Shown: positions 1 through 56,363 of the stretch, in pieces
Numbering within the stretch: position 1 is the first letter of the stretch
How the letters are laid out: the number at the start of each line of letters is the position of its first letter
Assembly (NCBI GenBank): GCA_044220955.1
Contig: JBGAQA010000010.1
Location: forward strand, 58,100 to 114,462
Reading direction: 5' to 3'
Origin: Sandaracinaceae bacterium
GTDB taxonomy: Bacteria; Myxococcota_A; Polyangia; Polyangiales; Sandaracinaceae
Length of the DNA stretch: 56,363 nt
Notes under the pieces: generated by a model
Database searches by the model: none
Seen by the model: the letters and a program-made list of their open reading frames with translations, nothing else
Told to the model about the DNA's origin: nothing
Program-made: the position numbers and the translations under genes

Positions 1-10
1 CTGCCGAACT

Positions 11-2422
11 TCACCGCGCATACCGCGCGAGCACCGCCGGCAGCAGCACGAGCTGTGCGATCAGCGCCAGGCCGATCGCGACCGCGCTCAGCTCGCCGAA
101 CAGCCGCACGGGCTCGAACGCCGAGAAGAGGAGCGCGCCGTAGCCGATCAGCAGCGTGAGCGACGAGAGCAGGACGCCGCGGCCGCTCGTCTCCATCGTC
201 CGCAGCATCACCTCGTGCGACGTGCCGCCGCGCTCCTGCTCCTCGCGGAAGCGCGCGATGACGTGCGTCGCGCCGTCCACGAGCAGGCCGGCCGTGACCG
301 TGAACACGATCACCGTGGCCGCGTGGAGCGGGATCCCACGCAGCACCATGTACGCGAGCGTCATCGCGAGCGGGAGCAGGTTCGGCGGGATCGAGAGCAG
401 GCCGAGGCGCACGCTGCGGAAGAGCAGCATCATCACCACGAAGATCACGGCGATCGCGCTGGTGAAGCTGCCGAGCGAGCTGACGATCCGGTCGAGGCCG
501 CGCGAGGCGTCGTAGGCCTCGCCCGCGAACGCGACGCGGAGGTGCTGCACCGCCGCCTGCGCGCGGATGCGCTCGAGCATCGCGAGGATCCGCGCGGCGC
601 CGCGGTCGGCGAGGCAGACCTCGATGCGCGCCGTGCGGCCGTCCGGCGAGAGCAGGCGTGCGAGCGGGTCCGTGCCGCCGCCGTGCGTGAGGAGGCCGAG
701 CATTCCCTCGACCTCCGCGTCGGAGTGGAAGGGCTCGCCGCGGCTCGCGTCGTCGAGGTCGACCAGCGCACGCGCCGAGAGCGCGAGATCGGACGCGGCG
801 CCCGCGCGCAGGACTCCGTCCTCGGCCGCGACGGTGGCCCTCAGTGCGCGCAGTCGCTCGAGCCCGGACGCGGTGCGGAAGGTGCGTCCGTCATCGCTCT
901 CGCCGGCGCGCACCTCGATCGAGAGGCGACGCACACCGTCGAGCTCGCGCTCCAGCAGATGCGTGACGCGCGCGACGTCCGAGCCGGCCGCGAACTGGTC
1001 GAGCAGGGTGCTGTCGACCACCACGCCCCGCGCGATCGCGAGCGAGCCTGCGAAGAGCAGGACCGACGCCGCGATCGTCACGCGCGGGCGAGCCGCCGCG
1101 CCGCGCGCCAGCCAGCCGATCGCGCGATCGAGCACGTCGGGCGCCTTGCTGCGCGAGACGGCGCGCGGGCGGAACGAGGGCAGCATCGTAGGCACGAAGA
1201 GCACGGTCACGGCGTAGGCGATCATGCTCGCGACGCCCGCGACGAGCCCGAAGCGGCGCAGCGCCGGTGTGTCGGAGGGCACCAGCGCGAGGAAGCCGAT
1301 CGCGGTCGTGAACGTCGTCACGAAGCACGCGAGCCACATCGCGCGCAGCGTGCTGGCCGCGGCCTTCTCGCGGTCCCCGCCGAGCTCGGCGAGCTCGTCC
1401 TCGTAGCGCAGCACCATGTGCACGGCCTCGGCGAGGCCGATCGTGACGAGCAAGGGCGGGATCATGTTCGTCAGGAGATCGAGCGGCACGTGCGCGAGCG
1501 CCATGCCGCCGACGCTGAGCACGACCGTGATCCCGACGGTCCCCAGCGGGAGCACGACGCCGGCGACGCTCCGCAGCCCGAGGACGAGCACGAGCAGGCT
1601 GCCGAGCGCCGCCAGACCGATCAGGAGCAGCTGGTCGGCGTGCAGCGCGTCCAGCATCACCACGCGCAGCGCCGGAAGGCCCGAGAGCGAGGCGTGCGCG
1701 CCCGGCGGAGGCGGGTTGCTCGCGAGCCGGGCGAGCGCCCGCCGGACGAGCGCGTCGTTCCCCGTGGTGGAGGGCATGGCCGCGAGGATCGCGACCCGCC
1801 GGTCGTCGCTGGCGAGCCGCCGCTCGAGGAGCGGCTCGGCGCGCAGGCGCTGGTCGAGCCGTGAAGCGTCGTCGGCCCTCACTTCTCGATCGAGCGGCAG
1901 CAGCGGGCGCACGACGACGCGGTGCAGGCCGCGCTCGGAGAGCGACATCAGCCCGAGCGGGAAGCGCACGGGGTCGGCGCCGACGATCGCGGCGATCGCC
2001 TCCGCCTCCTCGGGCGATCCGATCACGGGCGCGCTCTCGTCGCCGAGCGTGTCGAGCGTCGCGTCGTCGCCCGTGTCGACGTCCTCGGTGAACGGAAGCG
2101 CGGTGGTCGTGGGCCCCTCGACGTGCGTGACGCCGGGCATCGCCGCGAGCGCGCGCGCCGTGCGGTGCAGCCAGTCGAGGTGCGGCAGATCGAGGACGCT
2201 CGCCCCCGGCGCCGCCTCGAGGACCACCACGAGCGGCGTCTCGTCCGGCCCCAGCTCGCGCGCGATCCGGTCGGCGTCCGCCCGCGCCGCGGCGTCCGGC
2301 GCGACGAGATCCTCGGGCGCGAAGCGCGCCTCGAGCGAGGGGATCGCCGTCGCGAAGCCCGCCGTGACCGCGAGGAGCGTGAGGACGACGAGCTTGCGCG
2401 CGGACACGAGCCGCGTGATCAC
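11..2422 (-). CDS. MMPL/RND family lipid transporter (HpnN/BstA-like architecture), ~803 aa
   Basis: Two repeats of 1 TM + periplasmic domain + 5 TM; segments TTFTTAIGFLAL, LLSIPPNLLP, GLLVDGATH. The GTG at 2422 overlaps the upstream TGA (GTGA), so the ORF-track extension to 3505 is shadow sequence. Confidence 0.85.
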   Translation of the reverse strand: MITRLVSARKLVVLTLLAVTAGFATAIPSLEARFAPEDLVAPDAAARADADRIARELGPDETPLVVVLEAAPGASVLDLPHLDWLHRTARALAAMPGVTHVEGPTTTALPFTEDVDTGDDATLDTLGDESAPVIGSPEEAEAIAAIVGADPVRFPLGLMSLSERGLHRVVVRPLLPLDREVRADDASRLDQRLRAEPLLERRLASDDRRVAILAAMPSTTGNDALVRRALARLASNPPPPGAHASLSGLPALRVVMLDALHADQLLLIGLAALGSLLVLVLGLRSVAGVVLPLGTVGITVVLSVGGMALAHVPLDLLTNMIPPLLVTIGLAEAVHMVLRYEDELAELGGDREKAAASTLRAMWLACFVTTFTTAIGFLALVPSDTPALRRFGLVAGVASMIAYAVTVLFVPTMLPSFRPRAVSRSKAPDVLDRAIGWLARGAAARPRVTIAASVLLFAGSLAIARGVVVDSTLLDQFAAGSDVARVTHLLERELDGVRRLSIEVRAGESDDGRTFRTASGLERLRALRATVAAEDGVLRAGAASDLALSARALVDLDDASRGEPFHSDAEVEGMLGLLTHGGGTDPLARLLSPDGRTARIEVCLADRGAARILAMLERIRAQAAVQHLRVAFAGEAYDASRGLDRIVSSLGSFTSAIAVIFVVMMLLFRSVRLGLLSIPPNLLPLAMTLAYMVLRGIPLHAATVIVFTVTAGLLVDGATHVIARFREEQERGGTSHEVMLRTMETSGRGVLLSSLTLLIGYGALLFSAFEPVRLFGELSAVAIGLALIAQLVLLPAVLARYAR

Positions 2423-4785
2423 GGACTCCACTCTTCGTCCCAGCCCTCGTCCGGCGTGTCGTCCGCGAAGCCGTCCTCCGTCGACTCCGCGTCTGCGTCC
2501 TCCGCGGCGAGGCGGGCGAGCGGCACGGTCGAGAAGAACTGGATCTGCGGGATCGCCGCGACGGCTCCCTCCGTGGTGCGCGCCGGAGGTGGCGCGTCGC
2601 CCTCGCGGTGGAACGCGAGCGTCTCCGCCTCCGCCACGCCGTACGCGACGGCGGCCTCGTCGTATCGACCGCGCGCACCGCAGATGCGCACGAAGCTCGC
2701 GATGCGATTCCGGAACGCGCGCGGGATCTCGCCTCGCTCGTACATCTCGTGGAACGCCGGCGGGTTCGGGAGGATCAGCGCGAGGAAGGCGCTCTCGGCG
2801 GGGGAGAGATCGGCCGGCGCGCGCCCGAAGTAGTGCTCGGCCGCGTGGCGGATCCCGTACACGCCGGGACCGTACTCGATCACGTTCAGATAGAGCTCGA
2901 GGATCCGCTCCTTCTCCATGCGCGTCTCGGTCCACCAGGTGAGGAGCACCTCCTGGATCTTGCGCGCGAGCGTCTTCTCGCGGTGGAGGAACACGTTCTT
3001 GACGAGCTGCATCGTGATCGTCGAGCCACCGGCGACGTAGCGGCCCGCCGTGAGGTCGCGGATCAGGGCCTCGCGGATGGCCCAGGGCGCGAAGCCCGCG
3101 TGCTCGAAGAAGCTCGCGTCCTCGTGCGCGAGCACCGCGTGTACGAGGAAGGGACTGATCTCGGAGATCGGCGTCCACGCCTCGGTGCCGGGGCCCGTCG
3201 TCATCTGGAACGTCGTGCCGTCCGGCTCCTCGACGTGGTGATCGAAGGAGCCCTCGAAGCGTGCCGTGTCGGCCATCGCCGGCCACGAGGTGAACGTGCA
3301 CGCGTCGGCCACGTGGATGCGGAGCGTGGTGCGAGCCAGGTCGCGCGAGTCCACGTGCGCCTCGATCGAGGCCGCGAGGTCGCCCACGAGGTGGAACGAT
3401 GCGGTGTCGCCGAGCAGGTCGTGCGGGATCGCGTGCACCGCGTCCTCGCAGCGCGTCGAGGGCAGGCTCGCGCGGCCGTCGAAGAGGTAGTGGTCGTCCG
3501 TCCATTCGATGGTCCCGCCCAGCGTCGCCTGCGCCGCGCCCATCGTCAGCGCGAGGGACGACACCGTCACGCGGTCCGCGCTGGGAGTGACGTCGGCTGC
3601 GCCGTGCAGCGAGAACGCGATGTGGCGGACGGGGTCGGCCGCGATGCGGTGGTGGGAGAGCGCGAGATCCTCCACCGCGAGCGTGCCCTCGGCGTGGACG
3701 GCGTCGGCGCTGGCGTTCGTCAGCACGAGGTGACCGCTCACGTGCGCGCGCTCGGGCTCGCTGAAGGGGATCGCGTCGGGCAGGAAGGGCACGAACGCCG
3801 CGAGCGCGACGCGATCGAAGGTGACCGTTCCGCTCGCGGTGGGTGTCGCGAGCGCGACGTCGAGGCTCCAGGAGAGGGAGCCGCCACCCTCCGGGTGTCC
3901 CTCACCCTCGGTGGCGTAGGCGCGCTCGCCGGTGCGCCGGACGGATGCTCGCAGGCCTCGGACGACGTCGTGGGGCGCGCCGTCGATCGTACGGCGCACG
4001 GTGAGGTCGTCGACGGACGCGAGGAACGTCGCGTCGAGTCGCCGCTCGATCGCCGCGATCCGATCGCGCGTGCCCTCGCCGTGCCCGGCCCCCGCGCCGG
4101 GCTCGCCGCGCATCGCGGCTCGGATGCGCGAGAGCGGTCCCTCGCCGCCGGCGGCGTCCGCGGAGACGACGACGTGCCCGAGCGCCACTCGCGCCAGGCG
4201 GAGCTCACCGTCCGAGCGCAGGGCGTCGATCTCCCCGTGGTCGATCGCGTCGTCGCCGAGCGCGACGTCGTCGAGCACCAGGGAGAGCGCGCTCCCATCC
4301 CATCGGGCCTCCGCGCTCCGGACGCCGACCAGCTCGTCCTGCCCCGCGCGGAGCGAGAGCGCGACGTCGTGGACCGCGATCACGCGTCCGCTCGCGCCGC
4401 TCGCTTCACCCGTCCCGCTCGCGTGCACGCCGCGGGCCGCCACCCACCGCGGCAGGTCGACCGAGACACGCCCGCCGGCCGCCGCGACCGCCGTCACCGC
4501 GTGCGCGCCTTCGGTCATCAGGCCGAAGAGCGAGGCGTGCACGGTCGCGTGCGCGAGACGCACGTCCAGCTCCGGGCTCGTGACCACGACCTCGTCGAGG
4601 TTGATGGTGGCGAGCCCGACGTGCGCGGCCGCGATGCTCACGTGCGCGGCCGGACCGAGCCTCGCCGCCAGCGCGTCCTCGGCGCGGGAGCGCGCGTAGG
4701 CCGGGACCGCGAGGCCGATCCCCACCGCGACGAGCGCGGAGAGGACGACCGTGAGCGCGAGGCGCGACCGGAAGGAGCGCAGCAA
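2419..4785 (-). CDS. Peptidoglycan transglycosylase (GT51) domain protein with a long N-terminal extension
   Basis: GT51 motifs HEDASF, GGSTITMQLVKN, RKIQE, KERILELYLN; N-terminal signal/TM segment; no transpeptidase domain. Confidence 0.85.
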   Translation of the reverse strand: MLRSFRSRLALTVVLSALVAVGIGLAVPAYARSRAEDALAARLGPAAHVSIAAAHVGLATINLDEVVVTSPELDVRLAHATVHASLFGLMTEGAHAVTAVAAAGGRVSVDLPRWVAARGVHASGTGEASGASGRVIAVHDVALSLRAGQDELVGVRSAEARWDGSALSLVLDDVALGDDAIDHGEIDALRSDGELRLARVALGHVVVSADAAGGEGPLSRIRAAMRGEPGAGAGHGEGTRDRIAAIERRLDATFLASVDDLTVRRTIDGAPHDVVRGLRASVRRTGERAYATEGEGHPEGGGSLSWSLDVALATPTASGTVTFDRVALAAFVPFLPDAIPFSEPERAHVSGHLVLTNASADAVHAEGTLAVEDLALSHHRIAADPVRHIAFSLHGAADVTPSADRVTVSSLALTMGAAQATLGGTIEWTDDHYLFDGRASLPSTRCEDAVHAIPHDLLGDTASFHLVGDLAASIEAHVDSRDLARTTLRIHVADACTFTSWPAMADTARFEGSFDHHVEEPDGTTFQMTTGPGTEAWTPISEISPFLVHAVLAHEDASFFEHAGFAPWAIREALIRDLTAGRYVAGGSTITMQLVKNVFLHREKTLARKIQEVLLTWWTETRMEKERILELYLNVIEYGPGVYGIRHAAEHYFGRAPADLSPAESAFLALILPNPPAFHEMYERGEIPRAFRNRIASFVRICGARGRYDEAAVAYGVAEAETLAFHREGDAPPPARTTEGAVAAIPQIQFFSTVPLARLAAEDADAESTEDGFADDTPDEGWDEEWSP

Positions 4786-4838
4786 AGCGGCCCACTTTAG
4801 ACACGATCGCGCGGCCGTGCTCGTGGTAGGCCACCCCC

Positions 4839-5561
4839 ATGCAACCGGGAAAGCACCGCGAGAAAGTCCGCGCTTCGATCGAGGAGGCGCTCGAGGGGGT
4901 GCGCGACGGCGCGCGGATCATGGTCGGCGGCTTCGGGCTCTCGGGCAACGCGGAGCGGCTGATCGCCGGCGTCGTGAAGCGCGGCGTGAAGGATCTGACG
5001 CTCATCTCGAACAACGCGGGCAACCTCGGTAAGGGCCTGAACGCGTGGCTGGAGGCCGGCATCGTGCGGCGCTTCGTCGGCTCTTACATCGGAACGAACG
5101 AGGCGCTTCACCGCGCGATGGCCGGGGGCACCGTCGAGGTCGAGATGACGCCGCAGGGGACGTTCATCGAGCGCATCCGCGCCGCGGGCGCGGGCATCCC
5201 CGCGTTCTTCACGCCGACCGGCGCGGGCACCGTCGTCGCGGACGGGAAAGAGGTGCGCCTCTTCGATGGAGTCGAGCACGTCCTCGAGCACGCCCTGCAC
5301 GCCGACTTCGCCCTCGTGCGTGCCAAGAAGGCCGACCCGTTCGGCAATCTTCGCTTCTACCGCACTGCTCGGAACTTCTCGCCGATCATGTGCACCGCCG
5401 CCGCGCACACACTCGTCGAGTGCGACGAGCTCGTGCCGCTCGGGGCGATCGATCCCGACGACGTGCACCTGCCGGGCATCTTCGTCTCGTCGATCGTGCA
5501 CGTGCCCGTCCACGAGGACGCCTTCGAGTACAAGACGTCGCGCAAGCGGGCGGTGAGCTGA
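4839..5561 (+). CDS. 3-oxoacid CoA-transferase subunit A (ScoA/AtoD family)
   Basis: MVGGFGLSG, ISNNAG, PQGTFIERIRAAGAGIPAFFTPTG, GNL, TARNF. Confidence 0.92.
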   Translation: MQPGKHREKVRASIEEALEGVRDGARIMVGGFGLSGNAERLIAGVVKRGVKDLTLISNNAGNLGKGLNAWLEAGIVRRFVGSYIGTNEALHRAMAGGTVEVEMTPQGTFIERIRAAGAGIPAFFTPTGAGTVVADGKEVRLFDGVEHVLEHALHADFALVRAKKADPFGNLRFYRTARNFSPIMCTAAAHTLVECDELVPLGAIDPDDVHLPGIFVSSIVHVPVHEDAFEYKTSRKRAVS

Positions 5562-5563
5562 TC

Positions 5564-6196
5564 ATGCCCTGGAACAAGGAACAGATGGCCGAGCGCGCCG
5601 CGAAGGAGATCGCGGCCGGGACGATCGTGAACCTGGGGATCGGCCTGCCGACGCTCGTCGCGGACTATCTCCCCGAGGGCCTCGGCGTGTGGTTCCACAG
5701 CGAGAACGGGCTGCTCGGGATGGGGCCCTTCCCCTTCGAGGGCGAGGAGGACTCGCAGATCATCAACGCCGGCAAGCAGACGGTCACCATCGTGCCCGGC
5801 GGATCGATCTTCGACTCGGCGGCGTCCTTCGGGATGATCCGCGGTGGTCACGTGGACCTCGCCATCCTCGGTGCGATGCAGGTCGGCGCGAACGGGGATC
5901 TGGCGAACTGGGCGATCCCCGGCGGCAAGGTCATGGGCATCGGCGGCGCGATGGACCTCGCGTCGGGTGCGCGCCGCATCCTCGTGATGACGACCCACAC
6001 CACGAAAGAAGGAGAGCCGAAGCTCGTCGCCAGGTGCGACTACCCGCTGACCGCGAAGGGCTGCGTCGACCGGATCATCACGGAGCTGGCGGTGATCGAC
6101 GTGGCGCCGGAGGGTGGGTTCCGGCTGGTCGAGCTCGCGCCCGGGGTGGAGGAGCGAGAGGTGATCGCCAAGACGGGGGCGCCTCTCGCTCGGTGA
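5564..6196 (+). CDS. 3-oxoacid CoA-transferase subunit B (ScoB/AtoA family), 210 aa
   Basis: VNLGIGLPT, catalytic SENG, GAMQV, GGAMDL; ATG 2 nt after the subunit A stop. Confidence 0.92.
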   Translation: MPWNKEQMAERAAKEIAAGTIVNLGIGLPTLVADYLPEGLGVWFHSENGLLGMGPFPFEGEEDSQIINAGKQTVTIVPGGSIFDSAASFGMIRGGHVDLAILGAMQVGANGDLANWAIPGGKVMGIGGAMDLASGARRILVMTTHTTKEGEPKLVARCDYPLTAKGCVDRIITELAVIDVAPEGGFRLVELAPGVEEREVIAKTGAPLAR

Positions 6197-6214
6197 GCGA
6201 GGACCGGGGTCGTC

Positions 6215-6273
6215 GCTGAGGAATGCAGGAATGCAGGAGTGGGGCTCGCTCCTGCATTCCTGCATTCCTCAGC
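6215..6273. repeat. Perfect 25-bp inverted repeat (hairpin) between convergent genes; terminator- or REP-like
   Basis: GCTGAGGAATGCAGGAATGCAGGAG (6215-6239) and CTCCTGCATTCCTGCATTCCTCAGC (6249-6273) with a 9-nt spacer; each arm holds tandem GGAATGCA units. Confidence 0.85.
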
Positions 6274-6456
6274 AATGAACAAGTTCGCGTGCGCGCGCTG
6301 CGTCCGCGCCGCCCAGGGCGCGAGCGGCGGCGGGTCGTCGCGGTTGCCGATGCCGTACCCGATCCCCGCCTTCGCCATCCGGCTCGTGCCCGGGAGCATC
6401 TGCAGCACGAAGGCGAGCAGGCCGAGCGCGAGCAGGACGGCGAGGTCAGTGCTCAA
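6274..6456 (-). pseudogene. Truncated MAPEG-family membrane protein (N-terminal ~60 aa only)
   Basis: TM helix followed by GNRDDPPPLAPWAARTQRAHANL, typical of MAPEG proteins; the resemblance ends where the 25-bp inverted repeat begins. Confidence 0.6.
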
Positions 6457-7237
6457 GGATCCTGGCGCTCACGATGTAGTCGAGCTCGGGGAACTCCGCG
6501 CGCAGGTACGTGTTGCCCTCGGAGACCAGGCGCGACTGCACCGGGCCGTGGCCCGCCGGCGCGCCCTCGCCGTAGCCGTGATAGAGCGCGTCGACGTGCG
6601 TCATGTCCCGCACGCGGCCGAAGGGCGAGAAGCCCATCGCGTCCAGGCGCGTGTTGTCGACCAGGTTGATGAAGAACTGCGTCGTGCGGGTGTTCGGCCC
6701 CGCCGTCGCGAAGCTCACGAAGCCGCGCGTGTTGTGCTGCACGTTCGCCGGGTCGTCGGGGATGTTCGCGTGCTGCCACGCGCGCGACACCGTCGGGTTC
6801 CCGTGGATCCCGCACTGCGCCATGAAGCCGTCGATGACCCGGAAGAACGCGACGTCCGTGAAGAAGCCGTTCTGCACGAGGTTGTAGAAGCGGTCGGCTC
6901 CGTTCGGAGCCCACGCGCGCGTGACGTCGATGATCACGGCGCCCTCGGTCGTCGTGAGCTCGACCGCGAACGTGTCCGGCGCGCGCGCGGTGAGCGCCGC
7001 GGGGCTCATCAGCCGGGGGTCCGCTGGCGCCGGGATCACCGGACCGGACGGCGGAGGCGTCGGGGGCGGCGTGACGGTGACCGTGCCCGACGAGGGCGGC
7101 GGCGGGGGCGTCGGCGCCGTCGTCGTGCGTGGTTGTGCGGACGCGCGCGGCCGGAACCGCGGCTCCTCGCCGCCGCTGCACGCCACCACCGCCACGAGAG
7201 AGAGGAAGGCGAAGACGAAGGTCGATGTGGTGCGCAT
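6446..7237 (-). CDS. Cyclophilin-type peptidyl-prolyl cis-trans isomerase, lipoprotein
   Basis: Lipobox VVAC, Pro-rich linker, FFRVIDGFMAQCG, SFATAGPNTRTTQFFINL, GFSPFG. Confidence 0.92.
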   Translation of the reverse strand: MRTTSTFVFAFLSLVAVVACSGGEEPRFRPRASAQPRTTTAPTPPPPPSSGTVTVTPPPTPPPSGPVIPAPADPRLMSPAALTARAPDTFAVELTTTEGAVIIDVTRAWAPNGADRFYNLVQNGFFTDVAFFRVIDGFMAQCGIHGNPTVSRAWQHANIPDDPANVQHNTRGFVSFATAGPNTRTTQFFINLVDNTRLDAMGFSPFGRVRDMTHVDALYHGYGEGAPAGHGPVQSRLVSEGNTYLRAEFPELDYIVSARILEH

Positions 7238-7293
7238 GGACGTCGTGGATCATCCAGCTCCTGGGCCTCTGGCCCGGAGCCTCTGGGTCGGGA

Positions 7294-9561
7294 TCAGAAC
7301 TTGAAGGTGAAGCCGAGGCGGGGATAGATCTGGATGTCCTGGGCGTCGGCGATGAAGCCGCCCAGCACACGGCGCGAGGGTGCCGTCTGGCCGAGGATGC
7401 CCTCGAAGATCACCCACACGCCCCAGTTCCGGTCGACGTTGAACTCGACCGCGCCGCCGAAGCGGGCGCGCGCCATGTCTTGACGTCGCTGCTCGCAGGT
7501 GAGGCCGGTCCCGGCGACGCCCATGGCGGGCGCGCCGGGCGCCGCGTCCGTGCACACGGGGTTGCCCATCGTGCCGCCGGGCTCGTACTCGAGGTACACG
7601 TGCTCGCTGCGCGGGTGGCCCGGGTACTCGTCGCTGGTGATGTCGAGCCCGAGCCAGAGCGTGACCGTCGCGACCGGCTCGAGCAGCAGGCTGACGTCGC
7701 CCTCGAGCGAGAAGAACGCCGTGTTGACGGGGTAGCCCATCTGCTGGGTGTTCGGCAACGCGCAGGGGACGATGTTCTGTTCGTTGTTCGTCCCCATGGG
7801 ACCCGAGCCCGAGCCGATCGCGCCGCACGACCCGGCGCTCTGAAAGCCCGGCCGCGAGAGCGCGACGCTCGGCCCGATGCCGCCGCCGAAGCGGGCCTGC
7901 GCGCCGAGCGCGATCTGGCGGATGACGCGCGCGCCGAAGCGGACGCGGCCCTCGAACTCCGTGAGGCGTCCGAACGAGCGCACGGCGAAGCCCGCGTCGA
8001 AGAGCTCGTGCAGGCCGATGCCGAGGCGCGCCTCGATCAGGTAGGGCCAGCCGAGCGAGGCGTCGATCCACGGGTGGTTGACGGGCGTCGGGAGCGCCGA
8101 GTGCGTGGTCGACGACGCGCTCGCCTGCACGCTGCTGTCGACGAGGTCCGCGTCGATCGTGATGTCACCGCCGCCGAGCTCGACGACGAGCTGCCGGCGG
8201 TAGGTCTCGTGGCCGACGGCCGCGACCGTGATGACGTGGTTGCCGACCGGGATGCGGCCCTCGTAGGGCGCCGGGCCGACCTCGGCGTCGTCGACGCTCA
8301 CCGTCGCGCCGCCCTCGACGGGGTGCTGCAGGGTCACGTGGAGCGCCACGCGCTGCGCGGTCATCGTGACCTCGCGGCTGCAGTCGGCCGCGTCGTCGGT
8401 GCCGGAGGTGTTGTTGCACGTGAACGTGACGTCCTCGTAGCCCTCGGCGCGGACGATGACCGCGTGCGCGCCCGCCGGGACGTCGGCCGCGACGTAAGGC
8501 GCCTGGTGCGCCTCGCCGCCGTCGACGACGACCGTCGCGCCCGTCGCGCCCGTGACCGTGATGCTGACCGGCAGCGGCGGCGCGTTCATGTGCGCGCGCA
8601 CGCTCGTGGTCTGGCCCGCCGTGACGGTGACCTCTTGCTCGAAGGTGTCGTACCCGGGCGCGAGCACCTGGACGACGTAGGTGCCGGCGGCGAGTCCGTC
8701 GCGCGAGTAGACGCCTGCCCCGAGCGAGGTCCCGTTGATGCGGACCTCGGCGCCGGGCGCCTCGGTGATCACCGCGATCGAGCCGGTGGTCGGCGCGGTA
8801 GAGACCGGCCTCACCGTCGCGTGCACCTCTGCGCGCTGGCCCTGCTGGACGAGGATCGTCTGCGTGTAGGGCGGCACGCCCTCGGCGCGGATCTCGATCG
8901 TGTGCGTGCCGATCGGCACGTTGTCGAGGACCGTGGTCGTCGCCATGCCGGTGCTCACGCCGTCGAGGTAGATCGGCGCGCCGCGCACGTCGGCATCGAC
9001 CAGGATGGAGCCGGTGGTCGGGGCCGCGCGCTCGAGCATCGCGGTCACGCGCACGGTCTGTCCGCCCTGGACGTCGACCCACTGCTCGAAGTCGACGAAG
9101 CCCTCGTGCGAGGCGTGGACCTGGTGGCGGCCGGGCGGCAGTGAGTCGACGCGGACCGGCAGGCTGCCGAGGGGAGTTCCGACCGGCTGGCCGTCGATCG
9201 TCACGGACGCGCCACGCGCGCCCTCGTTGCCGGCCGAGACCTCGATCGTGCCGAGCGCGCGCAGCACGGCGCGGAACGTCTCGCGGCGGCGCGCGACGGT
9301 GATCTGCATGCGCGCCTCCTCGAAGTTCGGCATGCGGAAGATCAGGGTGTGGGCGCCCGTCGGGACGCGCGCCGCCGTGATCGGCGTGACGCCGAGCGGA
9401 GTGCCCTCGGGGTTGTCGAGGTACACCGTCGCGCCCGCGGGCTCCGAAACGATGTTCACGGGGATCCCGAGCCGGGTCTGCGCGACCGCGGGCGAGGACC
9501 CGAGCGCGAAGAGCATGAATGCTGCGGCCGCGAGCGTTGTACGAGCGAGCACGTTGCGCAT
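7294..9561 (-). CDS. PEGA-repeat exported protein with probable C-terminal beta-barrel, ~755 aa
   Basis: Signal peptide (..PAVA-Q); repeated SEPAGATVYLD / GAPIYLDG / PGAEVRING PEGA-like units; C-terminus RLGFTFKF; AGAGGGG RBS upstream of ATG 9561. Confidence 0.8.
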   Translation of the reverse strand: MRNVLARTTLAAAAFMLFALGSSPAVAQTRLGIPVNIVSEPAGATVYLDNPEGTPLGVTPITAARVPTGAHTLIFRMPNFEEARMQITVARRRETFRAVLRALGTIEVSAGNEGARGASVTIDGQPVGTPLGSLPVRVDSLPPGRHQVHASHEGFVDFEQWVDVQGGQTVRVTAMLERAAPTTGSILVDADVRGAPIYLDGVSTGMATTTVLDNVPIGTHTIEIRAEGVPPYTQTILVQQGQRAEVHATVRPVSTAPTTGSIAVITEAPGAEVRINGTSLGAGVYSRDGLAAGTYVVQVLAPGYDTFEQEVTVTAGQTTSVRAHMNAPPLPVSITVTGATGATVVVDGGEAHQAPYVAADVPAGAHAVIVRAEGYEDVTFTCNNTSGTDDAADCSREVTMTAQRVALHVTLQHPVEGGATVSVDDAEVGPAPYEGRIPVGNHVITVAAVGHETYRRQLVVELGGGDITIDADLVDSSVQASASSTTHSALPTPVNHPWIDASLGWPYLIEARLGIGLHELFDAGFAVRSFGRLTEFEGRVRFGARVIRQIALGAQARFGGGIGPSVALSRPGFQSAGSCGAIGSGSGPMGTNNEQNIVPCALPNTQQMGYPVNTAFFSLEGDVSLLLEPVATVTLWLGLDITSDEYPGHPRSEHVYLEYEPGGTMGNPVCTDAAPGAPAMGVAGTGLTCEQRRQDMARARFGGAVEFNVDRNWGVWVIFEGILGQTAPSRRVLGGFIADAQDIQIYPRLGFTFKF

Positions 9562-9668
9562 GAAAAGCCCCTCTTTGCGAGTCCCCGGATAGCGCGAACC
9601 TGCCGGGTGCGGCAAGCCGGAACGCCCGGGGCGTCCGCGCTCACGGTGAAGTTCTCCGATTATCGAGC

Positions 9669-10733
9669 CTACTGCTCGCGACGGGCGATACGCCTGGCGA
9701 GCGACGCGAGCAACGCGCGGCCGCGCGGATCGACCGGCGCCGCGTCGAGCGCGTCCAGCGACGCGCGCAGGAGCGCCTCGAGCCGGGTCTCGACGCGGCC
9801 GCGGACGCCCGTGCGTTCCAGCATCTGCATGGCCTCGCGGATCGCGGCTTCCCCTGCGTCTGCGCGGCCGAGGACGCGCGACAGAGGGGCGCGGTCCGCT
9901 TCGGAGAGGCTCGTCTCGGCCTCCCGGACGATCGCCGTGCGCTTGCCGGCCCGCAGGTCGTTGCCCACGGGCTTGCCGGTGAGGGCCGCGTCGCCGAAGG
10001 TGCCGAGCAGATCGTCGCGCACCTGGAACGCCTCGCCGATCGGGACGCCGAAGCGGGCGAGCCCCTCGAGCTGCGCCGCCGTCGCGCCCGCGAGCGTCGC
10101 GCCGAGCGCGAGCGGTCCGTCGACCGTGTAGCTGCCCGTCTTGAGCTGCTGCATCCGCGTCACGTCGGCCGACCCGCGCAGGTCGAGCGCCTGCCCGGCC
10201 ACCACGTCGCGCTGCATGCGCGAGAACACCGCGAGCACCGCGGGCGGGCTCGGCGCGCGCGCCGCGCTCTCGAGCACGAGGTCCCACGCGTACGCGTTGC
10301 CGAGGTCGCCCGCCAGGATCGCGAGCGCGTCGCCGAGGTGCTCCTGACCGACGTCGGCCCGGAGCATCACGTGCACCGAGGGCCCGCCGCGCCGCTCGAG
10401 GTCGCCGTCCATCCAGTCGTCGTGGATCAACAGGTACGACTGCAGCACCTCGAGCGCCGCGCACGCGGCCACGACTTCCGCGAGGCGCGCGTCCGGCCGG
10501 ATCGCGCGCTGGGCCGCCACCATCACCGCGGGGCGTAAGCGCTTGGCCCCGCCGCGCATCGTCAGGTCCTCGAGCCGGGCCACGAGCAGCTCCGCCTCCG
10601 GCGCGCTCGTGCGGAGCTCGGCGCGCCGTGCCGCGAAGAAGGCCGCGAGGTGCGCGTCCGTGGCGTCCCGCACCTCGAGGACGAAGTCCCTCTCGCTCTT
10701 CCCGCTCGCGCCGTCGGCAGGCGTCGTCATCAT
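9669..10733 (-). CDS. Short-chain polyprenyl diphosphate synthase (FPP/GGPP synthase), ~354 aa
   Basis: GGAKRLRP, FARM YLLIHDDWMDGDLERRG (Tyr five residues before DDxxD, indicating short chain), KTGSY, SARM FQVRDDLL; start overlaps the ERG2 stop (TGATG). Confidence 0.9.
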   Translation of the reverse strand: MMTTPADGASGKSERDFVLEVRDATDAHLAAFFAARRAELRTSAPEAELLVARLEDLTMRGGAKRLRPAVMVAAQRAIRPDARLAEVVAACAALEVLQSYLLIHDDWMDGDLERRGGPSVHVMLRADVGQEHLGDALAILAGDLGNAYAWDLVLESAARAPSPPAVLAVFSRMQRDVVAGQALDLRGSADVTRMQQLKTGSYTVDGPLALGATLAGATAAQLEGLARFGVPIGEAFQVRDDLLGTFGDAALTGKPVGNDLRAGKRTAIVREAETSLSEADRAPLSRVLGRADAGEAAIREAMQMLERTGVRGRVETRLEALLRASLDALDAAPVDPRGRALLASLARRIARREQ

Positions 10734-11290
10734 CAGATCTTGCCTCGCATGAGGTTCCCGACCACGGCCTGCCCGTACATGCGGAACGTCTTGGCGACGC
10801 TGCGCGCATCGAGCGTGCTCGTGAAGGAGTCGGCGAGGCCGAAGGGCAGCATCGTCGGGATGATCCCCCGCGCGTACTCGAGCGCGTGGCACTGGCCCGG
10901 CATGCGATAGCCCTTGGCCGTGCCCTGTGGCAGCACGTGCATGTCGCCGGGCTTGTAGACGCTGCGCTGGAGCTGGCCCTCGGCGTAGGCCCACTGCTCG
11001 CCCTCGAGGATGAAGAAGTAGTCCGTCGCGAAGAAGCGCCCGGTGTGCCCCTCCGTGCCGATCGGCGTGCCGAAGATCATCAGGTACTCGGTGATCGACG
11101 AGTGGAGCAACATGAAGTGCCCCATCGCGCCGCCCGCGACGTTGAGCACCCACTCGGGCTTCTCCACGATGTAGTCGCGGTACTCGCCGCGCAGGTCGGC
11201 GTGGATCTCCTCGACCACCAGCTCGATCGGCTGGCCGATGCGGCGCTTCACGATGCGGTGCAGGACCTCGGGATCGAGAACGTGGGACAC
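10733..11290 (-). CDS. ERG2/sigma-1-receptor family C-8 sterol isomerase (no N-terminal TM anchor)
   Basis: WVLNVAGGAMG, LHSSITEYLMIFGTPIGTEGHTG, ALEYARGIIPTMLPFGLAD are hallmark ERG2-family segments. Confidence 0.9.
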   Translation of the reverse strand: MSHVLDPEVLHRIVKRRIGQPIELVVEEIHADLRGEYRDYIVEKPEWVLNVAGGAMGHFMLLHSSITEYLMIFGTPIGTEGHTGRFFATDYFFILEGEQWAYAEGQLQRSVYKPGDMHVLPQGTAKGYRMPGQCHALEYARGIIPTMLPFGLADSFTSTLDARSVAKTFRMYGQAVVGNLMRGKI

Positions 11291-11305
11291 GGCTCACTCC
11301 ATCCT

Positions 11306-14300
11306 TCAGGCGGTTCGGCGCCGGTACGCGCGGTGGTCCGCCAGCGGGTCTTCACGATAGAGCGCGGCGTAGCGCGTTTCGAGCGCCGCGTCGTCCGAGA
11401 CGTGCGTGAGGCACTCGGCGATGAGCGCCTCGACCTCGTCGCGTCGGATCTTCACCGGCTCGCCCGCCACGAACATCGCGTCGTTGCCCCGCGCCATCAC
11501 CAGCGTGCGAGCAGCCATCCAGAGGGGCAGCAAGCAGAAGAGGCGGATGCCGATCTCGGTCTTCGGGATCGCCAGCGCGTAGCGCAGCGCGCCGTCGAGG
11601 CGCTCGCGCGCCAGATCGAAGAGCGGCGCGACCGCCGCGTGCGCGCGGCGACGGTTCTCCGGGAGCGTGAGCTCTTCGATCTCGAGGCCCGCCGCGCCCG
11701 CGCTCGTGCGCGGGATGAAGGACACCTGTCGCGCGCGATCGTCGGTGACGTCCTTGAGGATGTTCACCAGCTGCAAGCCCTCGGCGAAGCTCTCCGCGTC
11801 CTGCCGGAGGCGTCGCTCGAGCAGGTTCGCCGTGCGCTCGTCCATGCCGCCGGCCTTCATCTCGTCGACGAAGAGCTCGGTGAGCATGTGCCCGACGGTC
11901 CCGGCCACGTAGTAGCAGTACCGATCGAGATCGGAGACCGTGTAGAGCGCGAGGATCCCGTCCGGCCCCGGCTCTCGTCGTGTGTAGAGGTCCATGCCGC
12001 GGGCCATCTCGGTGACCCAGCGCGTGCTGATCGTGATCGTGCTCGGCGCCTGCGCGCGGAAGACGCGCATCACGGTCGGCATCGCGCGCGCGAGCCCCAG
12101 CTCGGCGTCGTCGCCCGGCACGGGCTCGAGCGCCGCCGCGAGGTCCGCGGGGTCGCGGCCCGACTCCATGATCTCGAGGAACGTACGGAACAGACCGCCG
12201 CGCAGGTGCGCGCCGACGCTCGGGTGGTCCTCGATGGTGTCGGCGACGCGGCAGAGCAGGTAGCCGAGGGTGACCGCGACCTCGAGGCGGCCGGGCAGCA
12301 TCGCGATCGGCCGCGAGAAGGTGCGCGAGACCTGCTCGAGCGCGGTCTTGCAGAAGGCCCAGTCGGCGGCGTCGATCTGGAGCGGCGCGCTGCTCGGACG
12401 CTCGGCGGGCCGCGGGCCGCCGGCCTGCGCGTGCCGCCGCTGTCGCGCGCTCGCTGGACGGCCCGCGCGGTGGGCCTCGTACGCCGCGAACGCCTCCACG
12501 ATCTCGGCGTTCTCGCGCCAGGTCAGGCCTTCCGGAGCGAGCGTCGAGAGCGCGCGGGCGGCCGCGAGACGCACGGCCTCCGCCGGGACGCTGGCGCGAC
12601 AGAGCGCGGTGAGCACCGCCGCGGTGGTGCCGAGCGCATCACCGTCGTCGCCGTCGTGGAAGAAGCCGTCGTCGGAGGCGCGCTTCTCGAGCCACTTCGT
12701 CGCGCGCCGCACCGCGGGGTCGCCCGGGTTCGCCTCGGCGGCGACCAGCGCCTCCATCGCCTGCGCCGTCGCGATCACGGAGCCCTCGAAGGAGCCGTCG
12801 TCGCCCTGGCGGCTGCGCACGAACGTGGCTGCGCGCGCGAGCGGCGCCTCGAGGTCGGCGTCGGTCGCGTCGGGGCGGCGTCGGACGACCGCGTCGAGCG
12901 CGCGGCACGCGAGCATCGTCGCGAACAGGCTCGCGTCCGGCGCGTCCGTGGTCGGCGCGAACCCGCCGCCGCTGCGCTCGGCGGCGAGCAGCGTGCGGAT
13001 CGCGTCGGTGAGCCCGCTGATGGGCGTCTCGGCCCACGCGGCGCCGTCGAGGAGCAGCACGAGCAGGCCCGCGAGCGCTTCCGTCTCGACCGGCGAGCCT
13101 GCCTCGAAGAGGCGCGGGAAGCCCTCGAGGGCCAGGCGCCGGCGACCGATCGTCATCCGCGCGGCGATCGCGGGGCGCATCGAGCGCGCCGTGATCGCAC
13201 GCATCATCCGGATCGCCGGGATCGCGAGTCGACGATCGGGGATCGTCCCCATCTGCTGCGCGATTCGCTCCAGCTCGACCACGAGCGCGTCCGTGCCGCG
13301 CGCGAGGACCGGCTCGAGCGCGACGTCGGCGTCGCTGCGCCGCTCGCTGCTCGAATCGGGCTTGGGCGCGTCGAGGTCGGCGCCGACGAGCGCAGCGAGC
13401 GCCGGGATCGGGTGGAAGGGCGAGCTCTCCGCGCGATAGCGCTCGCGCAGGCGCGAGGGCACGAGCATCGCGGCGGGCCACTGCATCCAGCCGGCGAGCC
13501 CCGCGAGCTGCTGCGGTAGACGGTGCATCGCGCCGGTCCTGGCCGACGTCGAGGTCGTGTCCGAGAGCGCGCGTCCGGCCATCCGCACGAACGCGCTCGA
13601 GAACGTGCGCTTGCGCAGATCCTGCGAGGCGAGGATCGACATCGTCCGGCGACGCTCGTCCTCGCTCTCGCGGAGCGTCTCGAACATCGCGCGCCGGAGC
13701 TGGACGGCGCTCTCGTCCTCGCGGCGGAAGCAGTGGTAGAGCGCGCTGCTCAGCACCTCGGGCACGTAGGCGCGCCGGCGCTCCGCGTACTCCTCGAGCG
13801 AGCGCGCCTCGACGAGCGCCTCGGCGTCGAGGAAGCCGAGCGTCATCCCGTTCGCCGTCATCGGGTGGACGTGGCCCACGGCGTCGCCCACGAGGGCGAC
13901 CTGCGCACGCCCGGGCGCCGCCTCTCGACCGAAGTGCGCGCGCGGCCGGAAGCGATTCGCGGCCCACCCCGCGAGCCCGCGCTCGACGGCCGCGCGGAAC
14001 GCCGCCTTCATCGAGGGAGGGAGCACGGGCGCGAACGCGTCCCACACGAACGCGGGCGCGCGGGCGCCGGCGCCGTAGGAGACGGGCAGATCGAGGCAGC
14101 CGCGCACGACGTCGTCCGCGATACGGTAGAAGAGCGCGGGGCCGGGACCGCCGAGCACGACGTGGCCGAAGCCTTCGCTCGGCAGGGTGACGCCCCGCAG
14201 CTCGACCGACGCCATGTACGAGAGCAGCGTGCCGTGATCGGCGATGCCGAGCCGCTCGCGCACCGTGGACGCGCGGCCGTCGGCGCCGACGATGCGCTCC

Positions 14301-14743
14301 GCTCGCACGTCGAGCGCGCCGCCCTCCTTGCGCTCGATCCGGACGACGTGGCCGTCGACGTCCTTCACGCGTGCGTGAGGCAGCCAGTCGATGCCCGACG
14401 TCGCCGTCACGGCAGCGCGGAGCGCCGCGACGATCCCGGCGTGCTCGCACGCGAGCGCCGTGCCCTCGGCGTAGGGCATCTCGATGCCGGGCGAGCCGTC
14501 GTCGGGGAGGATGACGAAGCCGTAGCCGGTGCGCGCGTGCGAGGCCTCGAGGCGGCCGATGCGGAGCCGGTCGAGCACCCCGACGGCGGGCGGATGCAGC
14601 CACTCGCCGGCGAAGCGCGTCGACACCTTCGGGTCGGCCTCGACGAGCAGCACCGATGCGCCACGTCGCGCGAACGCGACCGCGCAGACCGAGCCGACCG
14701 GGCCGCCCCCGGAGATCACCACGTCATAACCGCGTCGAATCAT
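11306..14743 (-). CDS. Fusion: squalene epoxidase-like FAD monooxygenase + degenerate triterpene-cyclase barrel repeats + squalene synthase
   Basis: N-terminal: GGGPVG, AGEWLHP, GADGRAS, VGDAVGHVHPMTANGMT. Middle: QW-like repeats (RSRQGDDGSF, KRASDDGFF) with no DCTAE or DxDD. C-terminal: VSRTF, CRVADTIED, YCYYVAGTVG, LQLVNILKD, FCLLP, VKIRR. Confidence 0.88.
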   Translation of the reverse strand: MIRRGYDVVISGGGPVGSVCAVAFARRGASVLLVEADPKVSTRFAGEWLHPPAVGVLDRLRIGRLEASHARTGYGFVILPDDGSPGIEMPYAEGTALACEHAGIVAALRAAVTATSGIDWLPHARVKDVDGHVVRIERKEGGALDVRAERIVGADGRASTVRERLGIADHGTLLSYMASVELRGVTLPSEGFGHVVLGGPGPALFYRIADDVVRGCLDLPVSYGAGARAPAFVWDAFAPVLPPSMKAAFRAAVERGLAGWAANRFRPRAHFGREAAPGRAQVALVGDAVGHVHPMTANGMTLGFLDAEALVEARSLEEYAERRRAYVPEVLSSALYHCFRREDESAVQLRRAMFETLRESEDERRRTMSILASQDLRKRTFSSAFVRMAGRALSDTTSTSARTGAMHRLPQQLAGLAGWMQWPAAMLVPSRLRERYRAESSPFHPIPALAALVGADLDAPKPDSSSERRSDADVALEPVLARGTDALVVELERIAQQMGTIPDRRLAIPAIRMMRAITARSMRPAIAARMTIGRRRLALEGFPRLFEAGSPVETEALAGLLVLLLDGAAWAETPISGLTDAIRTLLAAERSGGGFAPTTDAPDASLFATMLACRALDAVVRRRPDATDADLEAPLARAATFVRSRQGDDGSFEGSVIATAQAMEALVAAEANPGDPAVRRATKWLEKRASDDGFFHDGDDGDALGTTAAVLTALCRASVPAEAVRLAAARALSTLAPEGLTWRENAEIVEAFAAYEAHRAGRPASARQRRHAQAGGPRPAERPSSAPLQIDAADWAFCKTALEQVSRTFSRPIAMLPGRLEVAVTLGYLLCRVADTIEDHPSVGAHLRGGLFRTFLEIMESGRDPADLAAALEPVPGDDAELGLARAMPTVMRVFRAQAPSTITISTRWVTEMARGMDLYTRREPGPDGILALYTVSDLDRYCYYVAGTVGHMLTELFVDEMKAGGMDERTANLLERRLRQDAESFAEGLQLVNILKDVTDDRARQVSFIPRTSAGAAGLEIEELTLPENRRRAHAAVAPLFDLARERLDGALRYALAIPKTEIGIRLFCLLPLWMAARTLVMARGNDAMFVAGEPVKIRRDEVEALIAECLTHVSDDAALETRYAALYREDPLADHRAYRRRTA

Positions 14744-14917
14744 GGGGTCACTCCACGGGTAGCCAAATCATCGAAATCGTTGCCATCCGGCGGCCAAGTG
14801 CGCGATTCGTCTCCGGGTCACTGCGGGCGTCCAGAAACACGGCTCCCCGTGCGAATCGCGCACCTTGCCGCCAGTTCTCCATCGTTTCAGCCAGTTGCGT
14901 GGGCATGGAGTGACCCC
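14744..14917 (-). promoter_or_regulatory. Structured intergenic element with nested inverted repeats; the outer stem covers the RBS of the epoxidase/squalene synthase gene
   Basis: GGGGTCACTCCA (14744-14755) / TGGAGTGACCCC (14906-14917); inner GTGCGCGATTCG (14798-14809) / CGAATCGCGCAC (14852-14863); hairpin CACGG-CTCC-CCGTG (14838-14851). Confidence 0.6.
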
Positions 14918-14918
14918 G

Positions 14919-15995
14919 TCAGTAGAGGAAGGGGATCATCTTGAAGGTGGCGCGCTTGCAGTACTCGTCCCAGAGCGCGCCGTACTTCTCGCGACAGCGC
15001 CTGTCGTCGCGCCAGGCACGGTGGGTGAGAAGGCAGAGCAGCCAGACCGGAAGTAGATAAGGCACCATCGAGTGCGTGCCCGAGAGCAGCGTGAAGGACC
15101 AATAGACCAGGATCTCACCCGTGTAGTTGAGCTTGCGGCCGATTCCCCAGAAGCCCGATACCAGGATGCGGCCGCCGAGCGTCTCGGCGGGCTTGCCCCA
15201 GATGCGGATCGAGGGATTGCGCTTGAACTCGTCCTTCTGCTGGTTGGCGCCCCGGAACATCCAGAGCCCGGCCGCGAACATCACGGGCAGCGCGAGGGTG
15301 GCGAACGTGGAGAGCGGCTCGGTGCGGTCGAGCAGGTACCAGCCGACCACCGAGTACGCGAAAGGGACGAACGCGAGGTCGCCCCACACGAGCATGAAGC
15401 CGAATCGCTCGGCGACGATGTCCCACGTGTAGAGCATCCCGTACTCGAACTGGAAGTAGTTGAAGACGTAGATCGCCGTGAAGGCCTGATAGAGGATCAT
15501 CGCGGTCGACAGCTCTCCGTCGCGCTCCCACTGCACCACCGCGAACGATGCGTTGATGACGAGCAGGCCGATGAGCGAGGGGCGATAGGCCCACATCTTG
15601 AGATCGACCCCGAGCAGCTCCGGGTTGAGCTCCACGCCGTACCAGAGGTCGGCGAACAGGCCCTCGCGCACGGCGTCCTTCCGACCGCGCCCCGAGAAGT
15701 AGAGCCAGGCGGTCAGCGCGATCGAGATCGCGTTGGCCGCGACGAAGAGCGCGAGGATCGTCCTCGGCACGACGCTGAGCGAGAAGAGGCCGAGCAGCTG
15801 CCCGCCGCCGAGGCACGCCACGGTGATCCCGAGGATGGGCAGCCCGTTGAGCCGGTACGCGCGGCGCGAGCCGTCGGCGAGCGGCGCGCCCTGCCGGACC
15901 GGCCCGGGTACGACGAGCGAGAGCACGAACATCGCCAGGACGAAGCCGAGCGCGAGGGCGGAGCCGACGAGGAGCGAGTGCGGGTCGAGCGACAT
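14919..15995 (-). CDS. ERG4/ERG24-family sterol reductase (Delta14 / Delta7 / LBR-like)
   Basis: Multi-TM protein; GVELNP, DLKMW..RP, DIVAERFGFMLVWGDLAFVPFAY, GFWGIGRKLNYTGE, LLTHRAWRDDRRCREKYG..W..YC. Confidence 0.92.
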   Translation of the reverse strand: MSLDPHSLLVGSALALGFVLAMFVLSLVVPGPVRQGAPLADGSRRAYRLNGLPILGITVACLGGGQLLGLFSLSVVPRTILALFVAANAISIALTAWLYFSGRGRKDAVREGLFADLWYGVELNPELLGVDLKMWAYRPSLIGLLVINASFAVVQWERDGELSTAMILYQAFTAIYVFNYFQFEYGMLYTWDIVAERFGFMLVWGDLAFVPFAYSVVGWYLLDRTEPLSTFATLALPVMFAAGLWMFRGANQQKDEFKRNPSIRIWGKPAETLGGRILVSGFWGIGRKLNYTGEILVYWSFTLLSGTHSMVPYLLPVWLLCLLTHRAWRDDRRCREKYGALWDEYCKRATFKMIPFLY

Positions 15996-16010
15996 GGGGA
16001 GTCCTCGGGC

Positions 16011-19000
16011 TCAGTGCCAGGTCGGCTGCGGCGGCGAGGGGCTCGTCCCGGCGCTCTCCGTCCGTGTCTTGCGGCGCGCCTCGTAAGCGCCCAGCGCCCA
16101 GACCGGGAAGTAGCGGCGATAGAGGACGTAGTCGAGCAGCGCCGTGTGGAAGAAGACCCCTTCCGGATCCTGCTTCGGCCACGTTCCGTCGTCGCTCTGG
16201 CGCTTGGCGAGGAACGAAGCCGCGCGGGTCATCGCCGCGAAGTCGGGCTCGTGCGCGTCGGCCAGCGTCAGCAGAGCCCACGCCGTCTGCGTGGTCTGGC
16301 TCTCGGTGTGCTCGACGTATCGGCCGACCTCGCCGCTCGAGAAGTGCTCGCCCCAGCCGCCGTCGGGGCGCTGCCGCGCGAGCAGCCAGGCGCAGGCGCG
16401 ACGGATCGCCGGGTCGTGCGGCGGGACGCCCGCGTGGATCAGGCCGCGCACGCCGAACATCGTCCCGTAGACGAAGTGGACGCCCCACGCGCCCTCCCAC
16501 GATCCGTCGGCGCGCTGCTGCGAGCGCAGGCAGCGCACGCCGCGGGCGATCGCCCGGGCGATCTCGGCCGAGAGGACGCCCGGGTGCTCGCGGCCGAAGC
16601 GCGCGAGCGCGGCGATGCACGACGCGGTGCATTCGGAGTAGGACTTCTCGGTCATCGAGTCGCCGAACATCTCGGCCGGGTTGAGCCACTCGAGCGGGAG
16701 ATCGACGCGTCGCGACTCGTAGCTGCCGAAGCCGCCGTCCGAGTTCTGCGTGCGCAGGATGAAGCGGACGCCGGCGCTGAGCGCCTCGATCGACGCGCCG
16801 CCACCGCGCGCGGCGAGCGGCGCGGCGTCCATCCGGGCCAGGAGCGCCTCGGCCGTGCAGTCGCTCACCGGCCAGCCGTGCCAGACGCCCGCGAAGCAGT
16901 AGCCGCCGGCGGGATCGATGCGGTGGTGCTGCGCCTCGCGCCCGGTGCCACGCTGGATCTGCTGGGATGCGAGGAACTCGTCGGCGCGCAGCAACGCGCT
17001 CTTGACGTCGACGTGGGGCGCGGCTGCGGCGAGCGCCTGGCCCGCGAACGCCGTGTCCCACGTCGCACTGCGCGCTCCCGCGACGCGCGCTCCCTTCTCG
17101 GCGTCCTCCCAGATCCACCCGTCGAAGTGCTCGAGCGCCTCGAGCAGGTCGGGGTCGGAGGGATCGGCGGCGTGGAGCGCGACCATGTTCAGGAGCCCGC
17201 TCACCGGCGAGAGGCAGGTGTAGTGGGTGCTGCGCAGCTCGTAGCGGATGTTCTCGCGCAGGTTGGCGAGCAGCCCGGCGCGCTTGTCGGGCGAGCGCAG
17301 CGTCTCGAAGCGCACGAGCCCTGCGTAGATCGCCGCGAGCGGCTTGCTCCACGGCGTCAGCAGATCGGCGGCGCGCAGGGACGTCCGCGCGCTCGAGAAG
17401 TCGACCTTGTCGTAGCCGCCGGGGAAGAGCTCGTCGCGCAGCTCGAGGACGCGCGGCGTGAGCGGCGCGGAGAAGCGAGATCCCGACACCGTCGCCATGG
17501 CCATGTAGATGAGGCGCGTGTGGCAGTAGTAGCGGCTCGGGTGTGCGGGCAGCCACTCGGGCAAGAGCCACGCCTCGGGCGGCACGGGGCTGACGCCGTT
17601 CCACTCGTAGAGGCCGGCGATCGCGAGCCAGAGCTTGCCCCAGCTCGGCACCTGCGCCGCGCCGCCCTCGGCTCGGATGAACTCGTAGGCGCGCGCGAGG
17701 AGCGGGTCGTGCTTCTCCACGCCGAGCAGGCGCGCCGCGACGTACACGAGGATCGTCACGAAGAGGTAGGGCTTGCTGAGCTCGTGCAGACCCCAGCTGC
17801 CGGCCGCCAGCCGCGTGTCCTCGAAGTGGCGCAGCAGGTTGGCCCGCCGCTCGCTCGCGAGCGGGCGTCCCATCGCGTACATCGCCAGCACGTACTGCGC
17901 GGCGAGCATCGGGCACCACACGACCTCGCCCTCGAACGAGCCGTCCTCGGCTTGCTCGGCGACGAGCGCGCGGACGCTCTTGTCGAGCGCGCGCTCGATC
18001 GCGCCGCGCGAGTCGCGCCGATCCGGGATGAGCGCCACGGCGGCGCCGCCGCCTCGCGTGGAGCGCAGGAACGCGCCGTAGCGCTCCTCGACCGAGGGAC
18101 CCTGCGCGCGCGCGGCGAGTCGGCGCTCGGCGACGGCGGAGAGAGCGTCGGTGAGGTGGTAGGTGCCCGCGAGCAGGGTCCCGAGGCGAACGCCGACGTC
18201 CGCGAGCGCGGCGGCGGTCTCGCGCGGGGAGGGCCCGAGGGCTCCGCGCCGCAGCAGCTGGTTGCCGCCGTAGAGCACGGTGCCGAGGAACGACCCGGCG
18301 AGGCGCGCGCGGCCCCCCTCGCCCACGAGGAACCCCATCGTGCGGAGGCGCTCGCCCGGGTGCTTGCGGAAGAGGTGGTAGACGGCCTGCCGCACGGCCA
18401 CGGTCGACTCGGCGTGATCGGCGAACACCTCGTAGAGCGCGATCGCGAGCATCTCGGGGATGCGCGCACGCGCGACGCGCTCGCGCCGGTAGGCCGCGAC
18501 GCTCTCGGCCTTCGCGAGCGCGATGGCGTCCTCGAAGCCGAGCGTGAGACCGAGCGCGGTGAGCGGGTGGTGCGCGCCGATTGCGTCACCGACGAGCGCG
18601 AGGCCTTCACGGCCGAACTCGCAGCGGGGGTGGATGACGTTGTCGGTCGAGCGCCACTCCTTGCTCGCGAGCGTCCGCGCGAGCGCGGCGCCGAGCTCGC
18701 CCGGCAACACCGAGCGGTACGTGTCGGAGAGCACCTGAGACGCTGCGCCGGGATCGCGCGGGAGGGCCGTCGAGAGCGGCACGTCGAGCGTCAACCGCAC
18801 GGCGCGGGGCCCGATGCGGTGCGCGATCACCGGTCCGGGGGCGCCGACGAACACGTGGCGGTAGCCCTCGAAGGGGAGCGCCACGTCCTCCAGCAAGAGG
18901 CCGATCGCGCGTGAGAACACGTGCGTGCTCGCGCCCCCACCGATGGACGTCACGCTCACCTCGCTCGCGCGATCGAGCGTGCCGCGTCCCGTCGCGCCGA

Positions 19001-19472
19001 CGACCAGCTCGGCGTGCACGGAGTGAATGCCCGCGGTGCGTCGCTCGGGCCGCTCCACCTCGAAGGTGACGACCTGCCCGTCGATCCGGTGCACCCGCGC
19101 CCAGCTCACGAGCTCGACGCTCGCGCGCGCCTCGACGTGCGCACGCAGCGTCTCGACGAGCAGGGCGTGCTCGCACGCGAGCCCGGCCTTGCCCGTCGGA
19201 TACGGCAGCACGATCGCTTCCGAGCCGTCTTCGGGGTGGATCGTGAATCCGCGGCCCGTCGCGTAGGGCACGGCGGGCGCGAGGTCGACGCCGAGCCCAT
19301 CGAGGATCGACACGGCGTTCGGGTGCAGCCACTCGCCCGCGAGGCGATCCGACGCACGTGGGTCCGACTCGAGCACGAGCACGCGCTTGCCCTGGTGAGC
19401 GAACGCGAGCGCGGCGACGCAGCCCACCGGGCCCGCACCACAGATCACGACGTCGTAGCGTGCCGCGCTCAT
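16011..19472 (-). CDS. osc: Squalene epoxidase-like domain fused to oxidosqualene cyclase
   Basis: N-terminal GAGPVG, AGEWLHP, VGDAIGAHHPLT. Cyclase: PSWGKLWLA..GLYEW, PPEAWLLP, catalytic VSDCTAE (DCTAE at 16848-16862), WLNPAEMFG, QW repeats QNSDGGF, QRADGSW, QRPDGGWGE, QSDDGTW. Confidence 0.95.
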   Translation of the reverse strand: MSAARYDVVICGAGPVGCVAALAFAHQGKRVLVLESDPRASDRLAGEWLHPNAVSILDGLGVDLAPAVPYATGRGFTIHPEDGSEAIVLPYPTGKAGLACEHALLVETLRAHVEARASVELVSWARVHRIDGQVVTFEVERPERRTAGIHSVHAELVVGATGRGTLDRASEVSVTSIGGGASTHVFSRAIGLLLEDVALPFEGYRHVFVGAPGPVIAHRIGPRAVRLTLDVPLSTALPRDPGAASQVLSDTYRSVLPGELGAALARTLASKEWRSTDNVIHPRCEFGREGLALVGDAIGAHHPLTALGLTLGFEDAIALAKAESVAAYRRERVARARIPEMLAIALYEVFADHAESTVAVRQAVYHLFRKHPGERLRTMGFLVGEGGRARLAGSFLGTVLYGGNQLLRRGALGPSPRETAAALADVGVRLGTLLAGTYHLTDALSAVAERRLAARAQGPSVEERYGAFLRSTRGGGAAVALIPDRRDSRGAIERALDKSVRALVAEQAEDGSFEGEVVWCPMLAAQYVLAMYAMGRPLASERRANLLRHFEDTRLAAGSWGLHELSKPYLFVTILVYVAARLLGVEKHDPLLARAYEFIRAEGGAAQVPSWGKLWLAIAGLYEWNGVSPVPPEAWLLPEWLPAHPSRYYCHTRLIYMAMATVSGSRFSAPLTPRVLELRDELFPGGYDKVDFSSARTSLRAADLLTPWSKPLAAIYAGLVRFETLRSPDKRAGLLANLRENIRYELRSTHYTCLSPVSGLLNMVALHAADPSDPDLLEALEHFDGWIWEDAEKGARVAGARSATWDTAFAGQALAAAAPHVDVKSALLRADEFLASQQIQRGTGREAQHHRIDPAGGYCFAGVWHGWPVSDCTAEALLARMDAAPLAARGGGASIEALSAGVRFILRTQNSDGGFGSYESRRVDLPLEWLNPAEMFGDSMTEKSYSECTASCIAALARFGREHPGVLSAEIARAIARGVRCLRSQQRADGSWEGAWGVHFVYGTMFGVRGLIHAGVPPHDPAIRRACAWLLARQRPDGGWGEHFSSGEVGRYVEHTESQTTQTAWALLTLADAHEPDFAAMTRAASFLAKRQSDDGTWPKQDPEGVFFHTALLDYVLYRRYFPVWALGAYEARRKTRTESAGTSPSPPQPTWH

Positions 19473-19485
19473 GGGGTCTCGCTGC

Positions 19486-20643
19486 TCAGAGGGCGGCCAT
19501 GAGCTTGGCCGTCACCGACTTCATCGCCGGCTGCTCCGACGCCTTGATCATCCAGTCGAGCGCGTCGGTGCGGATGAGCCGCCGGAAGACGCCGCCGCCG
19601 AGGAACGAGAGGCGGAAGGCCTTGTTGCAGCGCTTCTCGTACTCGCGGAACGCCTGCGGCTCGCGCATGCGTCCGCCGAGCACGTCGGCGATCGCCTCCG
19701 CGCCGAGCATCCCCGACTTCATGCCCTGGTAGATGCCCTCCGCCGTCGCCGGGTGCGTCATCAGCCCCGACTCGCCGACGACGACGGCGCCGGGGCGCGT
19801 CAGCTTCTCGATCTCGTACGACCAGAAGACGGGGTGACCCTTCCAGCCGCCGAGCTGCGTCGCGCCCTTCAGCCGCTCCGCGTAGTGGACGTCGAGGAAC
19901 CTCTGGAACAGCTCGCGGGCGTTCTTCCGGGCGGGAGCGCCCGACGTGGCCGCGCCGATCTTGCCTGCGCCCTCGGGATCCTCGTAGCAGATGCCGATGT
20001 TGACGCGCGTGTCGCTCTCCGGGAAGAGCCAGCCGTAGTACGGCTCCACCATCCGATCGAAGATCATCTCGACGTGGCCGGGCCGGAACGGGACCCCGTC
20101 CCACCAGCCCATGATCGCCTGGATGACGCGCTTGGGTCGCTGCTCTGGCAGGCCCACGCGGCAGTGAGAGCCGCCCGCGATGATCGTGAAGCGTGCATGG
20201 ATCTGCCGGCCATCGCGGGCGCGAATGCCGGCGATCCGGCCCTGGTCCGTGATCACGTCGCTCGCGTCGAAGTTCGGCACGAACTCGGTGCCACGCGCGA
20301 TCGCCTTCTTGAGCAGGATGTGATCGAGGATGCGGCGCTGGCAGACGACCGCGTCGGCGACGTCACCGGCGGACTGCCAGCTGTCGAGGCCGCCGGGCGT
20401 GACGATGCGGATGCCGGTGATGCGGTACGAGTGCGGCTCGACCTCGCTCCACACGCCGAGCTTCTTGAGCGTGTCGATGCCGCGGGGCGAGATGCCGCTG
20501 CCGCACGTCTTGTCGCGGGGGAAGTCGTGACGGTCGACGAGGACGATCCTGCCCACTCCGAGCGATCCGAGGTGGGCGGCCGCGGCCGTCCCCGCGGGGC
20601 CCGCGCCGAGGATCACGACGTCGGCCTGGGTCGTGGAGGTCAT
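19486..20643 (-). CDS. Geranylgeranyl-reductase-family FAD-dependent oxidoreductase
   Basis: GAGPAG, FPRDKTCGSGI, YGWLFP...VNIG, VVGESGLMTHPATAEGIYQGMKSG. Confidence 0.85.
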   Translation of the reverse strand: MTSTTQADVVILGAGPAGTAAAAHLGSLGVGRIVLVDRHDFPRDKTCGSGISPRGIDTLKKLGVWSEVEPHSYRITGIRIVTPGGLDSWQSAGDVADAVVCQRRILDHILLKKAIARGTEFVPNFDASDVITDQGRIAGIRARDGRQIHARFTIIAGGSHCRVGLPEQRPKRVIQAIMGWWDGVPFRPGHVEMIFDRMVEPYYGWLFPESDTRVNIGICYEDPEGAGKIGAATSGAPARKNARELFQRFLDVHYAERLKGATQLGGWKGHPVFWSYEIEKLTRPGAVVVGESGLMTHPATAEGIYQGMKSGMLGAEAIADVLGGRMREPQAFREYEKRCNKAFRLSFLGGGVFRRLIRTDALDWMIKASEQPAMKSVTAKLMAAL

Positions 20644-20686
20644 TCTGCGCCCCCGTCTGTGCCGGCTGCGGCGATGCGTGACGCGC

Positions 20687-23379
<2,693 letters not shown>

Positions 23380-23383
<4 letters not shown>

Positions 23384-24477
23384 GCTCGTCCCCGCAGATC
23401 GATGACGCGCACGTCGCGCAGCCCCGCGATCGTCGTCACGCCGGTGCAGAAGCAGATCACCCGGAGCTCGTAGAGGATCGCGTCGAGCGCGCGCGCCACC
23501 GCCTCTTCGCTCTCGTGCGCGGGCCCGAGCAGGGGCGCCGCGAGCGCCACCGCGTCGGCCCCCAGCGCGAGCGCGACGGCCACGTCCATGCCGGTGCGGA
23601 TCCCGCCGGACGCGATCACCGCGCGCTCGCGGAACACCGCACGCACGGTCCGGAGCGAGTCGGCGGTCGGCACACCGAACCCCGCGAGCCTGCGCCCGAC
23701 CTCGGCGTGGACGCTCTCGTCGGCGGCGCGGTGGGCCTCCACGTGCGCCCACGACGTGCCGCCGACGCCGGCGACCTCGACGCCGGCGAGCCCGATCCCG
23801 GCGAGCTTCTTGGCCGTGCGCTCCGAGATCCCGGAGCCGACCTCCTTCGCGAGGACGGGGAAGGGCAGCGCGCGGACCACGTCGCGCATGCGCTCGACGA
23901 GCCCCGAGAAGCGTGTGTCGCCCTCGGGCTGGATCGCCTCCTGCAGCGGATTGAGGTGGAAGAAGAGCGCGTCGGCCGAGACCGCGCGGATCATCGCCTC
24001 GAGGTCCGCGCGGGTGACGCCGTAGTTGAGCTGCACGGCGCCGACGTTGCCGACGAGCAGCGGGAGCGAGGGCGCCACGCGTCGCACCGCGAACGTCGGC
24101 GCCAGCTCCGGCCGCAGCAGCATCGCGCGCTGGGAGCCGAGCGCCATGCCGATGCCCGCCCTCCCGGCGGCGCGCGCGAGGCGGGCGTTGACACCCTCGG
24201 ACCGCTCCGAGCCACCGGTCATGGCGCCCACGATCAGCGGCGCCGCGAGCCGCTTTCCGAGCAGCGTCGTCGCGAGATCGACGTCGGCGAGGTCGACCTC
24301 GGGCAGCGCGTCGTACTCGAGCGTGTACCGCCCGAGACCCAGGGCGGGGCCGCGCGAGCCCACGTCCCGAGAGAGCACGACGTCGAGGTGGTGGTCCTTG
24401 CGAGACGACACGATCGCGCCCTCGCGCTCTCGCGCGCGCGTGCCGCTCGTTCCCAGGACTCCCACCTCGTCCGTCAT
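23380..24477 (-). CDS. fni: Type 2 (FMN-dependent) isopentenyl-diphosphate delta-isomerase, ~365 aa
   Basis: RKDHH, GAMTGG, GSQR, HLNPLQE..QPEGD, KEVGSG, GGTSW, ASGGIR; GGGAG RBS before ATG 24477. Confidence 0.93.
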
Positions 24478-24838
24478 CACCACTCCCGAAAAGGGGCGGC
24501 ACGCTACCCAAAACGTCTCGACGTGTCGAATCGATGTCCAGAGTCCGCGCAGGACCCCATGATTTCGGCCGAAACCACGGGGTGCAATGTTGCACGGACG
24601 CGCCGTCCGACTCGGCACCTCGTCACCAGGTCCACAACAATTGAGCGCGGACAACCGTTGTCTCGACAACGAGGTTGGGACCTGCTTTGTCGCGCAAACG
24701 TTGCCTCGACAAGAGATCGCGCCGCGCCGCGCGCGGGACCGGCGACCGGCTCGGGCCGGGGCGCCGGGAGAGCGGGCGCACGCCGCGCGCCGTGGATCCT
24801 GGCCGCTCGGCCGAATGATCCCATACTGCCACCGCCGT
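24478..24838. promoter_or_regulatory. Divergent promoter region of the sterol operon and the GMC gene, with several palindromes
   Basis: AT-richer than the flanks; TCGAC-GT-GTCGA (24518-24529), GTGCAA-TG-TTGCAC (24582-24595), GACAAC-C-GTTGTC (24650-24662). Confidence 0.5.
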
Positions 24839-26818
24839 ATGAGCGAGCTGTCCCCGGCCTCCGTCGCCCGAGCACGCAGCCCCCGACCGGAGCGTCCGTC
24901 CGTCCCGGGCGGCGCCCACGGCGCGGCGGCGGGTCCCCGCCCCTACGGCCCGAGCGAGTGGGCCGCGGCGCTCGCGCTCGTCGAGGCCTTCATCCCCGGC
25001 GGCGAGAACATCCGTCGCGGCGACGAGGACACGCTGCTGCGCACGATCGAGCTGATGGAGCACACGTTCCCACAGCTCTCGAAGGTCTGGGGCAAGAGCG
25101 CCCTGCTCTTCGACCACCTCGCGCTCCTCGGGACCGGCAGGCGCTTCCGGGACCTCGACCACGCCGGCCAGGAGGCGATGCTGCGCCGCTGGGAGAGCAG
25201 CCCGAGGCTGAGGGGCCCCCTCACGGCCTTCATGATGGGCGTCAAGATGACGCACTTCGACCGGCGGGAGGTCTACGAGGGCCTCGGCGGCAAGCTCAAC
25301 GTCGTCCCGACCCTCGAGCCGGCGCGCTGGCTCTCTCAGGTCGTCGACGCAGGCACGTACGAGGGTGAGCGAGACGTCGAGTGCGACGTCGTCGTCGTCG
25401 GGACCGGCGCGGGCGGCGCGGTGGTGGGGCGCGAGCTCGCCGACAAAGGGCACGCAGTCGTCTTCGTCGAAGAAGGCCGCCTCGTGCGTCGTGACGAGTT
25501 CACCGGTTCGTCCATGAAGGCACACACCGAGTTCTATCGAGGTGGTTTGTCGGCCGGCAACAACCTGTTTCCCATCTTCATGGGACGCCTCGTGGGCGGC
25601 TCGACCGCGGTGAACGGCGGGACCTCGTTCCGCACGCCACGCTGGGTGCTCGACCGCTGGTGCGAGGAGATGCGAACGGACGAGTTCACGCCCGCGCGGA
25701 TGGAGCCCTACTTCCGCCGCGTCGAGTCGATCCTGCAGGTCGAGCCCGCCAAGCGTCAGTTCGTCGGCAAGATCGCCGACGTGTTCGAGCGAGGGTGCGA
25801 TGCGCTCGGCTGGTCGCACTTCGCGATCCCCCGCAACGCCCCTGGCTGCGAGGGCAGCGGCTTCTGCGACTTCGGCTGCCGCACGGACGCGCGACGCAGC
25901 ACCAACCTCAGCTACGTCCCGCCCGCCCTGGAGAAGGGCGCGCTGCTCTTCACGAAGCTCCGCGCGGAGCGGGTCCTGATCGAGGGCGGACGCGCCGTGG
26001 GCGTCGAGGGCGTCGACCCGAACGGCAAGACGCTCCGCGTCCGCGGGCGTGCCGTGATCATGGCGGGCGGCGCGCTCCCGACGCCCTTCTTCCTCATGCG
26101 GCAAGGGCTCTGCGGCTCGAGCGGCGAGCTGGGCAAGAACCTCACGCTGCATCCCTCCGGTGGGATCTCGGCGGTCTTCGACGAGGAGATCCGTGGATGG
26201 GAGTCCATCCCACAGGGATATGGTTGTGACGAGTTCGTCAAAGAGGGGATGCTGCTCACCGCGGCGCAGCCGGACCTCAACTATGCAGCGTTGATGTTCC
26301 CCTTCGCCGGAGATCGACTGATGGAGGCGATCGACGGACTGCGTCACATCGCCAGCTTCGCGCTCCTCATCGCCGATCACGGCAAGGGTCGAGTGCTCGT
26401 CGATCACGACGGTGCCGCGATGGTCCATTATCAGGTCACACCACAGGACGTCGGTCGCTATCATCGCGGCCTGATCAAGATGGGTGAGATCTGCTGGGCG
26501 GCCGGGGCCAAGCGCCTCATGCCGGCCATCTTCGGCTGGCCGAGCATCGCCTCGCACGCGGAGTTCCGACGCTTCGAGCGGGCGCGCCTCGCGCCCGGCG
26601 ATCTGCTGCTGACGAGCTACCACCCGCTCGGCACGTGCAAGATGGGGCCGGATCCCGCCCGGAGCGTCGTCGACATGAACCACCAGACGCACGATCTGCC
26701 CGGTCTCTTCGTCGTGGACGCGAGCACCGTCTCCGGCCCGCTCGGCGTGAACCCGCAGCTGACGATCATGGCCGTCGCGACGCGCGCCGCCGAGAAGATC
26801 CACTCCCTCTTGAGCTGA
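24839..26818 (+). CDS. GMC family FAD oxidoreductase with N-terminal extension
   Basis: VVVGTGAGG, GRLVGGSTAVNGG, CEGSGFCDFGC, GKNLTLHP, HPLGTCKMG, GLFVVDAS...GVNPQLTIMA. Start codon uncertain. Confidence 0.88.
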   Translation: MSELSPASVARARSPRPERPSVPGGAHGAAAGPRPYGPSEWAAALALVEAFIPGGENIRRGDEDTLLRTIELMEHTFPQLSKVWGKSALLFDHLALLGTGRRFRDLDHAGQEAMLRRWESSPRLRGPLTAFMMGVKMTHFDRREVYEGLGGKLNVVPTLEPARWLSQVVDAGTYEGERDVECDVVVVGTGAGGAVVGRELADKGHAVVFVEEGRLVRRDEFTGSSMKAHTEFYRGGLSAGNNLFPIFMGRLVGGSTAVNGGTSFRTPRWVLDRWCEEMRTDEFTPARMEPYFRRVESILQVEPAKRQFVGKIADVFERGCDALGWSHFAIPRNAPGCEGSGFCDFGCRTDARRSTNLSYVPPALEKGALLFTKLRAERVLIEGGRAVGVEGVDPNGKTLRVRGRAVIMAGGALPTPFFLMRQGLCGSSGELGKNLTLHPSGGISAVFDEEIRGWESIPQGYGCDEFVKEGMLLTAAQPDLNYAALMFPFAGDRLMEAIDGLRHIASFALLIADHGKGRVLVDHDGAAMVHYQVTPQDVGRYHRGLIKMGEICWAAGAKRLMPAIFGWPSIASHAEFRRFERARLAPGDLLLTSYHPLGTCKMGPDPARSVVDMNHQTHDLPGLFVVDASTVSGPLGVNPQLTIMAVATRAAEKIHSLLS

Positions 26819-26831
26819 CGGCCCCTTCTGC

Positions 26832-28004
26832 TCAGGACGTCGACCGAGCGTCGATCGCGCCGCGGACGTCCGCGCCGGGCGGGATGCGACCCTCCGCCCG
26901 CTCGGGGCGGCCGCCGCCCTTGCCGCCCGCCGCAGCCGTGATGGCCTTCACGATCGCGCCGGCGTTCTCGGTGCTCGCGGGGCCTCGCGCGACGACGAGG
27001 TGCGTTCCCTCGTCGGTCTTCATCGCCACGATCGCCAGGCGCCCGCCCTCCTTGGTGAGCTCGGAGGCGACCCTCTGCGCGAGCTCGACGCCGCCCTCCT
27101 CGAGGACGAGGACGACCGGAGAGCCGCCAGCGCGGATCGCGTCGTCGGCGATGCGCCTCGCGAGCGCGCTCCGCAGACGGCCCGACTCGCCCTGGGAGGC
27201 GGCGAGCTCGGCGCGCAGGCGCTCGACGCCTGTGGTGACGCCCTCGACCGGACAGACCAGCGCACGCGCCAGGGCACGCAGGGCGTCGTCCTCGCCGAAG
27301 AGGGCCGCCCTGGCGCGCGCTCCTGCGTGGAACGAGATGCGCGTCCCGCCCTTGTACTTCTCGCTGCCGACGACGCGCACCAGGCCGATCTGGGCGGTGT
27401 GCGCCACGTGCGTGCCGCCGCAGGGCGAGACGTCGAAGCCGGCGACCTCGACGACCCGGACGTTCTCGGTCTGCTTGGGCGCGCGCCGCATCGGCAGGGA
27501 GGCGAGCTCCGCGTCCGTCGGAAACCACGCCCGCACGGCGACGTCCCGGTCGACGACGTCGTTCGCGAGGGCCTCGCACTCTGCCACCCGCGCGTCGGCG
27601 AGGGTCTCCTTGACGTCGATCGTCGCGACGGTCTCGCCCAGGCGCGAGCTCACCGTGTCGGCCCGCGCCACCTCGACCAGCGCTCGGGAGAGCACGTGCT
27701 GTCCCGTGTGCAGCGCGGCGAAGAGGCGCCGCCGCTTCTCGTCGACGCTGCCGCGGACGGCTGCGCCCACCTCCGGAGAGCCGCCCTCGAGCACGTGGTG
27801 CAGCACGCCCCGCTCGTCGAGCTGGACGTCGACGACGCGCGCACCTCCGAGCGCTCCGTGGTCGGCCATCTGGCCGCCGGACTCGGGGTAGAAGGCGCTG
27901 CGGTCGAGCACGACCGTCGGCCGATCGCCGAGCCTTCCGTGCCCGACGACGTGCGCGTCGAAGGCGAGCAGGAACGCGTCGGCGTAGTGCAGGCGCTCGG
28001 TCAT
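26832..28004 (-). CDS. alaX: Alanyl-tRNA editing protein (AlaX) with C-terminal DHHA1 domain
   Basis: FYPESGGQMAD.G, HTGQH, PCGGTH, GGKGGGRPERAEG; ATGA overlap with the upstream gene. Confidence 0.88.
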   Translation of the reverse strand: MTERLHYADAFLLAFDAHVVGHGRLGDRPTVVLDRSAFYPESGGQMADHGALGGARVVDVQLDERGVLHHVLEGGSPEVGAAVRGSVDEKRRRLFAALHTGQHVLSRALVEVARADTVSSRLGETVATIDVKETLADARVAECEALANDVVDRDVAVRAWFPTDAELASLPMRRAPKQTENVRVVEVAGFDVSPCGGTHVAHTAQIGLVRVVGSEKYKGGTRISFHAGARARAALFGEDDALRALARALVCPVEGVTTGVERLRAELAASQGESGRLRSALARRIADDAIRAGGSPVVLVLEEGGVELAQRVASELTKEGGRLAIVAMKTDEGTHLVVARGPASTENAGAIVKAITAAAGGKGGGRPERAEGRIPPGADVRGAIDARSTS

Positions 28005-28417
28005 CCGTCGACGCCCTGGGGCACGGGCGGGCTCGGCCCGGTCTCGATGACCACCATGTTCTGCAGCGCCACGATCACGATCGCGAGCATCAGCACGATC
28101 AGGATCAGCAGCAGCCACGTCGCGCTCCGCCCGCCCGCATCACGCGAGAAGCGATCGCGGTAGAAGCGGCCCTTGCTGCGCTTGTTCAGGCGCTCCTGCA
28201 CGCCGCGGAGCAGCGCGGGCTCCTTCTCGTCGGTCTCGGCGTCGGTCGTGCTCGCGATCGCGGCGGTGCCACGGAAGAGCGCGCGGAACGCCTCGTACTC
28301 CTCCTTGAGCTCGGCGTTCTCGGCCAGCGCGGCGTCGAGCTCCTTCTTGTCCGCCTCGGCGAGCTCGCCCTCGAGCGCGGCGCTGAAGAGATCGCGGATC
28401 TCGTCGGCGGACCTCAT
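28001..28417 (-). CDS. Putative anti-sigma factor, single TM
   Basis: Degenerate zf-HC2-like N-terminus (DLFSAALEGEL...), C-terminal TM helix, ATGA-coupled to the ECF sigma gene. Confidence 0.65.
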   Translation of the reverse strand: MRSADEIRDLFSAALEGELAEADKKELDAALAENAELKEEYEAFRALFRGTAAIASTTDAETDEKEPALLRGVQERLNKRSKGRFYRDRFSRDAGGRSATWLLLILIVLMLAIVIVALQNMVVIETGPSPPVPQGVDG

Positions 28418-29040
28418 GACTTCCCGCCCTTCGTACCATCGCCGCCGCCGCGTGGCTCGCTCGCCCGCTGGACGGCCTTGGCGAGCTGCAGGCGCGCCCG
28501 GTGCAGGCGGCTCTTGACCGTGCCCTCCGGCAGGCCCGTGATCTGCTGGATCTCCTCGTAGCTCATGTTCTCGACGTCACGCAGCACGACGAGCTCGCGC
28601 TGGTCCTCGTCGAGCTCGGCGATGGCCGCGCGCACGATCGCCTCGATCTGGTTGGCCTCGGCCTGCTGATCGGGCCGCGCGACCATGGCGGAGCTCGACA
28701 TGCTCGCGCTCTCGAGCGCCCCGTGCTCGGCCAGCTCGTCGAGCTCGCCCTTCTTCCCGCGCGCGCGACGGTCGAGGTACTTGATCCGGTTCTTGCAGTG
28801 GTTGGTCGCGACGCGGAACATCCACGTGCTCAGCTTGCTCTCGCCGCGGAAGCTGTCGATCGACTTGAAGACGGTGATGAAGACGTCCTGCGCGACGTCC
28901 TCGGCCTCCGCGCGATCACCGAGCATCCGGAGCACGAGGCGGAACACGCGCTTCTCGTACGCCCGCACCAGCTCGTTGAACGCGGCTTCGTCGCGCCGCT
29001 TCAGGCGCTCGACGAGCTGTTCTTCGTAGCCTTCGGGCAT
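28414..29040 (-). CDS. ECF RNA polymerase sigma factor (RpoE-like)
   Basis: AEDVAQDVF, FRGESKLSTWMFRVATNHC, SYEEI...GLPEGTVKSRLHRAR. Start uncertain. Confidence 0.9.
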   Translation of the reverse strand: MPEGYEEQLVERLKRRDEAAFNELVRAYEKRVFRLVLRMLGDRAEAEDVAQDVFITVFKSIDSFRGESKLSTWMFRVATNHCKNRIKYLDRRARGKKGELDELAEHGALESASMSSSAMVARPDQQAEANQIEAIVRAAIAELDEDQRELVVLRDVENMSYEEIQQITGLPEGTVKSRLHRARLQLAKAVQRASEPRGGGDGTKGGKS

Positions 29041-29221
29041 GGGAACGTGAAAGCCCGCGGCCGCCGCAGCAGCGTGCTCGAGCTCCGAGAGCGATCGTGC
29101 ACGCTCCACGGCAAGCCCTCCTCGTACCTCGATGACAACGAGGGGGGCCCGCGGTTCCACGCAATGTACGGGCGCGCCGCCCTTTCCGACAAGCACGGAA
29201 CGGAGCAGAGTGCGTCGGTCC

Positions 29222-29581
29222 ATGCGAGCGCTGCTCCTCGTCGACCACGGCAGCCGCGCGAGCGAGGCAAACGAGAGCCTCGTCGCGATCGCGGAGCTCG
29301 TGCGCGCGCGGGTGGGCCCGGGCGTGATCGTGGGCTACGCGCACATGGAGCTGGCGACGCCGACCGTGCACGACGCCATCGCCATCCTCGTGGCCGAGGG
29401 CGCCGCACAGATCACGGTCGTGCCCTACTTCCTGGCGCCGGGAAGGCACTCGCGAGAGGACATCCCCAAGCTCGTGTCGGACGCGACGGCGGCACACCCG
29501 GGCGTGCTCTTCGTCGTGGCCGAGCCGCTCGGCCCGCACCCGCTCCTCGCGGAGCTGGTGCTCCTGCGGGGCGGCGCCTGA
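29222..29581 (+). CDS. cbiX: Small CbiX/SirB-family sirohydrochlorin chelatase
   Basis: LLVDHGSR, AHMELATP, VVPYFLAPGRHSREDIP, PLGPHP. Confidence 0.85.
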   Translation: MRALLLVDHGSRASEANESLVAIAELVRARVGPGVIVGYAHMELATPTVHDAIAILVAEGAAQITVVPYFLAPGRHSREDIPKLVSDATAAHPGVLFVVAEPLGPHPLLAELVLLRGGA

Positions 29582-29605
29582 CCCCCCCGATCTCGCGATG
29601 GCTCT

Positions 29606-31345
29606 TCAGCGACAGGTGTCGCTTACGCTGATCGTCGTGACCGAGCCGCTCTGGATCGCGTCGCACGCGAGGCCGCTGAAGGTCAGGCGCGTGCCCGTGA
29701 TCGTGTAGCTGGCGGCTGGGACGACGAGGCCGTTCTGCCGGACGACCTCGTGGCCCGGGCGCGGAGGCGCGCTCGCGAGGTCGAAGCCGCAGTCGGTCGC
29801 GGACGCGAGGATGGCGCGGAGCGAGCGCTCGAACGCGGGGCCGTCCACGGCCTCGTAGTAGTGCAGCGAGCCGCTGCGCGCGCGTCCGCCGGCGTCGGCC
29901 ATCTGGTTCAGCGCCGCCTGCAGCGCGGGGATCCCCGACGTGTCTCCCGTGCGGTCCGGGCCGACGAAGCCGAGCACGAACGTGTCCACCCCCAGCATCG
30001 TGCGCAGCGACGTGATCGCCGCCACCGTGGCCGGCACGGTCGCGCCGCAGTTCGGCTCCGGGAGGCCGTCGGTCGCGAGCACGACGAAGCGCGGCATCGA
30101 GGTCGGGTGCGCGCGGATGTACGCGTCGGCCGTCGCGAGCGCCTGCGGCGTCGGCGTGTCGCCGCCGCGCGGATCGACGGTGATCAGCCGCGCGCTGATG
30201 GTCGGCCCCGTGCCGAGGGCGATGCCGATGTCGGGTGTGCTCGCGACCATGCAGCTCATCAGCTCGCTCGTTCCGTCCATGCGCGGGAACGTCAGCAAGC
30301 CGAGCGGCAGATCCGTGAGCAGGGGCAGGACCGTGCCCATCGCGCCCTCGAGCTCGACCCAGCGCGTGTTCGTCGTCCCGACGGCGGGCCAGTCCATGCT
30401 GCCCGAGCGGTCGACCACGAAGAGCAGCTCCGTGCTCGTCGGGATCACGGGCACCGTCTCGGTGTAGGGCGTGCAGCACGCCGCGTCGGTGTCGCAGTCG
30501 CTGTCGGCGCAGTCGGTCGTCCCGTCGCAGTCCTCGTCGAGGCCGCCGGTGCAGTCCTCGGTGCCCGGCAGCACCGCGCCCACGCACGTTCCCCAGCCGG
30601 TGGCCGTGCAGTCCTGCAGGCCGTCGTCGCAGACGCCGCGCAGGCGGGTCCCGGCCGGGCCGCCGTAGCAGTTCCGCGTGGTGCCCGCGGTGCACGTGCA
30701 GCCCTCGTCGACGATGCCGTCGCAGTCCTCGTCGTTCACGCCGTCGCACGCTTCGGTCGAGGGCGTGACCTCGCCCGTGCAGGTGCCGCTCCAGCGCGAG
30801 CCCGTGGCGGTCAGCTCGCAGGCCTCGACGCCGTCCGTGCAGAGGCCGGTGCCGCGGCCGTCGGTACCCGAGTAGCAAGGACGCGTCGCGCCCTCGAGGC
30901 ACTCGCAGCCCTCGTCGACCATGCCGTCGCAGTCGTCGTCGATCGCGTCGCAGCGCTCGGGGCTCGGCATGCCGTCGCCGGAGCAGGCGTCCCAGACTCC
31001 GAATTCCATCGTCGAGACGCAGTCCTGTACGCCCCAGTGACAGGCGCCGACGCCCGCCAGGCCGGGGTCGCCGCGGAAGCACTGCTGCTGCGTGCCCGGC
31101 GGGCACATGCAGCCCTCGTCCACGTTGCCGTCGCGATCGCCGTCGATGCCGTCGCCGCAGGGATCGATCGGCCCGCCGTCCACGAGGTTCGCGTCCCCGG
31201 GATCGGCGTCCTCGAGCACGCCCGAGTCGCGGTTCGCGTGGCGCACGGGCATGCCCGCGCAGTCGCAGCCGGTGGCGAGGCCGCCGAGGGTGGAGACGAG
31301 CGCGAGGCCGAGGACGACGCGCGACGGAAACAGCATGGTGGTCAT
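29606..31345 (-). CDS. Cys-rich repeat + VWA domain lipoprotein (CglB-like adhesin architecture)
   Basis: Signal peptide ending ATGC; repeated CDxxDxDCDGxVDEGC; MIDAS DRSGSM...TPT...LATDG. Confidence 0.8.
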   Translation of the reverse strand: MTTMLFPSRVVLGLALVSTLGGLATGCDCAGMPVRHANRDSGVLEDADPGDANLVDGGPIDPCGDGIDGDRDGNVDEGCMCPPGTQQQCFRGDPGLAGVGACHWGVQDCVSTMEFGVWDACSGDGMPSPERCDAIDDDCDGMVDEGCECLEGATRPCYSGTDGRGTGLCTDGVEACELTATGSRWSGTCTGEVTPSTEACDGVNDEDCDGIVDEGCTCTAGTTRNCYGGPAGTRLRGVCDDGLQDCTATGWGTCVGAVLPGTEDCTGGLDEDCDGTTDCADSDCDTDAACCTPYTETVPVIPTSTELLFVVDRSGSMDWPAVGTTNTRWVELEGAMGTVLPLLTDLPLGLLTFPRMDGTSELMSCMVASTPDIGIALGTGPTISARLITVDPRGGDTPTPQALATADAYIRAHPTSMPRFVVLATDGLPEPNCGATVPATVAAITSLRTMLGVDTFVLGFVGPDRTGDTSGIPALQAALNQMADAGGRARSGSLHYYEAVDGPAFERSLRAILASATDCGFDLASAPPRPGHEVVRQNGLVVPAASYTITGTRLTFSGLACDAIQSGSVTTISVSDTCR

Positions 31346-31435
31346 CGATCCCCGATGATCGAGAGAGGAGCCCCGACGATAGCACCCGCGTGGGAATCGG
31401 CTCACGGAGAGGCCGGATTCCGCCGTGACTGCCGC

Positions 31436-32056
31436 TCAGCCGCCGGGTGCCCAGTGCCCGCGCCGGTGGCAGCCCTCGAGGTGGTCGTCGACCATGCCCA
31501 TCGCCTGCATCAGCGCGTAGCAGGTGGTCGGCCCGACGAAGCGGAAGCCGCGCTCCTTGAGGTCCTTCGCGAGCCGCGTCGATGCGGGCGCGGTGCTCAT
31601 CGCGCGCAGCTCCCTCAGGCGCATGCGCCTGGGCCGCTCGCTCGCGGGCGGCGCGAAGCCCCAGAGGTACGCGTCGAGCGAGCCCTCCTGCTCCACGAGT
31701 GTGAGCGTCGCGCGCGCGTTCTGGATCGCCGCCTCGATCTTGCCGCGGTGGCGCACGATGCCGGGGTCGCCCAGCAGCCGCTTCACGTCCGTCTCGCCGA
31801 AGCGCGCCACCTTCGCCGGATCGAAGGCGCGGAACACCTCGCGGAAGCGCGGGCGCTTCTTGAGGATCGTGATCCACGAGAGTCCGGACTGAAACCCCTC
31901 GAGCACGAGCTTCTCGAAGAGCCGATGCTCGTCGTGCGTGGGCTTGCCCCACTCGTCGTCGTGGTAGCGGAGATACACGGGATCGCTCCCCGCCCACGCG
32001 CAGCGCACGACTCCGTCCTCGCCGCGCAGGAGGCCCTCGGGCAGCTTCTTCGTCAT
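31436..32056 (-). CDS. tag: DNA-3-methyladenine glycosylase I
   Basis: RCAW, YHDDEWG, LEGFQSGLSWITILKKR, IVRHRGKI, GFRFVGPTT.Y, DDHLEGC; ATGA overlap with the upstream gene. Confidence 0.93.
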   Translation of the reverse strand: MTKKLPEGLLRGEDGVVRCAWAGSDPVYLRYHDDEWGKPTHDEHRLFEKLVLEGFQSGLSWITILKKRPRFREVFRAFDPAKVARFGETDVKRLLGDPGIVRHRGKIEAAIQNARATLTLVEQEGSLDAYLWGFAPPASERPRRMRLRELRAMSTAPASTRLAKDLKERGFRFVGPTTCYALMQAMGMVDDHLEGCHRRGHWAPGG

Positions 32057-32862
32057 TCGTCGTGCGCCCGCCCGGCGAACTCGGTGACGAACGCGAGGTG
32101 CAGCTCGCTCCCCGGCTTGCGCAGCTCGCTGGCGCGGCGCCCCGTCTCGATCGCCGTCACCGCGATCGTGCGGCCCCGCGTCTCGAAGCGAACGTTCCAC
32201 TCCTTCACGCTCATGCGCGCGCCGCGCGGGTCGATCTTGATGCGTCGGTACGCGTGCGGCTGCGGGCCGAGCGCGAGCGAGGCGAGGATGCGCTCGCGCA
32301 GCTCGACGCCGCGCTCGCGCAGCCACCCGAGCTGCGCCTCGGCGCGCGGATCGATCGTCACCTCCCACGTCGGGCGTGGATCGGCGGGGCGCTCGCCGCC
32401 CGGCAGCGCGCCCTCGGGTGGCGCGAGCCAGCCGGTCTTCGCGCTCGGGATCGCATCGGTCCACGGCACGTAGGGCTTGAGGTCGAGCACGGGCGTTCCA
32501 TCGATCAGGTCGAGATCTTCGACCACGAGCACGAGCCCGCTCACCGAGACGAGCTTCACCGCGCTGATGCCGATCGGGTTCGGCCGGTGCGGTGCGCGCG
32601 TCGCGAGCACGCCGCGCTTCCGCTCGCTGCGTGGCGGCTGCACCTTCGGCTTCCAGCCCACGGCGCGGTCGAACCAGAACACGACCCACACGTAGTCCCA
32701 GCCGACGAGGTCCTCGACCGCGTCCTCGAGACCGAGACCGCTCACGAGCTCGATCCGGCCGCGCACGCCCTCGGCGGCGCGAGGCTGCCGCGGCGCCTCG
32801 GCGAGCTCCGAGAAGGGGCTGCGCACGACGCCGATCGGCCGGACGACGAGCTCGCGCTCCAT
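32053..32862 (-). CDS. trmO: tRNA t6A37 N6-methyltransferase TrmO (TsaA)
   Basis: PIGVVRSPF...PRQP, GVLATRAPHRPNPIGIS, DLIDGTPVLDLKPY. Confidence 0.9.
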   Translation of the reverse strand: MERELVVRPIGVVRSPFSELAEAPRQPRAAEGVRGRIELVSGLGLEDAVEDLVGWDYVWVVFWFDRAVGWKPKVQPPRSERKRGVLATRAPHRPNPIGISAVKLVSVSGLVLVVEDLDLIDGTPVLDLKPYVPWTDAIPSAKTGWLAPPEGALPGGERPADPRPTWEVTIDPRAEAQLGWLRERGVELRERILASLALGPQPHAYRRIKIDPRGARMSVKEWNVRFETRGRTIAVTAIETGRRASELRKPGSELHLAFVTEFAGRAHDE

Positions 32863-32863
32863 C

Positions 32864-34198
32864 TCAGTGGCCCGCGGAGACGAGCGCCTCGATCTCCTCG
32901 AGGTCGCTCGACTCGGGGTCGAGCTCGCGGGCGTGAGCGAGGTGTGCGCGGGCCGCGTCGATCTCCCCGCGCTCGACGGCTGCGCGCGCCGCGTCGAGCT
33001 CGTCCTTGGCCATGTCCTCGCGCTCCTGACGCGTGAGCGCCTCGAGCGCGCTCGCGCCGGTGTCGGGCTCGCTCCACGCGTCGAGCCCGGCGTCGTCCGC
33101 CGCGCCCGCGTCGGGCGGCCCGGCGTCGCGCGGCCGTGGCCGTCCTGCGTCGGCGCTCGTCGCGACCGAGCCGTCGGCCAGCTCCGCGTCGCCCTCGCCT
33201 CCGCCGCCGCCGAAGATCCCGCTGCCTCCGCCGAACACGAGCGCGGCTCCGCCGAGCACCACGAGCGCGACGACGAGCATCGCTGCGAAGAGCCCGCCGC
33301 TGACGCCCGCCTTCCCGCGCGCCTCGCTCGGACGATCGCCGGGCATCGGCGCCAGAAGGCCCGCGTCGACGTAGGCCTGCTCGAAGGCCTCGGCGAGCTC
33401 CACCGCGCTGCCGAAGCGCGCGTCCGCCTTCTTGTCGAGCCCGCGCATGATCACGGCGTCGACCTGCGCGGGGACCGCGGCCTTGCCCGCCACGCTCGGC
33501 GGCGGGGGCGTGTCGTGGATCACCGCGTGTGCGACCGAGATCGCATCGTCGCCAGGGAACGCGCGCGCGCCGCTCGCCAGCTCGTAGAGCACCGCCGCGA
33601 ACGAGAAGAGATCCGTCCTCGGGCCGTACTTGCCGGCGGCGAGCGTCTCCGGCGCGGCGTAGCAGGGCGTCCCGAGGAACTGTCCTTCCTTCGTCAGCGC
33701 GGCGTCGGGCAGGCGCGCGACGCCGAAGTCCGCGAGCTTGGCGCGCCCGTCCTCGGCCAGGAGGATGTTGTCGGGCTTCACGTCGCGGTGGATGATCCCG
33801 CGCTCGTGCGCGAGGTCGATCGCATGCCCGATCTGGCGCGCGACGTCGACGAGCTCCTCCGGCGGGAGCGGCCCTCGATCCCGCAGCACGTGCTTGAGCG
33901 TCGTGCCCTTCACGTACTCGAGCACCAGGAAGGGCCCGCCGACGGCCGGATCCTCGCCGACGTCGAAGACCTGCACGATGGTCGGGTCGTGCAGGCGCGC
34001 GGCGGCCTTGGCCTCGTTGCGGAAGCGCTCGAGGAAGCGCTTCTTCGCGTCGTCCTGGAGGTCGAGCTCCTTGAGCGTCTTGATCGCGACCTCGCGGTCG
34101 AGCGAGGGGTCGCGCCCGAGGTGCACCGCGCCCATCGCACCCTGCCCGAGCAGGCGGATGACCTCGTAGCGGCCGATCTTGTCGGGGACCTTCGTCAC
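32864..34198 (-). CDS. Hanks-type Ser/Thr protein kinase with TM and C-terminal TPR-like helix pair
   Basis: LGQGAMG, VAIK, HRDVKPDN, DFG, GTPCYAAPE; TM segment near the C-terminus. Confidence 0.92.
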   Translation of the reverse strand: MTKVPDKIGRYEVIRLLGQGAMGAVHLGRDPSLDREVAIKTLKELDLQDDAKKRFLERFRNEAKAAARLHDPTIVQVFDVGEDPAVGGPFLVLEYVKGTTLKHVLRDRGPLPPEELVDVARQIGHAIDLAHERGIIHRDVKPDNILLAEDGRAKLADFGVARLPDAALTKEGQFLGTPCYAAPETLAAGKYGPRTDLFSFAAVLYELASGARAFPGDDAISVAHAVIHDTPPPPSVAGKAAVPAQVDAVIMRGLDKKADARFGSAVELAEAFEQAYVDAGLLAPMPGDRPSEARGKAGVSGGLFAAMLVVALVVLGGAALVFGGGSGIFGGGGGEGDAELADGSVATSADAGRPRPRDAGPPDAGAADDAGLDAWSEPDTGASALEALTRQEREDMAKDELDAARAAVERGEIDAARAHLAHARELDPESSDLEEIEALVSAGH

Positions 34199-34256
34199 GA
34201 CGCGAGAGCGGAGATACCCGTGATCGACGGCCCACGTCCAGCCAGCAGCCGCTGGA

Positions 34257-35330
34257 TCAGCCGGCCTTGGACTGCTCCTCGAGCAGCGCGGCCTGGTGGC
34301 TCGCGCGGAGCGCGCCGAAGAGCTCGTCGAGGTCGCCGTTCATCACGGCGTCGAGCTTGTGCAGCGTGAGGCCGATGCGGTGGTCGGTGACGCGGTTCTG
34401 CGGGTAGTTGTAGGTGCGGATCTTCTCGCTGCGCTCGCCCGAGCCGACCATGTCCTTGCGCTCGCTGGCGCGCGCGGCGTCGGCCACCGACTGCTCGCGC
34501 TCGAGCAGGCGCGCCCGGAGCACCTTCAGCGCGCGCGCCTTGTTCTTCAGCTGCGAGCGCTCGTCCTGACACTTCACGATCAGGCCGGTGGGGATGTGGC
34601 GGATCTGGACCGCCGAGTTCGTGGTGTTCACGCCCTGGCCACCGGGGCCGCCCGATGCGGCGATGGAGATCTCGAGGTCCTTGTCGTCGATCTGCACGTC
34701 GACCTCCTCGGCCTCGGGCATCACCGCGACGGTCGCGGTGGACGTGTGGATGCGCCCCTGACTCTCGGTCGCCGGCACGCGCTGCACCCGGTGCACGCCG
34801 CCCTCGAAGCGCAGCCACGAGTACACCTTGTCGCCGCTGACGCTCGCGATCAGCTCCTTCAGGCCGCCGGCGCTCGCGTCGCTGGAGTTGAGGATCTCGA
34901 CCTTCCAGCCGTGCGCGTCCGCGTAGCGCGAGTACATGCGGAAGAGGTCCGCCGCGAAGAGCGCTGCCTCCTCGCCGCCCGTGCCGCTGCGGATCTCGAG
35001 GATCGTGTTCTTCGCGTCGTTCGGATCGCGCGGCAAGAGCAGCGTCTCGAGCTGCGCCGCGAGCGCGCTGATCTGCCGCTCGAGGCCGGGGATCTCCTCC
35101 TCGGCCATCGGGCGCATCTCGGCGTCGGCGAGCAGCGCCTTGTTGCCCGCGAGGTCGCTCGACGCGCGCTCGTAGGCATCGAACGCCTTCACGATCTCGC
35201 CGAGGTCCGCGTGCTCGCGCCGCAGCGCCGTGTAGCGCTTGGTGTCCGCGATCACCTCGGGCACGCAGAGCAGCTCCTCGAGCTCGGAGTGGCGCGCGCG
35301 GAGGCTCTTCAGCTTTTCGATCGGCAGCAT
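34257..35330 (-). CDS. prfA: Peptide chain release factor 1
   Basis: GGEEAALFA, EGGVHRVQRVPATE (RF1 PxT motif), GGQ, RSEKIRTYNYPQNRVTDHRI. Confidence 0.97.
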   Translation of the reverse strand: MLPIEKLKSLRARHSELEELLCVPEVIADTKRYTALRREHADLGEIVKAFDAYERASSDLAGNKALLADAEMRPMAEEEIPGLERQISALAAQLETLLLPRDPNDAKNTILEIRSGTGGEEAALFAADLFRMYSRYADAHGWKVEILNSSDASAGGLKELIASVSGDKVYSWLRFEGGVHRVQRVPATESQGRIHTSTATVAVMPEAEEVDVQIDDKDLEISIAASGGPGGQGVNTTNSAVQIRHIPTGLIVKCQDERSQLKNKARALKVLRARLLEREQSVADAARASERKDMVGSGERSEKIRTYNYPQNRVTDHRIGLTLHKLDAVMNGDLDELFGALRASHQAALLEEQSKAG

Positions 35331-35340
35331 GGCCGGGTGC

Positions 35341-36426
35341 TCAGGCAGCGACGGCGTAGTGCTCGATCGCGCCGGCGAACGAGTCGAACGACGCGACGCC
35401 GTCGGCCTTCGTCTTGGTGCGCGCGGCCTGCATCGCGACGATGGCGACCTCGATCTGCGCGTCGTCGGGCTCGCGGGTCGTGATCTTCTGGAAGAGGAAG
35501 CCCGGGTAGAGCAGCACGCGGAGCGGCCCGGTCGTGCAGTGGCGCGCCGAGAGGCGCTGCAGCTCGTAGCTCACCGCGGCGATCAGCGGCAGGAGCGAGA
35601 TGCGCAGCGCGAGCGTCTCGAGCTGCCCGACGAGGCCCGTCGCGCCCGGCAGCACCAGCGGCGTGATGATCGAGCCGAGCACGACCGAGATGATCACCAC
35701 CGTGATCAGGAACGTCGTCCCGCAGCGCGGGTGGAGCGGGCTCTGCTTGCGCACGTTCTCGACCGTGAGCGGCAGCTCCGCCTCGTAGGCGTAGATCGTC
35801 TTGTGCTCGGCGCCGTGATAGTGGAACACGCGCCGGATCTCCTCGATGCGCGAGATCGCGACGAGGTAGGTCGTGAGCACGGCGAGCTTGAAGCCGCCCG
35901 TGATGGCGTGGAAGCGCCAGTCGGCCGGGCCGAGGTCGAGCCCGAACAGGCGCGAGAGCCCGACGGTCAGCCCCTGCGGCAGCGCGATGAAGAGGCCGAG
36001 CGCGAAGAGCGTCGAGAGCGCGAGCGCCCCGCGCTGCGCCATCGTGGGCTTCTCCTCGTCCGTCAGCGAGGGCTTCGTGGTCTTCTCCGGCGCCGTCTTC
36101 TCGCGCGCGTCCTCGGGCTCCACGTCGGTCGCCGCGATGACCCACGCGTGGAGCATCGTGAGCGCCGCCTGGGCCGCCGTCTCCTGCTGCTGGGCCGAGA
36201 ACGAGAGCGCGCGGTAGCCCACCGACATCGACTCGACGAGCGTCACGATGCCGCGCACGCCGGGGATCTTGCGCAGCCCCTTCTGCTCGCTCGGTAGCTG
36301 CCCCTCGAGCACGGCGAGGGTTCCGTCCGGCCGCCGCACCGCGACGGACAGCCCCTCGGGGGCGCGCATCATCACGCCCTCGATCACGGCCTGCCCGCCG
36401 ATGTACGGCTTGGGAGCCGCGCTCAT
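35341..36426 (-). CDS. DUF1385 family membrane protein
   Basis: IGGQAVIEGVMMR, VFHYHGAEHK, HPRCGT, QKITTREPD; usual rpmE-DUF1385-prfA context. Confidence 0.9.
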   Translation of the reverse strand: MSAAPKPYIGGQAVIEGVMMRAPEGLSVAVRRPDGTLAVLEGQLPSEQKGLRKIPGVRGIVTLVESMSVGYRALSFSAQQQETAAQAALTMLHAWVIAATDVEPEDAREKTAPEKTTKPSLTDEEKPTMAQRGALALSTLFALGLFIALPQGLTVGLSRLFGLDLGPADWRFHAITGGFKLAVLTTYLVAISRIEEIRRVFHYHGAEHKTIYAYEAELPLTVENVRKQSPLHPRCGTTFLITVVIISVVLGSIITPLVLPGATGLVGQLETLALRISLLPLIAAVSYELQRLSARHCTTGPLRVLLYPGFLFQKITTREPDDAQIEVAIVAMQAARTKTKADGVASFDSFAGAIEHYAVAA

Positions 36427-36589
36427 GACGCGGCCCGCGCGAGAAGTCGGTAGCTTGAGTCGATCGTCGAGAGCATCGGGTTCGAGGCCGTCACCGCGTG
36501 GCGAGGTGATTCGTACCTCGCGAGGCGAGCGGTAGCGAGCCGAGTCGCAACGCGGGGTGGGGCCCCGATCCGGCTCCGCCGGGCGGGGC

Positions 36590-36608
36590 GGGGCCGCGTA
36601 TCGGCCCC
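36590..36608. repeat. GC-rich palindromic unit (REP-like hairpin), copy 1
   Basis: GGGGCCG-CGTAT-CGGCCCC just downstream of rpmE; 18/19 identical to 49345-49363. Confidence 0.55.
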
Positions 36609-36615
36609 GGGAAGA

Positions 36616-36870
36616 TCAGTCTGGCTTCGGCTTGCGGACCGGCTTGGCCTTCGGAGCGCGCGGCTCCTTGGCGACGCCCTCGTACTTCTTGCGGAAGCGC
36701 TCCACGCGGCCGGCCGTGTCCATCATGCGCTGCTTGCCCGTGTAGAACGGGTGGCAGGCGGAGCAGACGTCGACGGTGAACGAGCCGCGCGTCGACTTCG
36801 TCTGCACGACGTTCCCGCACGCGCAGTTGACCGTCGCGTCGAGATACTCGGGGTGGATGTCGGCCTTCAT
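36616..36870 (-). CDS. rpmE: 50S ribosomal protein L31, Zn-binding type
   Basis: [13 protein letters not shown]...[13 protein letters not shown]...GRVERF. Confidence 0.97.
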
Positions 36871-36969
36871 GATGATCGCTTCCTCTGGCCCCTCCGATCT
36901 CCGGCCGGGACGGCGCGGGTGAGAGGGGGGTCGCGTATGTAGCGAAGCGGCCGCCCGGCGGCAAGCGGG

Positions 36970-37644
36970 CTACTGCCGGATCGGGCCGGTGGCGGGCGCC
37001 CAGCTCAGGGTGCCGTGCTCGAAGCGGATCGACTGCGGGGCGCTCGGATCGTCGGGGATCGACGTGTCTTCCAGCGGGAAGCCGAGGCCGCTGCCGAAGG
37101 CGCCCAGGGTACACCAGAAGGAATAGAGCGCTCCGTGGACGGCGTGGGTCCCCAGGCGGGGGTGGTCGAAGATGGCGCCGCGGGTGCACGCGAGCGCGCG
37201 GGCGGTGCCGTCCGGGGTCGCGACGGGTGCTTGCGCGGGCCAGCCGACGGGTGCACGCGCCGCGCCGAGGGCCAGCCACGCCGCGAGCAGCCGGTCCGCG
37301 GCGGGCATCACGATCGCCTTGGCGCCCGACCACGCGAAGATCGCTCCGCTCTGGAAGCGCATCGCCACGCCGGACGCGGGCCCTTCGTGCATCGCGGCGG
37401 CCGGAGGCATCGGCATGCCGAGCGGACCGCCCTTTCCGCCCGCCGCCGACCACGCCGCGCGGATCACGTCGGGGATCGCGTCGGCCGTCGCGGCAGGGAC
37501 GGAGGCGGGTGCGGGTGCGGCGGCCGGCGCGCGCGGCACCGCGGACACCGGCTGGGCGGCTCGGTGCTCCGAGCCCGCGGGCGCGGTGACGCGCGACGCG
37601 GGCGCGATCGCCGCGACCTGCGCGCGCTCGTCGAGGTCGTCGTT
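36970..37644 (-). pseudogene. LGFP-like repeat region, in frame with the upstream peptidase but behind one TGA
   Basis: GGPLGMP, PVGWP, SGLGFP repeats with F..GAI segments; same frame as 37645-38778, and open reading resumes right after the TGA. Confidence 0.6.
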
Positions 37645-38778
37645 TCAGGGCAGGCGCGTGAGCTGCGGCGGGGGCTTGCCGCCCGCCTGCATCGCCGCGA
37701 GGATCTCCGCGCTGCGATCCCGGCCGACGACGGCGCCCGAGTCGCGGCCGCGCACGCGCGACGCCACGCCCGGCGTGATCCCCGCGACCAGGCCGCCCGC
37801 GAGGCCGGCGAGCAGCGAGCTCCCGGTGAACATGCCGACCGCGAGCTGCGCGCCCGTCCCCACGATCGAGCCGATCGCCGAGGCGCCCGTCGCACCCGCG
37901 CCCGGAGACGGCGGCGCTGCGGGCAGCGCGCGCGGATCGATCTTGGCGGTGGGCGAGAGGTCGGGGCGCTCCGTCAGGCGGATCGCCCAGCAGCTGTGCG
38001 TCCACGCGGGGTTCAGCACCCACGCGTAGGGCATGTAGCCGTAGCCGCGGTCGCCCCAGTCCTCACCCCAGGAGTTGCGCACGACGAAGCGCTGCTGTGC
38101 GTCGTCGTAGCCGACCAAGAGCAGCGCGTGCCGCCCGTGCCGCCAGTTGGCGCTCTCCCCCGCGCCGGGCATCGGGATCACGCCGCTCGCCGGCGCGCGC
38201 ATGAAGCTCTCCGTGCAGCGCGTGCCGAACACCACGGGGAAGCCCGCGGCGAGACAGCCTCGCACGGCGCGCGGGTCGAGCCCGACCGACCACCAGTCGC
38301 TCACGCGGAACTGGCTGGCCTCGCGGTACACCTCCTCCGGCGGCTGCACGGCGAAGAGGTTGCGGTCGTAGGGCCACGAGCGCTCGGTCGCCACGCCGAG
38401 GCGCGCGAGCACGCGGATCCCGGTCGCGATCGCCGCCCCCGCGTCGTCGCGCACGCAGTCGTCCCAGAGGCGCTGGTTGTAGTAGACGAAGAGCCGGCTC
38501 AGGTCGGTCGCGCTCCCCGTCTCGCGCCGCACGAGGTACTCGAGGGCGCCCACGATCGCGTTCGACGTGCAGCTGCCGAGCGCGCCCTGGTCCTCGACGC
38601 GCGTCATCCACGGGCGCAGGTCGACGGCCGCGGGCAGCGTGCTCGCGCGCGGCGTGAACGGACGCCGCTCGAAGTCGTCGTCGGGGTCGTCGCGGCACGC
38701 GCCGAGCGCGATCTGCCGCCCGAGGAACGACCCGAACTGCAGGCCGATCTGCTGACCTATCGCGCCGGTTCCCGGCAT
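37645..38778 (-). CDS. C1 (papain-family) cysteine peptidase
   Basis: DQGALGSC (oxyanion Gln, catalytic Cys), LSRLFVYY, HALLLVGY, RNSWG..WGDRGY. Confidence 0.9.
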   Translation of the reverse strand: MPGTGAIGQQIGLQFGSFLGRQIALGACRDDPDDDFERRPFTPRASTLPAAVDLRPWMTRVEDQGALGSCTSNAIVGALEYLVRRETGSATDLSRLFVYYNQRLWDDCVRDDAGAAIATGIRVLARLGVATERSWPYDRNLFAVQPPEEVYREASQFRVSDWWSVGLDPRAVRGCLAAGFPVVFGTRCTESFMRAPASGVIPMPGAGESANWRHGRHALLLVGYDDAQQRFVVRNSWGEDWGDRGYGYMPYAWVLNPAWTHSCWAIRLTERPDLSPTAKIDPRALPAAPPSPGAGATGASAIGSIVGTGAQLAVGMFTGSSLLAGLAGGLVAGITPGVASRVRGRDSGAVVGRDRSAEILAAMQAGGKPPPQLTRLP

Positions 38779-38781
38779 CGC

Positions 38782-41217
38782 CTAATGATCGAGATCGTAG
38801 AACACGCTGTCGCTCGCGCCGGCGGCGATCGTGACGGTCCGGTTGAAGACGCGTCCGTCGCGGTCGACGATGCGCAGGCGCACCGTGCCGGACGGGACCG
38901 AGGCCTCGCCGATCGGCGTGGTGCCGAGCAGGCGCGGGCCCACGTAGACCTTCGACCAGGGGCGCGTGTTGATGGATAGGTGCGCGGGCGGAGCGACGTG
39001 GCGCACGGGGAGCACCACGTCGAGGCGCGCGGTCTCTCCGTCGACGACGTCGAGCTCGCCGTCGAACGAGCTGTGGCCCGAGGCCTCGACGTGCACCGCG
39101 TAGTGACCGACCGGCAGCTCGACGCCCGCGGCCGCCTGCGTCGCGTCGAGCACCTGCTCGCCGATGCGCACTGCGGCGGTCGGCACGTCGACCTGGACGA
39201 GCACCGTGCCTCGCGCGATCGCCGGCGGGAGGTCGGGGGTCGTCGTGCTCGGCGGCGGCGGCGTCGCTTCGGTGGGCGGTGGCGTCGCCACCACGGAGGT
39301 CGGCGGCGCGATCGCGACCGTCGTCGGTGGCGCGTCCCTGCCCGACCCTCCCGCCAGGAACGCCAGGGTCGCGATCAGCGCGACGCCGATCAGCGACGCC
39401 GCTCCGATCCACAGCGGCCGGCGCGAGCTCGGGACCTCCGCGGGCAGCTCCTCCTCGGACGGGATCGTCGCGCCCGAGATCGGCGCGGGCGCGGCCGGGG
39501 CCGGCGCGGGCGTCGGCGTCGGGGCGCTGCTCGCGGCGAGCGCCGGGTTCGAGCCCGTGATGCTCGCGAGCTGGCCGCCCGGGTGCTTCGAGAACGACAT
39601 CCCGAACGGCGTCGAGTCGACCAGCGGGCCGCGCTTGATCTCGTCCTCGAAGAGCTTCTCCATCAGCTCCGCGGTGCGCGCCGTCGTCACGGCCTTGCCG
39701 GTGCTCGCGAGCCAGTCCTCGAGCGCTTGCTGGAACTTCGCCGCGCTCGAGTAGCGGAGGTCCGCGGACTTCTCGAGCGCCTTCTGCACGATCTCCTCGA
39801 GCGCGGGCGGGACGTCCTTGCGCTTGCTGCTCATCGGAGGCGCCTTGTCCTCGATGACCGCCTTCATCGTCTCGTAGTCGTTGTCACGCTGGTAGAGCGT
39901 GTGCCCCGTGATCGCCTCCCACATGCAGATGCCCAGCGCGAACACGTCGGCGCGGCCGTCGATGCTCTTTCCGAGGCACTGCTGCGGGCTCATGTAGGCG
40001 AACTTGCCCTTCACCACGCCGGCCTCGGTCTTCGTGCTCGCCGACTCGGCCTTCGCGATGCCGAAGTCGAGCAGCTTCACGCGCCCGTCGTAGCTGACCA
40101 TGATGTTGTGGGGCGTGCAGTCGCGGTGGACGATCTGGAGCGGCGCGCCGTTCGCGTCGCGCGCCGTGTGGGCGTAGTGCAGCGCCTCGGCCACGGACGC
40201 GATGATGCGGGCGGCGAGCTCGACGGGGATGCCGCCGCTCGCGCGCGCGCGCCGCACGATCTTGCCGAGCGGCGCGCCCGAGATCCACTCCATCGCGATG
40301 AAGTAGGCGCCCTCGAGCCCGCCGAACTCGTAGATGTGGCAGATGTTCGGGTGCGAGAGCTGGATGGCGAGGCGCGCCTCGTCGAGGAACATCTCGACGA
40401 ACTTCGGATCGTCGGCGACGTGCGGCAGGATGCGCTTGATCGCGAGCAGTCGGCTCGCGCCGACCTGCGTCGTCTCGCGCCCGAGGAAGATCTCCGCCAT
40501 GCCGCCGAACGCGATGCGGCCGAGGATCTCGAAGCGGCCGAACATGCAGATGGCCGGGAGCTGTCCGCGCGCCGGCGCGGTCGGGCGGGGCGGCTCCGAC
40601 GAGGCCTTGGGCGGTGCCTCGACGTCGATGTCGAGCTCGTCGCTCGGCAGGCCGGCGTCCATCGGCGGGGACGGCAGCGCGGTCGGTCCGCCGTTCGCGG
40701 GGGCCGGCGGCAGGGGCGGCAGCGGCGTCCTGCTGCGCGGGATGATCGGGGCCGGCGCGTCGCTGCGGCGCGCGCCGGTGATCACGCTCGCTCCCGTGAG
40801 CTCCGGAACGGGCCGGTTGCCGACCTTGGCGGCGAGCTCGGGCGGGAGAGGCACACGGGGCGCGGCCGGGGTCGGCGCGGCCGGGGTCGGCGCGCCCGGA
40901 GCGGGAGCAGGTCGCGGGACGCTCGCCGCCGTCGCCGGTCGCGGGAACACGCCCGGCTTCGGTGTGGAGACGCCGCCGGGGCGCGGGGGCGGCACCTTCG
41001 GGCCCGGCGGCGCAGGAGCGGTCCCGGCCGCGGGCGCCGTCGGCTTCGCGGTCGGTGCCTCCGGCTTGCGCTCGATCACCGTCGATACGACGCTCTTGTC
41101 CGCGCCGGGCGGCGCGCTGTTCGGCACCGCGGATATGCCGCTCCCCTCGCGTGGACGGGGCTCGTCGCCTCCGCTCACTGCTGCGGATTTCGGGTCGGAG
41201 TCGGGCCGGATGCTCAA
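38782..41217 (-). CDS. Ser/Thr protein kinase with Pro-rich N-terminus, TM and PEGA-like C-terminal domains
   Basis: IAFGGMAEIF, AIKR, HRDCTPHN, DFGIAK, GKFAYMSPEQ-like motif (here PQQ), TM, INTRPWSKVYV...LGTTP. Confidence 0.9.
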   Translation of the reverse strand: MSIRPDSDPKSAAVSGGDEPRPREGSGISAVPNSAPPGADKSVVSTVIERKPEAPTAKPTAPAAGTAPAPPGPKVPPPRPGGVSTPKPGVFPRPATAASVPRPAPAPGAPTPAAPTPAAPRVPLPPELAAKVGNRPVPELTGASVITGARRSDAPAPIIPRSRTPLPPLPPAPANGGPTALPSPPMDAGLPSDELDIDVEAPPKASSEPPRPTAPARGQLPAICMFGRFEILGRIAFGGMAEIFLGRETTQVGASRLLAIKRILPHVADDPKFVEMFLDEARLAIQLSHPNICHIYEFGGLEGAYFIAMEWISGAPLGKIVRRARASGGIPVELAARIIASVAEALHYAHTARDANGAPLQIVHRDCTPHNIMVSYDGRVKLLDFGIAKAESASTKTEAGVVKGKFAYMSPQQCLGKSIDGRADVFALGICMWEAITGHTLYQRDNDYETMKAVIEDKAPPMSSKRKDVPPALEEIVQKALEKSADLRYSSAAKFQQALEDWLASTGKAVTTARTAELMEKLFEDEIKRGPLVDSTPFGMSFSKHPGGQLASITGSNPALAASSAPTPTPAPAPAAPAPISGATIPSEEELPAEVPSSRRPLWIGAASLIGVALIATLAFLAGGSGRDAPPTTVAIAPPTSVVATPPPTEATPPPPSTTTPDLPPAIARGTVLVQVDVPTAAVRIGEQVLDATQAAAGVELPVGHYAVHVEASGHSSFDGELDVVDGETARLDVVLPVRHVAPPAHLSINTRPWSKVYVGPRLLGTTPIGEASVPSGTVRLRIVDRDGRVFNRTVTIAAGASDSVFYDLDH

Positions 41218-41255
41218 CCCCTGGCATCATACCGGTCTTTTCGCGTAACGTGGAG

Positions 41256-42170
41256 ATGGTGCGGAACACCCCCGGATGGCTGGTCGTCGCCTTGGCGCTC
41301 GGGCTGACGCTGCCGGCGGTCGCGGTGGCCCAAGCGCCCACGGTCGACGAGGATCTCGCCGCGATCCGCGAGCTCGTCCTGCACGCCACCTACCGCGACG
41401 CGCTCGCGCGCGCGACGAGCTACCTCGCGCGCGCCGACCTCGACGCGAGCCACCGCGCCGCGGGCCTCGAGGTCCGCGCCACCGTGCAGCTCGCGCTGCG
41501 CGACGAGACCGGCGCGCGCACGACCCTCGCCGAGCTCTACGCTCGCGACCCCGGGCACCGCCTCGAGGATCCGGACGCGAGCCCGGTGGTGCAGTCGGCC
41601 TTCGCCCACGCGCGCGAGTCCGCGGCTCCGCTCGCGGTCGCGCTCGACGACCGCACGGAGACGGCGCCCACCACGCGCGGCACCCCGGAGGTGAGCGTGG
41701 CGGTCGGCGAGCACGGCGACGCCGTGCAGGAGCTGCGGGTCTCGTACCGCCGGGCCGGGGACAGCCGCTGGCTCACCGCGCTCGTGTCACCCGACGAGAC
41801 GGGGACGGCGACGAGCCCCCTCGCGATCAGCGGAACGGCCGGGGCAGCGTACGAGGTCGACTACCACGTCGAGGCGCTCGCGCCCTCGGGCACCGTCATC
41901 GCGCGGCTGGGCTCCGCCGACGCGCCGCTGCACATCGCGATGCCCGCGGCGTCCACGTCCGGCGACGCGCACTTCGCCGACGACGAGCACCCGGTGGTCC
42001 CGGCGACGCCGGGCGGCGGAGTCGAGACCGAGGCCTGGTTCTGGGTCGTGATGGGCGTGCTCGTCGTCGGTGCGGGCGTCGGCGTCGGCGTCGGCGTCGC
42101 CGTCGGCACGACGCCCACCGCGACGAGCGGCTCGCTCGACACCGTCACGCTCCCGCTGGTCTCGTTCTGA
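41256..42170 (+). CDS. Exported hypothetical protein (TPR-like N-terminus, C-terminal TM), ~304 aa
   Basis: GGAG RBS, signal peptide ending AVA-Q, C-terminal WFWVVMGVLVVGAGVGVGV. Confidence 0.7.
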   Translation: MVRNTPGWLVVALALGLTLPAVAVAQAPTVDEDLAAIRELVLHATYRDALARATSYLARADLDASHRAAGLEVRATVQLALRDETGARTTLAELYARDPGHRLEDPDASPVVQSAFAHARESAAPLAVALDDRTETAPTTRGTPEVSVAVGEHGDAVQELRVSYRRAGDSRWLTALVSPDETGTATSPLAISGTAGAAYEVDYHVEALAPSGTVIARLGSADAPLHIAMPAASTSGDAHFADDEHPVVPATPGGGVETEAWFWVVMGVLVVGAGVGVGVGVAVGTTPTATSGSLDTVTLPLVSF

Positions 42171-42182
42171 AGACCGCCCCGA

Positions 42183-44504
42183 TCAGATCCCACTCATCGT
42201 GATGCGGTACGCGCCGCAGGGGCACGTCGTCATCGTGGGGTCGTAGCCGTCGACGTAGAGATAGAAGAGGCCCGGCCCGAGCATGCCCGAGAAGGTCGAG
42301 TGCAGGCCCGCCGTGCAGCTCGGTGATCCCGAGCAGCTGTCGTCGTCGCACGCGACCTGCGTCGGCAGGGTCGCGTCGTTGCAGACGTTCCGCACGTAGA
42401 GCGTCGTGTCGTACAGCGTCGCGGCGTTGCAGGTGTTGATCGTCACGGGACGCGCCGTCGGCAGGTAGAAGTAATACACGCGGTCGGCGCCCAGCCCGGT
42501 CCCGATGTAGGGGCAATTCGCCGTGGTCGAGGACGCGTAGTCGTTCGCGAAGCCGCAGGTCGTGCCGTTGAGCTGCGTGGTCCCCGGGGCGACGAACGTG
42601 GGGTTTCCGCAGCGCTCCGACTCGGCCGCGGGCGGTGTGATGTAGATCTGGACCGGCACCATGGTGCCGGCGGCGGCGCTCGCCGTGTCGACGAACACCT
42701 GGTAGCTGCCCGCGGGCAGGTTGGTCAGGTGCAGCTGCGAGGTGTTCCGGGTGTCCGCGTCGTTGTTGCAGGCGACCTCGGTCCCGGTGCAGCTGCACGA
42801 TCGGACGTAGAGCACCGTGTCGACGCTCGCGCCGTGGGTCGTGATGAACACGTCCTGCACGCCCGTCGTGGTGAAGGTCAGCGAGAACTCCGAGCCAGCG
42901 CCCCCGCAGCTGCCGGTCTGGGTCGCGCCGGTGGTCATCGCGTCGTAGCGACCCCCGGTGCCCGTGACCGTGGTCGCACCGGGGCACGCCGCGCACGCGC
43001 CGCAGCCCTCGTCGACGCCGTTGACGCAGTTGTCGTCGACGCCGTTGCAGACCTCGGCGGGCGGCACGCACGCCCCCCACGCGCAGACCGGCGTGCACGT
43101 CTGTAGACCGGTCGAGCCGCACGTCGTCGTGCACGCTTGCGTGAGGCCGACCGCGCACGTGAAGCCCTCGTCGACCCGCGTGTCGCAGTTGTCGTCGACG
43201 CCGTTGCACGACTCCGCGGGAGGCGTGCAGGTCGCGCCCGCGAAAGAGCAGTCGGACTGACAGAGCTGAGAGCCCGTGCTGCCGCACATGGTGGTGCAGC
43301 TCGAGGTCGTCCCCGCGCAGCAGGTGAGCCCGGCGCCGTCGTCGCAGGTACCGTTGCAGTCGTCGTCGCGGCCGTTGCAGGTCTCCGCCGGCGGCGAGCA
43401 CGCGAGCCACGAGCAGGCGAAGCCGCACTGGTGCGTCCCGGTCATCGCCCCGGCCGCGTCGCACGCCGTGTGGCACGGCTCGATCGCCCCGACGCAGCAG
43501 GTGTTGGCCTGGTCGCAGACGCCGCTGCAGTCGTTGTCGATACCGTCGCAGACGTCGGGGACGCTCGGCGAGATCATCCGGTTCGAGTCGACGCAGTCCG
43601 TGTTCGGAACGCCGCCCACCGCCGCGCACATCGAGTCCCCGAACCCGTCCATGTCCGCGTCGCGTGTCTGGTGGGTGCACACGTCCGACGTCTCGTCGCA
43701 GGTGTCCGTCGTGCAGTTGTCGGCGTCGTCGCACGCGCTCGTCGCCGCCGCGCTGCAGACCGTCGCGACGCAGGTCTCCATGCCGTTGCAGAACAGGCCG
43801 TCCTGGCACTCCGAGTCGTTCGCGCATACGCGAGGCGGGCAGCCGAGGGTGGCGCTGCACGTGGAGCCGGTCGCGCAGAGAGCGTCGTCGGGCGTGTTCG
43901 CGCACGCCCCCGCGACGCAGGTGTCGTGCGTGCACGCGACGCCGTCGTCGCAGGCGAGGTCCGACGCGCACCCCGCGTCCGTCGGACCGGTGTCCGGTCC
44001 GGCGTCCGGGAGCGCCGTGTCCACGCCGGTGTCGCGCGCGCCCGCGTCGCCCGCGTCGCTCGGCCCGGCGTCGCGCACGCCGCCGTCGGTGCCGCCGACG
44101 CAGCGGCCGGCCACGCAGTCGACGCCGTCTCCGCAGCGCACGTCCGCGCATTCGGCGGGCAGGTCCACGACCACCACCTGCTCCGTGCCCGTCACGAACA
44201 TCGCGCCCACCACGCGCTGCACGACGAACGCCCCACCGTGCGTGCCCGTGACCGTCAGCGTCACGTGCGACGACTCGGTGGGTCCCGGACGCAGCGAGAG
44301 CGTCTGCGGGAAGCTGGTGATCGGGTACGAGCGATCGACGTTCGCGCCCGTCGTGTCGCCGTGGATCCGGATCGTCAGCCCGTCGACGCGCCCGGGGACC
44401 GGCAGCGGTGACGTGATGCGCACCAGGATCGACGTGGGGCCGGAGCACGCGAGGAGGCCCGCGGCGAGAGCCAGCAAGAGAGCCCGAACGGCGGCGCGCG
44501 ACAT
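42183..44504 (-). CDS. Cys-rich surface lipoprotein with repeated CxGxDDxC units and C-terminal PPC-like domains
   Basis: Lipobox LLAC; CDDGVACT, CDGIDNDC, CNGRDDDC, CNGVDDNC twice; DTVLYVR..C...EVACND-type modules. Confidence 0.8.
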   Translation of the reverse strand: MSRAAVRALLLALAAGLLACSGPTSILVRITSPLPVPGRVDGLTIRIHGDTTGANVDRSYPITSFPQTLSLRPGPTESSHVTLTVTGTHGGAFVVQRVVGAMFVTGTEQVVVVDLPAECADVRCGDGVDCVAGRCVGGTDGGVRDAGPSDAGDAGARDTGVDTALPDAGPDTGPTDAGCASDLACDDGVACTHDTCVAGACANTPDDALCATGSTCSATLGCPPRVCANDSECQDGLFCNGMETCVATVCSAAATSACDDADNCTTDTCDETSDVCTHQTRDADMDGFGDSMCAAVGGVPNTDCVDSNRMISPSVPDVCDGIDNDCSGVCDQANTCCVGAIEPCHTACDAAGAMTGTHQCGFACSWLACSPPAETCNGRDDDCNGTCDDGAGLTCCAGTTSSCTTMCGSTGSQLCQSDCSFAGATCTPPAESCNGVDDNCDTRVDEGFTCAVGLTQACTTTCGSTGLQTCTPVCAWGACVPPAEVCNGVDDNCVNGVDEGCGACAACPGATTVTGTGGRYDAMTTGATQTGSCGGAGSEFSLTFTTTGVQDVFITTHGASVDTVLYVRSCSCTGTEVACNNDADTRNTSQLHLTNLPAGSYQVFVDTASAAAGTMVPVQIYITPPAAESERCGNPTFVAPGTTQLNGTTCGFANDYASSTTANCPYIGTGLGADRVYYFYLPTARPVTINTCNAATLYDTTLYVRNVCNDATLPTQVACDDDSCSGSPSCTAGLHSTFSGMLGPGLFYLYVDGYDPTMTTCPCGAYRITMSGI

Positions 44505-44571
44505 CCGGCTCTCAGCATAACCGCTCGCGCCGCGCGGGGGAAACGATCCAGCGGCGCGCCAGGCGCCCGGA

Positions 44572-47301
44572 TCACGCCCGCGGGTCGCTCTTCACGCCGT
44601 AGCGCGCGAGCTTGTTGTAGAGCGTGTTGCGGGCCACGCCGAGGGCGCGGGCGGCCTGCGCCACGTTGCCGCCGCAGATCTTCAGCGCGTGCTCGATCGC
44701 GCGTCGCTCGATCGCATCGAGGGTCTCGAGCTCGGCGGGGCTCTGGGGCGCCGCCGGAGCCGAGGCCGGCGGCGGGTAGCTCGACCGGGACGGGGGCTTG
44801 TCCGAGCCCGGAGCGAGGGCCCGTCGCACGGACGCAGGCGTCTGCCGGATCAGCGTCTCACCCGCGGGCAAGAGGCTCGCGACGCCCTCGAGCAGGTTGG
44901 CGAGCTCGCGCACGTTCCCGGGCCAGGCATAGCGCTCGAGGTCGCTCATGACCGCCGGCGTGACCTGCAGCGACCGGCGGCCGCTCTTCTGCGCGAGCGA
45001 GTCGAGGTGGTGCTGCGTGAGGACCGCGACGTCGCCGCGTCGCGCGCGCAGCGGCGGCAGGCGTAGGTGAACGACGCGCAGCCGGTAGAACAGATCGAGG
45101 CGGAACGACCCCTCCTTCACGGCCTGCTCGAGGTCGCGGTGGGTCGTCGCGATCAGGCGCGCGCGCACGGGGATGGCGCGCGTGCCGCCCAGCCGCAGCA
45201 CCGTCCGCTCCTGCAGCACGCGCAGGAGCTTGGCCTGCATCTCGAGCGGCATGTCGCCGATCTCGTCGAGCAGGATCGTGCCGCGATCGGCGAGCTCGAA
45301 GCGCCCCGGGTGGCCCCGGGCGCGCGCGCCCGTGAAGGCGCCCGCCTCGTAGCCGAAGAGCTCGCTCTCGAGCAGCTCGCGCGGGATCGCCGCCACGTTG
45401 ACGCCCACGAAGGGCTGCGTCGCGCGAGGCGAGGCGTTGTGGATCGCCTGGGCGAAGAGCTCCTTGCCCGTCCCGCTCTCGCCGGTGACGAGCGCGGGGA
45501 CGTCGGCCAGCGCGACCCGTCGCGCGTCGGCGATCACGTCGAGGAACGCCGGGTCGCGACCGACGAGATCTTCGAACGTGAAGCGCGCCTCTTGCCCGAC
45601 GAGGCGGTGCGCGAGCTGACGCGCCCGCTCGAGCTCGGAGATCGTGGCGACGAAGCCGCCCGCGTAGGCACGCACGCGCACGAGCACGTCGACCTTCGGC
45701 AGGCGCACCGGCTCGTCCTCGAGGCCCTTGGCGATCGCGTCGGCCAGCGGCGCCAGGCCCGGGAGCGCCGCGAGGTGCGTGCCGGTCACCTCCTCGCGCA
45801 GGACGCCGAGCACGGCGGCCGCAGCGGTGTTCAGCGCGCGAACCTTGCCGCTCGAGTCGAGCGTGAGGATGCCCTCGCGGATGGCCTCGAGCGTGGCCCC
45901 GTCGCGGGCCGCGGCCTCGCGCAGCGCCGCCGCCGCGTGGGCGTTCTCGTAGGCGGCCGTGGCGACCGAGGCGAGGATCGTGAGGCGCTGCTCGTCGCGG
46001 GAGGCCGTGCCGCCGCGCGGCTGGCCGCCGCGGATGGCCAGGACGCGCACGCCGCCTTGCACGCGGATCGGGACCAGCGCGAGGCGGCCGGTCCCCTGCG
46101 CGATCACGAGCACGCTCGTCCCGCCCGACGCCTGCGCGAGCAGCTCCTGTGACGGACGCACGTCCTTGGTCCACGGGCCGACGCTCGAGAGCGTCACGAA
46201 GCGATCGCTCTCCCGCCGCAGGAGCTCCGCCGCGTCCCCTCCGAGGCCGAGCGCGAGGCGCGGCAGCTCCGCGTCGAGCAGCGCCGGATCCTGGCGAACG
46301 AGCAGCTCGCGGCAGACGTCGACGAGCTTGCCCATCTCCTCGCGATCGACGAGGGCGAGCTCGAGCGACGCGATGAGCTCCTCGCCCTGCGCGCCGAACG
46401 AGACGAGCAGGGCACGCAGCTCCTCGTCGAGCTTCTCGCTGTCCTCGCCGCGCGCTCGCTGGTCGCGGGCCGCGCCGGCGAGGTCGATGGCCCGCGCGCG
46501 CGTGCGCCGCGTGCCCTCGATGATCCGCTCGAGATCGGCGTCGACGAGGTGGTCGATCGCGCGGCGGCCGTGGCGACGGAACGCGCCGCGCAGCCGCTCC
46601 TCGTCCGCGGGCGTCCCGGCGCGCGAGATCAGCGGATGTGCACGCGCGAGCCAGCGCGCCGCGTGCTCCCGCGCACCGCCGAGCGCCGTCTCGATCTCCG
46701 CCATGAGCAGGTACGAGCGCCCGAGCTCCGCGACCGCGCCCAGACGCACGAGGCGCCACACGCCCGCGCTCAGCTCGTCGCGCGCGCGCCTCTCGTCGCG
46801 CCCCTCGGTCGCGAGCCACGCCTCCGCGCGCATCCGCCGCGCGCGCGCGCCGAGCAGCCCGGTGCTCTCGACCCCGTCGAGCAGCTGATGGGCCCGCGAC
46901 GCGTCGCCCGCCGCGAGCGCGAGCGCAGCGCGAGAGAGCCGCACGTACACGGAGTCGCCGGGGAGGTCGGCGAGGCGGGCCTCGGCCTCCGCCGTCTGGC
47001 CCAGCTGGCCGAGCGCCTCCGCCGCGATTCCTCGGGCGACCACGTCGTCGGGCGCGCGATCCGCGGCGACCAGCGCCCGCTTGGCGTCGCCGAACGAGAG
47101 AGCGACGAAGGCGGCGATCACCGTGTGCCGGTCGTCCCCGGCGGCCTCCTGGGCGCGCCAGATCGCCGCCTCGGCCTCGTCGCGCTGGCCCAGGAGCGCG
47201 TGCAGGATGGCCAGGCGCGCGTCGCGCTCGCGGCCGCTCGCGTGCCTCAGGCCCTCGAGGCGCTGGCGCAGGGGCTCGTCGCTCGCGAGCTCCGCGAGCA
47301 A
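44572..47301 (-). CDS. Sigma-54-dependent enhancer-binding protein (TPR-like + GAF/PAS-like + AAA+ + Fis HTH)
   Basis: GESGTGKE, ESELFGYEAGAFTGA, LLDEIG, RLDLFYRL, WPGNVREL, NVAQAARALGVARNTLYNKL. Start uncertain. Confidence 0.9.
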   Translation of the reverse strand: MLAELASDEPLRQRLEGLRHASGRERDARLAILHALLGQRDEAEAAIWRAQEAAGDDRHTVIAAFVALSFGDAKRALVAADRAPDDVVARGIAAEALGQLGQTAEAEARLADLPGDSVYVRLSRAALALAAGDASRAHQLLDGVESTGLLGARARRMRAEAWLATEGRDERRARDELSAGVWRLVRLGAVAELGRSYLLMAEIETALGGAREHAARWLARAHPLISRAGTPADEERLRGAFRRHGRRAIDHLVDADLERIIEGTRRTRARAIDLAGAARDQRARGEDSEKLDEELRALLVSFGAQGEELIASLELALVDREEMGKLVDVCRELLVRQDPALLDAELPRLALGLGGDAAELLRRESDRFVTLSSVGPWTKDVRPSQELLAQASGGTSVLVIAQGTGRLALVPIRVQGGVRVLAIRGGQPRGGTASRDEQRLTILASVATAAYENAHAAAALREAAARDGATLEAIREGILTLDSSGKVRALNTAAAAVLGVLREEVTGTHLAALPGLAPLADAIAKGLEDEPVRLPKVDVLVRVRAYAGGFVATISELERARQLAHRLVGQEARFTFEDLVGRDPAFLDVIADARRVALADVPALVTGESGTGKELFAQAIHNASPRATQPFVGVNVAAIPRELLESELFGYEAGAFTGARARGHPGRFELADRGTILLDEIGDMPLEMQAKLLRVLQERTVLRLGGTRAIPVRARLIATTHRDLEQAVKEGSFRLDLFYRLRVVHLRLPPLRARRGDVAVLTQHHLDSLAQKSGRRSLQVTPAVMSDLERYAWPGNVRELANLLEGVASLLPAGETLIRQTPASVRRALAPGSDKPPSRSSYPPPASAPAAPQSPAELETLDAIERRAIEHALKICGGNVAQAARALGVARNTLYNKLARYGVKSDPRA

Positions 47302-47724
47302 TCAGCCGGCTCCCGGATCCGCCGGCAGAAACGCGAGCAGTCGCACCCGGTTCCCCGAAGGATCACGGGTGCGATACTCGAACGCGCCCTCGGAAGAGAG
47401 CGTCGGCCCCGGCAGGGTCCGCTCGTCCCGCGTGTCGCGCGCCCAGACCTGCTCGAGCACGTCGATGGACACGTTGATCACGAGGCGCGGCCGGCCGTCG
47501 TCGGGGTCGAGGCGCTCGGCGCGGCAGAGCACGAGCTGGAAGCCCGGCCGCTCGAGCACGAGCTCCTCGGCGGGATCGCCTCCGGCGACGTGCAGGCCGA
47601 GCAGCTCGTAGAAAGGCGCCGCGGCGGCCGGGTCCAGCACGGGCAGCATCACGAGCTCGACCGAATGACGCGAGGTCTGCACGCGGAGCGAATCAGTGTG
47701 CTCGCGATCGGAAAGCGTTGCCAA
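47302..47724 (-). CDS. VOC/glyoxalase-like small protein
   Basis: LPVLDPAAAAPFYELLGL and RDPSGNRV motifs; the true start may lie downstream of 47724. Confidence 0.55.
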   Translation of the reverse strand: MATLSDREHTDSLRVQTSRHSVELVMLPVLDPAAAAPFYELLGLHVAGGDPAEELVLERPGFQLVLCRAERLDPDDGRPRLVINVSIDVLEQVWARDTRDERTLPGPTLSSEGAFEYRTRDPSGNRVRLLAFLPADPGAG

Positions 47725-47918
47725 GCACTTCTCGCCGGAGCGCGTGCTCGCCCGAGCGCAGACCGGGACGTCGCGAGCGCGACGGCGCGCTGGAAGGAGA
47801 TCGAGAGCGATCGCACGCAGGACGGAGGGTCGGCCGCCACGCCTCGGCGCGCCGAGCGATACTGCGCCGAGCCGCCTCCCGAGGTCCGGGACGGCCTCGT
47901 CGTCGCGAAGGACAAGTG

Positions 47919-49259
47919 ATGCACCGCCTCGCCCTCCTGCTCGTGTTGCTCGGCCTCGCTCCGGGCTGCGCAGAGGTGGCGCCGCGCGTGGTGGCGGACG
48001 GCGCAGCGGCCGACGCGGGGCGGCCCCCGGTCGATGGCAGCGCCTTCGACGCGCCGGCGGTGATGGACTCCGGAGCGCCCACCACGTGCTTCGGCGTCGC
48101 CTCGTCGTCGATGGCGCTGACCGTCGACCAGGCGGTCGCCGCCGCCGGCTGCTCGACGGCGGTCGCCGCGCCGCTCTCGCAGCAGCTCGTCGAGCAGATC
48201 AACTGCCTGGTCCCCGGGACGCTCTCGCGCATGGACGGGATCGCCGGCCTCTCCCTCGGCGCGTCGGTGAACCCTTGGCTCCAGACGCCCGCCGTCCGCG
48301 GGCTCGCCGCCGCGGTCGCCGCGCGCGGCGGGACGCTCTCGCTCAACTCGGCGCTGCGCACGCTGCCGCAGCAGCTGATGCTCTATCGCTGGTACCAGGT
48401 AGGCGCTTGCGGCATCACGCTCGCCGCCGCACCCGGCACGAGCCCGCACGAGAGCGGCCTCGCGATCGACACGAGCGAGTACAGCGCGTGGCAGAGCGCG
48501 CTCGAGGCGCACGGCTGGAGCTGGCACGGCGCGGGCGACCTCGTGCACTTCGACTACGTCGGCGGGGGCACGGTGGACCTCGCCGGGGCCTCCGTGCTCG
48601 CGTTCCAGACGCTCTGGAACCGCAACCACCCTGGTGACACGATCGCGGAGGACGGCGCGTACGGTCCGCAGACCGAGGCGCGCCTGCGCATGGCGCCGAC
48701 CGAGGGCTTTCCGATGGGGCCCGACTGCGGGACGCCGGTGCACGTGCCCTTCGCCGTCGACTGGGCGCTCGATCGCGGCGAGTACGTCTTCACCGCGAGC
48801 GCGTCTTTGGACACCGACGCCGTCGAGTACGTGGCGGACGGTCGCGTCCTGGGGACGATCCACCGCGCGACGAGCGCGGCGTTCTCGTTGCGCGCGGGGA
48901 TCTGCGACGACCGCATGGATCACGCGATCTCGGCGCGCGCGCTGGACGCGAGCGGCGCGGAGCTCGACCACGGCGTGGGGCTCTTGCAGGCGCGTCCCGA
49001 CGTGAGCGTCTACGTGAAGCCCGTCGACACCGCGACCTTCGAGGTGGGGCTCGAGCGCGCAGGCCCCGACCTCACCGCGATCGAGGTCGACGCCGACGGA
49101 ACGCCGGTGACCGACGCGACGAGCAGCACGGCGCACTCGAGCCGCCTCGCCGTTCGGCACACGTACTCCGCGCTCGGCGCGCGCACGTTCGTCGTGCGGA
49201 TCTACGGAGCGGGCGGCGCGCTCGCGGACACCCGCACGGTCGCGGTCACGCTCCGCTGA
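47919..49259 (+). CDS. M15-type (LAS) Zn peptidase lipoprotein with peptidoglycan-binding and Ig-like C-terminal domains
   Basis: Lipobox APGC; SALRTLPQQ, PGTSPHESGLAID, DLVHFD; FQTLWN...DGAYGPQT peptidoglycan-binding-like motif. Confidence 0.8.
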   Translation: MHRLALLLVLLGLAPGCAEVAPRVVADGAAADAGRPPVDGSAFDAPAVMDSGAPTTCFGVASSSMALTVDQAVAAAGCSTAVAAPLSQQLVEQINCLVPGTLSRMDGIAGLSLGASVNPWLQTPAVRGLAAAVAARGGTLSLNSALRTLPQQLMLYRWYQVGACGITLAAAPGTSPHESGLAIDTSEYSAWQSALEAHGWSWHGAGDLVHFDYVGGGTVDLAGASVLAFQTLWNRNHPGDTIAEDGAYGPQTEARLRMAPTEGFPMGPDCGTPVHVPFAVDWALDRGEYVFTASASLDTDAVEYVADGRVLGTIHRATSAAFSLRAGICDDRMDHAISARALDASGAELDHGVGLLQARPDVSVYVKPVDTATFEVGLERAGPDLTAIEVDADGTPVTDATSSTAHSSRLAVRHTYSALGARTFVVRIYGAGGALADTRTVAVTLR

Positions 49260-49344
49260 AGAGTGTCCCGAAGACGGGACGGCTCTTCTCGCGTAGCGAT
49301 ACGTCGCCAGTCGGTGGCTCCACTCGGATTCGCTCGGAGTGGAG

Positions 49345-49363
49345 GGGGCCGCGCATCGGCCCC
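49345..49363. repeat. GC-rich palindromic unit (REP-like hairpin), copy 2
   Basis: GGGGCCG-CGCAT-CGGCCCC between convergent genes, preceded by a CTCCACTC/GAGTGGAG stem (49318-49344). Confidence 0.55.
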
Positions 49364-49391
49364 CGCAGGCTGAGCCTCGGCGCGGAGGGCC

Positions 49392-51053
49392 TCAGGGGAT
49401 GGCTGGAATGGTGACGCGCGAGGCGCGGTGCAATGCGGAGTCGGCGGGCCGGGCCAGCTGACCGTTCGCGTTGCTGCCCCAGCACACGAGCGAATGGTCC
49501 ACCAAGATGGCGCAGGCGCTGGTCGGCCCGACGATGACGCGGTCGGCGCCCTCGACGGGCGAGCCGTCCTCGTACTCGACGTCGCGCGAGGCGAGCGTGG
49601 AGTCCGGAGCGCCCGGCCAGCCCGCGTGGCCCGAGAGGTTCTCGCCCCAGCAGCGCACGTGCCCCATCACCGCGCCGGTCGCACCTGCGAGCACTCCGCA
49701 CGACGCCTCGCCGCCCGCGCCGATGGTTCGCATCGCCGGCAGCCGCGTCATCGGGTCTTGCGGCATGGGAAAGCAGCCCATCGACGCGCCGTCCGCGCAC
49801 CGGCCTCCAGGCAGATCCCACGGCAGCCCGAGCTGGCTCGAGTGGTTGAAGCCCCAGGCGCGAAGCGGATCGGTCGCGCCGACCAGGTGCACGACGCGGT
49901 GGCGCGCTCCGGCGGCGATCTCGAAAGGCGAGCCTCCGACGTCGACGGTCGCGAGCGGCTCGAAGATGCGTGAGGGCGTGCGGGCCGCCTCGCCCCACTC
50001 GTTGCCGCCCCAACAGGCGACCGTCTCGTTCGCGCGCTTCACGCATCCGCCGGTCTCGGCCACCAGGATCTCGTCGACGTCGAGCACGCCGACGAGCGCC
50101 GAGGGCACGCGCGGCGGCAGGATCGCGCTCGCGGGCATGACGTCGTCGATCAGGCCGGCGTTCTCGCCCCAGCAGACGACGTGGTCGGCGGTGTCGAGCA
50201 CGCAGACGTGCGCGCCCGACGCCGAGAGGCGCCCCACGCTCGCCGTCACGGCTTCATCCGTCGAGGTGCGCACGGCGTCCGCGACGAAACCGACGCCGCG
50301 ACGGGCGCCGAGCTGCCCGAAGCTCCCATCGCCCCAGCAGACCACCTCGCCGCTCGTCAGGTGGGCGCAACCGAACCCGAGACCGCACACCACATGATCG
50401 GCTCGCTCGAGCGGCGTCACCCCGTCGGCCTGCAGCACCGCGACGGGAACCGTCGAGCTCGTCTCGTCGCCGTGCCCCAGCGCCCCGTTGTTGCCCTCCC
50501 CCCAGCAACGCACCCGCGTGTCCTGCCCGACCGCGCACGTGAGGACGGAGCTAATGCACACGTCGACGACGGGCACGCTCTCGATGCCGGCGTCCGGTCC
50601 CACGCCCCCGTCGCCCCCGTCGGCGGCGCCGGCGTCCGCCGTGCGACGCGGGTCGAAGCAGAAAGACGTCGCGCCGCCGCTCACCGGGCGACACTCGCCG
50701 TCCAGCGGGCAGTCGGACGCGGTGCTGCACGTGCGCTCGCAGCGATCGCTCACGCACGCCAGCCCGCCGGCGCACGCGCGACCGACGCCCGTCTCGCAGC
50801 TCAGGTCGACGTCGATGCTGCACCCGCCGCCGCCGGACCCATCGAGCAGGCAGCTCGCGCCCGCGGGGCAGTCTCGGTTCTCCACGCACGCGCTACGGCA
50901 TCGGCCGAACCGACACGAGAGGCTGGAGCTGCAGTCGGACGCCCGCGTGCACGTGGCTCCGACCGGGGCGCCGCTCTCGCACGCGGCGAGCAGTCCGGCG
51001 AGCACCAGGGCTGTTGCCGAGACGACGCGAGGGAGGGCAGCCACGAGAGCCAA
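49392..51053 (-). CDS. Cys-rich + RCC1-repeat lipoprotein
   Basis: Lipobox LAAC; repeated VxCWGxNxxGQLG units. Confidence 0.82.
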   Translation of the reverse strand: MALVAALPRVVSATALVLAGLLAACESGAPVGATCTRASDCSSSLSCRFGRCRSACVENRDCPAGASCLLDGSGGGGCSIDVDLSCETGVGRACAGGLACVSDRCERTCSTASDCPLDGECRPVSGGATSFCFDPRRTADAGAADGGDGGVGPDAGIESVPVVDVCISSVLTCAVGQDTRVRCWGEGNNGALGHGDETSSTVPVAVLQADGVTPLERADHVVCGLGFGCAHLTSGEVVCWGDGSFGQLGARRGVGFVADAVRTSTDEAVTASVGRLSASGAHVCVLDTADHVVCWGENAGLIDDVMPASAILPPRVPSALVGVLDVDEILVAETGGCVKRANETVACWGGNEWGEAARTPSRIFEPLATVDVGGSPFEIAAGARHRVVHLVGATDPLRAWGFNHSSQLGLPWDLPGGRCADGASMGCFPMPQDPMTRLPAMRTIGAGGEASCGVLAGATGAVMGHVRCWGENLSGHAGWPGAPDSTLASRDVEYEDGSPVEGADRVIVGPTSACAILVDHSLVCWGSNANGQLARPADSALHRASRVTIPAIP

Positions 51054-51173
51054 TCATACGCGGTTCGGCCCGGGCGATCGCGGCGACCCGCCGTTCCCCT
51101 CCGCGGCATCGAGCGGACGCGGGTCCCGCGATTCGTCGGTGAAGTCCACCCGCTGACAGGGCAGGATGGGCCG

Positions 51174-51824
51174 ATGGACGAGGCATTCTGGCTGGCGCGC
51201 TGGAGCACGGGACAGATCGCGTTTCACGAAGGTGCGCCCAACCGCTGGCTCGCGGAGCACGTGCTCGCGCTCGGTCCGGGAGCGGGCCGGCGTGTGCTCG
51301 TGCCGCTCTGCGGCAAGTCGATCGACCTCGCGTTCCTCGCTGCGCACGGGTTCGAGGTGGTCGGTGTCGAGCTCGCCCTCGCGGCGGGTGAGGCCTTCTT
51401 CGACGAGGCGGGCCTCGCGGCGTCCCGCGACGAGCGGGGCGCATTCGTCCGGCTGCGCGCGGGCGCCATCACCATCGTGGTCGGGGACTTCTTCGCGATG
51501 GGGCCCGAGGAGCTCGGCACGTTCGACGCGTTCTACGACCGAGCGGCCGTCGTCGCGCTCCCCGCACGGATGCGCGAGCGGTATGCGGCCGCCGTGATGG
51601 CGCGGCTCGCGCCGGACGCGGTCGGCCTGATCGTCACCTTCGAGCACGACGCCCCAGCGGACGCACCGCCCTTCTCGGTCACCGAGGCGGAGCTCGAGCG
51701 CATCTGGCCGGAGCTCGAGCGGGCGTCGCTGGGCTCGGTCGACGTGATCGAAGATCGCGGCGTGCTCCGTGATCGCGGGGCCACGTTCGCGATGGAGCGG
51801 GCGTATGCGGTGAGGAGGGCGTAG
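51174..51824 (+). CDS. tpm: Thiopurine S-methyltransferase family SAM methyltransferase
   Basis: FWLARW..GQIAFH, VLVPLCGKSID, GDFF, YDRAAVVALP, PPFSV. Confidence 0.92.
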   Translation: MDEAFWLARWSTGQIAFHEGAPNRWLAEHVLALGPGAGRRVLVPLCGKSIDLAFLAAHGFEVVGVELALAAGEAFFDEAGLAASRDERGAFVRLRAGAITIVVGDFFAMGPEELGTFDAFYDRAAVVALPARMRERYAAAVMARLAPDAVGLIVTFEHDAPADAPPFSVTEAELERIWPELERASLGSVDVIEDRGVLRDRGATFAMERAYAVRRA

Positions 51825-51895
51825 CGGGCGGGAGCGAGTGCGAGTGCCCGAGTCTGTCCCGAGGCGGGCCTTGCGCGCCCGGCGCCCCTGAAAAT

Positions 51896-54430
51896 TCAGC
51901 GCGGCTTGCGCGGGCTCGCGGTCCTCGGGTCCTCCGGCCAGTGGTGGCGCGGGTACTGGCGCATGAGCTCCTTGCGCACGGCCGGGTAGTGCCGGTCCCA
52001 GAAGCCCGCGAGGTCGGTCGTGACCTGCACGGCGCGGTGGCTCGGCGCCGAGAGGTGCAGCACGATCGGCGCCCCGCCCGCGCGCGGACCCTCCGTCAGG
52101 CCGAAGAAGTCCTGCAGGCGTGACTCGATCCAGGGCGGGCGATCGACCTCGTACGTCACGGGCACCTTCGCGCGACCGGGCAGCGTCACGTGCGTCGGAG
52201 CGAGCTCGTCGAGGCGGGCGCGCTCGCGGTGGCTCATCGCGCCCTCCATCGTCGCGAGCACGTCGGCCTTCTCGAGCTCGGCCAGCGAGCGGCGGCCCTC
52301 GCACGCGCCGATCAGCGCCGCGCGGACCGCGTCCTCGTCGAACGAGGGCAGCGAGGGATCGGCCTTGCGCGCGAGAGCGGCCCTCAGGCGTAGCTGCGCG
52401 AGCCGGTCGCGATCGACGAAGCGCCCGAGGTCCCGCGCGAGCGCCTCCTTCGCGAGCGCCTCGGCCGCTCCCGGCTCGTACGCCGCGTCGCCGCGCGACT
52501 CGTCGATCGGCAGGCCCTCGTACGCGAGGCCCGTGATCCGCTCGAGGCGCTCCTTCTCCGGGTCGAAGCGGAGCTCCCGGAAGTCCGTGACCCGGTCGGG
52601 GAAGAGCTCGAGCAGCCACTCGGGCTCGATCGCCGACGCGATCCGGCAGATCGCCCCGCCGCGCGCCTCCTCGGCCTCGACGCACACGAGCAGCGCTGCG
52701 TCGCGCACGACGCTCGTCTCGGCGAGCTTCACGCTGCCGCCGCCCGCGAGCACGATCTCGGCGCCGCCCTTCTTGCGGCGCTTGCCGACGCGATCCGGGT
52801 AGCCCGCGAGCACCGCCCGGCAGAGCGCGGCGTCGGTGTCCGGCGCGTAGCCCGGCTCGCCGAGGCGCAGGCGCTCGACCGCGCGCACGAGCTGATCGCG
52901 CAGCTTCACGGCCGCCTGTGCGCCGCGCGGGTCGAGGTCGTACGACGCGAGGCTCGAGCGCGAGAGCCCGCTCGCCTCGGCCGCCGCGAGCGCCTCGAGC
53001 CGCTCGAGCGCGTCGGACGACCCCGCGAGCACGCGCGGACCGCTCCGGTCGCCGAAGCGGGTGCGGTGGCTCGCGCGGATCTCGCGCTCCGAGAGCACCG
53101 CTGCGAGCAGCGCGCCCTCCCGCAATAGCCCCACCTCGCGCGCCGCGAGCACGATGCGTCCCAGCCGTGGATGGAGCGGCAGCGCGAGCAGCGCCGCGCC
53201 GTCCTTGGTGATCGCGCCCGTCTCGTCGATCGCGCGCAGGCGGGAGAGCAGCGTGCGCGCCGCGTCGATCGCCGCCGCGCCGGGCGCCTCGAAGAAGGGG
53301 AACGTGCTGGCGTCGCGCAAGCCGACGCTCGCGAGCGAGAGCAGCGTCTCGGCGAGATCGACGCGCGCGATCTCGGGCACGTCGAAGCGCGGCCGTCCCT
53401 CGAGGTCGTGCCTGGTGTAGAGGCGGATCGCGCGCCCGTCGCGCGTGCGGCCCGCACGGCCCGCGCGCTGCGTCGCGGAGGCCTGCGAGATCGGCGCCAC
53501 CTCGAGCACGGGCAGGCCCGACCAGGGCGAGTGCTTGGCGAGACGGTGCAGGCCCGAGTCGACGACCGTCGTCACGCCGTCGATCGTCAAGGACGTCTCG
53601 GCGACGTTCGTCGAGAGGATCACCTTGCGCCGCGCGCCGCGCCGCACCGCGCGGTCCTGCGCCTCGGGCGGCAGGTCTCCGTGCAGCGGCACGACGTCCG
53701 CGCCCGCGCGCTCCGCGAAGGGGCGCACGCTCTCCTCGCAGCGCCGGATCTCGCCCGCGCCCGGGAGGAACACGAGCACGTCGCCGTCCGGATCCTCGCG
53801 CAGCGCCCGCGCGCACGCGCTCGCGACCTGCTCCTCGAGCCTGCGATCGTCGCGCGCTGGCAGGTGCTCGATCTCCACGTGGTGCGCGCGCCCCGGCACG
53901 CTCAGCGCGTCCGCGTCGAGGAAGGCCGCGACCCGCTCGCTCTCGAGCGTCGCGCTCATCGCGACCACGGCGAGGTCCTGCCGCGGGCCGAGCCGCAGCC
54001 GCCGCACCATCGCGAGCGCGAGGTCCGCGTGCAGCGAGCGCTCGTGCAGCTCGTCGAGCACCACGACCCGGACGCCCGGCAGCGTCGGCTCGGCGACCAG
54101 CCGCCGCGTGAGGATGCCCTCGGTGACGAACTTCACGCGGGTGCGCGCGCTCGACACGTCGTCGAAGCGCACCGCGAAGCCGATGCGCTGCCCGGGCCGC
54201 TCGCCCAGCTCCTCGGCCACCCGCGCGGCGGCCATCCGCGCCGCGATGCGCCGCGGCTCGAGCACCAGGATCTCGCCGCCCTCGAAGCGCGGATCGAGCA
54301 GCAGCGCGCGCGGCACCCGCGTCGTCTTGCCCGCGCCCGGCTCCGCCGCGAGCACGAGCGCCCCGCGCGCGGCCAGGCGGTCGGCGACCGCAGGCAAGAA
54401 CGCGTCGATCGGGAGCGGCGTGAGGGCCAC
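51896..54430 (-). CDS. hrpB: ATP-dependent DExH RNA helicase HrpB
   Basis: EPGAGKTT, EPRRIAAR, DELHER, MSAT, TNVAETSLTI, QRAGRAGR, C-terminal DLAGFW...Y..VRKEL..YPRHHWP; GTG start inferred. Confidence 0.93.
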   Translation of the reverse strand: MALTPLPIDAFLPAVADRLAARGALVLAAEPGAGKTTRVPRALLLDPRFEGGEILVLEPRRIAARMAAARVAEELGERPGQRIGFAVRFDDVSSARTRVKFVTEGILTRRLVAEPTLPGVRVVVLDELHERSLHADLALAMVRRLRLGPRQDLAVVAMSATLESERVAAFLDADALSVPGRAHHVEIEHLPARDDRRLEEQVASACARALREDPDGDVLVFLPGAGEIRRCEESVRPFAERAGADVVPLHGDLPPEAQDRAVRRGARRKVILSTNVAETSLTIDGVTTVVDSGLHRLAKHSPWSGLPVLEVAPISQASATQRAGRAGRTRDGRAIRLYTRHDLEGRPRFDVPEIARVDLAETLLSLASVGLRDASTFPFFEAPGAAAIDAARTLLSRLRAIDETGAITKDGAALLALPLHPRLGRIVLAAREVGLLREGALLAAVLSEREIRASHRTRFGDRSGPRVLAGSSDALERLEALAAAEASGLSRSSLASYDLDPRGAQAAVKLRDQLVRAVERLRLGEPGYAPDTDAALCRAVLAGYPDRVGKRRKKGGAEIVLAGGGSVKLAETSVVRDAALLVCVEAEEARGGAICRIASAIEPEWLLELFPDRVTDFRELRFDPEKERLERITGLAYEGLPIDESRGDAAYEPGAAEALAKEALARDLGRFVDRDRLAQLRLRAALARKADPSLPSFDEDAVRAALIGACEGRRSLAELEKADVLATMEGAMSHRERARLDELAPTHVTLPGRAKVPVTYEVDRPPWIESRLQDFFGLTEGPRAGGAPIVLHLSAPSHRAVQVTTDLAGFWDRHYPAVRKELMRQYPRHHWPEDPRTASPRKPR

Positions 54431-54437
54431 GTCGAGG

Positions 54438-54848
54438 TCAGGCCCAGTCTTCGAGGTGCAGGCCCGTGACGCGCGCGAACTCCCGCGTGTCGTGCGTGAC
54501 GAGCGTGACGTCCAGCGCGAGCGCGTGGCCGGCGATGAGCGCGTCGAGCTCACCGATGGGCTTGCCTGCGCGCCGGAGCGCAGCGCGGATGCGGGCGGTC
54601 GTCCGCACGCAGCGCTCGTCCAGTGGAAGGACCGCGATCTCCGACAGGAACACGTCGAGCAGATCGTGATAGCGCTTGGGGTGCGTCGCGAGGTCGGCGC
54701 CCGTCCGGAGCTCGATCGCCGTCACCACGCTCACGGCCACCCTCGCGGGGCCGAGCGTCGCGAGCCTCTCGACGACCGAGGGCGGCCGCTTTCGCATCAG
54801 GTAGCCGCAGATGTTGGTGTCGAGGAGGTGGGTGACTCCGGAGCTCAC
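54438..54848 (-). CDS. vapC: PIN-domain toxin VapC
   Basis: LLDTNIC, IG.LDALIAGHAL, LVTHDTREFARV.GL..EDW. Confidence 0.92.
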   Translation of the reverse strand: MSSGVTHLLDTNICGYLMRKRPPSVVERLATLGPARVAVSVVTAIELRTGADLATHPKRYHDLLDVFLSEIAVLPLDERCVRTTARIRAALRRAGKPIGELDALIAGHALALDVTLVTHDTREFARVTGLHLEDWA

Positions 54849-55084
54849 GGGAAGATGCGCCGCCGCGCCTGCCGCTTCTGGGCGGGCCGCCGGAATCCCG
54901 GCCAGCCGCCCAGCGCGCTCCAGAATTTCGCGCTGAACCGTGCCGACCGGAGCGGCCTCAGGACGAGGCGCTCGCCGTCACGCTCGATCGTGAGCTCGTC
55001 CACGTCGGCGGCGAACCGGAACTCCCGCGGCAGGCGGACCGCCTGGCTGTTCCCGCTCTTGAACACCTTGGCCGTCGCGCCCAT
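54845..55084 (-). CDS. vapB: AbrB/MazE-type antitoxin VapB, 79 aa
   Basis: AKVFKSGNSQAVRLPREFRF; its stop overlaps the vapC start (GTGA). Confidence 0.92.
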   Translation of the reverse strand: MGATAKVFKSGNSQAVRLPREFRFAADVDELTIERDGERLVLRPLRSARFSAKFWSALGGWPGFRRPAQKRQARRRIFP

Positions 55085-55090
55085 CGAGGA

Positions 55091-55105
55091 CGTATATACG
55101 CGTAT
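55091..55105 (-). promoter_or_regulatory. Probable vapBC -10 region/operator
   Basis: Overlapping palindromes CGTATATACG (55091-55100) and ATACGCGTAT (55096-55105) just upstream of vapB. Confidence 0.55.
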
Positions 55106-55165
55106 GTCCGTCCGAGCAAGCGCGCCCCGCTTGCATGTCGTGACGTTCACCGAGATCATGCAGCG

Positions 55166-55585
55166 ATGACCTCGACGGCGAGCGACGCGCCCGTCGTGCT
55201 CTTCGACGGGGTGTGCAACCTCTGCAACGGCGCGGTGCAGTTCATCCTCGATCACGACCGCACCAAGGTGCTCCGCTTCGCGTCGCTGCAGTCGGCGGGC
55301 GGGCGCGCGCTCCTCGCCGCGCACGGGATGAAGGTCCCGGAGGGCGACCCCGACACGATCGTGCTCGTCGAGGGCGGGCGCGCGTACGAGCGCTCGACCG
55401 CGGCGCTCCGCATCGCGTCGCACATGACCTTCCCCTTCTGGCTCGGCCGCGTCGCGATGATCGTGCCGCGCTTCGTGCGCGACTTCTTCTACGAGCTGAT
55501 CGCGCGCAACCGCTACCGATGGTTCGGCAAGACGAACGAGTGCCGCATCCCGACGCCGGAGCTGCGCGCCCGGATGGTCACGTGA
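55166..55585 (+). CDS. DCC1-like thiol-disulfide oxidoreductase (DUF393)
   Basis: VLFDGVCNLC, RFASLQS, RDFFYELIARNRYRWFG...C. Confidence 0.9.
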   Translation: MTSTASDAPVVLFDGVCNLCNGAVQFILDHDRTKVLRFASLQSAGGRALLAAHGMKVPEGDPDTIVLVEGGRAYERSTAALRIASHMTFPFWLGRVAMIVPRFVRDFFYELIARNRYRWFGKTNECRIPTPELRARMVT

Positions 55586-56318
55586 CGCGGAGGACCGGGG
55601 CTCCCCTGCGCAGGCCGAGGCGATCCCGCGCGCTCCCGTCGCGCACGGCGATCTCGATCAGGCCCGTCGAGCCGACGTAGGCGACGAGCTCGCCCTCCTC
55701 GACGCTCGCGTAGTGCGACGCGATCGGCAGGCGCCGGCCGGCGATCTCGATCGCGCCCTCGGTGTCGTGCTCGGCCTCGATCGTGGTGATCGCGTTGCCG
55801 AAGCGATCGAAGGTCCACACCTCGCCGCGCCGGTCGCGCGTGGGGAGCACCGGCGCGCGCACGAGCGAGGCCGGATCCACGAGCTCGCCGAGGTGGAAGA
55901 GGCCCAGCCCGCCGACGATCGCTGCGGCCGTCGGTCCGAAGAGATCTCGCCCGTCGAACGTGCGCGCGCGCGCCGCGGCATCGCGCTTCAGCACGCACGC
56001 CTCGCGCGGCGGGTCGCGCTGCCACGCGGCGCCGAAGAGGCCGTTGTCGGGTCCGACGTACGAGAGCCGCTCGCCGTGCGCGGCGATCGGGCGGCGAGCG
56101 CTCCCGACGCCCGGGTCGACCACCGCGAGCACCACCGCGTCGCGCGGCAGGTGCGGCGCCGCCGACCAGAGGACGTACGAGCCGCCCCGCACGTCCTGGG
56201 GCGCGATGTCGTGGGCGAGGTGCACCACGCGCGCGTCGGGCGTGAGCGAGGCGATCGCCGCCTCGACGATGCCGACGTAGCCGTCCGCGTGCCCGAAGTC
56301 GCTCGCGAAGACGATCAT
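55578..56318 (-). CDS. SAM hydroxide adenosyltransferase / SAM-dependent halogenase family (DUF62)
   Basis: SDFG..DGYVG, VVDPGVGSARR, GPDNG, TFDGRDLF, DRFGN, GSTGLIEIAV. Confidence 0.9.
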   Translation of the reverse strand: MIVFASDFGHADGYVGIVEAAIASLTPDARVVHLAHDIAPQDVRGGSYVLWSAAPHLPRDAVVLAVVDPGVGSARRPIAAHGERLSYVGPDNGLFGAAWQRDPPREACVLKRDAAARARTFDGRDLFGPTAAAIVGGLGLFHLGELVDPASLVRAPVLPTRDRRGEVWTFDRFGNAITTIEAEHDTEGAIEIAGRRLPIASHYASVEEGELVAYVGSTGLIEIAVRDGSARDRLGLRRGAPVLRVT

Positions 56319-56363
56319 CGGATCATCCGGCTCGACGCCTTGGTCACAAGCCGAAGCGGACGC

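Follow-up and report, generated by a model that had tools for sequence, protein, structure and literature searches.

A squalene epoxidase/cyclase-type barrel/squalene synthase fusion in the sterol operon of a Sandaracinaceae bacterium, a probable bifunctional early-sterol enzyme

The analysed stretch of Sandaracinaceae bacterium DNA, referred to here as the window, is 56,363 nucleotides long (GCA_044220955.1, JBGAQA010000010.1:58100-114462) and carries an operon with the gene order GGR-like, SE-OSC, ERG24, SE/barrel/SQS fusion, ERG2, and FPP synthase, SE denoting squalene epoxidase and SQS squalene synthase. The SE-OSC fusion gene (P0002; 16011..19472, minus strand) codes for a protein of 1153 aa with DCTAE at residue 871, recognised by TIGR03463 (726 bits) and PF08491. 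Between the two fusion genes lies that of an ERG4/ERG24-type sterol reductase (14919..15995, minus strand; PF01222, 251.7 bits). The SE/barrel/SQS fusion gene (P0001; 11306..14743, minus strand) is followed, 15 nt downstream of its stop codon, by a gene for an ERG2/sigma-1-receptor-type protein of the sterol C-8 isomerase family (10733..11290, minus strand; PF04622, 243 bits), and then by one for a polyprenyl (farnesyl) diphosphate synthase (9669..10700, minus strand; PF00348, 155 bits), whose start codon is not fixed. The synthase, a gene for which also follows the fusion in relatives L004-L006, is likely the supplier of FPP.

The SE/barrel/SQS frame is unbroken from the ATG at 14743 to the stop codon at 11306 and comprises 1145 codons. 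A chance long open reading frame, such as DNA of 72% G+C content produces, was considered and rejected, because the G+C content at third codon positions (0.94, versus 0.54 at second positions) follows the pattern of genuine genes elsewhere in the window. The single continuous frame described in the earlier note is confirmed by metagenome contigs from two other studies, independent of the present one: Run X2 record 12 spans 11740-14900 with four substitutions and no gaps, Run X3 record 19 spans 11874-13888 with seven substitutions and no gaps, and in neither comparison is there an indel across either domain junction. Profile searches and AF2 structure prediction recovered all three predicted domains, SE, barrel, and SQS, joined by two disordered linkers, with borders within about five residues of those given before (for the barrel, 12464-13321 here and 12470-13330 previously). 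The full-length model has a pTM of 0.63 and does not fix the packing of the domains against one another.

The N-terminal SE comprises residues 1-450, of which 1-380 form the catalytic domain (13604..14743, minus strand) and 381-450 a C-terminal tail (13394..13603, minus strand), helical in both models and carrying the motif WMQWPAA..VP. Within residues 6-374 both PF08491 (65.8 bits, cut-off 20.1) and FAD_binding_3 (PF01494; 62.3 bits, cut-off 22) score above their gathering thresholds, and the match to the profile of human SQLE (6c6n) has an E value of 1e-39 over 350 aligned profile positions. The FAD motifs GGGPVG, RFAGEW, GADG, and GDAVGH are found at residues 12, 43, 153, and 286, and the family motifs GxGxxG, R..GE..HP, the DG motif, and GD..H.HP.T..G are all kept. 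All 76 columns conserved to at least 94% in 50 other SE domains, including those of Methyloceanibacter and Fischerella, are retained, so that the epoxidase deserves its description as intact-looking. In the tail, W422, P423, A425, R437, P445, and P447 are invariant in 31/31 sequences, and the tail persists even in relatives in which only a short linker replaces the barrel. Of the three domains, SE shows the smallest dN/dS, 0.17-0.19 versus relatives L003 and L004.

The genome holds two SE domains, which belong to two old SE clades. The one in SE-OSC keeps 68 of the 76 conserved columns, and where both fusions coexist in a genome the OSC-fused SE keeps 53-68 of them. The orthologue of the SE/barrel/SQS fusion provides the sole PF08491 match genome-wide in Cystobacter fuscus (G001) and in two Polyangiales/Polyangiaceae MAGs (G003 and G004), and the stronger of two such matches (79.5 versus 28.2 bits) in an Archangium MAG (G002). 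C. fuscus makes squalene and cycloartenol according to Table 3 of Wei et al. 2016 (PMC4919349), which argues indirectly that the orthologous SE, the only one of this species, works there.

The SQS domain occupies residues 792-1145 (11306..12370, minus strand) and is recognised by Pfam, NCBIfam, and solved-structure profile matches. SQS_PSY (PF00494) scores 138.4 bits (cut-off 26) over residues 803-1101, and the closest solved structures are squalene synthases, 7wgh (1e-34) and the human enzyme 3vj8 (9e-23). The signatures SRTF, DTIED, FCLLP, and VKIRR, on which the earlier note had relied, are present at residues 806, 835, 1069, and 1097, together with YCYY at 942 and DVTDD at 998; SRTF, YCYY, and FCLLP align with human SRSF, YCHY, and FCAIP, and D835, E838, D839, D998, D1001, and D1002 are invariant across 31 sequences. 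The FC..P and VKIR stretches presumably serve the second half-reaction, the reduction of presqualene diphosphate. According to Santana-Molina et al. 2020 (PMC7306690), DTxxD is the Sqs signature; DTIED at 835 fits this pattern and not DDxxD, and DVTDD provides the second Asp-rich motif. Among NCBIfam models TIGR01559 is the best at 107.8 bits, against 45.3 for HpnD, 38.2 for HpnC, and 38.1 for CrtB, which, with the DTxxD motif, favours the assignment to the one-enzyme type rather than to CrtB or HpnC/HpnD. The score is nevertheless far under the equivalog cut-off of TIGR01559 (286.75 bits), so by the NCBIfam rule the domain is an SQS-like relative and not a certified SQS. It has no C-terminal membrane helix (hydropathy maximum 1.6) and its dN/dS is 0.27-0.28 versus L003 and L004. 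Apart from it, the genome, which is 88% complete, yielded a single SQS_PSY gene, a CrtB-like one, leaving the fusion domain as the sole SQS-type gene found.

Residues from about 475 to 760 (12464..13321, minus strand) form an (alpha/alpha)6 barrel according to AF2, VIA, and hhalign. It is modelled as 12 helices over about 290 residues with block-mean pLDDT of 73-97 and carries three QW-like repeats. VIA superimposes it on SHC with Z 25.9 (269 residues, 3.1 A) and on human OSC with Z 25.5 (280 residues), while generic (alpha/alpha)6 barrels match the model almost as highly (Z 20-22). Homology to cyclases is also seen by hhalign, which aligns the barrel with OSC residues 872-1141 of P0002 (probability 98.6%, E 5e-16), that is, starting directly after DCTAE, and by HMM searches (1.7e-20 to SHC, 4.7e-18 to OSC). 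Pfam matches to SQHop_cyclase_C (18.5 bits, cut-off 26.1) and SQHop_cyclase_N (16.1 bits, cut-off 26.2) stay below threshold, the better one covering residues 632-695; some relatives have precomputed matches to PF13243 or PF13249. The QW-like alpha-barrel proposed in the earlier note is thus borne out as an SHC/OSC-type fold. The first three helices have a conserved motif of their own (PD..., ARMT.GRRRLA), which finds no counterpart in the alignment with cyclases. Of 1.84 billion representatives searched, those among the strongest matches that cover most of the barrel profile in a single stretch are fusion-length proteins or fragments, and the nearest Atlas clusters consist of small proteins of 282-322 aa with SQHop_cyclase_C as their only domain.

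What the barrel lacks was also correctly anticipated: neither DCTAE nor DxDD, nor DxD(D/E) or DCT, is conserved in 31 aligned sequences, and acid motifs occur sporadically in five of these, at three different positions. The OSC catalytic Asp maps to E555 in hhalign (extrapolated by one residue) and to P551 in HMMER, the register of the barrel alignment being uncertain by about 3-4 residues, or about one helical turn, between programs. In the register given by HMMER, Pro occupies the position of human D455 in 25/31 sequences. Just before an invariant L-A, columns 555 and 556 hold D or E in 14/31 sequences each; seven sequences have His at 556, and one of these seven has an acid at 555. The OSC loops bearing GxWGxxF and the residues that follow GGF are missing from the barrel in the hhalign alignment. 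There is no gamma domain, only one 12-helix barrel, alignment with SHC and OSC being limited to 269-280 residues, and the invariant positions of the barrel fall mostly in the structural QW repeats (DGS, RRA). From these sequences we infer that the barrel is dead as a cyclase.

The barrel is flanked by two linkers, both of which fall under pLDDT 50 when the whole protein is modelled, one at residues 456-472 (13328..13378, minus strand) and the other at 773-788 (12380..12427, minus strand). The dN/dS of the barrel is 0.28-0.48 overall and 0.28-0.31 versus L003 and L004, while that of the linkers is 0.48-0.94 versus the same two relatives; versus L003, L004, and L006, it is 0.63-1.2 for linker 1 (window 451-474) and 0.48-0.87 for linker 2 (window 761-795), the windows differing slightly from the disordered spans. 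The barrel is therefore under stronger constraint than the linkers, and selection acts on it almost as strongly as on SQS, which indicates that it has some specific function. The word remnant, used in the earlier note, does not suit it: the beta-type domain is whole, with 12 helices, and purifying selection maintains it.

The fusion is real, common in myxobacteria, and widespread in public data. The nearest database proteins are 81-85% identical to P0001, and all 120 relatives listed of 204 matches have both the SE and the SQS Pfam domains (1060-1266 aa, identity down to 44%), 109 of these 120 aligning with 96% or more of the query. The barrel lies inside a large open frame in 29/32 family genomes, a tally that includes the unpublished genome G431 (28/31 without it), and in 20/22 high-quality ones; 11 loci have a shortened barrel and five have none. 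Fourteen loci have separate, adjacent SE and SQS genes (11 complete, three cut at a contig end). Forms with a reduced barrel, no barrel, or no fusion are found in other myxobacteria. Fusion and barrel are thus optional in evolution and unneeded for the pathway. Among cultured myxobacteria, orthologues are found in C. fuscus (P0042, 1163 aa, 50% identity) and in Sandaracinus amylolyticus (P0018, 1143 aa, 57% identity), which PMC4919349 and the preprint 10.1101/2024.11.01.621555 present as proven sterol producers. The source names of P0018 and P0042 are 'FAD-dependent oxidoreductase' or 'squalene/phytoene synthase family protein'. No paper was found describing an SE/barrel/SQS fusion.

The protein is probably a bifunctional early-sterol enzyme leading from FPP through squalene to 2,3-oxidosqualene, the barrel most likely being non-catalytic; what the two enzymes do, what they make, and how the barrel contributes are predictions from the features described. 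The SQS domain would condense two molecules of farnesyl diphosphate to presqualene diphosphate and reduce it with NADPH to squalene, which the FAD-dependent SE domain would convert to 2,3-oxidosqualene, to be cyclised by the operon OSC encoded two genes upstream. The barrel probably descends from a class II triterpene cyclase, of which it keeps the beta domain, the gamma domain, catalytic acid motif, and active-site-lining loops having been lost. It now serves, most likely without chemistry of its own, as a folded and selected module on two flexible linkers. It may keep SQS and SE in a favourable arrangement at the membrane surface or, alternatively, hold the squalene that passes from one to the other.

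Soluble carrier proteins stimulate the mammalian epoxidase. A more specific and rather doubtful version of the proposed role makes the cyclase-derived barrel a built-in squalene holder, which would receive the water-insoluble product of the synthase and offer it to the epoxidase, or a contact piece of a three-enzyme assembly leading from FPP to protosterol. If true, the holder would amount to a carrier of this kind joined covalently to its enzymes, and either variant would represent a natural substrate hand-over at the first oxygen-dependent sterol step and a living gamma-less cyclase beta domain, bearing on the origin of two-domain cyclases. Taken by itself, a docking role, in which the barrel recruits OSC or the neighbouring SE-OSC so that FPP is turned into protosterol in one assembly of three enzymes, seems unlikely. 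It agrees with the homology of the barrel to the OSC beta domain and with the position of the OSC gene, which lies two genes upstream in the window and in 13 full-barrel relatives (L003-L007, L009-L014, L017, and L052) adjoins the fusion or is separated from it by ERG24 only; a contact role would also fit the decay of the OSC-fused SE where both fusions coexist. However, OSC adjoins the fusion also in the barrel-less relatives L015, L051, and L059, and no match to the OSC beta domain (E up to 1e-20) is listed for the complete genus g264 genomes G429 and G430.

Very unlikely is a barrel working as a single-domain class II cyclase of the MstE kind, which would make the protein trifunctional or let it turn squalene, oxidosqualene, or some different prenyl compound into a side product. 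Such enzymes do exist, and MstE matches the barrel model with Z 20.9 and the 345-aa proteins of C. fuscus and Archangium gephyra (8pak and 8paj) with Z 23.4-23.7, but generic (alpha/alpha)6 barrels come near these values. The small proteins of the closest Atlas clusters, the D or E found beside the invariant L-A in most of the 31 sequences, and a dN/dS as low as that of SQS versus close relatives would all suit a cyclase; against it stand the non-conserved, scattered acid motifs, the seven sequences whose column 556 holds His, among which a single one has an acid at 555, the deleted active-site loops, the largely structural nature of the invariant residues, and the repeated shortening or loss of the barrel. 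The least probable of these readings is that only one end domain is active, for example a working SQS next to a pseudo-enzyme SE, with the OSC-fused SE as the epoxidase, or the reverse. One SE could be redundant because the two SE domains of the genome represent two old clades, but it is the fusion SE that is better conserved and has a lower dN/dS than the barrel and SQS, its orthologue is the sole SE in C. fuscus, G003, and G004, and the SQS domain is without an SQS-type substitute among the genes found. The bifunctional enzyme with a non-catalytic barrel is the preferred reading.

SQS and SE catalyse consecutive, membrane-bound, rate-controlling steps of sterol synthesis, and the squalene passed between them is water-insoluble. 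A natural single chain that lacks membrane-spanning helices offers a simple means of studying how squalene is handed on, and could be a compact part for engineered triterpenoid production. It leaves the known chemistry of the pathway unaltered. The better-conserved epoxidase of the family is the SQS-fused and not the cyclase-fused one, and which epoxidase is real matters for counts of myxobacterial sterol genes and for bacterial-origin arguments on eukaryotic sterol synthesis. Moreover, the barrel would be a non-enzymatic, beta-only addition to the class II cyclase superfamily, in which the order of domain gain and loss is debated (PMC12324236).

The three-part architecture of P0001 is shared with P0018 and P0042; P0001 comes from an uncultured relative and has an SE-OSC fusion in the same operon. 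Both fusions of that operon occur naturally in a bacterial sterol cluster and link SE to a further enzyme of early sterol synthesis, but SE-OSC joins SE to the following enzyme, a complete and motif-bearing OSC, while SE/barrel/SQS joins an SE of a different clade to the preceding enzyme through a motif-less, cyclase-derived barrel. The SE shares the FAD-binding and SE domains and all family-conserved columns with human SQLE (6c6n); it differs in having no N-terminal regulatory or membrane region and in a C-terminal helical tail that continues into linker, barrel, and SQS. The SQS domain has the fold and the DTxxD and DxxDD motifs of human FDFT1 (3vj8/1ezf) and 7wgh, and in the alignment with the human enzyme the SRxF flap, the YCxY Tyr, the FC..P Phe, and the VKIR stretch all have counterparts. 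Nevertheless, its identity to known SQS (FDFT1, 7wgh, TIGR01559) is low, its score lies under the TIGR01559 cut-off, and it is located, without a C-terminal membrane helix, at the C-terminus of a 1145-aa fusion. With the beta domain of SHC (2sqc) and human OSC (1w6k) the barrel shares the (alpha/alpha)6 fold and QW-type repeats, but neither the gamma domain nor DxDD/DCTAE nor the active-site loops. A beta-only barrel of about 300 residues is also found in MstE (6sbb), with the catalytic Asp D109 named in PDB entry titles and a DxD motif (PMC12324236), and in 8pak and 8paj (Z 20.9-23.7). These, however, are free-standing enzymes, whereas the barrel of P0001 is an internal domain without a conserved acid motif.

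The gene coding for the three-part protein P0001 (1145 amino acids), which comprises a squalene epoxidase (SE, residues 1-450), a barrel (ca. 475-760), and a squalene synthase (SQS, 792-1145), occupies positions 11306-14743 of the minus strand. The G+C content of the window is 69-76%, and long ORFs arising by chance are abundant in it. The frame 14743-11306 has a GC3 of 0.94 and a second-position GC of 0.54, and because these values resemble those of the other coding frames, the gene is regarded as real despite the chance-ORF-rich DNA. The protein starts with MIRRGYDVVISGGGPVG, a start shared by its relatives. Pfam assigns an SE plus FAD-binding domain to residues 6-374 and a squalene/phytoene synthase domain to residues 803-1101, and finds squalene-hopene cyclase (SHC) matches, all sub-threshold, at residues 632-695 in the middle; the NCBIfam domain calls concur. 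That the frame is uninterrupted, as claimed in the earlier note, was checked with Logan contigs from four other runs aligned to 11200-14900, and no insertion or deletion was found over this interval in the contigs of any of the four. A 3256-base contig of run X2 spans 11740-14900 with four substitutions and no gaps, and one of 2015 bases from run X3, which belongs to a separate study, spans 11874-13888 with seven substitutions, also without gaps. Independent assemblies thus bear out both domain junctions, and the frame is upheld at the level of Logan contigs. Contig joints and loose ends were rejected as deletions, their shorter side being only 20-23 letters long in metagenome contigs, and are taken as chance overlaps with other organisms.

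The gene lies within a tightly packed minus-strand sterol operon, which comprises, in transcription order, the genes for a geranylgeranyl reductase-like FAD protein (19486-20643), an SE-oxidosqualene cyclase (OSC) fusion of 1153 amino acids, P0002 (16011-19472; TIGR03463, 726 bits; DCTAE at residue 871), an ERG4/ERG24 sterol reductase (14919-15995), the SE/barrel/SQS fusion, an ERG2-type protein (10733-11290), and a polyprenyl diphosphate synthase (9669-10700). The 385-aa FAD_binding_3 protein encoded at the head of the operon could be an orthologue of the geranylgeranyl reductase homologue that is reported, in a 2024 preprint (10.1101/2024.11.01.621555), to act as sterol C-24 reductase in Sandaracinus and Minicystis. 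Just upstream of the operon, 23383-24669 (minus strand) codes for an FMN-dependent dehydrogenase-domain protein, possibly a type-2 IPP isomerase, and 24587-26815 (plus strand) for a 743-aa GMC oxidoreductase, possibly a sterol oxidase. A large protein with five PEGA domains is encoded directly downstream of the prenyl synthase gene (7294-9600, minus strand), and a Ser/Thr kinase with a C-terminal PEGA domain at 38785-41226. The source assembly, a MAG, totals 7.5 Mb over 301 contigs. It contains two SE-domain matches, namely the two fusions, and one full cyclase plus a weak match to the barrel. Its one other SQS_PSY gene is CrtB-like (NF045921, 310 bits), so the SQS domain of P0001 is the sole squalene-synthase candidate found in this 88%-complete MAG.

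A search with the whole protein gave 204 matches; the 120 listed are 1060-1266 amino acids long, with identity down to 44%, and every one of them has both the SE and the SQS Pfam domain. Named sources among the matches listed are Sandaracinus amylolyticus, Cystobacter fuscus, Sandaracinaceae, Polyangiales, and Myxococcaceae. Among 67 fetched loci, the full three-part gene lies beside an SE-OSC fusion in seven (in a further two the contig ends within the upstream gene) and is followed by a stand-alone OSC in four, including those of C. fuscus and Archangium. The middle is of a shorter or reduced QW type in 11 loci (ca. 300-330 residues in ten, 445 in locus L016), and in five SE and SQS are joined by only 96-216 residues. 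SE and SQS are separate adjacent genes in 11 loci and three cut ones, and a stand-alone SQS precedes an SE-OSC fusion in two. In L016:9821-11155 near-identical short Gly/Pro/Ser/Glu-rich repeats (GGEP, GSEP etc.) flank the reduced QW barrel on both sides. Stop codons between the domains, named in the earlier note as evidence against a true fusion, occur only in distant relatives lacking the barrel and leave the fusion described here unaffected. The three-part gene is split into two overlapping frames in L007:9725-13482 (C. fuscus strain NCWS), inside the first of the two linkers that flank the barrel, and in L011:9022-14009, between the barrel and SQS. Another C. fuscus record (P0042, 1163 amino acids) has the frame unbroken. 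Sequencing errors would explain the two breaks, as would genuine splitting of the gene at the flexible linkers. In two Candidatus Binatia MAGs (L034:9980-11950 and L036:9989-11986) SQS and polyprenyl synthase domains share one frame of 657-666 codons, which may be a different natural fusion, of SQS with its substrate supplier.

A barrel-only HMM, built from 11 full-barrel rows (alignment A3) and run over 1.84 billion representatives, retrieved 19 proteins at E up to 1e-30; among its strongest matches, those covering most of the profile in a single stretch lie in fusion-length proteins or fragments, and most of the others listed are multi-stretch QW-repeat matches. Within the family to which the window belongs, the barrel is present in a large open frame in 29 of 32 genomes (28 of 31 without the unpublished G431), in 11 of 12 genera, and in 20 of the 22 high-quality genomes. 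In a thin sample of the phylum it was found in at least four of 401 genomes (E up to 1e-25), a lower bound and no measure of absence, as only five candidates per genome were scored.

The C-terminal domain had been read as a eukaryote-like SQS rather than CrtB or HpnC/D, and the model scores agree: TIGR01559 is the best NCBIfam model, with 107.8 bits versus at most 45 for HpnD, HpnC, and CrtB, although below its curated cut-off of 286.75. Judged from its sequence, the domain is termed SQS-type rather than a certified equivalog. The profile built from 31 fusion proteins, hand-picked for spread from the 120 matches listed (alignment A1), matched the squalene synthases 7wgh (1e-34), human 3vj8 (9e-23), and the trypanosomal enzyme (ca. 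1e-22) among solved structures. All the motifs quoted earlier are present in P0001 and align with the human enzyme: SRTF (residue 806) with the SRSF flap, DTIED (835) with DTLED, FCLLP (1069) with FCAIP, and VKIRR (1097) with VKIRK; YCYY likewise aligns with YCHY, and DVTDD with DYLED. The residues of both Asp-rich motifs are invariant in the 31 sequences, and DTxxD, not DDxxD, is the signature of the Sqs subfamily according to Santana-Molina et al. 2020 (PMC7306690). No transmembrane helix was found in the SQS domain, the hydropathy maximum being 1.6, in core helices.

The fold of residues 381-800 was modelled from an alignment of 20 linker regions out of 27 SE...SQS linkers extracted; the near-duplicates L005, L020, and L054 and the short-linker loci L015, L029, L031, L051, and L059 were left out, and the window's own row was added. 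The mean pLDDT is 80, with most of the 12-helix core (475-760) lying between 85 and 97 (block means 73-97). In Foldseek, human OSC ranks at the top together with two single-domain proteins of 345 amino acids that resemble cyclases (C. fuscus and Archangium gephyra). In VIA-align the barrel resembles SHC with Z 25.9 (269 residues, 3.1 A), human OSC with Z 25.5 (280 residues, 19% identity), drimenyl diphosphate synthase with Z ca. 24, 8pak/8paj with Z 23.4-23.7, and MstE with Z 20.9. Since unrelated (alpha/alpha)6 barrels, e.g., cellobiose 2-epimerase and GH105, reach Z 20-22, the fold alone is not diagnostic, and sequence homology decides. The linker alignment matches the OSC of P0002 in hhalign with a probability of 98.6% (E 5e-16) over OSC residues 872-1141, opening one residue past the catalytic Asp, and an HMM search of solved structures retrieves SHC at 1.7e-20 and human OSC, residues 458-691, at 4.7e-18. 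The barrel is thus a complete class II triterpene cyclase beta-type domain without the gamma domain, and the likeness to SHC/OSC barrels suspected earlier extends to both structure and sequence. An origin by recent duplication of the adjacent OSC was rejected, since identity to it is 28-33% and the barrel also occurs where the OSC is unfused or non-adjacent.

The barrel is most likely without chemistry. In agreement with the reported lack of DCTAE and DxDD, no conserved DxDD, DxD(D/E), or DCT was found in it among the 31 sequences, such motifs being sporadic in five of them, at three places. A still-active cyclase is an improbable alternative. It could draw on D or E, present at columns 555/556 in most of the 31 sequences (His at 556 in seven), and in the critical helix the registers of HMMER and hhalign differ by about one helical turn, the position of human D455 being P551 by the former (Pro in 25 of 31) and E555 by the latter, extrapolated by one residue. 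Against it, besides the missing motif, stand the OSC stretches absent from the barrel in the hhalign alignment ('WGVHF' and roughly 16 residues after GGF) and the mainly structural, QW-repeat nature of the invariant residues in its last two thirds (GGF, DGS, RRA). In the first three helices there is a separate motif (PD...; AARMT.GRRRLA) for which cyclases have no equivalent. Nei-Gojobori dN/dS versus the closest relatives (L003 and L004) is 0.17-0.19 for SE, 0.28-0.31 for the barrel, 0.27-0.28 for SQS, and 0.48-0.94 for the two linkers; only the ranking counts, as synonymous sites are constrained at GC3 0.94, and it indicates that the barrel is a selected, folded domain, not decaying filler. 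Such a domain might serve as a module docking the OSC, which we also think unlikely; the predicted complex of the barrel with the OSC domain of P0002 scored 0.00 in two runs, weighing neither for nor against binding. In the full-length model (pLDDT 86.2, pTM 0.63) residues 456-472 and 773-788 are below pLDDT 50, and P0001 is predicted to consist of three well-folded domains on two flexible tethers, whose mutual packing is not fixed by the model.

That one of the end domains is dead appears very unlikely. The A1 profile retrieves human squalene monooxygenase (6c6n) with an E-value of 1e-39, and in an alignment of 60 SE domains (every ORF in the fetched loci whose SE match spans 330 residues or more, and the two of the window) P0001 retains all 76 columns with conservation of 94% or more among the 50 domains not fused to OSC, in keeping with the intact-looking epoxidase described earlier. 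P0002 keeps 68 of the 76 and the OSC-fused SEs of four other genomes carrying the fusion gene 53-60, with GxGxxG changed in two of these four, by columns whose choice on the non-OSC set disfavours OSC-fused SEs. The OSC-fused SE of L063, adjoining a stand-alone SQS in a locus with no other SE seen, keeps 74, and loss of columns is therefore not a property of the OSC-fused clade as such. With eight columns changed, the SE of P0002 may be turning into a non-enzymatic module. In a quick maximum-likelihood tree the two SE domains of the window fall into different, separately supported clades (SH-aLRT 94 and 95), by which recent duplication of one from the other was rejected; by this tree they appear to be old paralogues. 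The orthologue of the fusion gene is the sole whole-genome match of PF08491 in C. fuscus and two further genomes, and C. fuscus itself produces both squalene and cycloartenol (Wei et al. 2016, PMC4919349, Table 3); together, these provide the strongest indirect evidence that an SE of the P0001 type works.

P0001 is probably a bifunctional enzyme with a non-catalytic barrel. The C-terminal domain would condense FPP supplied by the prenyl synthase of the operon and reduce it to squalene, the N-terminal domain would epoxidise the squalene, and the OSC encoded two genes upstream would cyclise the resulting epoxide, with the ERG24-type, ERG2-type, and other enzymes continuing from there. In the human enzyme, the helical tail of SE binds the membrane. 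As there is no membrane-spanning helix anywhere in P0001, fusion to SE is a plausible means of holding SQS at the membrane surface. A cultured relative, Sandaracinus amylolyticus, makes cholesterol according to the preprint 10.1101/2024.11.01.621555.

No description of an SE-SQS fusion or its barrel was found in the main texts of papers accessible without subscription. Occurrences of 'fusion' or 'fused' in PMC8237579, PMC7306690, PMC4919349, 10.1101/2024.11.01.621555, PMC10152446, and PMC12324236 describe no SE-SQS fusion, and a literature search for the paper behind PDB 8pak/8paj gave nothing relevant. For the SE of C. fuscus, Stigmatella, and Corallococcus, Wei et al. 2016 (PMC4919349) provide locus tags and make no mention of a fusion, and the database names of the fusion protein are generic. 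SE-OSC fusions are already in print, as in the case of MsbE (PMC7074536). Both enzyme types have been described before and members of the family are present in databases; it is the architecture that appears undescribed and unstudied, in particular the placing of a complete beta barrel, under selection but lacking the motif, between two enzymes.

What the first reader, a model, noticed from the sequence alone, without database searches (positions are those of the whole stretch)
14744..14917. Nested structured RNA that can sequester the RBS of the squalene synthase/epoxidase gene
The only long spacer in the operon is bounded by a perfect 12-bp inverted repeat. On the mRNA, GGGGUCACUCCA starts 1 nt after the reductase stop and complements UGGAGUGACCCC, which contains the GGAG Shine-Dalgarno and abuts the AUG; the helix extends inward by U-G and G-C pairs. 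Inside is a second perfect 12-bp stem (14798-14809 / 14852-14863), extendable with bulges to about 14789-14872, and a 5-bp hairpin with a GGAG loop. Inference: a cis-regulator of the committed step. It could be long-range translational coupling (a ribosome terminating upstream melts the anti-RBS), a ligand or protein switch, or a processing site. A MITE with terminal repeats is the alternative.
Basis: partly seen in the sequence, partly recalled or inferred. Interest (0 to 1): 0.75.

Follow-up and report, generated by a model that had tools for sequence, protein, structure and literature searches.

The report
Mobile hairpin repeat in sterol operon
The long hairpin between two sterol-synthesis genes is one copy of a selfish palindromic DNA repeat scattered about 65 times through this genome, not a purpose-built RNA switch, although it probably does hamper translation of the gene behind it.

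Summary
The 175-nt spacer (14744-14918, minus-strand mRNA) has the perfect 12-bp terminal inverted repeat, which extends to 14 bp, the inner 12-bp stem and the GGAG-loop hairpin. It folds at -92.7 kcal/mol, z = -6.1.

It is not a dedicated regulator. The same element occurs at 65 loci in this genome, and its arm GGGGTCACTCCA occurs 104 times against 0 for the reversed control. Two inverted arms bracket a single Y1/HUH tyrosine-transposase gene (RAYT/TIRYT type) in this genome and in a congener. The arm fits the published TIRYT repeat motif GGGGWSAS.

All eight relatives with the same gene junction lack the element; seven have 9-41-nt spacers.

The insertion starts 1 nt after the reductase stop and ends exactly at the SE-SQS ATG. 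Its terminal GGAG is now the only Shine-Dalgarno and lies in the basal helix. The predicted cost of opening the ribosome-binding site is 19.3 kcal/mol, against 7.5-14.5 in relatives. Any regulatory effect is inferred, not shown.

New member of a known kind; modest interest.

The parts
14744..14917 (-). One full-length copy (174 nt) of a dispersed palindromic repeat: a REPIN-like dimer of two inverted ~70-nt arms.
   Evidence: Self-genome BLAST and nhmmer find 65 loci. The alignment of copies shows invariant termini. The RNA fold is -92.7 kcal/mol, z = -6.1.
14906..14917 (-). 5' terminal arm motif GGGGTCACTCCA on the mRNA strand. It begins 1 nt after the reductase stop codon.
   Evidence: The motif is exact 104 times in the genome, against 0 for the reversed control. 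It fits the published TIRYT repeat motif GGGGWSAS.
14744..14755 (-). 3' terminal arm TGGAGTGACCCC. It holds the only Shine-Dalgarno (GGAG, 14751-14754) 7 nt before the ATG and abuts the ATG with 0 nt between.
   Evidence: P(unpaired) of the SD is 0.0002.
14798..14863 (-). Inner conserved boxes (GGTGCGCGATTCG and its complement) forming the perfect 12-bp inner stem. Between them lie the central loop with the GGAG-loop hairpin (14838-14851) and a copy-specific 12-nt insertion (about 14812-14823) that holds a partial arm copy.
   Evidence: The inner boxes are conserved across 32 full copies with some compensatory pairs.
14919..15995 (-). Upstream gene: ERG4/ERG24-family sterol reductase (358 aa), with stop TGA at 14921-14919.
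   Evidence: Pfam PF01222, E = 1.6e-74.
11306..14743 (-). Downstream gene: squalene epoxidase + squalene synthase fusion (1145 aa), with start ATG at 14743-14741.
   Evidence: Pfam SE, FAD_binding_3 and SQS_PSY. The N-terminus aligns with orthologues.

Best explanation
The spacer is a non-autonomous mobile element. It is a ~165-175-nt palindromic dimer of two inverted ~70-nt terminal repeats, with the anatomy of a REPIN. It belongs to a family whose arms also bracket a single-copy Y1/HUH tyrosine-transposase gene of the RAYT/TIRYT type (a 'TIRtron'). By analogy with IS200/IS605 and RAYT systems (inferred, not tested), the transposase acts in trans on the arms as single-stranded DNA hairpins and copies the gene-less dimer into extragenic sites, mostly just behind stop codons. 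One copy landed in this lineage in the very short junction between the sterol reductase and SE-SQS genes. Shown here: family membership, the transposase link, absence from orthologous junctions, and the exact stop/start geometry. Inferred: in the polycistronic mRNA the element extrudes as one long hairpin that brings the UGA and the AUG to its base. The original ribosome-binding site is gone and the arm's own outward-facing GGAG serves instead, locked in a 14-bp helix. Independent initiation on SE-SQS is therefore strongly disfavoured. Translation probably depends on ribosomes arriving from the reductase gene or on transient opening, and the hairpin may also act as an RNA decay barrier or processing site. 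These effects are by-products of a selfish insertion, not an evolved switch.
For: Dispersal in the genome:
- Self-genome BLAST gives 102 matches.
- An nhmmer profile gives 65 loci: 33 of at least 136 nt, one of 122 nt and 31 of at most 90 nt.
- The exact arm occurs 51 times forward and 53 reverse in G000, against 0 for the reversed control.

Transposase link:
- Pfam Y1_Tnp scores 28.8 bits (cut-off 23) at G000:C77.
- The best NCBIfam hit is 'REP-associated tyrosine transposase', E = 4.4e-17.
- The only PDB hit is E. coli TnpA-REP 4ER8, with the HUH motif and the Tyr region aligned.
- The gene is bracketed by inverted arms at C77:64131-64205 and 64908-64979.
- In G004 a 59%-identical orthologue at C112:17958-18641 is bracketed by exact arms at 17878 and 18718.

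Patchy distribution: the arm count is 104, 31, 19 and 7 in four of 32 family genomes and at most 2 in the other 28.

Orthologous junctions:
- In 8 relatives the spacers are 15, 41, 22, 22, 16, 9 and 14 nt, plus one unrelated 162-nt spacer.
- The family profile hits none of 29 relatives' SE-SQS loci at E < 0.005.

Structure as a family trait:
- All 32 full copies fold as the same long hairpin, -78 to -120 kcal/mol.
- This copy is below the median in stability per nt.

Ribosome-binding site:
- The opening cost is 19.3 kcal/mol, against 7.5-14.5 in 8 orthologous junctions.
- A second copy (C33:21440-21602) has the same geometry. It sits behind the metH stop, and its TGGAGTGACCCC abuts the Met1-Cys2 start of a class-II amidotransferase.

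Literature: the arm fits GGGGWSAS, the TIR motif of TIRYT genes (passages of PMC3733652; PMC6006769).
Against: - No movement was seen directly. Contigs from three independent studies all carry the filled site and no empty-site joint.
- The NCBIfam score (62.3) is below that model's equivalog cut-off (80).
- The arms lack the GTAG/GT[AG]G tag and the short self-palindrome that define classical REPs (read against PMC3733652).
- Copies are only 67-81% alike outside the conserved boxes, unlike the near-identical REPIN populations of Pseudomonas. The family may therefore be old or no longer active.
- The SE-SQS ORF is intact, so translation is evidently not abolished.
- With a ribosome footprint imposed on the stop codon, the equilibrium model re-pairs the SD with downstream coding sequence (P unpaired 0.001). 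The coupling step is not supported by that calculation.
Confidence: 0.87

Rival explanations
1. Exapted coupling device. The element arrived as a mobile repeat but has been retained because the hairpin ties SE-SQS translation to translation of the reductase gene. A ribosome terminating 1 nt before the 5' arm melts it and frees the SD and AUG held at the helix base.
For: The stop is 1 nt from the 5' arm and the ATG 0 nt from the 3' arm. The SD is provided by the arm at an ideal 7-nt spacing. The same geometry recurs at a second operon junction. The site is filled in populations from three studies. The ancestral junctions are short enough for coupling.
Against: Only 2 of 107 arms abut a verified start. 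There is no conservation beyond this genome. The equilibrium fold with a ribosome on the stop does not expose the SD. The geometry is also what survivorship alone would leave, since only insertions that keep an SD near the ATG are viable.
Confidence: 0.12
2. RNA processing or stability element, or partial terminator. The long hairpin acts as an RNase III site, a 3'-exonuclease barrier or a transcriptional roadblock that uncouples the two halves of the sterol operon.
For: The duplex is very stable (-92.7 kcal/mol). Forty-one of 62 classifiable family loci lie between convergent genes, that is at 3' ends, against about 25% of all gene pairs genome-wide. The literature attributes such roles to REPs and MITEs (passages of PMC3733652).
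Against: There is no U-tract, and no terminator-like site was found. No RNA end data exist: the one RNA run covers only 14947-15158, at 96% identity. Nothing is specific to this copy.
Confidence: 0.12
3. A dedicated ligand- or protein-sensing riboswitch-like regulator of squalene synthesis.
For: The structure is nested with a sequestered SD. An internal AGUGACCC could compete with the 3' arm for the 5' arm.
Against: There is no Rfam match at E up to 10. There are 65 copies at unrelated loci. The element is absent from all orthologous junctions. The competing segment lies in a copy-specific 12-nt insertion.
Confidence: 0.01
4. A classical MITE derived from a DDE-transposase insertion sequence, with terminal inverted repeats and target-site duplications.
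For: It has perfect 12-nt terminal inverted repeats, a size of about 165 nt and no coding capacity.
Against: No direct target-site duplication flanks the copies (read). No arm pair in this assembly brackets any gene other than the Y1 transposase gene. Half-elements ('singlets') are common.
Confidence: 0.03

Closest known systems
TIRtrons / TIRYT-associated TIR repeat families (Di Nocera, De Gregorio & Rocco 2013, PMC3733652; equated with TnpA-Y1 subclass 2.1 by Quentin et al. 2018, PMC6006769). I read passages only.
   Same: A RAYT-like Y1 transposase gene is flanked by long inverted repeats rather than GTAG REPs. The repeat carries GGGGWSAS (here GGGGTCAC). Copies are dispersed as singles and dimers in moderate numbers.
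   Different: The copy number here (65 loci, 104 exact arms) is at the high end of what those passages call 'moderately abundant'. The host is an uncultured Myxococcota-like lineage, and neither 'Myxococc' nor 'Deltaproteobacteria' occurs in the main text of either paper. I did not place the protein in subclass 2.1 or test for its C-terminal HTH.
REPINs mobilised by RAYTs (Bertels & Rainey 2011, PMC3116915; Bertels et al. 2017, PMC5581495). I read passages.
   Same: Two inverted conserved ends are separated by a less conserved spacer that still pairs, giving a hairpin in ssDNA or mRNA. The location is extragenic. Singlets look like remnants. The same sequence flanks a single-copy tyrosine transposase gene. 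Distribution among relatives is patchy and lineage-bound.
   Different: There is no GTAG tag. Each arm is ~70 nt and is not itself a short palindrome. Copies are much more diverged outside the boxes. No excision reads were seen.
Transcribed bacterial MITEs that fold in mRNA, such as Correia/NEMIS and ERIC (named in PMC3733652; details of their RNase III processing are recalled, not read).
   Same: These are operon-internal insertions that are co-transcribed, form long hairpins, and can change the stability or translation of neighbouring genes.
   Different: Those elements have DDE-type partners and TA or similar target duplications. This one has a Y1 partner and no target duplication.
E. coli REPs within 15 nt of stop codons that stall terminating ribosomes (Liang, Rudd & Deutscher 2015, Mol Cell). 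This is recalled: the search did not list it and I did not read it.
   Same: A stable hairpin begins 1 nt after a stop codon. Across the family, 52 of 107 arms have a stop triplet within -2 to 6 nt.
   Different: No experimental data exist here, and the hairpin also ends at the next gene's start codon.

Membership tests
REPIN / RAYT system | [quoted passage not shown] | tested here: met
   all 32 full copies fold as one long hairpin, and the outer 12 bp are invariant in 32 of 32.
REPIN / RAYT system | Many dispersed extragenic copies in one genome | tested here: met
   65 loci. 41 are convergent, 16 tandem and 5 divergent intergenic, with 3 unclassified (crude gene calls).
REPIN / RAYT system | The same sequence flanks a single-copy Y1 (HUH + Tyr) transposase gene | tested here: met
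   for G000; for G004. A second, weaker Y1_Tnp hit at C231 was not examined.
REPIN / RAYT system | The REP unit is a short (20-40 nt) palindrome tagged by GTAG / GT[AG]G | tested here: not met
   Arms start (C)GGGGTCACTCCA and are ~70 nt. The definition is from PMC3733652 and PMC6006769.
REPIN / RAYT system | Evidence of mobility (excision or insertion polymorphism) | tested here: inconclusive
   The site is filled here and empty in 8 relatives. No empty-site joint appears in contigs of 3 studies, and contigs drop rare variants.
TIRtron / TIRYT | Y1 transposase gene flanked by long terminal inverted repeats unrelated to GTAG REPs | tested here: met
   ~72-75-nt inverted arms lie on either side of the 238-aa ORF.
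TIRtron / TIRYT | TIR carries the motif GGGGWSAS | tested here: met
   GGGGTCAC lies at the outer end of every arm.
TIRtron / TIRYT | Protein belongs to TnpA-Y1 subclass 2.1 with a C-terminal HTH extension | not tested
   The protein has about 80 residues beyond the core, but no subclass profiles were available.
Known cis-regulatory RNA (riboswitch, leader, attenuator) | Match to a curated family, or conservation with covariation at orthologous loci | tested here: not met
   Rfam gives 0 matches at E up to 10. The element is absent from 29 relatives' loci.
Classical MITE | Direct target-site duplication flanking the terminal inverted repeats | tested here: not met
   Flanks of 12 aligned copies and of 107 arms show none. 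Instead, 26 of 107 arms have a one-sided tandem duplication across the junction.
Intrinsic terminator | GC hairpin followed by a U-tract | tested here: not met
   0 sites in 14500-15200.

The most novel reading that the evidence does not exclude
The arms of this repeat family may be built so that insertion at gene ends is tolerated. Each end carries an outward-facing GGAG 7 nt from the terminus. The element inserts within 0-3 nt of stop codons. Because it is a near-perfect palindrome, it extrudes from the mRNA and leaves the upstream stop and downstream start side by side. On this reading a TIRYT-type repeat can sit inside tightly coupled operons, here the sterol pathway, and convert short-range coupling into hairpin-gated coupling. 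The stop-codon preference would then reflect real targeting of gene ends rather than mere survivorship.
Probability: 0.15. Interest if true: 0.6.

Novelty: new member of a known kind. Interest (0 to 1): 0.3.

Why it matters
The result removes a tempting false lead. A striking structured RNA at the committed step of a bacterial sterol pathway turns out to be selfish DNA, so it should not be used as evidence for riboswitch-like control of sterol synthesis in Myxococcota. It also documents a fairly large TIRYT/REPIN-like repeat population in an uncultured wastewater myxobacterial lineage. The family shows three quantifiable habits that bear on how Y1 transposases choose sites and how hosts tolerate them:
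- Arms abut stop codons: 52 of 107 have a stop triplet within -2 to 6 nt, against 9.5% of controls.
- Arms can donate a Shine-Dalgarno sequence to the next gene.
- One-sided 'stutter' duplications occur at arm junctions.

For anyone expressing this sterol cluster heterologously, the element is a practical warning: the SE-SQS gene's only ribosome-binding site is buried in a 14-bp helix.

Tried and rejected
- Rfam at E up to 10 on 14500-15200 gave nothing.
- The sigma-70 promoter and intrinsic-terminator scans gave nothing. The scan does not cover other promoter types.
- An equilibrium fold with a ribosome footprint forced on the stop codon did not free the SD. It re-paired with downstream coding sequence (P unpaired 0.001). 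This neither supports nor excludes kinetic coupling.
- For expression, the only RNA run (X20) gave one 212-nt contig at 14947-15158 with 8 differences. It likely comes from a relative and does not reach the element, so it is no evidence either way.
- For an empty-site variant in populations, no joint was seen in contigs of X2, X5 and X12. Contigs drop rare variants, so this is not evidence of immobility.
- I searched for an autonomous element with the same arms and a longer interior. Among 126 arm matches with at most 1 mismatch, none was found in G000 except the Y1 gene locus. The assembly is 88% complete in 301 contigs.
- The flanking-gene classification used crude gene calls (GC3-filtered ORFs). 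It misfiled at least one locus: C33:21440 was called convergent but is tandem.
- The C-terminal motif regex found the reductase gene upstream of SE-SQS in only 8 of 19 relatives' loci examined. The other 11 were not compared at the junction, though the profile search covered them.
- I considered a classical MITE with target-site duplication and rejected it, because no flanking direct repeats were found.
- The Liang et al. 2015 paper on REPs near stop codons was not listed by the search, and a suspected citing passage was not found. It is cited from memory only.
- Earlier-findings look-ups by place and by sequence returned nothing for this genome.

Full report
**Observation.** The genes here run on the minus strand. 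The ERG4/ERG24-family sterol reductase ORF (14919-15995; Pfam PF01222, E = 1.6e-74) ends with TGA. One C follows, then GGGGTCACTCCA. Its perfect complement TGGAGTGACCCC directly abuts the ATG of a 1145-aa squalene epoxidase + squalene synthase fusion (11306-14743). The helix extends to 14 bp. Inside lie a perfect 12-bp stem (14798-14809 / 14852-14863) and a 5-bp hairpin with a GGAG loop. The 191-nt RNA folds at -92.7 kcal/mol. Shuffles give -66.8 +/- 4.2, so z = -6.1, and 0 of 200 shuffles fold as well.

The operon on this strand reads, in order:
- HMG-CoA reductase + 3-beta-HSD-like fusion
- FAD monooxygenase
- squalene epoxidase + oxidosqualene cyclase fusion
- sterol reductase
- [spacer under study]
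- SE-SQS fusion
- polyprenyl synthetase

The spacers are 43, 13, 15, 175 and 8 nt, so this is indeed the only long one.

**A dispersed repeat.** Searching the window's own genome (7.5 Mb, 301 contigs, 88% complete) with the 191-nt stretch gave 102 matches on both strands at dozens of other places. A profile built from 12 full copies found 65 loci: 33 of at least 136 nt, one of 122 nt, and 31 half-elements of at most 90 nt.

The terminal 12-mer is exact 51 times forward and 53 times reverse, while the same letters read backwards occur 0 times. In 32 full-length copies the outer 12 bp are invariant. Two inner boxes (GGCGG..AGGTGCGCGATTCG and its complement) are conserved with a few compensatory pairs. 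The stretch between them varies but still pairs within each copy. All 32 fold into the same long hairpin (-78 to -120 kcal/mol), and the sterol-operon copy is below the median in stability per nucleotide. The remarkable fold is thus a property of the family, not of this locus. This copy differs from the other aligned copies by a 12-nt insertion in the central loop that holds a partial arm copy.

**The transposase.** A search of the genome with Pfam Y1_Tnp gave two hits. The better one (G000:C77, a 238-aa ORF) has this support:
- It scores above the Pfam cut-off (28.8 against 23 bits).
- Its only NCBIfam match is 'REP-associated tyrosine transposase' (E = 4.4e-17). At 62.3 bits this is below the equivalog cut-off of 80.
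- Its only PDB match is E. coli TnpA-REP (4ER8, E = 0.001), with the HUH motif (HAH) and the Tyr-containing YVELNPVRAG segment aligned to the corresponding segments of the solved chain.

The gene sits between two half-elements in inverted orientation, C77:64131-64205 and 64908-64979, whose outer ends are the same 12-mer. In the congener G004 a 59%-identical orthologue (C112:17958-18641) is likewise bracketed by exact arms at 17878 and 18718. Homologues in public data are labelled transposase or RayT and come from Myxococcota, Polyangiales and Kofleriaceae metagenome genomes.

**Distribution and the orthologous site.** Among 32 genomes of the same family the 12-mer is abundant in only four (104, 31, 19 and 7 copies) and occurs at most twice in the other 28. 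Among 16 further genomes of the order it occurs at most twice.

I fetched the SE-SQS locus of 29 relatives. In 8 of the 19 whose junction I examined, the reductase gene is recognisably just upstream. Their spacers are 15, 41, 22, 22, 16, 9 and 14 nt with ordinary SD-like purine runs, plus one 162-nt spacer of unrelated sequence in G004. The family profile hits none of the 29 relatives' loci apart from a marginal 35-nt match (E = 0.006) in one. The most economical reading is one insertion in the lineage of this genome. Contigs from three separate studies of sludge or wastewater carry the filled site, and none shows an empty-site joint. The insertion therefore looks fixed in that population, though contigs would miss rare variants.

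**Family habits.**
- *Location.* Of 62 classifiable loci, 41 lie between convergent genes, 16 between tandem genes and 5 between divergent genes. About a quarter of adjacent gene pairs genome-wide are convergent. The gene calls are crude and at least one locus was misfiled.
- *Stop codons.* Arms hug stop codons. Fifty-nine of 107 arms have the stop of a coding-looking ORF within -12 to 30 nt upstream, against 111 of 3000 random non-coding positions. Fifty-two of 107 have a stop triplet within -2 to 6 nt, against 9.5% of 4758 control GGGG sites. In six arms the element's first G completes a TAG. The same holds in G004, for 13 of the 29 arms examined in 17 fetched loci.
- *Junction duplications.* Twenty-six of 107 arms carry a tandem duplication that spans the junction: the last 6-17 nt of flank plus the first 3-30 nt of the arm, sometimes repeated again. 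Random positions show this in 16 of 3000 cases, and G004 in 2 of 29 arms. I have no tested explanation. Replication slippage at the hairpin foot and abortive transposase nicking followed by fill-in are both conceivable.
- *No target-site duplication.* No direct repeats flank the element.

**What it does to the operon (inferred).** The element fills the junction exactly: TGA, C, element, ATG. No native spacer is left, so the only SD for SE-SQS is the GGAG inside the 3' arm, 7 nt from the ATG.

In a 298-nt mRNA model the SD has P(unpaired) = 0.0002. Opening positions -15 to +12 costs 19.3 kcal/mol, against 7.5-14.5 (median about 12) for the eight orthologous junctions modelled the same way. De novo initiation should therefore be markedly harder than in relatives.

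The hairpin brings stop and start to the same helix end, and a terminating ribosome would have to unwind the 5' arm. However, the equilibrium model with a ribosome on the stop re-pairs the SD elsewhere, and nothing tests kinetics. The SE-SQS ORF is intact with full domain coverage, so expression is not lost.

A second copy shows the same geometry. At C33:21440-21602 the element follows the stop of a methionine-synthase C-terminal gene, and its TGGAGTGACCCC abuts the ATG of a class-II glutamine amidotransferase. That gene's Pfam match begins at residue 1 (Met-Cys), which fixes the start. Either such placements are the only survivable ones inside operons, or the arm is suited to them. I cannot tell which.

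**Comparison with what is known.** The anatomy matches Bertels & Rainey's REPIN (PMC3116915, passages): inverted conserved ends, a pairing but variable spacer, singlets, an extragenic location and a single flanking tyrosine transposase. It fails the classical REP definition, because there is no GTAG tag and the arms are ~70 nt rather than short palindromes.

It fits better the 'TIRtron/TIRYT' class of Di Nocera et al. (PMC3733652, passages). These are RAYT-like genes flanked by long inverted repeats that share GGGGWSAS (here GGGGTCAC), with moderately abundant dispersed copies arranged as singles and dimers. Quentin et al. equate TIRYTs with TnpA-Y1 subclass 2.1 (PMC6006769, passages). I did not classify the protein to subclass.

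Di Nocera et al. also report REPs lying mostly downstream of genes and sometimes supplying the stop codon. Earlier reports of this scan describe TIRYT-type hairpins wedged at stop codons in other phyla. Those are unchecked notes, used only as leads. The effect of stop-proximal REPs on terminating ribosomes in E. coli (Liang et al. 2015) is recalled, not read.

**Verdict.** This is a new member of a known kind. The residual interest lies in the exact stop/start placement, the donated SD, and the family's stop-codon and junction-duplication habits.

**Limits.**
- The genome is a draft metagenome assembly.
- Gene calls were heuristic.
- No RNA or mobility data exist.
- All functional consequences are predictions.
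- I did not open the supplements of the cited papers (TIRYT alignments and lists). They might show whether a myxobacterial member is already catalogued.

Noticed in passing
window 9669-24595 (minus strand): The sterol/isoprenoid operon is built largely of fusion proteins: HMG-CoA reductase + 3-beta-HSD/epimerase-like (20687-24595), squalene epoxidase + oxidosqualene cyclase (16011-19472), and a second squalene epoxidase + squalene synthase (11306-14743). There are thus two epoxidase domains in one operon. The SE-SQS fusion is full length in most of the family's genomes.
   Followed up: partly
G000 genome-wide, e.g. C155:77660-77715, C273:300-380, C26:990-1030: 26 of 107 repeat arms carry a one-sided tandem 'stutter' duplication spanning the flank/arm junction, and it often includes the neighbouring gene's stop codon. 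Random positions show this in 16 of 3000 cases. The mechanism is unexplained.
   Followed up: partly
G000 genome-wide; also G004 loci L052-L067: Repeat arms start within 0-3 nt of stop codons far more often than chance. In several convergent gene pairs the element occupies the whole space between the two stops, for example C232:12162-12327 and C260:13970-14133.
   Followed up: partly
L013 (G004) junction between the reductase and SE-SQS genes: The congener G004 has a 162-nt spacer at the same junction. Its sequence is unrelated and G/C-rich with GGGGCC/GGCCCC runs, possibly another inserted element. Its predicted RBS opening cost is low, 7.5 kcal/mol.
   Followed up: no
L056 (G004:C21:24030-24790) versus G000:C228:22338-22542: The same gene end (...KYRKLTKN stop) carries an arm in both genomes. 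In G004 the two arms are 534 nt apart and enclose about 400 nt with a possible 102-aa ORF that has Cys-rich CxCG..KKC-like motifs. In G000 the site holds a 205-nt element with a partial duplication. The stop is TGA+tc in one genome and a TAG completed by the arm's G in the other.
   Followed up: partly
G000:C111:105936-105987 and C265:21015-21073: Miniature versions (52 and 59 nt) keep only the two terminal 12-mers around a short loop.
   Followed up: no
G000, full-length copies: There are two size classes (about 164-170 nt and about 146-153 nt) with different inner boxes (AGGTGCGCGATTCG versus AGATGCGC...). There are also two alternative sub-terminal boxes (CACACCC... versus CACGGGGTC...), often mixed within one dimer, which gives an internal loop as in the sterol-operon copy.
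   Followed up: no
G000:C231:59281-59739 (L040): A second, weaker Y1_Tnp match (28.6 bits) lies in a 401-aa open frame. I did not check whether it has its own repeat family.
   Followed up: no
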